A DNA stretch of 64,000 nt from Eledone cirrhosa (taxonomy: Eukaryota). Numbering within the stretch: position 1 is the stretch's first letter; each line of letters opens with the position of its first letter. The stretch spans positions 13,454,001 through 13,518,000 of the forward strand of contig OZ024756.1 in NCBI GenBank assembly GCA_964016885.1, in the 5' to 3' direction. Below the pieces are notes generated by a model. The model ran no database searches. It was not told the origin of the DNA and saw only the letters and a program-made list of their open reading frames with translations. The position numbers and the translations under genes are program-made. Shown piece by piece: positions 1-64,000 of the stretch.

Positions 1-31
<31 letters not shown>

Positions 32-394
32 TACATACATATATACATACATATATACATATGTATATATACATATATACATATATATATGTATATATAT
101 ACATATGCATATATACATATATATATATATACATATATATATATACATATGCATATATACATATATGTATATATATATATACATACACTTATAAATATAT
201 ATATACATATACATATATACATATACATATATATATATATATATACATATATATATACATATATATACATATACATATATATACATATACATGTACATAT
301 ATACATATACATATATATATATACATATATATACATATACACGTATATATACACATATATATATACATACATATACATGTATATATACATATCC

Positions 395-467
<73 letters not shown>

Positions 468-468
468 T

Positions 469-527
<59 letters not shown>

Positions 528-646
528 TACATATATATATATGCTTATATACATCTACTTATATACATATATACATATCCATATATAGATATATATGTAT
601 ACATATATATAAACATATATATATAAATACATACATATATACATAT

Positions 647-713
<67 letters not shown>

Positions 714-750
714 CATACATATATATACATATATACATATTTACATATAC

Positions 751-811
<61 letters not shown>

Positions 812-851
812 CATAAACATATATATATATATATACATATACATTTATATA

Positions 852-893
<42 letters not shown>

Positions 894-943
894 CATATAC
901 ATTTATATAAACATATATATATACATACATATACATTTATATA

Positions 944-1003
<60 letters not shown>

Positions 1004-1021
1004 CATATATACATATACATA

Positions 1022-1053
<32 letters not shown>

Positions 1054-1076
1054 CATACATATATACATACATATAT

Positions 1077-1131
<55 letters not shown>

Positions 1132-1275
1132 CATACATACATACATACATACATACATACATACATACATACATAAATACATACATACATACATACATAC
1201 ATACATACATACATAAATACATACATACATACATACATACATACATACATACATACATACATACATACATACATG
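1..1275. repeat. Compound (TA)n/(TACA)n microsatellite
   Basis: Direct inspection; a similar block is at 5935-7130 and many others occur throughout. Confidence 0.95.
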
Positions 1276-1278
1276 CAT

Positions 1279-2750
1279 CTGGAGTTCTCCTCTATTCAGA
1301 GAGGTGCATCCTCGCGAGGTGGAGAGAATAATTTGCTGATCTCCTAAATCCGATCACAAGAACATCTTCGGATGTACACGAGGTGAATCTGGGAGCAGTG
1401 ACTAATCTTTCAGTGGCTGAGGTCGCAAGAGCAGTTAAAGAGCACAAATGTGGTAATCCCTGAGGAAGATGAAATTCAGCCTGAGATGTTAAAAACCTTA
1501 AATAGAGAAGGCATTCTCTGGCTGACACGTGCGTGCCGGGTGGCCTAGATTTCCGGAAGGGCACCTAAGCAGTGGCAATCAGGAATGATAATCCCAATTT
1601 TCAAAAAGGGAGACAAGAGAGATTGTTCCAATTACAGAGGGATCTCCTTGTTAAGGCTCCCGGTAAAGTCTATGCTAAGTATCTGGCAAAGAGATCCAGT
1701 GAAATTGTCGAGTCCAAGTTAGCTGATGAACAGTGGTTTTCGTACCGGATGCAGCACAGCTGACCAAATATTCACACTGCAGCAGGTATTTGAGAAATCC
1801 TAGACGTATTGCCAAGAAGTATATTCTTGTTTTGTCGACCCTAAGAAAGTCATATGACTGCGTTCCTCGGGACCTGCTGTGGAAGGTTGTGCAGGAGTAT
1901 GGGATTGATGGTCAGTTTCTTGCTAACCTTATGTCTCTATATGAATGCCTGAGTATTTGTGTTCGGATAAATGGTGCTAAATCGAAACCATTCAATATAA
2001 GAGCCTGACTCCGCCAAGGGTGCATGCTGTCACTGCTCCTCTTCATTATTTACATGAACAGGATTGACATGGCCAGCCGTGTTGGAAGTGGTATCATGAC
2101 TGGCAGGTGGAGAATCAGTGGGCTGGAATTTGCAGACGACATGGCGTTAATTAACTTGACAAGATAATCTTCGACTTGCACTTGAAAGGTTTGATGCCGA
2201 GTGCTGCATGGCTGGAATGTAAATCAGTGCTGCGAAAACTGAGACATTCGTCGTCTCAAGGAAGCATGCACAGTGCACTACATGTGAATGAGGTTCCATT
2301 GAAGCAGCTAGAGAAGTTCAAGAACCTCAGGGTCGTGTTCACAAGTTATGGAAGGCAGGTGGCTTAATTAAGTGCAAGAATTGCAAAAGCTGGTGTAGTA
2401 ATACGTCAGCTTGAGCATTCAGTAATCAGAAAAAGGGAGGTAGGCATAAAAGCCAAACTCACTGTCTTCAATTCGGTTTTCGTGCCATCCCTTACCTATG
2501 GTCATGAGTCTTGGTGAATGATTGACAGAATACGGTCGTGAATACAAGCGGCCCAAATGGGATGCCTAGGAAGGGTCTTTGGAATAACATTATTCGATAA
2601 AGTGCATAGCTCAGAGATCAGAGAGTCACCCCAGAGTCATTCTAAAGCAGTTACTTCTCCGAATTGAGAGATCACAGCTCCGATACTATGGCAAAATGCT
2701 TAGAATGTCCCAGGAAAGAATCGCTGGACTGAGAACATCCATCTGCTTGG
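1279..2750 (+). mobile_element. Degenerate RTE-like LINE reverse transcriptase fragment
   Basis: Frameshifted and stop-disrupted RT: IIPIFKKGDKRDCSNYRGISLL, DQIFTLQQVFEK, YDCVPRDLLWKV, LRQGCMLSLLLFIIYM, FADD. Confidence 0.85.
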
Positions 2751-2819
2751 CTGGTGAAATGGCTAACTAAATTTAATAATACAGTTAACCATTTGAATTA
2801 TTTCAGGATAGTTTTGACA

Positions 2820-4165
2820 GTGACAACAACAACTACGTCGACTGTAACAACAATAACTACGTCAACAACAACAACGACGACGTCAACAGTAACAACAACG
2901 ACGACGTCAACAGTAACAACAACGACTACGTCGACAGTAACAACAACGACGACGTCAACAGTAAAAACAACAACGACGGCGTCAACAGTAACAACAACGA
3001 CTACGTCGACAGTAACAACAACGACGACGTCAACAGTAACAACAACGACTACGTCGACAGTAACAACAACGACGACGTCGACAGTAACAACAACGACGAC
3101 GTCAACAGTAAAAACAACAACGACGGCGTCAACAGTAACAACAACGACTACGTCGACAGTAACAACAACGACGACGTCAACAGTAACAACAACGACTACG
3201 TCGACAGTAACAACAACGACTACGTCGACAGTAACAACAACGACGACGTCAACAGTAAAAACAACAACGACGTCAACAGTAACAACAACGACGACGTCAA
3301 CAGTAACAACAACGACTACGTCAACAGTAACAACAACGACTACGTCGACAGTAACAACAACGACGACGTCAACAGTAACAACAACGACGGCGTCAACAGT
3401 AACAACAACGACTACGTCGACAGTAACAACAACGACGACGTCAACAGTAAAAACAACAACGACGTCAACAGTAACAACAACGACGACGTCAACAGTAACA
3501 ACAACGACTACGTCAACAGTAACAACAACGACTACGTCGACAGTAACAACAACGACGACGTCAACAGTAACAACAACGACGGCGTCAACAGTAACAACAA
3601 CGACTACGTCGACAGTAACAACAACGACGACGTCAACAGTAAAAACAACAACGACGTCAACAGTAACAACAACGACGACGTCAACAGTAACAACAACGAC
3701 GACGTCAACAGTAAAAACAACAACGACGTCAACAGTAACAACAACGACGACGTCAACAGTAACAACAACGACGGTGTCAACAGTAACAACAACGACTACG
3801 TCGACAGTAACAACAGTAACGTCAACAACAACAACGACGACGTCAACAGTAACAACAACGACGGCGTCAACTGTAACAACAACGACGACGTCAACATTAA
3901 CAACAATAACGTCAACAACAACAACGACGGCGTCGACAGTAAGAACAATAACGTCAACAACAACAACGACGGCGTCGACAGTAACAACAATAACGTCAAC
4001 AACAACGACGACGTCAACAGTAACAACAACGACGACGTCAACAGTAACAACAACGACGACGTCAACAGTAACAACAACGACGACGTCGACAGTAACAACG
4101 ACGACGTCAACAGTAACAACAACGACGACGTCAACAGTAACAACAACGACGACGTAAACAGTAAC
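2820..4165. repeat. 24-bp minisatellite (ACGTCAACAGTAACAACAACGACG)n
   Basis: Regular 24-bp period, read as TTTTTSTV in one frame. Confidence 0.9.
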
Positions 4166-4448
4166 AATGACAACCATGTCAACATCTACAACTTAATAGT
4201 AATTGAAAATAAACAGGAAAACGTGAAAATGCATTTTATTTATTTATTTTACATTTGAAAGGTAAATTGCCACAGATTTGTGTGATTATTCTTCATCCAC
4301 ACACCTGTGTACTTCCGTTTTGTATTTGTCACACCATCATGTCAATCTTGTCCTTTTCTTAAACGTCACATGACTCCTTTTACCAACATACGCCAGTCTC
4401 TCAGTTTAATACACTTAGTGATAGACAGAAAGAGAGAGAGAGATGGAA

Positions 4449-4484
<36 letters not shown>

Positions 4485-4485
4485 G

Positions 4486-4521
<36 letters not shown>

Positions 4522-4741
4522 GAGAGTGAGTGATCTTATTAACCTGCATAGGACCACAGATAACTGCATACTTTGTGTGTGTCAGAGGCTGTTTAGAACA
4601 CTGGGCTTCCAATTGTGAGGTTCTGAGTTCGATTCCTTGATCGGGCGATGCGTGACGGTTGTGTTTTATTAAGATACATATTACATATATATGTACACAC
4701 ATATATATATGTACACACATATATATATGTACACACATATA

Positions 4742-4839
<98 letters not shown>

Positions 4840-4840
<1 letters not shown>

Positions 4841-5880
4841 GTAGAACACTGGAAGGTAATATCCGTAGTGGTAGAGTACTCAGTCATGGGACGACTTAGG
4901 TTGAAGTAGTAACGCAACAGTTCGTTCACCATACCGAGAACAATTGTTTCACCTTATGCGGATCTTCAGCTCGGACTGGTCATGGTTATACGGAACAGGA
5001 AGAACAACCGTATGAACGCGCATGCACAGAAACGGTCACTTCACCCAAGCGATAAAAAACCAGGCGCGAAATGTGTAAGGGAGATAACTGCGAAAGTCCG
5101 GAAAATATGTTCGAGTTCATTAGAAAATTAGAATGTTGTTGTTATTCAATCTGGAGCTTTGTAGTTATGCAAGAGGTGTTTCCAGACTTGTGGACAACGT
5201 GAGAAGATTTCATATCTTGAATTTGTTATATTCCTTGTTGTTGTAAAATGTGGTTTGGGTTGGTGGTTGTAGATTGAATGGGGTGTTGCTGTACTGCGAG
5301 TATGGGTGTGTGTTTCTATGTGCCATGTTGGATTGTGGTGTTATAGGTGGCCTACGTTATTGGTTGTATCGTGTGGTGTGGGTTTGTTGTGTATTGTGGA
5401 AGCGAGAGTTGAGAAAATGGAAATTACCTTGCTGTCCCCTTGAAGCGGGGAAGTTGTTACACATTTTACAACAACAAGGAATATAACAAACACAGGAGAC
5501 CACTTAACATCAGCAGACAACCCCTCTACCCCAACCATTTTTTAGACACAGCACACAGATACAAGCAAACAAAATAACACTAGACAGGGAGGAGAAACCG
5601 ATAGTAATAAAAATTATCAATCTAACTAGTGCAGAACCAACACCCAACCTTATCAACTTACTCTCTAAAGGTCTTAAATTCACACCGACCCAACTACGTC
5701 CTAACTACTATGAAATGAAGGAAGACATCACAGACTTCTGTAGAAAGTTACGACTCAGTGAACAACTATTCGACCAGTACAATGAGGATGAATCATTAGC
5801 CAGAAATAGAAGCAATTACACCCCATCAATAGGTAGAAATAAAATCCTGGACAAATTCTGTGAACACATCACAAATCCTA
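4840..5880 (+). mobile_element. Penelope-like element 5' remnant
   Basis: About 5610-5876 reads IINLTSAEPTPNLINLLSKGLKFTPT...DITDFCRKLRL, the typical PLE N-terminal LLxKGLxFxP motif. An antisense HHR sits at 4934 and there is an internal inverted segment. Confidence 0.7.
4934..4974 (-). ncRNA. Type I hammerhead ribozyme motif
   Basis: CCGAG-CUGAAGA-uccgcauaaggu-GAAA-CAAUUG-UU-CUCGG: 5-bp stem I, palindromic stem III, GUU site; stem II is weak. Confidence 0.7.
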
Positions 5881-6055
5881 ATTAAACTATTTTTCACTGT
5901 GAACAATTTGTCAGCATTTTCTATTCCGTTTACCAATATATATATATAGACATATATTTACATATACACATATATATATATACATATGTATATATATATA
6001 TACATATACATATATATATAAACATATATATATAAATACATACATATATACATAT

Positions 6056-6154
<99 letters not shown>

Positions 6155-6187
6155 CATATATATACATATATACATATTTACATATAC

Positions 6188-6234
<47 letters not shown>

Positions 6235-6274
6235 CATAAACATATATATATATATATACATATACATTTATATA

Positions 6275-6312
<38 letters not shown>

Positions 6313-6678
6313 CATATACATTTATATAAACATATATATATACATACATATACATTTATATAAACATATATAAATGTATATGTATGTATATATATATGTT
6401 TATATAAATGTATATATACTCATTGAATCTTGTTATACTCTTTAATACATATACACATATATATATACATATATATACATTTATATATACATATACATAT
6501 ATACATATATTTACATATACATATACATATAGACATATATTTACATATACACATATATATATATACATATGTATATATATATATGCATATACATATATAT
6601 ATAAACATATATATATAAATACATACATATATACATATATACATACATATATATATAAATACATACATATATACATAT

Positions 6679-6757
<79 letters not shown>

Positions 6758-6927
6758 CATACATACATACATATATATACATATATACATATTTACATAT
6801 ACATATATATACATATATATATATATACATACATATATACATACATATATACACACATATATATATATATATACATATATACATACATATATATATACAT
6901 ATATATATATACATATATACATACATA

Positions 6928-6959
<32 letters not shown>

Positions 6960-7050
6960 CATATATATATATACATATATATATATACATATATATACAT
7001 ATATATATATACATATATATATATACATATATATATATACATATATATAC

Positions 7051-7103
<53 letters not shown>

Positions 7104-7179
7104 TATATATACATATATATATATCTATATCCAAAATTAAGATAGATTAAAAGAATTCAATCAGAATCGAAATTATGGG

Positions 7180-7210
<31 letters not shown>

Positions 7211-7377
7211 ACATTTATACATGTATACATATATACATATATATATATGTATATAATAGTGAAGTTGCTATCAAAACAATCCGAGTTCATTCAGAACATC
7301 GATGAAACTAAATACAGTAAGTTATTTAGTTGGGTGCTTTAAGGGGTCCGTCAACGCATTGTCTTTGTAGCTCAACA

Positions 7378-7495
<118 letters not shown>

Positions 7496-7571
7496 AATCA
7501 ATCACATCTCCAATCTCACACATTTCTACTCTCATCTTTACTCCATCTCATTTCTTGTTTATTTATTCAAT

Positions 7572-8626
7572 TTATTTTGCAGCTAAAAAATCAATGTGGG
7601 TTTCTCGACTTGTGTGACTCGTATGATCATAACCAACAACTTTAATTTCTGTTCCTCCGAAGATCACTTCCAGATCAACGGAACGGTTTTTGTCGCCGGT
7701 TAAATCCGGCATTCCGACAACAAGACAACCACATTTTTCTACATTCTCTTCGTCAACATATTTTACATTGCGCTTTGTTGACTTGAAAAACTCAAACATT
7801 ATTCCCTTTTGGTTAGTGATAATAGGCGTGTAGGTTTCTCGCCATACTTCATTAGCACCTATCACCTTACCGGCTTTGGCCCATATCTGGAAGATATTCT
7901 TGCACAGAACCAAATCCTCGGAAACGACTTTCAAATCTTCCCGGTGATAACCCTCCTCGAATGGAAGGTAAGAGCCGACTCCATATGTAAACCGACAAAT
8001 TCTTTTACAGATTGTGCTCGGATCGTGACCGAAGGCCACAGCACCACGCACAACAGCTAGACTCGCTTCTTCTGGAATGAGTACCGTAAGGCGATCTCCG
8101 AACCGTTCTTTCACAGAACGTTGCAGCCGAACGGATTCAGCAAAACCGCCCACCATAAAAATATACTTGGTATCTTTCATTTTGGCTGAAGCCAGTAACC
8201 AATATACGTGGTCATTGATTTGTTGAAGTGCATCAGAAAAGAGTGAGCTTACTTTATCAGGAGACAACACCAGCTTACCACCAGAGAACTTCACTTCATT
8301 ATTACATTCACTAGCGTATGATTTTATCACTTCTTGAACACTCTTTCCATCGAATTTAAAGTTGCAAAAGTTATAGGGCAGCGACACCCGAATGCTTTCA
8401 CCCTCACCTCTCTTTTTTACCTCAAAGTCTTGTAGTAGTTCCACATAATCCTTGGGATGATTACTTTGGAAATCGTTCATAAAGGCCTCACCAAAAATCT
8501 GAACCATCAAGTTGAGAAATTGCCTGTCAATAACAGTTCCTCCCCAAGCCCCACCTGTGGCATGGAATAGTTCTCGAATACGTCCATCTCGTCGTACTTT
8601 GTGAGCAACCACATCGATTGTACCAC
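7572..8626 (-). CDS. HSPA12: HSPA12-like terminal coding exon 4
   Basis: Acceptor tttcAG|GT completes DAGGGTID; contains GGAWGGTVID, MVGGFAES, LIPEEASLAVVRGAV and FGGTEIKV; stop at 7572. Spliced CDS 804+222+175+1055 = 2256 bp = 751 aa plus stop. Confidence 0.95.
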
Positions 8627-8723
8627 CTGAAATGATAATAATAATCATAATATAATAAAGTAAGGAGTGCGGGACTGTGTCCTGAATATATTTTTTTTAT
8701 CCCGTTTGTAAAATAAGTTGGAT

Positions 8724-9118
8724 TACTTTGAATAAATAATTGTTTCTACTTTAGGCACAAGGCCAGCAATTACCCAGTGTATTACTGGTACTTTGAATAA
8801 ATAATTGTTTCTACTTTAGGCACAAGGCCAGCAATTACCCAGTGTATTACTGGTACTTTGAATAAATAATTGTTTCTACTTTAGGCACAAGGCCAGCAAT
8901 TACACAGTGAATTACTGGTACTTTGAATAAATAATTGTTTCTACTTTAGGCACAAGGCCAGCAATTACCCAGTGTATTACTGGTACTTTGAATAAATAAT
9001 TGTTTCTACTTTTGGCACAAGGCCAGCAATTACCCAGTGCATTACTGGTACTTTGAATAAATAATTGTTTCTACTTTTGGCACAAGGCCAGCAATTACCC
9101 AGTGCATTACTGGTACTT
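8724..9118. repeat. 65-bp tandem repeat x6 derived from the SINE 3' end
   Basis: AATAAATAATTGTTTCTAC recurs at 8731, 8796, 8861, 8926, 8991 and 9056. Confidence 0.9.
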
Positions 9119-9241
9119 TATTTTATCGACCCCGTAAGGATGAAAGGCAAAGTCAACCTCGGCGGGATTTGAACTCAGATCGTAAAGGGACGTAACTATG
9201 CTGGAAAGCATGGCGTCCGACCCTCTACCGATACTGCCAAA
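9056..9241 (-). mobile_element. tRNA-derived SINE copy in HSPA12 intron 3
   Basis: Reverse complement of the 11793 family. Confidence 0.8.
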
Positions 9242-9565
9242 TAATGGATGAATATTACATAATTTATCTACTAAATTTCGTAACTCTTGATAAAACATAA
9301 ATAATTTTATTGCTTATTTCAAGATTCACTTCTTTAAAATGTTCAACTGTCAACATTTCCGGTTAGCGTCAGTTATATTATTACACTTATTACATCTCTT
9401 ATATAAACGTTTATATATTGGCATCGTTATATAAGGTTTACATTTTCGCTGCTAATTTTCTCCTTTTTCGTTTTCACAACAGTTTATATATAATGCAGTT
9501 TATATATAATATCGTCTATTTTAAATGTGTCATGGATTACTTTACTGATTACATAAGACAGTGTA

Positions 9566-9598
<33 letters not shown>

Positions 9599-9807
9599 TA
9601 CGCATACACACATACACATACACACACATACACACACACATACACACACATACATACACACACACATACATACACACACACATTCACACACATAGACGCA
9701 CATACACACACATGCACACACACACACACACACGCATACACGCACACACAATCACGCACACACACATACACATACACACACACATATATACGCACACACA
9801 CATACAT

Positions 9808-9854
<47 letters not shown>

Positions 9855-10610
9855 TATATATATATATAATATATATATATTGTTGCCAACTACTATAGAC
9901 ATGAAATGTTGCGTATTTGCTTTAGTGATCATGTGATCACCTGATCATCTGTTATAAGGATCGATTATTGATTAATGACTGTTACAAGAGATGAGATGGC
10001 ATATGATGAGGTAATCACATGACCGACATTGCTGTAGATTATCACAACTAAGAATATCAGACCAGTGAGAAAGCATCAACGTGACCCACTGAACTTGCTA
10101 GATATTCTGTTATTCAATTATGTGTTCCATTCGACAGACTGAGGCCATGCTGGAGCACTGCCATTATATGTAGGAACCAAATTCACAGAACTTGCTAGAT
10201 ATAGCAACCAAATGTCCCCTCAAATCACACATTGGATAGTATGGTTTTCTGCACACAGAGAACAAAGGACAAATACTATTGTAAGGATCGTTCCAGCATA
10301 GCTGACTTGGGCTTTAACCCTTTAGCATTTAAACTGGCCATATCTGGCTTTATCTCACATAGTTATCTCACATAATATCCAATCTATAAGATGTTAATAT
10401 TATTTATTTTGAGAACAATATCTTAACATCAGTATGAACAGCCAGTTACAGCCGATTTCAACAGAAAGAAATGAAATAATTCTGGTTGGATGTGGCCGGT
10501 TTAAATGCTAAAGGGTTAAACATCAAGAAACATTGGAAGTAAATGCCTCACCTTGCACGAACATTAAAAATACCCCAGTCATGATTGAATAAAAAAAAAA
10601 AGAAACTCAC

Positions 10611-10785
10611 CTCCAGCATCAATAACAAGATATTTAGTTCCGGGTTCAAATGTTGGTTTATTTCCTTCTGGTTGTGTTGTACCCACTAACGTGTTACCAG
10701 GCCACTTTCGGCAATGGAGTGATGCAGCTTCCGGTTCCAGTGCAATAAATAACTGATCACTGTTTTTACTTGTGATCAAATCAGC
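10611..10785 (-). CDS. HSPA12: HSPA12-like coding exon 3
   Basis: Acceptor ttattAG|GCT; encodes ADLITSKNSDQLFIALEPEAASLHC...YLVIDAG; donor G|GTGAGT; 175 bp, ends in phase 1. Confidence 0.93.
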
Positions 10786-10916
10786 CTAATAAAAAACAGA
10801 TGTGATATATATGATTTAAAAATTAGGTAAATACCAGATCAGATCATTCTATTACAGTGAATAAATGTTAGAGAGAGAAGATAGAGATAGAAAAAGAGTG
10901 AGGAAGAACTACTTAC

Positions 10917-11138
10917 CCGAAAAGCTGCCTCTCTCATAAATTGCTTAGCATTGTCATCCCAAATAGCTGGAACGGTGAGGACCCAACGAACTGTCTGTGG
11001 ATGTGGTTCATAACCTAAGTGTGCCGATACAGCTCTTAAAAAATGTGTTTTCATGAACCAAAGTGATTTAGCAAAAACATCAACAGCAGGTAAAGTTTTC
11101 CCCTTGGCATCCTCTAACATGATGTTTGTGTGCAATTC
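10917..11138 (-). CDS. HSPA12: HSPA12-like coding exon 2
   Basis: Acceptor ttctacAG|GAA; encodes ELHTNIMLEDAKGK...VRWVLTVPAIWDDNAKQFMREAAFR; donor CGG|GTAAGT; 222 bp, phase 0/0, continues exon 1 in frame. Confidence 0.93.
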
Positions 11139-11792
11139 CTGTAGAAGACACAAAGGAATACATTAGGGTTATAAATAGTGGAATATACTAATTCTTGGTG
11201 GAAGATACCATTTCTGGGTGGAACAGCTAAGGAATTGTTTATTTTTAATTTTTAAAAGAAATTTTCTTTAAAGAAATTCTGTTTAAAGAAATTTACAATT
11301 CATTGCTGTTTGCATAAAAAAAAAAAGAGAAAAAAAAACATAAATGGTGAAAATAAGGGAAACGGGGGGGGGGGGGGAGGAAGCAGCCTCTACAGTTGTG
11401 AAAGTTGTGGAGGCAATGTTGTTGAGAACAGCCAGCGACACTCGCTGCATCAACCACTTAACCTCACAGGGGGCTTGGGAGCTACTTCTTCAGGTGATTT
11501 TGCGGAGGAAAACAGCTGTTTCAGGAACGATGACATCAGTTTTCAATGATGACCAACACGAAATAGAAGTGGTCTGGGGACCAAGGACATCAGAGGTCTC
11601 AACAGTGACTGCTACTAAATGGAAGGGGTCAAATAATACTGCATCGGGCCAGTGATGGCAAAGTCGATGGAGTTCCCCTAAATATATTGGAAAGGGAGCT
11701 CTGGTGTTGATGAGGAAAGGTATGGAAAAGCTCTGAGGTTGATGGCGATTGACTAGTTCTAAGTGTGTTTGTGTGTATCATTATTTTAGAAG

Positions 11793-11983
11793 GGCGGTGG
11801 ATTGGCAGTATCGGTAGAGGGTCGGACGCCATGCTTTCCAGCATAGTTACGTCCCTTTACGATCTGAGTTCAAATCCCGCCGAGGTTGACTTTGCCTTTC
11901 ATCCTTACGGGGTCGATAAAATAAAGTACCAGTAACGCACTGGGTAATTGCTGGCCTTGTGCCTAAAGTAGAAACAATTATTA
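11793..11983 (+). mobile_element. tRNA-derived SINE (family copy)
   Basis: A-box-like TGGCAGTATCGG, B-box GAGTTCAAATCC, body TTTGCCTTTCATCCTTACGGGGTCGATAAAATAAAGTACCAG and tail GGCCTTGTGCC..AGTAGAAACAATTATT; many copies in the window. Confidence 0.8.
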
Positions 11984-12135
11984 TTTTAGATGAGAAGTTA
12001 CGAGCCTCTAGCTTTCTTTTTATTTCATTTTTTTTCGAAGAAGATTTTGTGAGTGACCTCAAGGGCCGTCCCACAGCACATCTTAGCCTATTCTGTGGGA
12101 ATAAAGGTCACAGACACACGTGCACACACACACGT

Positions 12136-12207
<72 letters not shown>

Positions 12208-12409
12208 TGCGAAAGGTCAACAAGAAAAAACAAGACAGGACAACATTACATGCAGTAATGATATTAGTTTAACACTTGATATAGTAGGAAAAGAGTCTTA
12301 AAGCTTTGGACGTTAGGTACTTCATCAGAAGATAGAAAAAGAAATAGAAAGATAGACGAGAGTAAGAAATGGAAAATTATAGAAGGAAAGCACGTCTGTG
12401 TCTAGTCAG

Positions 12410-12454
<45 letters not shown>

Positions 12455-12459
<5 letters not shown>

Positions 12460-12802
12460 ATACTTTGGGAGGGTCATGTTGCCAATAAGAAACACACGCA
12501 CCAGTTGTTTTCACTTCAATTTATTATATATTTATAAATTTATAAATTTACAAATTTACAAACTTATAAATTTCTGGTTGGTTGGTTGGTTCCACAACCA
12601 GATAGTTATTTATATATAGTCATAGTCCTTTCGTCACACACTCTGTGACCTCTTCAGTGACTGGGGATTCCTTTCTTTGTTTCTGTGCCTTTCCTTTCTT
12701 CTATCCTACGCCATTTTGTTTCTGTGTGTGTGTTGTGTGCTCAGTTTGCGCATGCGCCACATCCGGGTGTCTGTGTGTGTTTGTGTTCATTTATCTATTT
12801 GT

Positions 12803-12833
<31 letters not shown>

Positions 12834-13219
12834 TTGTTGGTTGGTTGTTTGTTCTATGTGTGTGTGTGTTTTCATTTTGTCCTGTGTGTGTTTTCATTCT
12901 GTCCTTAATTGTAAGTTGTTTGTTCTATGTGTGTGTGTGTGTTTTCATTTTGTCCTGTTTGTGTTTTCATTTTGTCCTTAATTGTAAGTTGTGATGTTGC
13001 TGTTCCACTCATATTTTCTATTTAATTTTGGTTGTAATTCTTTTATGCTTACTGCCTCTGTAATTTGCCTAAACATTGCATCTTTTCTGTGTGTGGATTC
13101 TATTTTTATTTCTATGTTCTCTAATCTACCCCTGTGTTCTATCTTAGCATGTTGGTAGAGCACAGATGATTCTTTATTATCTTGGAGGTCTCGCCAGTGT
13201 TCATTTATTCGTTCCCCTA
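12455..13219 (-). mobile_element. Second, shorter copy of the same Penelope-like element
   Basis: Near-identical reverse complement of about 38390-39110 (LYQHAKIEHRG...LNRKYEWN plus 3' region and HHR). Confidence 0.88.
12618..12662 (-). ncRNA. Type I hammerhead ribozyme motif (PLE pLTR)
   Basis: AGUCA-CUGAAGA-g-GUCACA gagug UGUGAC-GAAA-ggac-UA-UGACU. Confidence 0.8.
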
Positions 13220-13238
13220 GGTGAGACAGCTCGTAGTA

Positions 13239-14260
13239 TAGATGTATGTATTACCTGCTTGTGTGTTGCATGTGGTCCTAGATGTATGTATTACCTGCTT
13301 GTGTGTTGTATGTGGTCCTAGATGTAGCATTACCTGCTTGTGTGTTGTATGTGGTCCTAGATGTATGTATTACCTGCTTGTGTGTTGTATGTGATCCTAG
13401 ATGTATGTACTACCTACTTGTGTGTTGTATGTGGTCCTAGATGTATGTATTACCTGCTTGTGTGTTGTATGTGGTCCTAAATGTACGTATTACCTGCTTC
13501 TGTGTTGTATGTTGTCCTAGATGTACGTATTACCTGCTTGTGTGTTGCATGTGGTCCTAGATATATGTACTACCTGCTTGTGTGTTGTATGTGGTCCTAG
13601 ATGTATGTACTACCTGCTTGTGTGTTGTATGTGGTCCTAGATGTATGTATTACCTGCTTGTGTGTTGTATGTGGTCCTAGATGTACGTATTACCTGCTTC
13701 TGTGTTGTATGTTGTCCTAGATGTACGTATTACCTGCTTCTGTGTTGTATGTTGTCCTAGATGTATGTATTACCTGCTTGTGTGTTGTATGTGGTCCTAG
13801 ATGTATGTATTAGTTGCTTGTGTGTTGTATGTGGTCCTAGATGTATGTATTACCTGCTTGTGTGTTGTATGTGGTCCTAGATGTATGTACTACCTGCTTG
13901 TGTGTTGTATGTGGTCCTAGATGTATGTATTACCTGCTTGTGTGTTGTATGTGATCCTAGATGTATGTACTACCTACTTGTGTGTTGTATGTGGTCCTAG
14001 ATGTACGTATTACCTGCTTGTGTGTTGTATGTGGTCCTAGATGTATGTATTACCTGCTTGTGTGTTGTATGTGGTCCTAGATGTATGTATTACCTGCTTG
14101 TGTGTTGTATGTAGTCCTAGATGTATATATTACCTGCTTGTGTATTGTATGTGGTCCTAGATGTATGTACTACCTGCTTCTGTGTTTTAGGTGGTATTAG
14201 ATGTATTTATTACCTGCTTGTGTGTTGTATGTGGTCCTAGATGTATGTATTACCTGCTTG
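13239..14260. repeat. 40-bp tandem satellite (TAGATGTATGTATTACCTGCTTGTGTGTTGTATGTGGTCC)n, about 25 copies
   Basis: Direct 40-bp periodicity. Confidence 0.95.
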
Positions 14261-14990
14261 TTTATTATTTCAGATCAGATGTTAGTCATTATCAATAAAA
14301 GTTTTTAATTATTAAATCCATAAATATACAACTTAAGAAGTGCAATATTAATTCTTATATATTGGTTCTAAGGTCTTACTGAGCACAAATATTAAATATA
14401 TTTCAAAAATATATTAAACAAAATATACACACGTGAATATTTACTGCGGAGTTGATATTAAGTTACTTAGTATATATTATGGGTGAATTAACGCAAATAG
14501 ATTTGATAATTCTCAAATAATCATATGGATGTTTGTAAATCAAACCTGTTTTTTTTTTTTAATATCTAATACTTGTAAGATTGTTGTTACGATTACCTCG
14601 ATTAGTAAGTTGGATTAGTAATAATTACTTTAACTACATAAGTGTGTGTATTCACTGCGGGGCTTATGTTGTAACGAATGTTTTAAAAGCCATGAATACA
14701 TCATCATCATCACCGTTTTACAACCATTTTTCCACGCTAGCATCTGTTAGACGAGTTGTCCTGTTGTGTGCAATGCCAGGTCAGGTGACCATGTTTTGCT
14801 AATACAGAACTGATTTTGGTTTGGTTTCTACAGCTGGATGCCCTTCCTAACGCCAACCACATTTACAGAGTGAGTACTGGGTGCTTGTTGTTGCACGACC
14901 ACTTTAATAAATGAGAAAATAAAAAATAAATAAATAATAAAATCCCCGTAAAAAATATATATTTATTAAAAGATTAAAGTCCACACACAC

Positions 14991-15086
<96 letters not shown>

Positions 15087-15375
15087 ATATATGTATATAT
15101 GTAATCTGAGGTTTTCGAATATTAATAATAACATTCGATTCGTTTGCAATTATGCAAACAGCCTCATTTTTAAAGCCATGTCAGTAGAATGAGCCCCTCA
15201 TTCTTGCTCTATGTATGTATGTGTGTGTTTAATTCTCTGAGGCCTAACGTTTAAATAAAAATTATCACACATACATTCACACACACATAAACTCATACAC
15301 ACATACACTCTTACACACATGTACTAAGACAGAGACACACAGACATACATTCACGCACACCTATTACTTGTGTAG

Positions 15376-15427
<52 letters not shown>

Positions 15428-16593
15428 AATTGTCTGTGTGTGAAGATAATGTGTATGCAACTTACTATGGCTATATGTATGTGTAGATGTGTGCGTGCGT
15501 GTGTGTTTAATTCTCTGAGGCCTAATGTACGTAACGAACTCGCAAACACACACACACTCACAGACACATGCACACTCATATACAAAATGTGACGTGGTGG
15601 TGGTGGTGGTTTACTATAGTTCACTATGTTACTTTAGATAAAATGTTATATTGTTTTAATCCAAATGAAAACAAAAATTACACGTTGACACTCCCGGGGT
15701 CTAGTCTAGTGCCTTGTAAAATTTGATTTGGTTTGGTCGAGCCATTGGGAATGTATAGGAACAGACAGACAGACAGAGAGACAAATAATTTTATATATAG
15801 AGAGAGATTATTAACGATTTTATTTATTATATATTATTTTTTATTTGCGTGTAGGTAGGTCTCTCTGGGATTGGGGGTAGGTGGGGGGGGGGGGCATTGA
15901 AAGTATTACGTGGCTGTGAGGGGTGGGTGGATAGTTGGACTACCTGTGGTGTAACTGGTGGCACGGCCATGTGTTGAGATATATTATGACAGGCATTCAA
16001 GTTGTTACTCCCTTCAAAGCTCAGAGAAATATCCTAGACCCCCCCCCCCAATCTGGCAAAACTTACCAAACTCCCACTTCTTCTTCTTCTTTCATTTCTG
16101 ACGAATTCATTTCTTTCAAAAAAATACACCAATTGTCTAAAACGTACGATGACTGATAAATACTGAGTGAGCTCACCAGAAATTAATTCAAGAGAATAAA
16201 TAAAAAATATCCGACTGTTCCTCCCCCCCCCCCCCAACATCACCCCCACCACCACACTCTTTCTCTCCTCCACCCCACCCCAACCCACTCTCTCCTCCCA
16301 ACCCATCCCTACCACCTTGTGTATTATTAAAACCTCTTTCTATATCCAGACAATAAAAATATCCGAGTGTCCCCCCCCCCCACCACACACCCCACCCTCT
16401 CCCCCAACCTACCTCATCACCATCCTCACCTTACCCACCCATTTCCTATCAACTTGTGTATCAATAACTCTTCCTATAGTAAGGAATGCTGTATCAATGG
16501 AAAGTCACTCATTCCCGGAATCATTTCATACTATTTAGCATGGCTTACACACACACACACATACACACAAACATATATATATATATATACACA

Positions 16594-16925
16594 CAGTTGT
16601 CCCCCCCCCCCCCCCCCGGTATTCGCGGGAGTTATGTTCCTAGAGCAGCCGCGAAGATGGAAACCACGAATATTGGACGTGGTCCATAAAAGGCCTGTAA
16701 ACGTCAAAACAACGTAAAATATAGGCCGGCAAATACAGTACATTGTTATTAATAATTTAGCGTTAAAAAGCGTTAAAAAAAATATATTGCCACAAAAAAA
16801 GGTATAAAAAATCGCGGAAGATATTTACATTTCCGCGAATATGCGGTGGTTTCCATGAATAATTATTAGTTAGGTTCTAAGGAAAATTCCGCGAATAACC
16901 GTGACCACGAATGCCGGGGGTACAC

Positions 16926-16927
<2 letters not shown>
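16594..16927. mobile_element. Tigger/pogo-like MITE
   Basis: Imperfect TIRs CAGTTGTC(C)nGGTATTCGCGG ... CACGAATGCCGGGGGTACACT; a related right end occurs at about 18095-18167. Confidence 0.55.
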
Positions 16928-17013
<86 letters not shown>

Positions 17014-17687
17014 TGTGTATATATATGTATATATATGTATATATTTATGTCAGGTTACCAGTTGGTGCTACTGGTAACATGTATCCCAGTACAACCTGTC
17101 TCATTGTCGGGTCGTTGGCGACTAAACTGGCAACCCCACCAAGGTTTCTTGGTGAGGAGGGTGACTTTGGACATCCTGCAGGACTAAAAACAAAACCTGT
17201 CAAAGGGCAAAGGAGCTCTTAAGAGTCAATGGCCATCCAAAATCACCGGGAGAGATGACCCCTTTAGCCTTTGTCAAGGCAGAATTCTAGAAGGAAAACT
17301 CTGATATAACACCTGCAACTCTGATGGTATCCAATGATGTTGACTTGTTCTTCTTTTTGGTAAATATCATCTTGGTTAAGAGAGTGGGACTGGCTTTGTG
17401 CAGTGCCTTTGCTCACTATAAAAGCTTCACGGCACAGGCATTGCTTTATATCTGGAGATCTCTCTGCACTTGTCGTCACATGGTACCATGGGCCCAGCAC
17501 TATGTGTCAGTGATTGTCACAAGTGTAGTGTTTGTACCAGAGTTTTCAAGTCGCTGGCTGGACTAAAAGGTCACACTCGTTCAGCACATCGGTAGGGGTT
17601 CTCCTACATGGATATAAAGTAGTGGCCGTACTCGAAAACGAGTTGGCAGCCACCATATATATATGTATATATATTTATGTATGTATG

Positions 17688-17814
<127 letters not shown>

Positions 17815-19532
17815 ACGAGTAGGACCCCGACGGCTGAGCTCAAGCCGTTTTCGACGGCTAATTCTGGACTAAAATGGGGTCGGGGTCATACTCGTTCCTA
17901 TTACCCACTCTACTACCCTAAGCATTGAGTACTTTGGTGCGTTATGGTCCATCTGGTGTTCCTTACCACATTTCCTTCGTTATATATATACACACACACA
18001 ACAAGTAAACGAGTAAAAACAACACAGGAACACGATATAGTACAATGATAATATATATTAGTTTCACGCTTGATGTAGTCGGATAAGCGTTTATAGGTTC
18101 TAAAGAAAATTCTAAGGAAAATTCAATTCCCGGAATAACCAGGACCGCGAATGCCGAGGTGACACTGCTTATTTTGTGACACGAAGAAGAAGAAGAGAAG
18201 AAGAAGAAGAAGATAGAAGAAGAAGAAGGAAGAAGAAGAAGAAGAGAAGAAGAAGAAGAAGAAGAAGGAAAAGAAGAAAAAGAAGAAAAAGAAGAAGAAG
18301 AAATACGCTTATACATGTGCACCAATATTTTGGTGATGAAATGATGTAAAGGAGGTTTCTTTGCTATTTCTAGCAGGTCGAGTGACCACGTAACGGCTCC
18401 CTTTGTTATTCGTGCTCAACAGCTGTGTATATATTATATACAGGTAGGTGAGTGGGTTAGTGTTTAAGTAATTACAGGGACGTGGGGGCAAACCAGACAG
18501 GTGAGAGATATTAAATTAATGTGATTGGGATTAGAAAGAGGTGTGCTGGAGATTATGAAGAGTATTATATCAGAAAAAGGGGGAAACGCTGTTGTTGTTG
18601 TTGTTTAGTTCCGGGTTATCTTGACTGAGTAAACCCTCCTCCTCCACCTCCTTCAACTCCCCCTACTTCATTTACTTCTCCTCGTCCTTCCACTCACCGT
18701 TCTTCACCCACGCTCGGACCACAATTACTAAACCCTTCTTTTAACCAATCTTTTCTTTCAAAACCTTTAACATCTCCTCACCTCGCTCCTTAATCAATCA
18801 AAGTAGACAGACAATACTGCATGATGTAGCAGGAAGATAAGCGAGGAGGAGGAGGAGGAGGAGAGAGAGAGAGAGAGGGGGGGTGCGAGAGGGGGGAGAG
18901 AGAGAGTGTAGGAGTGAGAGTGTGTGTAAGGGGGGTGTGAGGGAGTGGGGGGAGTGTGTGAGAGGGAGTGAGTGAAAGAGAAAGAAAGTGTAGGAGAGAG
19001 AGAGAGAGTGTGTAGGAGTGTGTGAGAAGGAGAGAGAGAGAGAGAGAGTGGAGGAGTGTGTAAGAGGAAGAGTCTAAAAGAGAGAGAGAGTGGAGGAGTG
19101 TGTGAGAGGGACAGAGAGAGTGTAAGAGGAAGAGAGTTAGAGAGAGCTAGAGAGAGGGAGAGAGAAAGAGAGTTAGAGAGAGCTAGAGAGAGTGTGTGAG
19201 AGAGGGAGAGAAAGAGATACAAAAATGAAACAACACACCGTACGATTATATCCAAGCCGTCTCGCCCGTCACCTGTCTTACGGTTATTGCTGAGTCATCA
19301 CCCACCCGACAACTATAAAATTATAAAATTATTTTCATATGCTCCAAAGATTAAAAGATTACAACCGAAAAGAAATCTTAACAAATAGACAAAGATTAAA
19401 AAAACCAATCAACAAGTCTTTATGAAATAAAAGTCATCTGCTCGGCTTTTCTTCGTTAAATAAAACACTTTTTCTTTTTTCCTCAGCAGACGATCAAATC
19501 CGGAGTGAAAACAATGACAGTGAGATTAGTCA

Positions 19533-21170
19533 GTTGATGGTGATGGTGGTGGTGATGGTGGTGGTGGTGGTGGTAGTAGTGGTGGTGGTGGTGGTGGTGG
19601 TGGTGGTGGTGGTGGTGATGGTGGTGGTGGTGGTGGTGGTGGTGGTAGTAGTGGTGGTGGTGGTGGTAGTGGTGGTGGTGGTAGTAGTGGTGGTGGTGGT
19701 GGGGGGGGGGGGGGGGGGGTAGTGGTGGTGGTGGTAGTAGTGATGGTGGTGGTGGTGGTGGTGGTGGTGGTGGTAGTGGTGGTGGTGGTGGTAGTGGTGG
19801 TGGTAGTAGTGGTGGTGGTGGTGGTGGTGGTGGTGGTGGTGGTGGTGGTGGTGGTGGTGATGGTGGTGGTGGTGGTGGTGGTGGTAGTAGTGGTGGTGGT
19901 GGTGGTAGTGGTGGTGGTGGTAGTAGTTGTGGTGGTGGTGGTGGTGGTGGTAGTGGTGGTGGTAGTGGTGGTAGTAGTAGTAGTGGTGGTAGTAGTGGTG
20001 GTAGTGGTGGTGGTGGTAGTAGTGATGGTGGTGGTGGTGGTGGTGGTGGTGGTAGTGGTGGTGGTGGTGGTAGTGGTGGTGGTAGTAGTGGTGGTGGTGG
20101 TGGTGGTGGTAGTGGTGGTGGTGGTGGTGGTGGTGGTGGTGGTGGTGATGGTGGTGGTGGTGGTGGTGGTGGTGGTAGTAGTGGTGGTGGTGGTGGTAGT
20201 GGTGGTGGTGGTAGTAGTTGTGGTGGTGGTGGTGGTGGTGGTAGTGGTGGTGGTAGTGGTGGTAGTAGTAGTAGTGGTGGTAGTAGTGGTGGTAGTGGTG
20301 GTGGTGGTGGTAGTGGTGGTGGTGGTAGTAGTGGTGGTGGTGGTGGTGGTGGTGGTGGTGGTGGTAGTAGTGGTGGTGGTAGTAGTAGTAGTGGTGGTAG
20401 TGTTGGTAGTAGTGGTGGTAGTGGTGGTGGTGGTGGTAGTGTTGGTAGTAGTGGTGGTGGTGGTAATAGTGGTGGTAGTGTTGGTAGTAGTGGTGGTGGT
20501 GGTAGTGGTGGTAGTGGTGGTGGTAGTACTGGTGGTGGTAGTAGTGGTGGTGGTGGTAGTAGTAGTGGTGGTAGTGGTGATGGCGGTGTGAGTAGTGGGG
20601 GTAGTAGTGGTAGTAGTAGTGGTGGTAGTAGTGATGGTAGGGGTAGTGGTGGTAGTGGTGGTAGTGGTGGTAGTGGTGGTAGTAGTGGTGGTGGTAGTAG
20701 TGATGGTAGGGGTAGTGGTGGTAGTAGTGGTGGTGGTGGTAGTAGTGGTGGTGGTGGAGGTGATGGTGGTGGAGGTGGTGGCGATAGTGGTGGTGGTGGT
20801 AGTGGTGGTTGTGGAGGTGGTGGTGGTGGTGGTGGTGGTTATAGTGGTGGTGGTGGTGGTGGTGATGATGGTGAAGCTAGTAGTGGCGATGGTGGTGGTG
20901 GTGGTGGTGGAGAAGAGGGTGGTGACAGTGGTGGTGGTGGTGATGGTGGCAGTGGTGTTGATGGTTGTGGTGGTGGTTTTGATAGTGGTGGTGGTGGTGG
21001 TGGCACCAATGTTAGTGGGGTGATTGATGATGGTGATGGTGGTGGTGGTGGTGGTGGTGGTTGTGATGGTGGTGGTAGTGATGGTAGCGGCGATGGTGGT
21101 GGTGGTAATGGTGGTGGTGGTGATAGTGGTACCAATGTTGGTGGGGTCAGTGATGACAGTGGTCGTGGAT
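19533..21170. repeat. (GGT/AGT)n degenerate trinucleotide array
   Basis: Direct inspection. Confidence 0.9.
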
Positions 21171-21799
21171 AAGGATGGGGGAGGCATATAAATATATATT
21201 TGTAAATATGTCAGCCATAACAATGACTATATGAGGAGTCTCCTATAAAATATGGAGCAGCGTATTGGCTGCCCACCATAACTTAAAGACGACAATTGGC
21301 GAAACCAACAGATAGGAGAGCCAGGGGTAGACTGGATCAGCTGGAGAAGGTTACTTCTGACAGGACCCGCTGGAACGAGTGATTGAGAACTCTTTCCCCC
21401 GACCCTCTCAAGAAGAAGAAGAAGAAGAAGAAGAAGAAGAAGAAGAAGAAGAAGAAGAAGAAGAAGAAGATAATTGGACAAGCAAATACAGTTGCAAACA
21501 CAAGCGTTTACACTAAAAATGAAAGAAAAGAAGCAATAATTTGAATGAAAAAAGGCAAAACTCACAGTTTTGCTAATGTCGGGAGCCAGACAAAAACAAC
21601 AGACGTATGTCAGCTTTTGGGGAAAATATCGTGGAAGAGTTAAGTTACAAAACATCGAATCTCGAAAACTCCTGCTTCTCAAAAACAGAAGGCAGCTCCG
21701 TGTAACGTCAACCAGTGGTCCGTGGACCACTGGTTGTGTGAGAGAAAATTTTGGTGGTCTGCAGAAAAACTTGAACATTATTTACTTTAAAGATAGGGG

Positions 21800-22269
21800 G
21801 TAGAGGGTCGGACGCCATGCTTTCTAGCATAGTTACGTCCCTTTACAGACTGAGTTCAAATCCCACCGAGGTTAACTTTGCCTTTCATCTTTACGGGGTC
21901 GATAAAATAAAGTACCAGTAATGTACTGGGTAATTGCTGGCCTTGTGCCAAATGTAGAAACAATTATTTACTTTAAAGATTTTGTTATGATTACATAAGC
22001 ATTTATAATTTAGTTATAACTAAATACAATGTAAATATAATCAAAGAGTGTTTAATGTTTCAAACATTTAATAACTAACGATCGTTATGGGGGATTGGCA
22101 GTATCGGTAGAGAGTCTGACGCCATGCTTTGACGAATAGAGTTACGGCCCTTGCCATTCTGAGTTCAAATCCCGCCGAGGTTAACTTTGCCTTTCATCCT
22201 TACGGGGTCGATAAAATAAAGTACCAGTAATGTACTGGGTATTTGCTGGCCTTGTGCCATTAGCAGAAA

Positions 22270-22272
<3 letters not shown>
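21800..22272 (+). mobile_element. Two SINE copies (about 21800-21969 and 22090-22272)
   Basis: Same family as 11793. Confidence 0.78.
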
Positions 22273-22300
<28 letters not shown>

Positions 22301-22770
22301 AATATGATAATAAGGGCGCTGCGGAGTTGCAAATGGGTTACATATGAAAAAAGTTTGTCCTTCATCAGTGATCTTCCAACTATCATAGGCATTTCATCGC
22401 TTTAAAGACCATATACCTCCGGTTGGTGCGAGCAACGGCTAAATAAAGTCGTTGGGACACGTAAATAAAGGGGACGCGAGGGTAAACAAACAAAATGGTG
22501 AAGCAACAGAAAGTGAGGAAGAAGGAGACAAGTCCCAGATTTCTATGAATTTAAGTTCGGTGAAATCGTGAACGAGAGAATAAAGACCATCAAACCTGGT
22601 TGAAATGTGAGCAAGGAAGGGATTTCGCACAGAGAGAGAGAGAGAGTCGACAGTGTCGGACGGGGAAGGGGGTTGATCAGTTTGAAAAGGTGTCTTTTGA
22701 GCCACACAGAAACACATACACAGACCCATACATGCTTATACACTCATATATAGGTAAACACACACATACA

Positions 22771-25700
22771 ACACTACACTGTACCACCACTACATACCAT
22801 TATATAACACTACACTACACTGTACTACCACTACATACCGTTATATAACACTACACTATACCACCACTACATACCATTATATAACACTATACTGTATCAC
22901 CACTACATACCATTATATAACACTACACTGTACCACCACTACATACCATTATATAACACTACACTACACTGTTCTACCACTACATACCGTTATATAACAC
23001 TACACTATACCACCACTACATACCATTATATAACACTACACTGTATCACCACTACATACCATTATATAACACTACACTGTACCACCACTACATACCATTA
23101 TATGACACTACACTACACTGTACTACCACTACATACCATTATATAACACTACACTGTACCACCACTACATACCATTATATAACACTATACTACACTGTAC
23201 TACCACTACATACCGTTATATAACACTACACTATACCACCACTACATACCATTATATAACACTACACTGTATCACCACTACATACCATTATATAACACTA
23301 TACTGTACGACCACTACATACCATTATATGACACTACACTACACTGTACCACCACTACATACCATTATATAACACTATACTACACTGTACTACCACTACA
23401 TACCGTTATATAACACTACACTGTATCACCACTACATACCATTATATGACACTACACTACACTGTACTACCACTACATACCATTATATAACACTACACTG
23501 TACCACCACTACATACCATTATATGACACTACACTACACTGTACCACCACTACATACCATTATATAACACTATACTGTACCACCACTACATACCATTATA
23601 TAATACTACACTGTACCACCACTACACACCATTATATAACACTATACTGTACCACCACTACATACCATTATATAACACTATACTGTACGACCACTACATA
23701 CCATTATATGACACTACACTACACTGTACCACCACTACATACCATTATATAACACTACACTGTACCATCACTACATACCATTATATAACACTACACTGTA
23801 CCACCACTACATACCATTATATAACACTACACTGTACCCTCACTACATACCATTATATGACACTACACTACACTGTACCACCACTACATACCATTATATG
23901 ACACTACACTACACTGTACCACCACTACATACCATTATATAACACTACACTATACCATCACTACATACGATTATATAACACTACACTGTACCACCACTAC
24001 ATACCATTATATAACACTACACTGTACCAACACTACATACCATTATATAACACTACACTGTACCACCACTACATACCATTATATAACACTACACTGTACC
24101 ACCACTACATACCATTATATAACACTACACTATACCATCACTACATACCATTATATAACACTACACTGTACCACCACTACATACCATTATATAACACTAC
24201 ACTGTACCACCACTACATACCATTATATGACACTACACTACACTGTACCACCACTACATACCATTATATAACACTACACTGTACCACCACTACATACCAT
24301 TATATAACACTACACTGTACCACCACTACATACCATTATATAATACTACACTGTACCACCACTACATACCATTATATGACACTACACTACACTGTACCAC
24401 CACTACATACCATTATATAATACTACACTGTACCACCACTACATACCATTATATAGCACTACACTGTACCACCACTACATACCATTATATAACACTACAC
24501 TATACCAGCACTACATACCATTATATAATACTACACTGTACCACCACTACATACCATTATATGACACTACACTGTACCACCACTACATACAATTATATAA
24601 CACTACACTGTACCACCACTACATACCATTATATAACACTACACTGTACCACCACTACATACCATTATATAACACTACACTGTACCACCACTACATACCA
24701 TTATATAACACTTTACTACACTGTACCACCACTACATACCATTATATAACACTACACTGTACCACCACTACATACCATTATATGACACTACACTACACTG
24801 TACCACCAGTACATACCATTATATGACACTACACTGTACCACCACTACATACCATTATATAACACTACACTGTACCACCACTACATACCATTATATAATA
24901 CTACACTGTATCACCACTACATACCATTATATGACACTACACTACACTGTACTACCACTACATACCATTATATAACACTACACTGTACCACCACTACATA
25001 CCATTATATAACACTACACTGTACCACCACTACATACCATTATATAACACTAGACTGTCCCACCACTACATACCATTATACGACACTACACTACACTGTA
25101 CCACCACTACATACCATTATATGACACTACACTGTACCACCAGTACATACCATTATATAATACTACACTGTACCACCACTACATACCATTATATAATACT
25201 ACACTGTACCACCACTACATACCATTATATGACACTACAGTACACTGTACCACCAGTACATACCATTATATAATACTACACTGTACCACCACTACATACC
25301 ATTATATGACACTACACTACACTGTACCACCAGTACATACCATTACATAACACTACACTACACTGTACCAACACTACATACCATTATATAATACTACACT
25401 GTACCACCACTACATACCATTATATGATACTACACTGTACCACCACTACATACCATTATATGATACTACACTGTACCACCACTACATACCATTATATGAT
25501 ACTACACTACACTGTACCACCACTACATACCATTATATGACACTACACTACACTACACTGTACCACCACTACATACCATTATATAACACTACACTACACT
25601 GTACCACCACTACATACCATTATATGACACTACACTACACTGTACCACCACTACATACCATTATGACACTACACTACACTACACTACACTGTACCACCAC

Positions 25701-28700
25701 TACATACCATTATATAACACTACACTGTACCATCACTACATACCATTATATAACACTACACTGTACCACCACTACATACCATTATATAACACTACACTGT
25801 ACCCTCACTACATACCATTATATGACACTACACTACACTGTACCACCACTACATACCATTATATGACACTACACTACACTGTACCACCACTACATACCAT
25901 TATATAACACTACACTATACCATCACTACATACCATTATATAACACTACACTGTACCACCACTACATACCATTATATAACACTACACTGTACCACCACTA
26001 CATACCATTATATAACACTACACTGTACCATCACTACATACCATTATATGACACTACACTACACTGTACCACCACTACATACCATTATATAATACTACAC
26101 TGTACCACCACTACATACCATTATATAACACTACACTGTACCACCACTACATACCATTATATAACACTACACTGTACCATCACTACATACCATTATATGA
26201 CACTACACTACACTGTACCACCACTACATACCGTTATATGACACTACACTACACTGTACCACCACTACATACCATTATATAACACTACACTATACCATCA
26301 CTACATACCATTATATAACACTACACTGTACCACCACTACATACCATTATATAACACTACACTGTACCACCACTACATACCATTATATAACACTACACTG
26401 TACCACCACTACATACCATTATATAACACTACACTGTACCACCACTACATACCATTATATAACACTACACTATACCATCACTACATACCATTATATAACA
26501 CTACACTGTACCACCACTACATACCATTATATAACACTACACTGTACCACCACTACATACCATTATATGACACTACACTACACTGTACCACCACTACATA
26601 CCATTATATAACACTACACTGTACCACCACTACATACCATTATATAACACTACACTGTACCACCACTACATACCATTATATAATACTACACTGTACCACC
26701 ACTACATACCATTATATGACACTACACTACACTGTACCACCACTACATACCATTATATAATACTACACTGTACCACCACTACATACCATTATATAACACT
26801 ACACTGTACCACCACTACATACCATTATATAACACTACACTATACCATCACTACATACCATTATATAATACTACACTGTACCACCACTACATACCATTAT
26901 ATGACACTACACTGTACCACCACTACATACAATTATATAACACTACACTGTACCACCACTACATACCATTATATAACACTACACTGTACCACCACTACAT
27001 ACCATTATATAACACTACACTGTACCACCACTACATACCATTATATAACACTTTACTACACTGTACCACCACTACATACCATTATATAACACTACACTGT
27101 ACCACCACTACATACCATTATATGACACTACACTACACTGTACCACCAGTACATACCATTATATGACACTACACTGTACCACCACTACATACCATTATAT
27201 AACACTACACTGTACCACCACTACATACCATTATATAATACTACACTGTATCACCACTACATACCATTATATGACACTACACTACACTGTACTACCACTA
27301 CATACCATTATATAACACTACACTGTACCACCACTACATACCATTATATAACACTACACTGTACCACCACTACATACCATTATATAACACTAGACTGTCC
27401 CACCACTACATACCATTATACGACACTACACTACACTGTACCACCACTACATACCATTATATGACACTACACTGTACCACCAGTACATACCATTATATAA
27501 TACTACACTGTACCACCACTACATACCATTATATAATACTACACTGTACCACCACTACATACCATTATATGACACTACAGTACACTGTACCACCAGTACA
27601 TACCATTATATAATACTACACTGTACCACCACTACATACCATTATATGACACTACACTACACTGTACCACCAGTACATACCATTATATAACACTACACTA
27701 CACTGTACCAACACTACATACCATTATATAATACTACACTGTACCACCACTACATACCATTATATGATACTACACTGTACCACCACTACATACCATTATA
27801 TGATACTACACTGTACCACCACTACATACCATTATATGATACTACACTACACTGTACCACCACTACATACCATTATATGACACTACACTACACTACACTG
27901 TACCACCACTACATACCATTATATAACACTACACTACACTGTACCACCACTACATACCATTATATGACACTACACTACACTGTACCACCACTACATACCA
28001 TTATGACACTACACTACACTACACTACACTGTACCACCACTACATACCATTATATAACACTACACTGTACCATCACTACATACCATTATATAACACTACA
28101 CTGTACCACCACTACATACCATTATATAACACTACACTGTACCCTCACTACATACCATTATATGACACTACACTACACTGTACCACCACTACATACCATT
28201 ATATGACACTACACTACACTGTACCACCACTACATACCATTATATAACACTACACTATACCATCACTACATACCATTATATAACACTACACTGTACCACC
28301 ACTACATACCATTATATAACACTACACTGTACCACCACTACATACCATTATATAACACTACACTGTACCATCACTACATACCATTATATGACACTACACT
28401 ACACTGTACCACCACTACATACCATTATATAATACTACACTGTACCACCACTACATACCATTATATAACACTACACTGTACCACCACTACATACCATTAT
28501 ATAACACTACACTGTACCATCACTACATACCATTATATGACACTACACTACACTGTACCACCACTACATACCGTTATATGACACTACACTACACTGTACC
28601 ACCACTACATACCATTATATAACACTACACTATACCATCACTACATACCATTATATAACACTACACTGTACCACCACTACATACCATTATATAACACTAC

Positions 28701-30600
28701 ACTGTACCACCACTACATACCATTATATAACACTACACTGTACCACCACTACATACCATTATATAACACTACACTGTACCACCACTACATACCATTATAT
28801 AACACTACACTATACCATCACTACATACCATTATATAACACTACACTGTACCACCACTACATACCATTATATAACACTACACTGTACCACCACTACATAC
28901 CATTATATGACACTACACTACACTGTACCACCACTACATACCATTATATAACACTACACTGTACCACCACTACATACCATTATATAACACTACACTGTAC
29001 CACCACTACATACCATTATATAATACTACACTGTACCACCACTACATACCATTATATAACACTACACTGTACCACCACTACATACCATTATATAACACTA
29101 CACTATACCATCACTACATACCATTATATAATACTACACTGTACCACCACTACATACCATTATATGACACTACACTGTACCACCACTACATACAATTATA
29201 TAACACTACACTGTACCACCACTACATACCATTATATAACACTACACTGTACCACCACTACATACCATTATATAACACTACACTGTACCACCACTACATA
29301 CCATTATATAACACTTTACTACACTGTACCACCACTACATACCATTATATAACACTACACTGTACCACCACTACATACCATTATATGACACTACACTACA
29401 TCACCAGTACATACCATTATATGACACTACACTGTACCACCACTACATACCATTATATAACACTACACTGTACCACCACTACATACCATTATATAATACT
29501 ACACTGTATCACCACTACATACCATTATATGACACTACACTACACTGTACTACCACTACATACCATTATATAACACTACACTGTACCACCACTACATACC
29601 ATTATATAACACTACACTGTACCACCACTACATACCATTATATAACACTAGACTGTCCCACCACTACATACCATTATACGACACTACACTACACTGTACC
29701 ACCACTACATACCATTATATGACACTACACTGTACCACCAGTACATACCATTATATAATACTACACTGTACCACCACTACATACCATTATATAATACTAC
29801 ACTGTACCACCACTACATACCATTATATGACACTACAGTACACTGTACCACCAGTACATACCATTATATAATACTACACTGTACCACCACTACATACCAT
29901 TATATGACACTACACTACACTGTACCACCAGTACATACCATTATATAACACTACACTACACTGTACCAACACTACATACCATTATATAATACTACACTGT
30001 ACCACCACTACATACCATTATATGATACTACACTGTACCACCACCACATACCATTATATGATACTACACTGTACCACCACTACATACCATTATATGATAC
30101 TACACTACACTGTACCACCACTACATACCATTATATGACACTACACTACACTACACTGTACCACCACTACATACCATTATATAACACTACACTACACTGT
30201 ACCACCACTACATACCATTATATGACACTACACTACACTGTACCACCACTACATACCATTATGACACTACACTACACTACACTGTACCACCACTACATAC
30301 CATTATATGACACTACACTACACTACACTGTACCACCACTACATACCATTATATAACACTACACTACACTGTACCACCACTACATACCATTATATAGTAC
30401 TACACTGTACCACCACTACATACCATTATATGATACTACACTACACTGTACCACCACTACATACCATTATATGACACTACACTACACTGTACCACCACTA
30501 CATACCATTATATGATACTACACTACACTGTACCACCACTACATACCATTATATGACACTACACTACACTACACTGTACCACCACTACATACACCACTAC
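22771..30600. repeat. 36/41-bp satellite (ACACTACACTGTACCACCACTACATACCATTATATA)n with higher-order structure
   Basis: About 7.8 kb array; identical variant blocks recur 2340 bp apart. Confidence 0.95.
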
Positions 30601-30884
30601 CTAATAATATTAAATTAGCGAAATTCAAGATACTTCCTAAACAGATTGGCTGGATGGTCACGGCTGAGACGCCTATGATCATAAGTCTACTCGATCAAGG
30701 CTTACCTGGAGTTAAACAACAACAATACCATTACAACATCACCTCTTACTGCTCCTCCTTTCCTTACTTCCAACTATTTTCCATTCCAGTTCTGTTCCAT
30801 GGAACCGAGACTGGAGAAACAACTCCGGAATCTCAAGAATTCCAGGAATTCCAACAATGTATGTTTCCAAAGCAATCTAACGTC

Positions 30885-32085
30885 ACCGCCATCATCACCA
30901 CCATTACTACTACCACCAAAACCACCAACACCACTACCACCAACACCACTACCATCATCACCACCAACACCACTACCATCAATAGCATCACCACCAACAC
31001 CACTACCACCATCACCACCACCACCACCACCACCATCATCACCACCACCACCACCATCACCAAAACCACCAACACCACTACCATCATCACCACCAACACC
31101 ACTACCACCAATACCATCACCACCATCACCAACACCACAACCACCACCACCACCATCACCACCAATATCACTACTACCACCACTATCAATACTACCACCA
31201 AAACCACCAACACCACTACCACCATCACCACCAACACCACTACCACCACCAACACCACAACCACCACCATCATCACTACCCCGATCACCACTACCGCTAC
31301 CACCACCACCAACACCACTACCACTACCGAAACTACCACTACCACCACCACTACCAATACTACCACCACCATCACCACTACCAACACCACTAGCACCACT
31401 ACCAATACTACCACTACCAACACCACTACCACCACTACCAATACTACCACTACCAACACCACTACCACCACTACCAATACTACCACCACCAACACCACTG
31501 CCACCACTACCAATACTATCACTACCAACACCACTACCACCACTACCAATACTACCACCACCAACACCACTGCCACCACTACCAATACTACCACTACCAA
31601 CACCACTACCACCACTACCAATACTACCACTACCAACACCACTACCACCACTACCAATACTACCACTACCAACACCACTACCACCATCACCACTACCAAC
31701 ACCACTACCACCACTACCAATACTACCACCACCATCACCACTACCAACACCACTAGCACCACTACCAATACTGCCACTACCAACACCACTACCACCACTA
31801 CCAATGCTACCACTACCAACACCACTGCCACCACTACCAATACTGCCACCACCACCAAAACCACTACCACCACTACCAATACTACCACTACCAACACCAC
31901 TACCACCACTACCAATACTGCTACCACCACCAACACCACTACCACCACTACCACCACTACCAATACTGCCACCACCAACACCACTACCAACAACACCACC
32001 ACCATCACCACTACCGCCAACACCACTACCACCGACACTACCACCACCACCACTACCAATTCTACCAACACCAACACCACTACCA
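30885..32085. repeat. (ACC/ACT)n degenerate trinucleotide array
   Basis: Direct inspection. Confidence 0.9.
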
Positions 32086-32439
32086 GGGTGAGGGAGGGGC
32101 GGGGGAGGTGGGGTTATATAGGGATGGGGGGAGGGATGAGGGTATGATGCCATTGTGATTAGTCTTTTACCTTATAATTGATGAAGAAAAGCGAGGATAG
32201 AGAGAGGAGGGACATACATATATAGAGGGGGGGGGGGGGGGTGACGATGACATAAAAGACAGCAAAAGGGATCGTCTAGTCATGTGGCCTACTTATTTTA
32301 TAAATAAACCCCTCCCTCTCTCCTATATCTACGCTTCCTCTTCTCTACCTCTTTCTCCGCCTCTTCCCCCCTCTCTCTACTCCCTCTCTTTCTATCCCAT
32401 CTCCCTCTCTTTCCTCCTCTCTACTATTAAACCCAACAA

Positions 32440-32506
<67 letters not shown>

Positions 32507-32919
32507 AGACGTAGCAATGACACAATTAGATATTTCTATACTCCAGGGTTTCCCAAACATTTTTAAACACGGAACTCTTTTTGGTTCAGAAACTTTTTGG
32601 GGAACCCCTAAAGTCTAATACTGTTACAGGTAAAATTCCGTTATAACGAATACCATTATAATGAATTGTTCAGTATAACAACATTTAATCCCCGCGGTTA
32701 ATATCAAACAAAAGGTTATTTGTTTCGGTCGAGCTACGGGCTCGCCTGCAAGTCTGTCGGAGAGCGACCAATATTTGGAGAGTTTACCCTCCTCAGCCCG
32801 AAGTACAGCAGAGCCCGGGTTAGTCGCAGACTGCCGCAGGTTGCCGCAGACAATTGACGATTTTATAAAAAGATGGGATTGTAATAAACTACATGAGAAA
32901 GATGGACGAGAAATATTAA

Positions 32920-33130
32920 AAGATCCCATAGGTTGATGGAAAAATACTTTAGAAGATCCCACATGTTCATGGAAAGATTCTATAGAAAAGCCCACATGTT
33001 CATGGAAAGATTCTATAGAAAATCCCACATGTTCATGAAAGAGTCTATAGAAAATCCCACACGTTTATGGAAAAATTCTTTAGAAGATCCCACATGTTTA
33101 TAGAAAAATCTTTAGAAGATCCCACAGAAA
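32920..33130. repeat. 33-bp minisatellite, about 6 degenerate copies
   Basis: Unit TAGAAAATCCCACATGTTCATGGAAAGATTCTA. Confidence 0.8.
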
Positions 33131-33320
33131 TCCTCGATGCCGTGTTAAAGGACAGGGTCTAATAATATCCCTATTTTCTTACTGTAAAGTTAAACTGTTG
33201 ATAACGGTGTCAAATTTAGATCTACTCTTAGGAATTATAACACGTGTTCCCAACCTGAGGTATAATGGCCGTTAAATAATTAAATAAATCAATAATAATA
33301 TATTAGGAATTAATACAAAT

Positions 33321-33622
33321 ATAATTGTTTCTACTTTAGGCACAAGGCCAGCAATAACCCAGTGCATTACTGGTACTTTATTTTATCGACCCCGTAAGGA
33401 TGAAAGGCAAAGTCAACCTCGCGGGATTTGAACTCAATAATTGTTTCTACGTTAGGCACAAGGCCAGCAGTTAACCAGTGTATTACTGGTACTTTATTTT
33501 ATCGACCCCGTAAGGATGAAAGGCAAAGTTAACCTCGGCGGGATTTGAACTCAGAATGGCAAGGGCCGTAACTCTACGCGTCAAAGCATGGTGTCCGACT
33601 CTCTACCGATACTGCCAATCCA
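33321..33622 (-). mobile_element. SINE copy plus tandem partial copy
   Basis: Same family; the 3' half is duplicated head-to-tail. Confidence 0.78.
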
Positions 33623-33854
33623 CAGCTTTATTAATACAAATATATTAATACAAATATAATAGATGGTGGTGGTGGTGGTGGAAGTGGTGGTGGTGGGGTC
33701 TTCCATTGATTACCATCATAGCTAATTGCTTCCACAAACCAGGAATAACGAACCTCTGCAGTTTCCATTAGTATTTTCATCTCCACATATTCTACAGGGA
33801 TATATATAATACATATCCGAATGCACGCAAAGGTAGATGAAGACGCTGCTACGG

Positions 33855-33951
<97 letters not shown>

Positions 33952-34361
33952 GTCTAACAGGCACTCAAGATTACTTATGGTAAATACATATACTTGAAGA
34001 AACAGCCAATCACACGGATAGAAACAGTTTAATAGAGACACGTTTCTATTGAATGAGATTAACTGTATTGTCAAAGTAACTCGACAAGCGGCGTTTCTTT
34101 ATACAAGTATGCCTCTGTCTCTGTGTTTTGTGTTGTTTTTTCTTTTACACATTTATGCCTCAATGTCGGTGTGTTTGAGTGTTTCCTTTTTTTCAAGTAT
34201 ATGCATTAACTGCGCAACGCAAATCTTCTAAATATATCCAGTATTCCAGTATTAAACGACTTATAAAGACAAAGAAGTGTAGTTTACACACAGGTATATG
34301 TATACATGCAAACACACACACACACATTATATTCCATTTCACATATATATTCCATGCAAAT

Positions 34362-34393
<32 letters not shown>

Positions 34394-34554
34394 CGAAGGA
34401 GTTGTGGTAAGGAACCAGATGGACCATAACGCACCAGAGTACTCAATACTTAAGGTAGTAGAGTGGGTAATAGGAAAATGTATGACCCCGACGGCAGAGC
34501 TCCAGAAATAGCCGTCGAAACGGCTTGAGCTCTACCGTCGGGGTCATACATTTT

Positions 34555-34611
<57 letters not shown>

Positions 34612-34738
34612 TATTATATTTTGAGATTAAACTCTCAGTCGTTTACAATTAATCAGCTCCAAGAAAGAGGCATTTCCGAGCAGTTAAATACATGTTATAC
34701 ATTAATATATAACATGTATTATATATATATATATATAT

Positions 34739-34844
<106 letters not shown>

Positions 34845-35067
34845 ATATAGACAGTGTCGATGTTCATAAGCAGAAATACAATAAGCTTACATTCAAGCAG
34901 AGTTAACCTCTCTGAAGACGGTTAAAAAACCAGAAACGGCGATTGCTCCTCCTTCGTTTCACCACTTTGAAAATTTATAGCAAAGATATAAAAGTGTTTG
35001 TTGACACGAACATTTCGTATATAATTCAATATACAACCCCAATCAAATATACACATGTGTATACATT

Positions 35068-35118
<51 letters not shown>

Positions 35119-35249
35119 TAATATCTCTATATATTAAAATAATATCTAAACATAGAAATGACCCAGCGGATAGGCAAATCAGAGAGGCAAGCGAAATAGA
35201 GCTTAGAAGGCTAAAGCTAAACAGAAAAAATGAATGAAATAACAACGCC

Positions 35250-35770
35250 CAAACAAACAACACTGACTTAAGGGAAATATAAATAAATAAATAGATAAAT
35301 AAATAAATATATATACAAGCACAATAACAACAAACACATGTAAACACACACTAGTAAACTAAGATAGAATACAATAACCAAAACACAGTCACCCAAACGC
35401 GAACACACACCAAACACTATACACACATGCAAACGCATGCGCAGAGACGGAGACAAAAATAAATAAATAAATAAATAAACAGATAAAAGAAAAATGGCGT
35501 AGACATACAATACAACAGGAGGAACATAATAGTACCACTGATGATGTTGCAGATGTGCAACGAAAGAACTTTGTTAGACTATATATATGTATCTATATTA
35601 TATCTGTATTTTTGACCGTTGGTCAGTCAATGATAAACATTGAGGACCAAATGAATTAACTATGGAGATATAAAAGATACAGAAGCGAAAACCAACCAAA
35701 CAGTGAGTGTGTTCTGTTATTATTTCTGGGAATATTATTACAATATGACCCTCCCCAAGTATAACAATAT
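35250..35770 (+). mobile_element. Diverged relative of the same Penelope-like 3' region
   Basis: Shares CGCATGCGCA, AAAATGGCGTAG, an HHR and the terminal TGACCCTCCCCAAGTATAACAATA with the 12455/38136 family. Confidence 0.65.
35534..35574 (+). ncRNA. Type I hammerhead ribozyme motif
   Basis: acca-CUGAUGA-u-GUUGCA gaug UGCAAC-GAAA-gaac-UU-uguu; stem II covaries with the 12618/38943 copies. Confidence 0.65.
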
Positions 35771-35918
35771 ATATATATATATATAAGTAGAAGTTGTATT
35801 TAATTTGTTGGAAGTCCGACAAACATAAATGTTTATAACTGATTTAGAGCACTCAACAGAGTGGAGTAAATATTCAATGATATTAAATAAATGGTAACTA
35901 TATTTATAAAACCATATT

Positions 35919-35983
35919 TATTTTATTATATATATTTCAAGGGCAACCAATATAACATTGGTACGCTTTCATCAGATAAAATA
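35919..35983 (-). ncRNA. Type I hammerhead ribozyme motif, intact core
   Basis: UAUUUUAU-CUGAUGA-aagcguaccaau guuau auugguugcccuu-GAAA-UAUAUA-UA-AUAAAAUA: 8-bp stem I, palindromic stem III, AUA site. Confidence 0.85.
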
Positions 35984-36648
35984 CAAACTTTATTTTATAA
36001 ATAAAGACGTACCCATGAAAACCATACCTTATCGGATGGAAATTCACTGGATAGTGGAAATATATTAGGGATTATTCAAACTTATGTGTGAATATGCAAA
36101 TGAATATGTAAATAATTGAAAAACAACCGTTTATTTAAATGACACCGGAGAAAGAGATAGAAGAAAGAGAGAGAGAAAAAATAATATTACGAGAGAGATA
36201 GAGAGAAGGAATTAACAAGAGGATGAATAGAACTCATTTAACGTTAATATGGGGGAATACATTTTAAGTATATATCTACTAATGGTACGTATATTTACGA
36301 TTATTTAGTTGTTAAAATTCTTTTCTAATATAATATTTACTGTTATAAGTAGATAGAAAAATAAATAGATATATATAGAAAAATAAATATAGAAAAAAAT
36401 AAATATATATAAAATTACATAGAAAAATATATGGAAAAATAAATAGATAGAAAAATAGATAGATAGAAAAATAAATCAATAAATAGATAAATAGATATAT
36501 AGATAGATAAATGAATAAATGGGTATATCGTGTTATAGATAATTGTTTTAATGAGGGATATTGGTTTATATTTAATGTAAGTAAATATTGAGTTAAATTA
36601 ATTTAGTTTGAGTTCACTTTAATTTAATTTAATTAAACTCAATATTTA

Positions 36649-36736
<88 letters not shown>

Positions 36737-36742
<6 letters not shown>

Positions 36743-37057
36743 CAAGAATCAACTACATCACAAGGAAATTACCCAGCATCCCATCACATCCTCTACGGAA
36801 CTACCTTAGGAACTCACCCACGGACATACACTCCAAAAAATTGTTTTTCCCACACGCCACCTACATCCACAACACGTATAAACACCACACACACTTGCGT
36901 ACCACCACATATTTACACACTCAGCTTCCGGAATCCTCTCCCCCCACCCCTCTGACCCCTCCCCATCCACACACGCACACACACACCGACCTACACCCCA
37001 CCCCACACACACCTTTTCCTGAACATGCAACCCCGTTCTTCCCTCAACCCTTGCTTT

Positions 37058-37093
<36 letters not shown>

Positions 37094-37461
37094 TACACCT
37101 ACACACACACACCACCTTCAGCCCTCCCCGCTCGGACACCCCGCCTCCCTCTCCCCACTCCACCCACCACCACCCCTACACGCCCCACACTCTTCCACCA
37201 CTTGTTTTATTTCATGTTTATTTTTATTTTTATTATGCTTTTATATTTAATTTCATTTGTACCGTTTCCTCTCAGCCCTTTTTTCTATATGTCTCTCCAC
37301 CACTCCCCTACACACCCTTGGAACTCTCTTCCCACACACTTTTCGCCTGAAGAAGGGCTTATGCCCGAAACGTGGTTCCCCACCACCACCCCACTCTCAA
37401 GAGCGTGAAACTAATAAACCTTTGTTCGTACTGCCTCTCTGTTTTGTTCCCGTTCAATTTT

Positions 37462-37467
<6 letters not shown>
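36737..37467 (+). mobile_element. Probable Penelope-like 3' remnant with hammerhead
   Basis: Contains CCTGAAGAAGGGCTTATGCCCGAAACG followed by AATAAA, flanked by (TA)n on both sides. Confidence 0.55.
37344..37376 (+). ncRNA. Minimal hammerhead-like motif
   Basis: CUGAAGA-a-GGGC uuau GCCC-GAAA-cgug; the cleavage triplet and stem I are imperfect. Confidence 0.55.
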
Positions 37468-37545
<78 letters not shown>

Positions 37546-37584
37546 TATATATATAGATATATATATGTATGTATGTATATATAG

Positions 37585-37638
<54 letters not shown>

Positions 37639-37869
37639 CCTTTTACTTGTCGTCACGTAAAATTCTGTGTGTAATTGTCACAGCTTAGTTGCTATAAGTT
37701 ACTGTTTCGTCTCATCTCTTACTCCACTGGACAGTGCTTTGGCTTGCGTCAGAGTCTATGACCACGGAGTTCTGTGTATTTCGTTTGTATTTTTATTTAA
37801 AAGGTTTTACCCTAAAAAATTGTTTTTTGTTCGTTTTCTTGTCCTCTCTTAGTTAATTTTCCCGAGTTT

Positions 37870-37927
<58 letters not shown>

Positions 37928-37993
37928 TAAAGTGGTCCTTCATCAGTGATCTTCCAACCATCACAGGTATTTCTTCGCTTTAAAGACAATATA

Positions 37994-38054
<61 letters not shown>

Positions 38055-38135
38055 GTGAGGAGTGTTCACCGGAGTTAGCCCCTGTCATAGGAAGACATAA
38101 TGTTATGATGTTATGATAAGACGATGTTATGATAA

Positions 38136-39110
38136 GGGTCTTTGGAACGGGTATGTCTTGCTAATAAGTGTTTTTACGGAGGTACCAGGTACCAGGTACC
38201 TCCGTAAAAACACTTATTAGCAAGACATACCCGTTCCAAAGACCCTCATGTATAGATAAGAAATGTATAACCTGTAAAATAAGCCCCCATATTAACTGTA
38301 AAACTAGAAATGTAGTGTATAGCATAAGATGTACTGAAGGACAATGTAGAAACAAAAATATAGTGTACATAGGTGAGACAGCTCGTAGTGTAGGGGAACG
38401 GATAAATGAACACTGGGGAGACCTTCAAGATAATAAAGAATCATCTGTACTCTACCAACATGCTAAGATAGAACACAGGGGTAAATTAGAGAACATAGAA
38501 ATAAAAATAGAATCCACACACAGAAAAGATGCAATGTTTAGGCAAATTACAGAGGCAGTAAGCATAAAAGAATTAAAACCAAAATTAAATAGAAAATATG
38601 AGTGGAACAGCAACATCACAACTTACAATTAAGGACAAATGAAAACACACACACACATAGAACAAACAACTTACAATTGAAAACACACACAAAATGAAAA
38701 CACACACAGGACAAAATGAAAACACACACACACATAGAACAAACAACCAACCAACAATAAATAAATAAATAAATAAATAAACAAATAGAAAAATATAAAT
38801 AGAAAAATAGAAAAATGAACACAAACACACACAGACACCCGGATGTGGCGCATGCGCAAACTGAGCACACAACACACACACAGAAACAAAATGGCGTAGG
38901 ATAGAAGAAAGGAAAGGCACAGAAACGAAGAAAGGAATCCGCAGTCACTGAAGAGGTCACAGAGTGTGTGACGAAAGGACTATGACTATATATATAAACA
39001 ACTATCTGGTTGTGGAACCAACCAACCAACCAGAAATTTATAAGTTTGTAGATTTGTAGATTTGTAAATTTATAAATTTATAGATATATAATAAATTGAA
39101 GTGAAAGCAA
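38136..39110 (+). mobile_element. 5'-truncated Penelope-like element: GIY-YIG C-terminus plus 3' pLTR with hammerhead
   Basis: ORF 38168-38632 has C..C...CKTRNVVYSIRC...YIGETARSVGERINEH...E...KPKLN (GIY-YIG). There is an inverted duplication at the 5' junction and an HHR at 38943. Confidence 0.88.
38943..38987 (+). ncRNA. Type I hammerhead ribozyme motif (PLE pLTR)
   Basis: Same as the 12618 copy; lies about 310 bp downstream of the GIY-YIG stop codon. Confidence 0.82.
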
Positions 39111-39573
39111 CTATATATAAATAAATATATATAAATATATATAAATATATATAAATATAAATATATATAAATATATATAAATAAATAAATATAAATATAT
39201 ATAAATATATATAAATAAATATATATAAATATATATAAATAAATATATATAAATATATATAAATATATATAAATATAAATATATATAAATATATATAAAT
39301 AAATATATATAAATATATATAAATAAATAAATATAAATATATATAAATAAATATATATAAATATATATAAATATATATAAATATAAATATATATAAATAT
39401 ATATAAATATATATAAATAAATATATATAAATAAATAAATATAAATATATATAAATATAAATATATATAAATAAATAAATATATATAAATAAATAAATAT
39501 ATATAAATATATATAAATTAGAGATAATTCGCTCCACGTCCTTTTCTTCTTTAAGTTTATCATATTATTATTT

Positions 39574-39766
39574 GTGGTGGATTGGCAGTATCGGTCGAGG
39601 GTCGGACGCCATGCTTTGACGCATAGAGTTACGGTCCTTGCAGATTCTGAGTTCAAATCCCGCCGAGATTAACTTTGCCTTTCATCCTTACGGGTTCGAT
39701 AAAATAAAGTACCAATAATGCACTGGATAATTTGCTGGCCTTGTGCCGAAAGTAGAAACAATTATT
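39574..39766 (+). mobile_element. SINE copy
   Basis: Same family as 11793. Confidence 0.78.
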
Positions 39767-40458
39767 TGTGTTATATAAATGTGTGTGTGTTCGGAAAAGA
39801 TTGTTTTGGTTGAAACAGGAGTACGCAGGTGGTACCGTCACTGCGACGACTGGGACCTGTATACACGACAGTGGTCTGTGTTTTTGCTGTTGTTGTCGTT
39901 GTAAGTGTTTTACTGTGGCTGTTGCTTTAGTTGTTGTTGTTGTTGTCAATAGGGTGGTGGTATCACAACGACTTTTGCGACCAGTGTAGACAACTTTGGT
40001 CGGCGGTTTGGTGTTACTGCCATTCTTGTTGTTGTAGTTGTTGTCTATAGGTGGTTGTCAACTAAATGTATACCCCCCCCCCCCCCCAGAGCTCCTTTTA
40101 TTGCATCAACTGTCTACTGGGTTTTGGCTGCACACAGTTCTTCGTTCTTTTCGTCTTTTTTCGTTGATATCTTTTTCTAACAAGCGCGACGGCTGGCAAA
40201 CCCTTCAAGGAACTCATATGTCTGCTGGGCGCACAGGCATTAGGATGTGTGTTATCCTGCCAGCGACATATCAAATATATCGATCTTCATCTGAGGAAAC
40301 CGTTCTCATAATCAACAGCAAATGCATGAAGGACTTCTCGATTGCATGGAGAACCGTGGAAATAATTATTATGATTAAACAATATATGTAACCTCAGTAT
40401 CTTATTTTATTATTTATATATATATATATATATTACTCCTTCATTACGTTTATTGGTT

Positions 40459-40543
40459 GGTGACGCGCGTTTCGCCACTGACCAGCTCAAGGTTAGATCT
40501 GTATCGATCTGACCCGACTCTGTAATCCGCGGCTCGTCAGACC
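40459..40543 (-). ncRNA. Type I hammerhead ribozyme with long stem II, intact core
   Basis: GGU-CUGACGA-GCCGC...(extended hairpin)...GUGGC-GAAA-CGCGCG-UC-ACC; GUC site; AAUAAA follows closely. Confidence 0.85.
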
Positions 40544-40559
40544 CCTTGTAAAGTTAATG

Positions 40560-40643
<84 letters not shown>

Positions 40644-40686
40644 CAATAATATTAATAAATGGAAATTATCTTTATAAAACCATATT

Positions 40687-40747
40687 TATTTTATTATATA
40701 TATTTCAAGGGTACCAACATTTTGGTACGCCCTCATCAGTTAAAATA
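40687..40747 (-). ncRNA. Type I hammerhead motif (paralog of 35919)
   Basis: uauuuuaa-CUGAUGA-gggcguaccaa aaug uugguacccuu-GAAA-UAUAUA-UA-auaaaaua; one mismatch at the base of stem I. Confidence 0.78.
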
Positions 40748-42061
40748 CAAAAGTTGTTTTACAAATAGTGACATATCCAAAAACAAGAACTTATCGTTTT
40801 AAGTTCAGTTTGAATAGTGAAAAAGTATTTCAAATCTTGGGATGAATATGTTAATGAGGATAACGTTAAAATTGAAAAAAGATCGTTATATTTAGACGCT
40901 AGGTAAATTTAAATAATTATTAGGATTGTTTTTTAAGGGAAGAGGAGAAAGAGGTTAATATTAGGGTAGAAGAAATTTAAGGAAAGAATATAAGAAAAAA
41001 GTATATTAGAGTTAGAAATAGTCTATTTATATTAATATAAGTATATAAACTGTATGGAACATATTTGTGAGGTTGTAGAGAAAGTGAAATAATTATATTT
41101 AATTATTTAATTATTTAATTATGTATTTGATGAGTATCTATAATATAATGTGAGAATTATAACTGTCTTAAAGTGAGAGATATTGCATTCATATATAATG
41201 TGAGAATTATAACTGTCTTAAAGTGAGAGATATATTGCATTCATATAAACGATTTGGTCAATTCTAATAGTGTGTTTTAATATTATAGAGATAATATTTA
41301 TAAGTATATATTATGAAGATTAGAGTAGTAAGTATATTTTATTTTATTATATTACGACAGGTTATTTATATATATATAATTTTATGTTGTTTTTATTAAT
41401 AGATAGATAATAACTATTTTTATGTGAATAGTTACGATGAATTTTTGTTTACGTTTTCAATATATGTTTAAGAAAACAGGAAGTAGTTCTATTTTATTAT
41501 AGAAGATTATTTTGTACATTAAACAGTTGCATCAAGATAGGAATAGATTTACGAAATTATAATAAATTTTCATATATATGTAAAGTTTAACTGTTACTTA
41601 GAAGAAATGTCATAGTTCGAAGGAGAAGATAACTCTAAAATTTCTTAGTTAAAGTAGTTAAGATATATTTACCGTTTATTCTAGAATTTACTTTAAAAAA
41701 ATTCAAATTATGATATATGGAAAATTTATTTTATATATAATTTTATAGTATCATATATTACATATTTTCTAAGATAACAATTTATATTTGTATTGTGATA
41801 GCATTCCTTATATATATGCATAGTTTAGTGGTATTAAGTATTTATATGTAAGAATTTACAATGTCTATATAGTCTATTAGGAAAAGATTCTACAGACATC
41901 CAAAGTATATTCGAAAACATCGTTAAAACCATCACAAGAAAAAAAAAATACATTAAAAAATATTATTTAAAAACATCTACAAAGAACGGCGAAGACCTCT
42001 CTCTCTCTCTATATATATATATAAAATGTAAACAGGTGAGATAGAGAGGCTATAGATAATA

Positions 42062-42151
<90 letters not shown>

Positions 42152-42174
42152 GAAAGGTATAGAAAATATTGTAG

Positions 42175-43168
<994 letters not shown>

Positions 43169-43357
43169 TATATATATATATACATATATTTATATATATA
43201 TATATTTATATATATATATATATATATATATACAGTATTTATATATATATATTATGCCGTCGGGGTCATACTTTCTCCTATTACCCACTCTACTACCCTA
43301 AGTATTGAGTACTCTGGTGCGTTATGGTCCATCTGGTTCCTTACCACAACTCCTTCG

Positions 43358-43411
<54 letters not shown>

Positions 43412-43422
43412 TATATATATAT

Positions 43423-43457
<35 letters not shown>

Positions 43458-43709
43458 TTTCATTTATTGGCCACAAGGGCCGACATATAGGGGACAACAC
43501 AATAGACAGGGACAGTGGGGGTTTACATAGAGATCGAGTAAGTATAAATAACAAAAAAAACAAAATAACAATAAAAATACAACAATGAAAGTTCCCCAAT
43601 AAGAGGGATCACCACCCAGGGTTGACTCAAGCACCCCACCAGTCCTGAGCCACCCGACGCTCCTAGGGCACCCGGGAAGGGCACCCCTCTCCTTCTCGAA
43701 TTCACCAGC

Positions 43710-46700
43710 CTACAGGCGCATGATCAGAGTAGGCCCACTCACGCGGGCCATTCTCGCCACATTCACCCACCTTTCAGTAAATGTACTGGGGGGCAGCACT
43801 TCTCTCTCCACCCTCACCTTCCTTTCCAAGTGAAACTTGAAGAAGTTGATGAGGGATTGGCCGAAGAGAAAAGTGTCTGTCTTCAGTCCTTTCAACCTGG
43901 TCCACCATGCAACCTCTTTCGCTACTGCCACCAGGCAGAGGAAAATTGCCTGCCCTTCCTGACCAAAAGAAGGCGGCGGGTCAATCTTCACTATGGACTC
44001 GGACGATAGCCGGATCCGTTCTACACGCGACAATAGCTGTTCGACATAACCCCACAAGTCAGCAATGCACGGACACTGGACGAGTGCGTGCAGAACGGTT
44101 TCGTCGCTCTGCGCGCATCTCGGGCAGGTTCGTCTGACAGCACTTCCGTGCCTGTAGAGTTTATCCCGAACCGGCAGCGCCCCCCGGTAGCACTGCCAAG
44201 CGAGGGATTTCTGGAAGTTATCCATCGTCCCCGGCTCGAAAGTCCTCCGGAACATACTGGTCAGTTCTACTTGGTTGACGCCCAGAGCCTCTCCTAGTAC
44301 GTCATCGCACTTGCCCTCCACTAATCCTCTATAGAAATCTTGAGTGGAAGTTCCACTGACCGCATTGCCCACCTTGCAGAGTGCAGTGAGCGCCTGGCAA
44401 CATTCCAGATGCCAGTCGCCCAGTCTCGGTCTCTTCTTGACCCAGGACTGCAGCTCAGTCAAAGAGATGAGCTGCGGAAAGGCCCGTCTAACAAACGGCG
44501 ACCACACCTGTTCACCGTTTAGGCAAAATATCTGGAGATGTCGCAGCCTCAGCGCATGTCTGCGCATCATTAGCCACGGCATGCCCAGCCCTCCACGAAG
44601 AGGGTGCTGGCAGCAGATGGACCGCCTCACCAACGGGACCCGTCCCCTCCACAAAAATTTGAAAAGGAGCCGTTCCAAATTGGCGAGGCGTGGACGGGGG
44701 CAAGGCACGACGGTCAGGCGGTAGTAGATGACGGACGCGATGTACGCGTTCGCCACCTCCGCCCGCCCTTTCAGTGATAGCTTTCTCTCAGCCCATTTCT
44801 GGGTGAGGTTGGCTATCCTGCTCGTCACCTCGTCCCAATTCTTATCCACCTGGAGGTCTGGTCCGAACCAAACCCCGAGCAACTTTACCGGTCCGTCTGT
44901 CCAGCGCCCAACGACGCTGTTGGACGGCATGGACTTGCCTCTCCAGGTGCCGAGCTGCAAGCCCACCGACTTTTCCGGGTTAAGTTTTGCTCCCGTCAAC
45001 CTTTCATATTCCTCCAAATGGGTGCGGATCACCTCGATTTCCGAGGTGTCCGACACCATCACGGTGATGTCGTCCGCATAAGCGGACGCAGCCTTTCTGC
45101 GTCCCGGTTCGAGCGGGATGCCCTGCAACAACTCCAGCTTCCGCAGTAGAGGCTCAAGAGTCAATACGTACAGAAGTGAGGAGAGAGGGCACCCTTGACG
45201 GACCGATCGAGAGATCTGAAACGGTTCCGAGAGGTGGCCATTAACTTTGACCACCGAGCGGATGCCGCTGTACATTGCAGCGATCCAGCTTCTGAAGACG
45301 GGGCCGAAGCCAGCCGCCTCGAGGACAGCCTCCAAGTACCGATGGTCGACCCTATCGAATGCTTTCGATTGATCTAAATTGATCAGAGCCCCACCGAAGC
45401 CAGGTTTGCACCCAACCCTCTCTATGATGTATCGCATGAGGTGGAGGTTGTCGTGTATGGACCTGGTCGGGATTGCGCAAGTTTGCGCCTCCCCAACCAA
45501 ATCCTCGACGACAAGCGCCAACCTTTTCGCTAACACCTTGGCCAAAATCTTAAACTCTGTGTTGAGCAGGGTTATGGGCCTGAAATTATCTAGTGTGTCC
45601 CTCTTGTTCTCGTCTTTCCTTATCAGCGTCACTACGCCACGGCTCACAGAACTGGGAATGCTCCCGTTCTGCTGCCAGTTGCAGTAGAGCGCTTCGAGGA
45701 GATCGGAGAACAAGTCTGGCATATTTACGTAAAGCTCGTAGGGCAGACCATCCAAACCGGGTGACTTGCGACTCGAGCAGCCGACAAGGGCGTCCTGAAT
45801 TTCGGCTGATGTTATCGGCTCTTCGCAGCGCTCAGCGTCGGCCGTCGAGAGGCGTGGCAAGCCGTCGAGGTAGGGACTGAAGTCCGCCGCCGTCTCCGAC
45901 TCACCCATCCTCCCGAACAATCGAGCAAAGTGCTGGCGAAAGGCCTCACACATCCGCTTGGAATCGCTCAGTTCGTGTCCATCTCGATCCGTCAAAGACC
46001 GAATTGTGGTTTTATTTCCACGCTGCGTCTCTGCAAAGCGAGCCCATCGGGCAGCTTTGGTTCCCTCGTTCCTCAGAGCACGCGCCTTAGCTCTGACAAT
46101 GCAACCTTCGTGTTTCGCATTGAAGAAATGGTCTAGTGCCATTCTCGCCGCTAGCACGTCTGTTGCAATGCCACTACAAATAGCCTCGTCTAACTTAGCT
46201 ATCAGCCCCTCCTCCTTTCTATTTTTCTCTATTGCTACTTCTTTGCTAAATCCTATCGAGGTTGCTCTAATCTCTCTTTTGAGTGCCCCCCACCACCTGT
46301 TGTTGACAACCCCCCCTGTCAACTTTTGCTTAACTAAGTTGTTGACCCGGTCCCTGTAAGCTTTACGTGCCGGAAACGACATGTTTAGCTTCCAGTAGCT
46401 AGGTCCTAACCTACGTGTCTTATCTAGGTCGACCATACAGATCACAAGCTTGTGATCTGAATAGGCAACCGTTTTAAAATGTGGACATCCTACACTATTT
46501 CTATCTCTTTTCCTAATGAAAATCCTATCTATGTACGATCTAGATGACCCTATGCGATTGGTCCAGGTCCATACTGGCGCATTAGGGAAATCTAGTCGGT
46601 ACCTGTCAGACAGTTGAAACTGGCTGATCAGGTACTTGAGGCTTTTGCACCCCCCGCTCCTATCAGATACTCCCACACAATCCCAGCGTGCTTCTAAGAT

Positions 46701-47129
46701 GCCATTCCAATCCCCTATTAACAGTAAAGGGCGAGACGTAAGCAGAAAGTTTTCCAGGCGCCTAAAGAAGTCCGGCCGACCGGCCCCAGTAGGGGCGTAG
46801 ACGGCCACCAGTCTAAAGGCACCACCTTCGCTATTGCTCACGTCCAGGACCACCAACTTTCCGTCAGGATCCCGGAAGATTGACCTTACCTCGAGATCCA
46901 GACATTTCCTAAACAGCACAGCCACTCCACCTCCCATTCCCGGCCGACTAACAGATGCAAAGATCTGATAATCGTCGAAAATCGGCGCCAGTGCGCGTGT
47001 GTCGGAAATTCTGGTCTCGCTGATGGCAATTACATCCATTCCTAGTGACCTGAGGTCGTTGAGCAAGTGACCTTGCTTCCAGGGCGACCCCAGGCCACGA
47101 ACATTTAAACTTCCTACTCTTATGGCCAT
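43710..47129 (-). CDS. LINE ORF2: APE endonuclease + reverse transcriptase + C-terminal CCHC
   Basis: 1139 aa intact. EN motifs SLNVRG, ISET, YAP, GDWN, IDRIF, SDH; RT motifs KSPGLDG, FRPITLLN, DQSKAFDRV, RQGCPLS, YADD; C-terminal CPRC...ETVLHALVQC. Confidence 0.96.
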   Translation of the reverse strand: MAIRVGSLNVRGLGSPWKQGHLLNDLRSLGMDVIAISETRISDTRALAPIFDDYQIFASVSRPGMGGGVAVLFRKCLDLEVRSIFRDPDGKLVVLDVSNSEGGAFRLVAVYAPTGAGRPDFFRRLENFLLTSRPLLLIGDWNGILEARWDCVGVSDRSGGCKSLKYLISQFQLSDRYRLDFPNAPVWTWTNRIGSSRSYIDRIFIRKRDRNSVGCPHFKTVAYSDHKLVICMVDLDKTRRLGPSYWKLNMSFPARKAYRDRVNNLVKQKLTGGVVNNRWWGALKREIRATSIGFSKEVAIEKNRKEEGLIAKLDEAICSGIATDVLAARMALDHFFNAKHEGCIVRAKARALRNEGTKAARWARFAETQRGNKTTIRSLTDRDGHELSDSKRMCEAFRQHFARLFGRMGESETAADFSPYLDGLPRLSTADAERCEEPITSAEIQDALVGCSSRKSPGLDGLPYELYVNMPDLFSDLLEALYCNWQQNGSIPSSVSRGVVTLIRKDENKRDTLDNFRPITLLNTEFKILAKVLAKRLALVVEDLVGEAQTCAIPTRSIHDNLHLMRYIIERVGCKPGFGGALINLDQSKAFDRVDHRYLEAVLEAAGFGPVFRSWIAAMYSGIRSVVKVNGHLSEPFQISRSVRQGCPLSSLLYVLTLEPLLRKLELLQGIPLEPGRRKAASAYADDITVMVSDTSEIEVIRTHLEEYERLTGAKLNPEKSVGLQLGTWRGKSMPSNSVVGRWTDGPVKLLGVWFGPDLQVDKNWDEVTSRIANLTQKWAERKLSLKGRAEVANAYIASVIYYRLTVVPCPRPRLANLERLLFKFLWRGRVPLVRRSICCQHPLRGGLGMPWLMMRRHALRLRHLQIFCLNGEQVWSPFVRRAFPQLISLTELQSWVKKRPRLGDWHLECCQALTALCKVGNAVSGTSTQDFYRGLVEGKCDDVLGEALGVNQVELTSMFRRTFEPGTMDNFQKSLAWQCYRGALPVRDKLYRHGSAVRRTCPRCAQSDETVLHALVQCPCIADLWGYVEQLLSRVERIRLSSESIVKIDPPPSFGQEGQAIFLCLVAVAKEVAWWTRLKGLKTDTFLFGQSLINFFKFHLERKVRVEREVLPPSTFTERWVNVARMARVSGPTLIMRL

Positions 47130-47158
47130 GCTGGCAGGATGAATGGGAGAGGAAAGGT

Positions 47159-49069
47159 TTACTTACCTTCCGGGGTCTTGTGAAGGTCGGGTGGTTCGAC
47201 CTCCATGGTTTGTGGGGTTTCTTTTGGGAACCCCTTTAATAGTCTTGACGTGGGTTTTACGTTCGGGGTTCCCACATCCCGAGGAAAGCTCTTTCGAATT
47301 TCTTTGTATGAAGCGAGCGACATTCGCATCAGAAGCAAATTATCTGGTACGCGAAATGTGCTCGCTTCAAATGTTTCCCCGTCTTTTTCGATGTTTGTGC
47401 TTCGTGCTACATGGGCCATCAATTCCTTGTTGGCCCTTCTGGCAAGCACGAAGTTTTTAATGTTTTGTTGCTCGGGTTTTATTTGTTCGTGTGATTGTGG
47501 TGGTGATAGCTTTGTTAGTGTTGTTTCTATTGTGTCTGCGTTTGTTGTGGGTGGGGTGTCTGTAGTTTCTGATGTTTGTGTGTCTATTTGTTCTTGTGTC
47601 TGTTTAGCTTGTTTGCGTTTGGGGGATTTTGGTGGTTGTGTTGGTGATGCTGTGGGGAAAATGTTTGTGTGGGTGGTGTGTGTATTTTTTTTTGTGGGGG
47701 TGTTTGTGCTTTGTGGATTTCTTTTTTTTTTGTGTTTTGTTTTTTGTATTTTGGGGGACTTTGGTTTTCCCTCATCTTCACTGCTGGAGGATGAGGGGTC
47801 TGTGGCTGTGAGCGTGTTTGTGTCTGAGTGAGTGTTTATGTTCTTGTTCGTGTGTGTATTTTGGGGGGGAGGGGGAATGGGAGAGCTTTCCTCGTTTCCC
47901 CCCTGGGTGTGCAATTTTGGTGGTTCCATTGTTGACGGTGTTGCTGGTGGTCCTTGTCCCGGCGTCGCCAGCAGTGGAATCTTTCGACCCCTTGCGCTTT
48001 TCGGCAGTTGAGGGCAGAAGGCTCGCAAGTGTGTCGTTTCCCCACAAAGGAAACAATGCGGCCTTTTGCCCTCAGTCATTATATGCAACACCCTCCCGTT
48101 TTGGAGGCGGATGTGGTCCGGGATTGTTTTTACGTTTTCGGGTCTGATTTGGAGCAGTATCTCCAGATCAACCCCGGACCAGTCGTCCCTGGCAGTTCTC
48201 GTTGCCTCTACCGGGACTGTATCCGTTCCTTCCACGATTACGCAACCCAGGAGCCACCACATATCAAGTCCTGGTGGAATCCTGGGAATGCGCACACGTG
48301 CTATTCGTTTTCCCATGTGGGAGGGGTACATTATGACCTTGCTGGTTTTGCAAGGGGTCATTGAATGCTTCACAGCGAGGGCTTCAGACTTGAACAGCAC
48401 CGAAACGGTGCCGTATTGCCTGCCCCTCTCTATGAAGTCTGTGTCCTCTCTGATGTATTTCAGTGCGGCTTCTATGTCAGCTTGGGCGATTATCGCTGCC
48501 CTCTTTGTCTCTACTGAGATGCATCTGAAATGCACCGTTCTTTTTTCCACTGCCTCAATGGCTTCTGCCGGGACAGTTAAGTTTGCCCAGGTCTGCTCTT
48601 GATTTATGATTTTCCAGGCCTGGGCCAACTTTTCCTCTCTGTTGGTTAGGTCGATGCTGTAGCATGGTCTCCTTTTAGCCGCTGCCACAGCAGCGAAAGT
48701 GTTCTTGTTGGTGTTGTCACTGTTGTTGTTCTTGTTGGTGTTGCTGCTGCTATTGCTGTTGTTGTTCTCCCCTGTGTCGTGGTTACCTTCTGTGCTGTTG
48801 GCCTTGTTGGTGCTGCTGCTGTCGCTACTATTACTCTCTGTGCTGTTCGTTTTGTTGGTGCTCTCGCTATTACCACCTTCTGCGCTGTTCGGCTTGTTGG
48901 TGTTGGTGTTGTCGCTGTTACCACCTTCCGCGCCGCTCGGCCCGTTGGTGCTGGCACTGTCGCTGCTCACATTCGTGCTGGTGGCGCTCCTCGCCTCACC
49001 TCTCCTCTCAACGCTCAAGTCGCCGTTGCACGACAGCAGACCCGCCTCTAGGGGGCGTGGCTCCGCCAT
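47159..49069 (-). CDS. LINE ORF1 protein (gag-like, CCHC zinc knuckle)
   Basis: 636-aa intact ORF with CFLCGETTHLRAFC (CX2CX4HX4C) and N/S-rich and P/K-rich low-complexity ends; lies directly upstream of ORF2. Confidence 0.88.
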   Translation of the reverse strand: MAEPRPLEAGLLSCNGDLSVERRGEARSATSTNVSSDSASTNGPSGAEGGNSDNTNTNKPNSAEGGNSESTNKTNSTESNSSDSSSTNKANSTEGNHDTGENNNSNSSSNTNKNNNSDNTNKNTFAAVAAAKRRPCYSIDLTNREEKLAQAWKIINQEQTWANLTVPAEAIEAVEKRTVHFRCISVETKRAAIIAQADIEAALKYIREDTDFIERGRQYGTVSVLFKSEALAVKHSMTPCKTSKVIMYPSHMGKRIARVRIPRIPPGLDMWWLLGCVIVEGTDTVPVEATRTARDDWSGVDLEILLQIRPENVKTIPDHIRLQNGRVLHIMTEGKRPHCFLCGETTHLRAFCPQLPKSARGRKIPLLATPGQGPPATPSTMEPPKLHTQGGNEESSPIPPPPQNTHTNKNINTHSDTNTLTATDPSSSSSEDEGKPKSPKIQKTKHKKKRNPQSTNTPTKKNTHTTHTNIFPTASPTQPPKSPKRKQAKQTQEQIDTQTSETTDTPPTTNADTIETTLTKLSPPQSHEQIKPEQQNIKNFVLARRANKELMAHVARSTNIEKDGETFEASTFRVPDNLLLMRMSLASYKEIRKSFPRDVGTPNVKPTSRLLKGFPKETPQTMEVEPPDLHKTPEGK

Positions 49070-49278
49070 GTTTTTTTGAGAAAAAAATTATTATTTTTTT
49101 CAAAATAAAGTTCAAATATTTGGGCCAAAAGGCCCAAATATTATGAGTTATTCCTTCACAGGATACAAATTAATGTCTTATAATGCTTCAGCGGTACAAA
49201 AAATAAACAATTCTCTACAATTAATCCTCAAAAATTGCTTACTCACGGAGCTTCAAAAAACGTACATCCACTTTCGTC

Positions 49279-49333
<55 letters not shown>

Positions 49334-49559
49334 GTAATAATAATGGGTTACATTATCGTAAAAGAGGATAGAAAGAAGAGGTATAAAAAGGTGCGATACA
49401 GAATATTACATGCCAAAAGCGGATGCGTAAGTGCTCAATGCTTGGGTTATCAGGGTTAAATATTAGAGAAAGTTAATATTTAGTGTAAAGGACCAGCAGA
49501 GCTGTAAAAGCAAAAGAATGATTGAATGAAAGAGTTGCCAGACGTTAAAACATATCTTT

Positions 49560-51318
49560 ATATAGCTCTTGCACGTGTTTCGCCCAAGGGGGCTCATCGG
49601 AGGCAGATATTAAAAGCAAAGTTTTTAATTACAGACCCTAAGGGGTTAAATAATAACTTTACATCGCCATGCATTGTAATTTTAAATGTTATTGGTATAA
49701 ACACGGTGAAAGGAGTATAGTTTGCTAAGGGAGGTAATTGCCGGTGTCAGTATAACTTATGACCAGAACCAGCTATGGAAAAAAGATTTTTATTTAAAAG
49801 GAATTAACATATGTGGGCTTGGTCAACTCCGTATAAATGATGCCGTGTTTAGGTGTGAATATGATAGACTATTGGTAAAGTCGTTAAACACTGCACACAG
49901 GTATACCTAATGCAAGGGGGCACGTACGGTGCGAATTTGAAGGCCTAGAAAAATAATGTCGATTTGGATCGAACTTGTATGTTCATATGATTAATTATCT
50001 AAGAAGTTATTCGGGTTTAGGCAGCAGGTTCATAAGATTACTTAAACCTGGTCAGGCCAAGAAGAAGAATATAGTAGGGTGGGCTCCATTCGATAGGTGC
50101 TGTACAACTTCCTGGTGGGAAAACAGATGGTGTTATTCCACGTTGTATAAAGGTAAGCCTACCGCAGGCAGGTCAGGCTCGGGTGCGGTGTTGAGAGCCT
50201 CAGGTATTATAGTGGTTATTCAGTTGTTGGGGTTCATCTGTAGAATGATTGTTGTTGTCGGTGGCCGCAATTGATGACTGTTTCGGCCCGACTATTTATG
50301 AGCTCCTGGGGTGCTTACACTATATAATACAGTTCCATTAGGCAGAGCTGGCAGCCTTTTTTGAAATTATAAGGTGTTGCTTTGTTCACAATTTTCCATT
50401 TTGTGGTATAATCAGTTAATTGGGTAATATAATTAGCGAGGGATGTAGAGTATCTAAGTTTCCTATTCCTAAAAGAGTGGTGATGCGGTCGAAATCTAGT
50501 CTTGAACTCCCCTGAAGTAGCTCTTATGTACGACTTAACACTATTAAAACTAGTAACGGTGCATTTACAGATTACGTTTCTAGTTAAGCAGTAGCCTCGG
50601 AGTGGACAGTTGACAGGGTTACGACAATTGCAATGTTTTTTTGTTGTCACCTCTAAGGCGGTGAGGGCTGGTGTTAATCCTATTACTATTATTATCACCA
50701 TCATCTTAGTTGCTATTATTGTGGTCGGCACTATTATTGTTATATTCATGCGAAATAGTGCTATTTCTATTTCTCGTGTTATAGCGTCTTCTACAGCCGT
50801 TGTTATAGTTGCTATGGTTTCTAACCTTGTCGTCGGTCACACTACTGGCACTGTGATTAATTTCTAAGGTGGTGTTATTGTGCATACTACTGTTGACATT
50901 AAGATTCCTGTCCTGGTTACTAATATCGTTACCGTGCCGGGTGACCGAATTGTTAAGGTTGACCGAGTTGGCATGTTCCCTAATGTTCGCATTACAGGCA
51001 ATCTAGTGAGCTTACTGTGGTTGCTTATTGCTATGAGGTCGGCTAAATTAGGTGTAGTGGAATAGGAAATTTTGACGTTATTCTTGTTGAGGATTTTTCG
51101 GTATCTGTGGTTAGGTGGGAAGTTCCTCTGTAAGGCGTCGAAAAAGATTCTGGGTAAATTGGAGGCCACACTCTGAGAGTAGGGAGGATGGAACCATAAG
51201 ATATTACGCCGGCGTTTACGCGTTATTCTGGGGTTATTGCGGATGTTATTGCCGTGGTGGGTATCAAGGCAGTAGGGCTGCTGGCTAATGTGTGCTCTGT
51301 TAGCATTATGCCTATGTG

Positions 51319-51320
<2 letters not shown>
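49560..51320 (-). mobile_element. Degenerate Penelope-like element 3' part (different family)
   Basis: Encodes WFHPPYSQSVASNL...FPPNHRYRKILNKNNVKISYSTTPN and CNCRNPVNCPLRGYCL...SYI..T...FKTRF..H..SF (GIY-YIG region); a degenerate HHR lies downstream at 49565. Confidence 0.8.
49565..49604 (-). ncRNA. Degenerate hammerhead motif
   Basis: CCGAUGA-GCCC ccuu GGGC-GAAA-CACGUG-ca; two core deviations (U4C and U16.1C). Confidence 0.55.
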
Positions 51321-51371
<51 letters not shown>

Positions 51372-51419
51372 GTAGTGACGAAACATAAGTCAATTGCATG
51401 AACTCATAATCCTTTATTT

Positions 51420-51475
51420 ACTGCTTTATATATTTCGATGATAGCCATTGAATGGCTATGACCTCATCAGGCAGT
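51420..51475 (-). ncRNA. Hammerhead motif (cleavage triplet mutated)
   Basis: ACUGC-CUGAUGA-ggucauagccau uca auggcuaucauc-GAAA-UAUAUA-aa-GCAGU. Confidence 0.7.
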
Positions 51476-51519
51476 TAGTCAGTTCTTAGATATGCCAGCT
51501 CTGTGTGTATAGTGTTGAT

Positions 51520-51591
<72 letters not shown>

Positions 51592-52662
51592 GTTATTATT
51601 GCACCGACGTGAGGTATATGATTTTTAATGCAATGAAATATCTATGATCGTCGGCAAATCACTGATGAGGGACTTATTTTATTACATGTTATCCATGTGC
51701 TACCAGCAGTATTTTTCTCCCCATTTTATCATATATATATATATATATATATAAAATAACAGATTAACGTTTAAGCAAAGAATCGTAAAATGTAATGCAT
51801 GAAAAATTTGAAAACATTATTTTTTGTAATATATCAAATCAAAATTACATTATTAAATCTTATTCTTATTTTGTTTCTTGAAAATAATTTTTTCAAAATA
51901 TCAATTCCAAACTTTTGTGAATAGGCATCATATCTTCTCATTTACCTATGGTTTAAATTTCATATAAATCTAAGGGAAAAATTTTTCAGCGAGGGTTTGT
52001 CGCCCCCCCCCCCCCCCCCCCGGGAACCCTAATAAGGCGTTTAACCACCATTAGGGTGTCTTAATATTATTGAAATTAGCTGAAATTTTGTGAATAGTCA
52101 TCATGTCTTGTCATTTACCTATGGTTTAAATTTCATATAAATCGAAGGGAAAACATTTCCAGTGGGGGTTTGTGGCCTCGGGGAACCCTTTCATTAAAAT
52201 GAAATATACTTATCCAACTACCCTGAGCAATGTAGTTTCAGAATATATATGGTTATGTGGGTCTATCTCCAAAACCATAGGAGGAGTTCGTGAACAAACA
52301 AACAAACAAATAGACAGGAATACAACTTTATATATATATATATAGATATGTGTGTGTGTATGTGTGTTCTAGTATGTTCTTTGTAATCAAATTATACCAT
52401 CGTAGTATCGCGAGAACGAACGAACAGAAGAATGGATTGAAAGAATATAGTGTGTGATATATGTCAGGTGGGATTGTCTGTACACACGCTTCTACACTCA
52501 CCCCTATATTCCAATAGCTCTGTTATGGTCAGAAACATATTCTTTTACAGCTAATACAGACCAACAAAATAGGCACACCCCACTTTTCCCTTCACAACTC
52601 TGTATACACACATACACACACCCTTATATTAACATACCTTTGCTCATAGCTTCGTACTTACA

Positions 52663-52771
<109 letters not shown>

Positions 52772-53083
52772 ACTTACATATACACACACATATATTCTTA
52801 GCTTCGTACGGACATATAATAACACACACACGCACACGCACACACATACACATACGCACGTGCACAAGTATAGCCCTTTATACAAAACGGGTTTGTTTTT
52901 TTTCCATTTCAGGTAGACGCGCTCCATCATCCACTTTTCTAAAAAAATATATCATACACAAAACGCCAGCACCAACAGTTTTGCAAGAGATGTCAACATG
53001 AATGGACCTGTTATTTTTATCTAAAGGCATTTTTCCTGTTCCACCTCGCCCATCCCTTCAATCAATCTAATTTCTCATTCTTT

Positions 53084-53118
53084 TTTCTGATAAAGGACTA
53101 ACGTCCGAAACGTTAAGA
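53084..53118 (+). ncRNA. Degenerate minimal hammerhead motif
   Basis: CUGAUaA-a-GGAC uaac GUCC-GAAA-cgu-UA-aga; a related degenerate copy at about 12293-12333 (-) retains CUGAUGA. Confidence 0.55.
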
Positions 53119-53279
53119 CTCTCTCTCTTCCTGCTATATCAAGCGTTAACCTAATATACACCTTCCATATACTGTACCGAACAAGTTTCGCGTAAATGGG
53201 TGCACGGGGCTCAAGATACAGAAGTTTTCCTGTTACCTTCATAAAGAGAGAGAGAGAGGGAGTGGACACAGAGAAGGGG

Positions 53280-53355
<76 letters not shown>

Positions 53356-53386
53356 CTAGTGGTGTTGTTGTGTACATATGTATATG

Positions 53387-53420
<34 letters not shown>

Positions 53421-53628
53421 GTATTAAGGGTACTATTTATGGTTATGTATGCAATAAAACCTTTGATGGTAATATATTATATATACACAAACCCTAAATA
53501 GTGAGAGATAGTCATTAATTACTATCCTATTACCAGTAAGATAAATAGCTCAATGTAATAACACCAGTTGTTTTACAGAGCAGTTATATAGAGATTACAG
53601 TAATCAAAGTTCAGTTTAAGTAATTTAT

Positions 53629-53677
53629 TTGCTTACAATTGTTTCCTCCAAACCGAGGTTTGGATTCTTCGGAGCAA
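53629..53677 (-). ncRNA. Type I hammerhead motif, U4C variant
   Basis: UUGCU-CCGAAGA-a UCCAAACC uc GGUUUGGA g-GAAA-CAAUUG-UA-AGCAA, overlapping AAUAAA. Confidence 0.72.
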
Positions 53678-54827
53678 CTATTTATAACATACTTGACCTC
53701 CTTTTCAACCCAAGAGACACATAAAACATATGCGCATATTGATCAACAGTGGGGTGACATTCATCAAATGATATAGCATGGCAATTTACATATAAAGCTT
53801 ACAGGATAAAAATAAAATAAAATAAAAACAAGAGTGAAAATAAGAGTGAAAATAAAGATAAACATGAAGCGTTGGCAGTCTATGAAGATAAAGCAAGAGG
53901 AAAGCTTAGAGTAGTCAGTGTATGAAACAATCTCCCGTGTAGCATGCACGCGTGTCTTATCTATACATGATTAGAGTGCGTCAGAATGATATTTGCAGGG
54001 TCAGGCAGTTGAAGCAGGCAATCGATCTTATTATATAGGCTGAATTATTAAGTCATTTATTCTCATACATCTGTATGATATACAGTCTCGGATGCGGGGA
54101 AACACCAAAATATCAAAAACCTTCAACATACTATAAACCTTATTGTATCGTAGGCAAGGTCGTACCACTGTCCTTGCTCACACCACCACTCACATAATCC
54201 ATGAGACGCAATATATATATAGAGAACACGCGTCTATCGTATAATTCGCAGTGGTTCAGCATATAGTCAAGCTATAAACAGTATCCAGTCGGTTCTTAAT
54301 TAATATATCATGCTGTCCAGATTCCGGAAGTGCCTGAATGACTAAGGGGAATTAATGCGTAAGGGGAGGTAACTAGCTAGTTATCTTAGTTACATTACTA
54401 TGCTAAACTACATTAATGGTGATTCAAATACGTGCCTATCATGTGAAGTTATAACTAATATCTAGAGTATGTTACCCATTTATAGGTTAGAGAGTTGTCT
54501 ATTAAGAAGTACAAGGGTGTATATATTAGGATGATTACCATCCATTAATTATAAATAGGTTGACAAATTGAAAATTGCGATATATATTTGTTTTGCGAGG
54601 TTTTTGATATATATATATATATATATATATATACGTAGGTCCCGGGTTGAGTCGGGGATAACCACAGTAAGTAAGGTACTCAATACATGGCAGAGTAAAC
54701 ATTTTTTTTATTTTATAGAAGGAGCTTCTACAGGACTAGTATTGTTTCATTGAGATGAAATCTTACGGAAGATTTCATCTGAATGAAACAGTACTAGTCC
54801 TGTAGAAGCTCCTTCTATAAAATAAAA

Positions 54828-54920
<93 letters not shown>

Positions 54921-55191
54921 CGAGAATCGGAACCTCGGCCCACGAAATAACGAAACACAATCTTCGAAATGTGTGGCAAAGTGCTCAATAGTTTGGATAA
55001 ACCAGAGCTATAACTAACGTTTAAATACCAACACACTGAGACGATGCTTAAACAATCATTCGCACACCCGAAAACACGACCAAGAAAATTCGGGTCAGAC
55101 AAATAAAAATATATATGAATGAAAAATAAAATATATATATATATAAACATGCCTCGCAAAACAAATATATATATATATATATTGTATAGTT

Positions 55192-55885
<694 letters not shown>

Positions 55886-55994
55886 ATATTGTATAGAGTT
55901 TAGCTTAAAGCTTTCTCTGTTATTGTGTTAAATATATATATATATATAGTATTTGTCTCTGAATGACCTTTTCTAAAGCAAAACTATTGGTTCC

Positions 55995-56240
55995 CTTCCC
56001 TGTCATCTTTCCCTCCCCCCATCTCTCACACCAACCACCCCTCTCTCTAAATAACTTCCCCTGTCATCCTTCCCTCCCACCATCTCTCACACCAACCACC
56101 CCTCTCTCTAAATAACTTCCCCTGTCACCCTTGCCTCCCACTATCTCTCACACCAACCAGCCCCTCTCTCTAAATAACTTCCCCTGTCATCCCCCCCACC
56201 ATCTCTCACGCCAACCACCTCTCTCTCTAAATAACCTTCA
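55995..56240. repeat. About 60-bp pyrimidine-rich tandem repeat x4
   Basis: Recurrent CATCTCTCACACCAACCACCCCTCTCTCTAAATAACTTCCCCTGTCA. Confidence 0.8.
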
Positions 56241-56382
56241 CTCCATCTTCTCCCCCCCCTCTCTCTCTCTCTCTCTCTCTTACACTCTTACCAACGCCCA
56301 CACCTACATTTCACTGTTTTGTTGCTAACACCAACTTTACTATCACTATTGACGCAAAGAGCAATTGTAACAGAATACGTAA

Positions 56383-56413
<31 letters not shown>

Positions 56414-56419
56414 TCTGTA

Positions 56420-56473
<54 letters not shown>

Positions 56474-56597
56474 TGCAGACAGACATACAGTGTTAGTGAG
56501 AGAGGGAGATGGAAAGAATGGGATAAAATGTGACAAAGATACAGATATATATATATATGTGTGTGTATATATAATTATATATATACATACATATATA

Positions 56598-56761
<164 letters not shown>

Positions 56762-56867
56762 ATATATATTTATATATTTATATATATATTTATATATATA
56801 TTTATATATATATATTTATATATATACGATATTAAATAAATGGAAACTATATTTATAAAACCATATC

Positions 56868-56933
56868 TATTTCATTATATATATTTCAGGGATATCATAT
56901 TAACAATATGCTATGCCTTCCTCAGACAAAATA
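56868..56933 (-). ncRNA. Type I hammerhead motif (paralog of 35919), left arm of palindrome
   Basis: UAUUUUGU-CUGAGGA-aggcauagcauauuguuaauaugauaucccu-GAAA-UAUAUA-UA-AUGAAAUA; stem I is kept through G-U pairs. Confidence 0.8.
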
Positions 56934-57088
56934 CAATATAGACAGTTTTATAGATAAATAGATTTGACATACCGTTCAACATCGACTTGTATTTGAAAAG
57001 TTGATTTGGCAGCCAAATCAACTTTTCAAATACAAGTCGATGTTGAACGGTATGTCAAATCTATTTATCTATAAAACTGTCTATATTG

Positions 57089-57154
57089 TATTTTGTCTGA
57101 GGAAGGCATAGCATATTGTTAATATGATATCCCTGAAATATATATAATGAAATA
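57089..57154 (+). ncRNA. Type I hammerhead motif, right arm of palindrome
   Basis: Exact reverse-complement twin of 56868-56933. Confidence 0.8.
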
Positions 57155-57447
57155 GATATGGTTTTATAAATATAGTTTCCATTTATTTAATATCGTAAAT
57201 ATACTCCAAATACTTGTCGAGTGCTTTTATATCAGTTATAAATATTTACTAGTTGTAACCCAACAATTTAAATATTTATATATATATATATATTTATATA
57301 TATATTATATATATATATTTATATATATATATATATATATATATTGGTAAACGGAATAGAAAATGCTGACAATTGTGAACAATTTGTCAGCATTTTCTAT
57401 TCCGTTTACCAATATATAATAACTTGTGTGTTACACCTCTATTCTTT

Positions 57448-57487
<40 letters not shown>

Positions 57488-57530
57488 TATATAATTATAA
57501 TGATATTTAATAAAAACACCATGTTATTTA

Positions 57531-57591
57531 TTCATTCTGACGACTGAAGACAGACACTTCATCTGCCTTCAAGAAACCACTGGTAAATGAA
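57531..57591 (+). ncRNA. Type I hammerhead motif
   Basis: UUCAUU-CUGACGA-c UGAAG acaga...ucug c CUUCA a-GAAA-CCAcUGG-UA-AAUGAA; 6-bp stem I, GUA site. Confidence 0.72.
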
Positions 57592-57617
57592 ATAATTATC
57601 TTATGTTGTTTATTACA

Positions 57618-57654
<37 letters not shown>

Positions 57655-57867
57655 GTTATTCCGGGTTGAATCGGAGGTAACCACAGTAAGTAAGGTACTC
57701 AATACATAGCAGAGTATAAAAGTTTTAATATAGATGAGATTCTACAGGACTAGAACTGCTTCATTCTTTATATATATACCACTACAGGAATTGAATAATC
57801 AAATCTGTAGCGGTATGTCGTATATCCAAACTGAGAATATTTTTCATTCATTAATATTATGAATAAT

Positions 57868-57942
<75 letters not shown>

Positions 57943-58961
57943 GAAAAATTTGAACAGGGACAGAACAGAGAGGCAGTACAATAAATGTTTATTAAATTCA
58001 TGCTCAGGAGAGTGTGTGTGTGTGTGTGTGTATATATACGTAACGAAGGAAGAATGGTAAGGAACCAGGTGGACCATAACGCACCAGAGTACTCGATACT
58101 TTGGGTAGTAGAGTGGGTAATAGGAAAAGTGTCAAGACCCCAACGACAGAGCTCAAGCCGTTTCGACGGCTATTTCTGGACTCGTGTTTGAGTCCAGAAA
58201 TAGCCATCGAAACGGCTTGAGCTCTGTCGTTGGGGTCTTGACTATTTTCATATATATATATAGAGAGAGAGAGGGGGAGAGAGAGAGAGAGGCAGTGTGA
58301 GAGAGAATGGAAGGATGGGATAGAATGAGTAAGAACAATGTTATGTAGTGGAAAAAGACATCACATCATCTTAATAACAATCATGAGTTGATTGAAAGTT
58401 GTAAACTCCAGACAGAGGACGAAGAGAATAACACAATACCAGATGAAGCCTCCAGATGAAACATTCACAATATGTTATGGAGAAAGTGGGTAGCTAATAT
58501 TAGGCAAACTATAGATGAAACACTACAGAATGTAATGGAGAAGTGGGGGTAATTAATAGAAGGGAATCTCCAGATGAAACTTTACAAGCTATAATAAAGA
58601 AGGGGGTAGCTAATAGAAGGAACCAACTTGAATGTCTTCAGGTATGGAAGTCTTCAGGCATGGAAGTGAAAGTAGAAGATGTATTAAAAGTTAATGGGAA
58701 AAGAGGAGAATTTAACTGAAAGACAGGAAGGAATGCAGTGGTAATGCTGGAAATAGGGATGATAAATAATGAAAATATAGGACAAAAACCCAGTTAAATG
58801 AAATGGTTCGAAACAGCTCAAAGATAGATCTTAAGTTCAAATTGTAAAAAGGGAAATATAGTGTTTCCATCACAGCAATACTATATTTGAACGTCACATG
58901 AGTGCCAAGACCTTATCTTTAAGTTAGCTTGGAAGATCTAGGTTTATATATATATATATAG

Positions 58962-59033
<72 letters not shown>

Positions 59034-59126
59034 TTCTTTATTAGCCACAGGGGCACAAAAGAAGGGGACAAATACAAAGGGGGAAGTTTACATACAATAA
59101 AAACGTGTAAAATGTTATCACAAATG

Positions 59127-59170
<44 letters not shown>

Positions 59171-59322
59171 TATTTCTTTATTTACCATAAAGGCATAAAA
59201 AGAAGGGACAAATACAAAGGGGAGTTTACATAAAATCGAGTAAAAAGGGTATAAAATGAAAATAATCGAAAACAACCTCAAAAGGGAGGGGACGTGATGG
59301 GGGTTGCACACACCCTATAGAG

Positions 59323-59387
<65 letters not shown>

Positions 59388-59585
59388 TATAGATAGAAAC
59401 ATATGATGATTTCATATGAATAAAACAGTTCTAGCCCTGTAAAAGTCATATATATATGATTTAAAGTCATATATATATGATTTAATATAGAAATGGCGTC
59501 TACAGGACTAGAACTGTTTCGTTCGAAAGAAATTACCATAGCTTTCCTGTAGAAGCCATTTCTATATTAAATTTTGAACCCGGAA

Positions 59586-59680
<95 letters not shown>

Positions 59681-59761
59681 CTCAATACATAGCATAGTAT
59701 AAATATTTAATATAGAAGTGGTTTCCACAGGACTAGAACTGTTTCATTGGAAGGAAATCAT

Positions 59762-59804
<43 letters not shown>

Positions 59805-59875
59805 ATACATATGTCTCAAGGCTCTGATACCATCAATACTATAAACACAGAGCTGGCATATCTAAGAACTGACTA

Positions 59876-59931
59876 ATTGCCTGATGAGGTCATAGCCATT
59901 CAATGGCTATCATCAAAATATATATAGCAGT
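59876..59931 (+). ncRNA. Hammerhead motif (GAAA mutated to AAAA), paralog of 51420
   Basis: auugc-CUGAUGA-ggucauagccau uca auggcuaucauc-aAAA-UAUAUA-UA-GCAGU. Confidence 0.7.
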
Positions 59932-59972
59932 AAATAAAGGATTATGAGTTCATGCAATTGACTTATGTTTCG

Positions 59973-60030
<58 letters not shown>

Positions 60031-60839
60031 AACCTTACAGTAAGGAAACCACAAACACGAAACTCAGGGTAAACTAGTACACGAATTAAAAGGACGTTTT
60101 GGAAATAGATTTAGAAAGTTCTTTGACGTCATATATATATGTTAAACGAAGAAATATTTAAATATAGATATATTTATAAATATACAAATATATATATGTA
60201 ATATATACATACTGATAACTAAATATTCACATTGTTTTTTAAATACAAAATTTAAATGTAAATTTAAACACTATATTAGGAAATATGTAAATTTTAAATA
60301 TACAAATATTCAAATTTTAAATATACAAATATTTAAATTTTAATAACATTTTAAAATACATAGATTTTATATAAAGACATATATGTTGATAAATAATCAA
60401 TTTTTTACGAAAACATATTCAAATATTTAAATTAAAAATATATGAAATATAGTCAAATGAAATTAAGAGGGATGTATGGAAAAAGAGTGAACTGGGATGA
60501 TATGAATATCAGAAAGAGCAGCCAAATCTACCCGAGTATGACATGAATGCTAAGCTTGGTTCGATCTGACAACTTAAGTATTGTATCAAAGATGTGGTAA
60601 ATACCAACCAACAAAGGAGTGTCTACGAGGCCTGAACGACCTGCTAGAAAGAGCAGCCAAACCTTCTTTGAATCATGTTCTGTTACCATTAAAAAATTAC
60701 TAGAAGGATTAAACATTAACACGCATTAGCTAATGTAATCTTAGTCCATAAAAAGATGGAATGGCAACGGGTGTAGCGTGTGTGGGATGCTTTTGATCAT
60801 AGGACTGCTCTATGAAAGCGAATCTGGAGCTTAACAATA

Positions 60840-61106
60840 GCTACTACCACCAACACTACCACTACCGCCACTACTACTACTACTACTTCTACTACTACTA
60901 CTAGTACTAGCACCATAACAACAATGAATACAACCACCAACACTACCACTACCACTACTACTAGTACTACTACTACTAGTACTAGCACCATAACAACAAT
61001 GAATACAACCACCAACACTACCACTACCACTACTACTAGTACTAGCACCATAACAACAATGAATACAACCACCACAACAACAACAACAACTGCTGCAGCT
61101 GCTGCC

Positions 61107-61138
<32 letters not shown>

Positions 61139-61194
61139 TACCACCACTACCACTACTACTACTACTACCACTACCACTACCACCACTACCACCA

Positions 61195-61228
<34 letters not shown>

Positions 61229-61245
61229 CACTACTACCACCACCA

Positions 61246-61322
<77 letters not shown>
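60840..61322. repeat. (ACT/ACC)n array with internal duplications ending in an (ACT)n/(AGT)n foldback
   Basis: Direct inspection. Confidence 0.85.
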
Positions 61323-61483
61323 TACTTGTGGACAGGACAAATATTTTAGCGGCGAGACTTGTAAGTTCGATCTGAGGTGGATCATTGATCAATGCTATAA
61401 ATATAGGTAGATTTGGTTAAGTTATATTGATGATGTTAATGTAAGGGGGGTATAGGGGTAGTTCCGTTGAAGAGAGAGAAAGT

Positions 61484-61534
<51 letters not shown>

Positions 61535-61554
61535 CGTGTGTATATATACATGTG

Positions 61555-61603
<49 letters not shown>

Positions 61604-61614
61604 GTAGGTGTATG

Positions 61615-61648
<34 letters not shown>

Positions 61649-61663
61649 CATACACCTACCTAC

Positions 61664-61807
<144 letters not shown>

Positions 61808-61845
61808 TATATATATATATATATATGTGTGTATATATACATGTG

Positions 61846-61886
<41 letters not shown>

Positions 61887-61899
61887 AGGTAGGTGTATG

Positions 61900-61955
<56 letters not shown>

Positions 61956-61967
61956 CATACACCTACC

Positions 61968-62030
<63 letters not shown>

Positions 62031-62048
62031 TTACATACACCTACCTAC

Positions 62049-62110
<62 letters not shown>

Positions 62111-62115
62111 CACAC

Positions 62116-62176
<61 letters not shown>

Positions 62177-62200
62177 TATATATATATATATGTTATTTAC

Positions 62201-62667
62201 CTTGTTTGCGTACAGCTTCATTTTAAACCTGTCAAAATAGTAATAATCGCCAACTTCTTCTTCGCTGAGGTCATTATATTTCGATATGGCATCGAAACCA
62301 AATGCTTCGAACTCTCCAGATGGTCGTAAAAGTAGACAGGTGGGGGTTTTGTGCAGCATAAAGCCCTGTGTTTGACCCCAGTTCTTGTTGGTAAAAATAG
62401 CCTCTTTTTCTGAACTTAAGGAGTAAGCATAACCGGAAAATGTGGTACCAAAATCTATGGCCGTTACCAGCGAAAATGTTTCGGCCGGCTCTTCGTCCAC
62501 GTTTAGCTCATCAATCTCAGCACATAGTTCGGAATTCATACCTGTAGAGTTGACCATTATAGCGCCAGATCCGGTACTGTTCACCATACCCGCCGTCGCC
62601 GTCGCCGCTGACTCAGACGCACTCATAACGTCGTTTGCTGCTGTGCAGACGTCGCCCGAAACGTCGC

Positions 62668-62704
<37 letters not shown>

Positions 62705-62853
62705 ATCCGGTATACCGTCACCGTTGAGTGAATAGAGAGTGGAGGTTAATGGCGGCACCTTGTCCAACTCCTCCGAGTCCGTGCGTATGTGCCGTGCCGC
62801 GGGAGTCGGCTTTGCATGTCCTGTGGTGTTGGTAGTAGTGGTGTTGTTGTTGT

Positions 62854-62884
<31 letters not shown>

Positions 62885-63004
62885 GCTGGTGGTGGTTGGA
62901 GAAGACGGCTGGATATTGTTTAGTGGTGGCGGAGGCGTAGGTGGCGGTGGAGGAGCGTACTCGGTGGGTGGAGCGTCGTCAAAGTCTGAAGCGGTGGTCG
63001 ACAT
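62201..63004 (-). CDS. HSPA12: HSPA12-like (heat shock 70 kDa protein 12) coding exon 1
   Basis: ATG at 63004. A low-complexity Pro/Thr/Asp N-terminus is followed by [24 protein letters not shown] and [10 protein letters not shown], motifs typical of HSPA12. The exon ends AAG|GTAAAT (donor at 62200), phase 0, 804 bp. Confidence 0.93.
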
Positions 63005-63032
63005 TGTACTTTCGTTATCGTAAGATATCTAT

Positions 63033-63069
<37 letters not shown>

Positions 63070-63072
63070 TAC

Positions 63073-63116
<44 letters not shown>

Positions 63117-63203
63117 ATGTTTATGTTTGTCTGTCTGCCTGTATATATATATATATATATGTATGTATACACGTGTGTGTGTGATTGTGTGTGTGTTTAT
63201 GTC

Positions 63204-63257
<54 letters not shown>

Positions 63258-63288
63258 CGTGTGTGTGTGTGTGTGTTTATGTCTGTGT

Positions 63289-63336
<48 letters not shown>

Positions 63337-63341
63337 TTGTC

Positions 63342-63390
<49 letters not shown>

Positions 63391-63468
63391 TTATGTGTGT
63401 CTATATATGTATATATATATATATATATTATATAAATATATGTGTGTGTGTGTGTTTATGTCTGTGTA

Positions 63469-63515
<47 letters not shown>

Positions 63516-63556
63516 ATGTGTTTGTGTGTGTTTATGTCTGTATATATGTGTCTGCG

Positions 63557-63587
<31 letters not shown>

Positions 63588-63597
63588 GTGTGAGTGT

Positions 63598-63640
<43 letters not shown>

Positions 63641-64000
63641 TGGATATATTTATTTATATATACACATATTGTATATCATCTACGCGAGAGTATACGCGTA
63701 GATATATATATGAGTGTGAGTGTGAGTGTGCGTGTGTAGTTATGAGTATGACTAAGTGTGAAATTGTGTCTATATATACATATGTATGTGTGTGTGTCTA
63801 TATATATACATATATGTGTATATCTGTATATTTGTGCGTATAATATTATATAGTCTTGGAATATATCCTGGCCGCTTCCTTTGTTTTTGGTTTCCTATCT
63901 TAAAATCCCGGTTCTTTTCGCGACAATTTCTGTAGTAAACATCGCATCCGGCATTGACACTGCTACTGCTGCTGCTGCTGCTGCTATTGCTGCTGCTAGT

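Follow-up and report, generated by a model that had tools for sequence, protein, structure and literature searches.

The window, i.e., the whole 64,000-nucleotide stretch of Eledone cirrhosa DNA analysed here, holds a complete LINE that lies, together with the two microsatellite runs that flank it, within an intron of an HSPA12-like gene. The features are as follows, all on the minus strand.

11139..62200, minus strand: host-gene (HSPA12-like) intron in which the element lies (51,062 b, GT..AG)
43426..43455, minus strand: (ATT)10, the copy of the target microsatellite on the downstream side (sequence and TRF; perfect repeat)
43456..49278, minus strand: full-length LINE of family A, 5823 b, both ends matching ~330 genomic copies
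43463..43468, minus strand: AATAAA, with 7 b between it and the 3' end (sequence)
43469..43481, minus strand: 3'-terminal hairpin with a 4-bp stem and a 5-b loop, predicted recognition site of the reverse transcriptase (RT)
43710..47129, minus strand: ORF2, 1139 aa from ATG, stop-free
about 44052-44210, minus strand: ORF2 CCHC/zf-RVT region
about 44871-45605, minus strand: ORF2 RT
about 46452-47111, minus strand: ORF2 APE endonuclease
47159..49069, minus strand: ORF1, 636 aa from ATG, stop-free, with low-complexity ends
49070..49278, minus strand: 5' UTR, 209 b
49115-49142, minus strand: 12-bp hairpin in the 5' UTR, common to related families
49264-49269, minus strand: DPE-like hexamer in the 5' UTR, at position +10
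49279..49344, minus strand: (ATT)n of 22 units, the copy of the target on the upstream side, in phase with the first G of the element (sequence and TRF)

The host gene is a 92% match to HSPA12A of Octopus bimaculoides, and three mollusc HSPA12A homologues place residues ~37-131 at 62482-62198 and residues ~132-204 at 11135-10917, all on the minus strand. Since homologue residues 131 and 132 fall at 62198 and 11135, the element sits inside the 51-kb intron and is co-oriented with the gene. This agrees with an earlier note on this DNA, which had also stated that the element brings an AATAAA into the intron; the hexamer is real, being one of 51 on the gene strand of the intron, three of which are inside the element, and it is only an effect on the gene that finds no support. 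Premature polyadenylation of the host gene is not supported, the hexamer being all that speaks for it and 48 other AATAAA being present in the intron. The same note had described (AAT)10 and about 22 units directly abutting the two ends, a description that sequence and TRF confirm: each run touches the element, poly(A) is absent, and the 22-unit run consists of 18 perfect units, one AGT and three more.

Both ORFs are uninterrupted and the catalytic motifs are present, as the earlier note had read them. ORF2 matches the Pfam families Exo_endo_phos (E 1.6e-14), RVT_1 (E 8.9e-30) and zf-RVT (E 1.1e-8), and carries endonuclease motifs, RT motifs and a C-terminal CCHC; human L1 structures are a weak match to its endonuclease (E about 1e-7). 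ORF1 has a single zinc knuckle, CX2CX4HX4C, at aa 339-352 (about 48014-48055), which Pfam zf-CCHC_4 recovers at E 0.27 only. A separate ORF1 with a zinc knuckle is typical of the Tx1 clade, and the order N-terminal APE endonuclease, RT and C-terminal CCHC in ORF2 is likewise the layout of this clade; domain layout and behaviour together make it likely that the element belongs there. Its named relatives are from Argonauta hians (the nearest, 61-71% identity) and Patella caerulea (about 30%), and none of the 20 clusters looked up contained a named Tx1 sequence. Vertebrate-type L1 carries L1-specific Pfam domains, none of which appeared in the Pfam searches of ORF1 and ORF2, and unlike vertebrate-type L1 the element has no poly(A) tail: among the distinct 3' tips ATT comes next in 213/226 and AAA in 1. 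Two observations are leads and are not used as support: the end of ORF1 carries a donor-like site and the ORF2 stop an acceptor-like one, and the two ends of ORF2 pair at -41.4 kcal/mol, among the best 2/553 windows.

Three sister families were recognized, A2, B and C, with endonucleases 89, 74 and 71% identical to that of family A. The 3'-terminal hairpin is fully paired in 200/226 distinct 3' tips, and A2, B and C have it in common with A in compensated form, with compensating changes in the stem in B and C. The DPE-like hexamer, which was spotted post hoc, is at +10 in A, A2 and B and is missing there in C; a start 18 b upstream would put it, in those three families, at +28 rather than +10. 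An Rfam search of the 5' end for a ribozyme returned nothing beyond two matches at chance level.

An exact-pattern search of the 3.0-Gb genome returned 324 5' heads and 338 young 3' ends. (ATT)3 precedes 318 of these heads, a frequency beyond chance given the number of (ATT)5 run ends in the genome (see below); three of the others were fetched, and in them a GTT unit interrupts the ATT run. In the copies for which both ends were available (96, i.e., 100 loci minus L062, L064, L066, L070 and L165, which lack one end, plus the window copy) the 5' flank always terminates in an in-phase ATT, and ATT also terminates this flank in 30/30 best matches. A LINE has been regarded as target-specific when more than 20% of its flanks carry the target (PMC4494074); here 98% do so. 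Sister heads likewise follow ATT units (9/9 in A2, 11/11 in B and 7/7 in C), and the heads of all four families open with a G directly after T. Tabulating flanks over genomic copies, which the earlier note had advised, thus turned up ATT and not random 5' flanks; together with the duplication of interrupted repeats on both sides described below, it bears out the (ATT)n-targeting family that the note had proposed. It is scarcely credible that copies land anywhere and are merely retained near AT-rich repeats, even in a genome very rich in microsatellites and with the passive build-up proposed for Waldo-A/B of Drosophila (PMC3812793) as a precedent, given that 98% of the copies share one strand and one phase, that the youngest copies conform, and that 0/96 lie inside (TA)n, (CA)n or (GA)n runs, of which the window has plenty.

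The ATT run at the 3' side peaks in length at 18 b (26/96 copies), as a templated tail might, and this could be taken as a sign that (ATT)n is the element's own terminal repeat, carried along in random insertions. This explanation is very improbable and is refuted by site-specific interruptions that are duplicated on both sides of L063 (18 b), L071 (18 b) and L073 (15 b); truncated L062 has an interrupted duplication of 17-18 b. Moreover, in L094 and L059 GTT opens the 3' flank straight after the element, and the flanks of copies grade into old mixed NTT repeats. Since imperfect repeats are duplicated on both sides, (ATT)n is a pre-existing target and not a tail. The family is a real, recently expanded (ATT)n-specific LINE.

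The recent insertion inferred by the earlier note is supported by near-identical copies at unrelated sites. Among 122 aligned copies, that of the window has one private change and lies 6 substitutions from the nearest of the 121 others, 58 copies are within 15 substitutions, and four pairs of dispersed copies differ by <=1 substitution. ORF2 changes found in at least three copies are 11 synonymous and 10 not, versus 161 and 396 for singletons (p 0.03); ORF2 is kept in 60/96 copies and both ORFs in 44/96. The copies are also predominantly complete. On C1 and C2, 98 young 3' ends were listed, of which 88 were paired with a listed head, 6 more were full-length, 2 were truncated and 2 belonged to older subfamilies, a full-length share of 94/96 (about 98%) obtained by pairing by eye and with a marker that misses tips shorter than about 85 b, which do occur. 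By comparison, about 7,000 of 500,000 human L1s are full length (PMC2881922).

Truncated copies indicate how the second strand is broken. A survey of partial copies covered 74 loci, of which 17 ran to the edge of the locus, 7 were full-length A2 and 50 had a visible junction. Ten of these 50 have duplications of 16-18 b, 3 have shorter ones and 37 none by the test used, the last two groups being mostly older subfamilies in which the alignment ends through divergence. The ten duplications begin with ATTAT or nearly so and continue into non-repeat DNA (the tips, mostly 25-40 b, are not assignable to family A except for L062); since their length holds at 16-18 b although they extend into non-repeat DNA, it is distance that sets the second break. 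The ATT runs beneath truncated copies are short, so that about two units suffice for the nick and the specificity is less strict than one would gather from full-length copies; in truncated L066 the 5' flank is non-ATT, and an RTE-like element is found there. The 3' run is no longer than 12 b in 16 full-length copies and, as opposed to the ten truncated copies, none of these has non-repeat letters at the 5' junction (Fisher p 1.9e-7); in three the duplication takes in an interruption and stops at an in-phase ATT. That full-length copies join on an in-phase ATT suggests that the 5' end is joined by homology with ATT units at the start of the RNA.

From these data a mechanism is proposed. We consider it highly probable that this is an intact copy of a young LINE family targeted to (ATT)n; its endonuclease likely nicks the repeat for priming, and the repeat likely also pairs with the start of the RNA copy and so seals the 5' end. 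In the first step, ORF2p would grip the RNA by its 3' hairpin and nick the AAT strand where an AAT unit ends; copying would presumably begin at the last C of the element or within a few bases of it. In the second, to judge from the truncated copies, the other strand would be cut 16-18 b further on regardless of sequence. In the third, the transcript would begin inside the upstream repeat of the donor, so that a full-length cDNA would end in (AAT)n and could anneal to the target overhang, rounding the duplication to 15 or 18 b. Annealing through such an RNA leader is the reading that we somewhat favour for the 5' end, and it would explain both the fixed phase and the nearly universal full-length copies. 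Where the leader comes from is a more tentative matter: it is conceivable, although we think it rather doubtful, that an internal promoter drives transcription from a point in (ATT)n about 18 b upstream, the element borrowing its own target duplication as its 5' leader.

An RNA without an ATT leader would be compatible with real targeting if, in full-length events, the enzyme of the element cut the second strand in phase after ATT. The G right after T in the heads of all four families would then be a plausible start site or a cap-derived G, such as is known at the 5' end of L1, and the lengths of 15 and 18 b seen in duplications and spacers are in keeping with a phased cut. Nevertheless, in truncated copies, including L062 of family A, the second-strand break falls 16-18 b away within non-repeat DNA, and the very young L094 has on its 5' side one ATT beyond what the target could supply, although slippage could have added it. 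On balance we regard a phased cut without a leader as possible but unlikely.

Every insertion leaves new target on either side, and copies and sister families therefore pile up into chains. Family B has 2,561 heads after (ATT)5 and a Tx1-type tail precedes 8,840 (ATT)5 runs; on these counts such elements themselves flank much of the available target. In 3.0 Gb, (ATT)5 run ends of a single kind number on the order of 66,000. A same-family neighbour is found one unit away for 17/99 listed heads, versus about 1% expected from target supply (the list omits head C2:211669811, itself without a neighbour in the list), and the spacers between such neighbours are of 15 b (11 cases), 18 b (7) and 24 b (2). 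Insertion next to Tx1-type tails is modestly favoured (23/96 versus <=13.4% of runs, p 0.004), and a special attraction of A to B heads is unsupported (7/96 versus <=3.9% of runs, p 0.08); both shares are ceilings, as their denominators count only runs ending in ATT plus non-A. In mixed chains, near-identical A copies stand beside B copies that are 46 substitutions apart. These chains of A with sister families are the result of independent insertion, and co-transduction of A with a downstream B copy was rejected.

The arrays of family members are not uniform. In a 10-copy array at C1:423.36-423.42 Mb the copies pass from young and intact at the 5' side to old and broken at the 3' side (rho 0.95, p 2e-5); two other arrays have the oldest copy first, and those on C4 and C7 are near-uniform, their copies being mutually closest (1-6 substitutions). 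As these age patterns differ, more than a single process is at work. Instead of repeated retrotransposition, local duplication, unequal crossing-over or assembly error could account for the excess of same-family neighbours, for the closeness of the C4 and C7 copies, and for the presence in the C1 array of two identical copies and of three (copies 7-9) that look mosaic. As a general origin of the arrays this is improbable, if not negligibly so, in view of the age gradient of the C1 array, of neighbours that are up to 52 substitutions apart, and of the mixed A-B chains. Same-family arrays likely also need a local process, which may be template switching from one RNA to another, successive insertions at a single site, or unequal crossing-over.

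Polar head-to-tail stacking on a simple repeat is also the arrangement of the telomeric retrotransposons SART/TRAS and HeT-A/TART; unlike these, the arrays described here are inside chromosome arms and have 15-24-b spacers. Among LINEs of other microsatellites, Kibi, Koshi and crocodilian Tx1 families target (TC)n, (TTC)n, (TTCC)n and (TTTC)n in vertebrates, and are like the present element in being APE-type LINEs inserted specifically in a microsatellite (PMC4494074). The element differs from Kibi and Koshi, as it does from Dong and from vertebrate-type L1: its target is (ATT)n, at the end of 96/96 5' flanks, in a cephalopod genome, and the nearly total full-length bias and the aged arrays are not described for Kibi, Koshi and the crocodilian families in the accessible part of PMC4494074. 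Dong, of the R4 clade, shares the TAA microsatellite as a target (PMC3812793) and is present and recently active in Octopus vulgaris (PMC13282606). However, R4-clade elements use a restriction-like endonuclease (PMC4640811) and Dong has a single ORF, in contrast to the N-terminal APE domain and two ORFs found here; as the nuclease classes differ, one repeat would be reached by two unrelated nucleases. R2 is co-transcribed with its target, and target sequence at the start of its RNA aids integration (cited in PMC4494074), as we suppose for the third step above; R2, however, uses 28S rDNA and a restriction-like nuclease, and the leader here would consist of microsatellite sequence that every new duplication restores. 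In O. vulgaris 80 L1-Tx1 families are reported, 13 of them recently active with 421 insertions; the accessible text gives no target preference or array structure for them (PMC13282606), and a related (ATT)n-type family may be among them. The accessible part of PMC9115989 treats RTE and Dong only. In the literature searched, no Tx1 element targeting (ATT), (AAT) or (TAA) was found; Repbase and Kojima and Fujiwara 2004 may hold one.

The family adds a new target to those of the APE-type site-specific LINEs, and its young insertions, which run into the hundreds, allow both DNA breaks to be read. How the 5' end of a LINE is attached, and why truncation is common, has yet to be settled (PMC2881922). 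Here about 98% of the family is full-length and a phase rule tells complete insertions apart from truncated ones, which opens the homology model to direct testing. Designers of gene-insertion tools may also take an interest in a LINE that enters a widespread non-coding repeat in its entirety. If the leader reading is true, each full-length cDNA would come with a ready homology arm and full-length integration would be the rule; the leader would be renewed in each round, and arrays would grow at one end, leaving a dated record of the history of the family. Together with its sister families, which amount to thousands of copies, the family is a sizeable force on the ATT microsatellites of this genome.

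Two hairpins are found in the 5' UTR of the element, and both of them are common to its own family, A, and to the sister families A2, B and C, which have the same (ATT)n target. At the other end of ORF1, a sequence resembling a splice donor is present. The positions of these features are as follows:

49115-49142, minus strand: first 5' UTR hairpin
about 49150-49165, minus strand: second 5' UTR hairpin
47167, minus strand: donor-like site at the ORF1 end, AG/GTAAGT

One of the two hairpins carries a GNRA-type loop, and the read depth of related families shows a peak at the first one. The donor-like sequence forms the end of ORF1 in families A, A2 and C, and the ORF2 stop (43710) is acceptor-like in families A and A2. 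In addition, the regions of the ORF2 start and stop are predicted to pair with an energy of -41.4 kcal/mol, which places them in the best 2 of 553 windows.

The surroundings of the element include other sequences. The region directly upstream of the ATT run (49345-51300) is, judging from a sequence motif, a decayed Penelope-like element; a Pfam search of this region gave no match. The window also contains the following:

38168-38629: GIY-YIG fragment

The host gene, which is HSPA12-like, shows a long N-terminal extension rich in Pro, Thr and Asp ahead of its conserved start (62201-63004).

Regarding other organisms, read runs X5 and X6 revealed a closely related family in organism B at very high depth, as well as pieces in organism C that are approximately 99.9% identical to the element, at a depth of 6-10; these near-identical pieces could represent contamination or transfer. 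A related ORF2 is encoded by 11 near-consecutive gene models of Patella caerulea (cluster P0012), and this row suggests that a tandem array is present in a limpet too. In the element's own genome, the last duplication of the 10-copy head-to-tail array on C1 is broken up at the array's 3' end (L101) by a small fragment that derives from the 3' tip of the element and is inverted.

Many copies (L059, L181, L195, L203, L218, L220 and others) are truncated 24-30 bases from the 3' end of the element, a position that coincides with the terminal hairpin's base, and these are mostly located inside short ATT runs. Targets are also provided by an abundant SINE-like repeat with both ends at ATT runs (L016, L091, L152, L168, L172), and an ATT-specific LINE may be responsible for the mobility of this repeat. 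Thirteen loci (L008, L021, L029, L063, L081, L124, L126, L132, L135, L141, L158, L167 and L180) are flanked by one and the same repeat, which has an ATT run inside it; this repeat is a multi-copy insertion hotspot, and its empty copies could provide exact duplication lengths.

Follow-up and report, generated by a model that had tools for sequence, protein, structure and literature searches.

Related LINE families occupy (GATA)n or (AAT)n microsatellites in the genome of Eledone cirrhosa

Results

Truncated LINE ends in GATA arrays and an intact relative in AAT

Between positions 58962 and 59397 of the window, the 64,000-nucleotide stretch of Eledone cirrhosa DNA analysed here (G000:C17:13454001-13518000, from a genome of 3.0 Gb), two short minus-strand LINE fragments alternate with GATA microsatellites. 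Fragment A (59031..59128, minus strand) consists of the terminal ~98 bp of the 3' UTR of one family (family A), and fragment B (59171..59315, minus strand) of the terminal 145 bp of the 3' UTR of another (family B); both are 5'-truncated copies. On the 3' side of A lies a (GATA)~18 array (58962..59030), which we read as target DNA plus one duplication copy. A (GATA)11 spacer (59127..59170) is both the 5' flank of A and the 3' flank of B, and a (GATA)~16-20 array (59317..59397) forms the 5' junction of B; the two outer arrays were delimited from the sequence and with TRF. The truncation point of A overlaps the GATA repeat by 2 nt. As the middle array is common to both fragments, the flanks of A and B are not separate arrays, and since the arrays in the window are pure, neither a duplication nor the order of the two insertions can be read from them.

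LINE C (43456..49278, minus strand), 15 kb away, is a full-length, intact, AAT-targeting element of 5.8 kb with (AAT)10 on its 3' side (43426..43455) and (AAT)~18-22 at its 5' junction (49279..49344; both from the sequence and TRF). Its ORF2 (43710..47162, minus strand) encodes an APE endonuclease, a reverse transcriptase and a zf-RVT domain (Pfam PF03372, PF00078 and PF13966), and the endonuclease matches L1-EN structure chains with E values of ~1e-7 to 1e-6. ORF1 (47159..49087, minus strand) contains one CCHC zinc knuckle and gave no match in a Pfam search. Family C has 2,179 candidates genome-wide, and ORF2 is open in 18 further copies, with protein identities of 99.1-99.8%. A splice-donor-like GGT(A/G)AG lies just 5' of the ORF2 start in 4/4 families examined (at ~47160-47170 in the window, and in the parents of A, B and a family, F4, described below).

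The window also holds two exon-like minus-strand ORFs (7572-8696 and 62048-63028), which we take to resemble an HSP70-12-type gene at its two ends; should they form a single gene, its introns would contain LINE C and fragments A and B, all in the orientation of that gene. Two short ORFs, at 38168-38632 (plus strand) and 50315-51367 (minus strand), are by their appearance presumably GIY-YIG endonuclease or Penelope-type remnants. Near-perfect long inverted repeats occur at 58155-58243 and 42540-42900, and a 7.8-kb satellite (22766-30565) is built of 36-bp units with a higher-order period of 149 bp.

A preliminary description of the window had proposed that A and B are LINE-related 3' ends flanked on both sides by GATA and oriented like LINE C, and TRF together with alignment against shuffled sequence upheld this. 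Local alignment to the LINE C 3' end at 43456 scored 69 for A and 83 for B, and A against B scored 100; 0/1000 dinucleotide shuffles matched the real scores (shuffle maxima of 61 for A-C, 76 for B-C and 53 for A-B). The A-C similarity is short, 42 bp at 79% by blastn, and A and B are 82% identical over 67 bp. All three are co-oriented, the element sense being the minus strand. Each end carries a predicted 4-bp hairpin with a 5-nt loop followed by AATAAA (59037..59059, minus strand, in A; near 59177-59197 in B and near 43463-43485 in C), and the likeness of A and B to C originally noted consists of this predicted hairpin plus AATAAA. Across 27 aligned families 88.9% of cells are paired, and in 2/4 pairs both partners vary (11 cells; 0/500 shuffles), where the inner two pairs were fixed by the sampling motif and the shuffles ignore kinship.

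Full-length parents and a wider group of LINEs

Searches with fragment A returned 553 candidates, the best 40 all 100% identical, and with fragment B 1,092, the best 40 at 97-100% identity; exact A-type 3' ends (29-nt core) number 5,752 genome-wide. Longer copies of both families extend into ORF2, their parents measure ~5.8 kb, and fragment A is identical over its full length to full-length parents. An intact family B parent (L092) encodes an ORF1 of 607 aa and an ORF2 of 1149 aa, the latter 65.5% identical to the ORF2 of C in an alignment over residues 14-1146; an open ORF2 was absent from all 8 long family A copies fetched. Full-length elements with ORF1 and ORF2 were thus recovered elsewhere for both fragments. 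Parent DNA identities are 77% (A-B), 74% (A-C) and 71% (B-C), so that, of the suggestion that A and B are two 3' ends of a sister family, the relatedness to C stands and the single family does not.

Judged by their encoded domains, the A, B and C parents class as L1/Tx1-type APE LINEs: ORF2 combines an N-terminal APE endonuclease, a reverse transcriptase and a C-terminal cysteine-rich domain, and the copies show 5' truncation and target-site duplications, as in APE-type non-LTR retrotransposons. A C-x2-C-x4-H-x4-C knuckle is present in ORF1 of 7/9 parents examined, those of A, B and C among them, and a CCHC zinc knuckle in ORF1 is a feature of the Tx1 clade. Another feature of that clade, sequence-specific insertion, is apparent in the flank counts of the GATA and AAT families (below); among APE clades, site-specific LINEs are found only in Tx1 and R1, according to the accessible text of PMC6007223. 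Among the matches listed in two homologue searches and one cluster look-up, no protein bore a Tx1 name. The nearest named relative was an Argonauta hians protein (65% over the reverse transcriptase), followed by turtle and fish proteins (29-39%).

Exact matches to an 18-nt motif from the common 3' end number 31,650 in the genome, versus 2 for a control; since family B does not fit the motif, this is a lower bound. The first 100 motif matches listed, together with long A, B and C copies, gave a sample of 246 3' ends in 37 clusters, with 6 unassigned. Instead of the one sister family on GATA first envisaged, there are about ten GATA-associated families (each with at least 2 sampled copies or one full-length copy). 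Mixed-family stacks are common, in agreement with the proposed serial insertion into one array; one, at C1:15.47-15.50 Mb, holds four full-length copies from three families. Four copies (L049, L002, L017 and L019) are truncated at the A/B truncation points or within a few bases of them, which makes recurrent truncation sites in these families possible, with the proviso that the queries favour such matches.

Flank type and lineage

The labels GATA, AAT and minisatellite (F4) were assigned to families by their 3' flanks; counts on the 3' side are therefore in part circular, and independent evidence comes from the 5' junction. We placed 191/246 5' junctions; 4 were dropped where the alignment passed through a second element. 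In the GATA group, (GATA)>=2 was present at 95/137 5' junctions and (AAT)>=3 at 0/137, while the AAT group had AAT at 26/38 and GATA at 0/38, against backgrounds of 0.3-0.4% for GATA and 0.2% for AAT. Copies at least 96% identical to their parent had the repeat at the 5' junction in 69/84 (GATA group) and 23/25 (AAT group) cases, and a position-sampled C1 subset in 30/55 and 6/17, respectively; the A, B and C loci are best matches and hence biased young, and those of C are biased towards full length. On the 3' side the repeat was found in 100/137 GATA-group and 35/38 AAT-group copies. Genome-wide, 5,023 of the 5,752 A-type ends (29-nt core) follow TAGATANN and 0 (27-nt core) follow AATAATNN; 0 C-type ends follow TAGATANN, and the AAT-plus-C-type junction has 3,008 matches. 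Flank type therefore tracks subfamily, as had been predicted, with zero cross-over in 175 resolved copies and in the genome-wide counts.

The repeat is missing at the 5' junction of 42/137 GATA-group and 12/38 AAT-group copies, most of which are older or may have an interrupted repeat. Since at least one clean duplication, at C3:220819992, sits in non-repeat AT-rich DNA, the repeat preference is strong, not absolute. In family F4, present at G000:C1:4.22-4.26 Mb (L156-L159) and elsewhere, 12/12 copies are full-length and have the same ~72-bp minisatellite on both sides, at one fixed position. Six F4 copies form a head-to-tail stack, and in 2/12 a TTAA-ended motif lies on the 5' side, at most 900 bp away.

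Independent C insertions in some cases have a unique-looking flank beyond the AAT run in common (L065/L071/L088; L074/L077/L078; L079/L087), and many AAT targets therefore belong to other repeats. A SINE-like repeat occurs in the window at 8724-9119 (six 65-bp tandem copies), 11974, 21960, 33328, 33444 and 39758. Its end resembles the LINE 3' end, with an identical CUUGU loop, and AAT adjoins 53/69 SINE-like ends in the DNA fetched, making it a candidate passenger of the AAT-targeting families.

Target-site duplications

Duplications anchored by non-repeat bases were available at only 20/137 GATA-group junctions. Of these, 13 end within 2 nt of the element; the other seven comprise three repeats, two 8-bp matches, one 19-bp duplication with a mismatch and one with 7 unexplained nt, the last being a B copy at C2:226909284 in which 7 extra nt of GATA repeat lie beyond an 8-bp duplication. 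A mismatch-tolerant pass, which fixed the duplication end point by design, gave 11 duplications of 14-21 bp, of which 9 end in GATA and 2 in TATA, with 8 then followed by more GATA. Across anchored cases the length is ~13-21 bp. The AAT group yielded no clean anchored duplication, as all 4 flagged cases were repeats or tandem copies.

Because the duplications end in GATA or TATA and mostly continue into more GATA, the array preceded the insertion, and from their ends we infer a first nick at GATA^GATA in the cDNA-priming strand. Neither poly(A) nor an added repeat tail was found in the anchored cases, and poly(A) was absent from the junctions examined. Thus, of the "tail/target specificity" ascribed to these elements, the duplications and the 5' junction repeats bear out a pre-existing target and speak against an added tail. 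Among the 11 duplications there was no directional signal of RNA-templated correction (mismatches one left, one right and one neither). In 52 young truncated A/B copies, microhomology with the repeat was at least 2 nt in 14 (null 12.5%) and 0-1 nt in 15, and 23 had extra bases.

Phylogeny and the endonuclease loop

Trees were built with at most 2 copies per family (at most 3 in the endonuclease, EN, tree). All three trees (reverse transcriptase, RT, 100/99; C-terminus 100/99; EN 95) unite the GATA families and F4 in a single group, within which F4 is nested among GATA families by RT (91/89 and 95/92). In the RT tree the AAT families are paraphyletic (86/99), in the EN tree they form a clade (92), and the C-terminus tree is without resolution here. 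An AAT-to-GATA direction, suggested by the 86/99 branch of the RT tree, is no more than possible, as the EN tree instead makes AAT a clade. The notion of switched specificity accordingly survives as a difference in repeat between related lineages and not as a direction of change, on which the RT and EN trees disagree.

A loop of L1-EN probes the minor groove (accessible text of PMC1950540). The corresponding hairpin loop, mapped via L1-EN, reads WTNRIGSSRS in families C and F10, and S replaces I in 14/14 GATA rows. The loop of F4 (WTNRSGTSRS) is close to that of family A (WSNRSGTSRS) despite the minisatellite target; the hairpin loop as sole target determinant was therefore ruled out, F4 and A nearly sharing the loop and differing in target. 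The comparison of endonuclease loops between ATT- and TATC-associated families that had been proposed thus yields an I/S difference, with F4 as the case in which the loop alone does not sort targets. Forty-nine EN columns separate the groups, all on one split, and given this and the F4 loop no single residue can be picked.

Effect on GATA microsatellites

Overlapping counts (262,150 - 209,071) gave 53,079 perfect (GATA)>=4 runs, of which 7,722 (14.5%) run straight into NNTTTCTTT, the element 3' end, versus 36 for the control. In a sample of 26 arrays (the first 26 on C1, from one small region), 19-20 have a copy no more than 120 bp away, one case being doubtful. Seeding of new microsatellites, which the preliminary description had entertained, was not seen, the anchored duplications showing the array to be there first. 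Its suggestion of expansion holds only to the extent that an insertion duplicates ~13-21 bp and turns one array into two. The association of arrays and elements is explained by targeting; splitting and duplication add arrays and lengthen them slightly.

Discussion

We consider it very probable that A and B are truncated copies of two related LINE families in (GATA)n, likely inserted via an endonuclease nick at GATA^GATA, and that LINE C represents a sister branch in (AAT)n. A nick of the GATA strand at this site would leave a 3'-OH ending in ...AGATA, which could prime reverse transcription at the hairpin-AAUAAA end of the RNA. A second nick 13-21 bp away would yield the duplication, and early termination, often at short microhomology, would produce fragments such as A and B. 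Each insertion would split its array into two and copy 3-5 units, and both new arrays would remain targets, hence the mixed-family stacks. Because AATAAA is only ~6-10 nt from the element end, the RNA would carry at its end a few units of the flanking repeat, through which it could pair with the nicked target, leaving no trace within the duplication; such read-through and pairing are plausible.

This pairing could instead be the main basis of site choice, a loosely AT-specific endonuclease being directed by pairing of the nicked strand with the read-through repeat, so that a family keeps the repeat of its source. We regard this as unlikely. It fits the absence of poly(A) in the copies examined, the position of AATAAA and the switch of target by F4 with a nearly unchanged hairpin loop, and RNA-target pairing is cited for the I factor, R1Bm and R2Ol in the available portion of PMC6007223; however, stray copies should then found lineages on other repeats, and 0/137 GATA-group copies lie by AAT, with none in the reverse direction. 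Moreover, the GATA state is constant across families 75-82% identical in DNA, and the duplications are without trace of RNA-templated correction.

Far less probable is random insertion followed by a self-made (TATC)n or (ATT)n tail, as in RTE and CR1/L2 elements, by which the LINEs would seed microsatellites. Repeats at the 5' junctions of truncated copies are unreachable for a tail, even though the 3' repeat is slightly commoner than the 5' one (100 vs 95 of 137; 35 vs 26 of 38), and the anchored 3' flank is often 1-2 units, with the long array past the second duplication copy. Tails of this kind are described for RTE (accessible text of PMC6007223), and the 7 extra nt at C2:226909284 would suit one, but the second apparent tail case is the 19-bp duplication with one mismatch, and mismatches are without GATA bias. 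Passive accumulation by random insertion and better survival in microsatellite-rich DNA is scarcely credible even in a genome this rich in microsatellites, given that the junctions are strand- and phase-fixed, family-specific and strongest in the youngest copies, and that copies are not as a rule flanked by the far commoner (AT)n, (AC)n and (AG)n arrays.

A tentative and less likely extension would make the LINEs the main engine of (GATA)n, element and microsatellite co-amplifying, with read-through repeat units in the RNA aiding site choice, so that one lineage could move among AAT, GATA and the minisatellite by small endonuclease changes. A large share of GATA repeats, a common marker class, is tied to retrotransposon junctions. 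How APE-type LINEs target microsatellites was described in 2013 as not well understood (accessible text of PMC3812793), and intact young elements whose ORF2s are 65-71% identical to one another's reference, with three targets, form a natural set for target determinants.

RTE LINEs bear microsatellite-like 3' tails (available portion of PMC6007223). As in those elements, the 3' end here adjoins a short repeat, possibly pairing with the target; unlike them, the Eledone elements have the repeat also at 5' junctions and within duplications, so that it is not the 3'-confined tail of the RTE type, and a CCHC knuckle is encoded in their separate ORF1. Dong, an R4-type element, shares its repeat unit with family C. 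Dong on (TAA)n, Waldo on (ACAY)n and Mino on (AC)n target microsatellites, as given in the accessible text of PMC3812793, Waldo and Mino belonging, by a title cited there, to the R1 clade, another clade than the Eledone elements, in which ORF2 combines an APE endonuclease at the N-terminus with zf-RVT.

An Octopus vulgaris annotation reports 13 recently active L1-Tx1 families, the word 'target' being absent from its accessible text (PMC13282606), and Tx1 is not mentioned in the available portion of PMC9115989. Our literature search met no Tx1 family on GATA or AAT, though Repbase or Kojima and Fujiwara 2004 may list such families; (GATA)n and (AAT)n targets are apparently unreported for this LINE group, microsatellite targeting itself being already known. 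Tx1 elements occupy (TC)n (Kibi) and (TTC)n (Koshi) in teleosts and (TTCC)n/(TTTC)n in crocodilians (accessible texts of PMC4494074 and PMC3812793). Like these, the Eledone elements are APE-type LINEs in microsatellites, with related families on different units; unlike Kibi and Koshi, compared here by description only, they target (GATA)n, (AAT)n and a minisatellite, with more than 31,000 3' ends. Tx1L of Xenopus sits in Tx1D, and crocodilian Tx1-Mar in Mariner-N4 (accessible text of PMC4494074). F4 resembles both in occupying one position of another repeat, in 12/12 copies and on both sides, and differs from them in that it apparently derives from microsatellite-targeting relatives.
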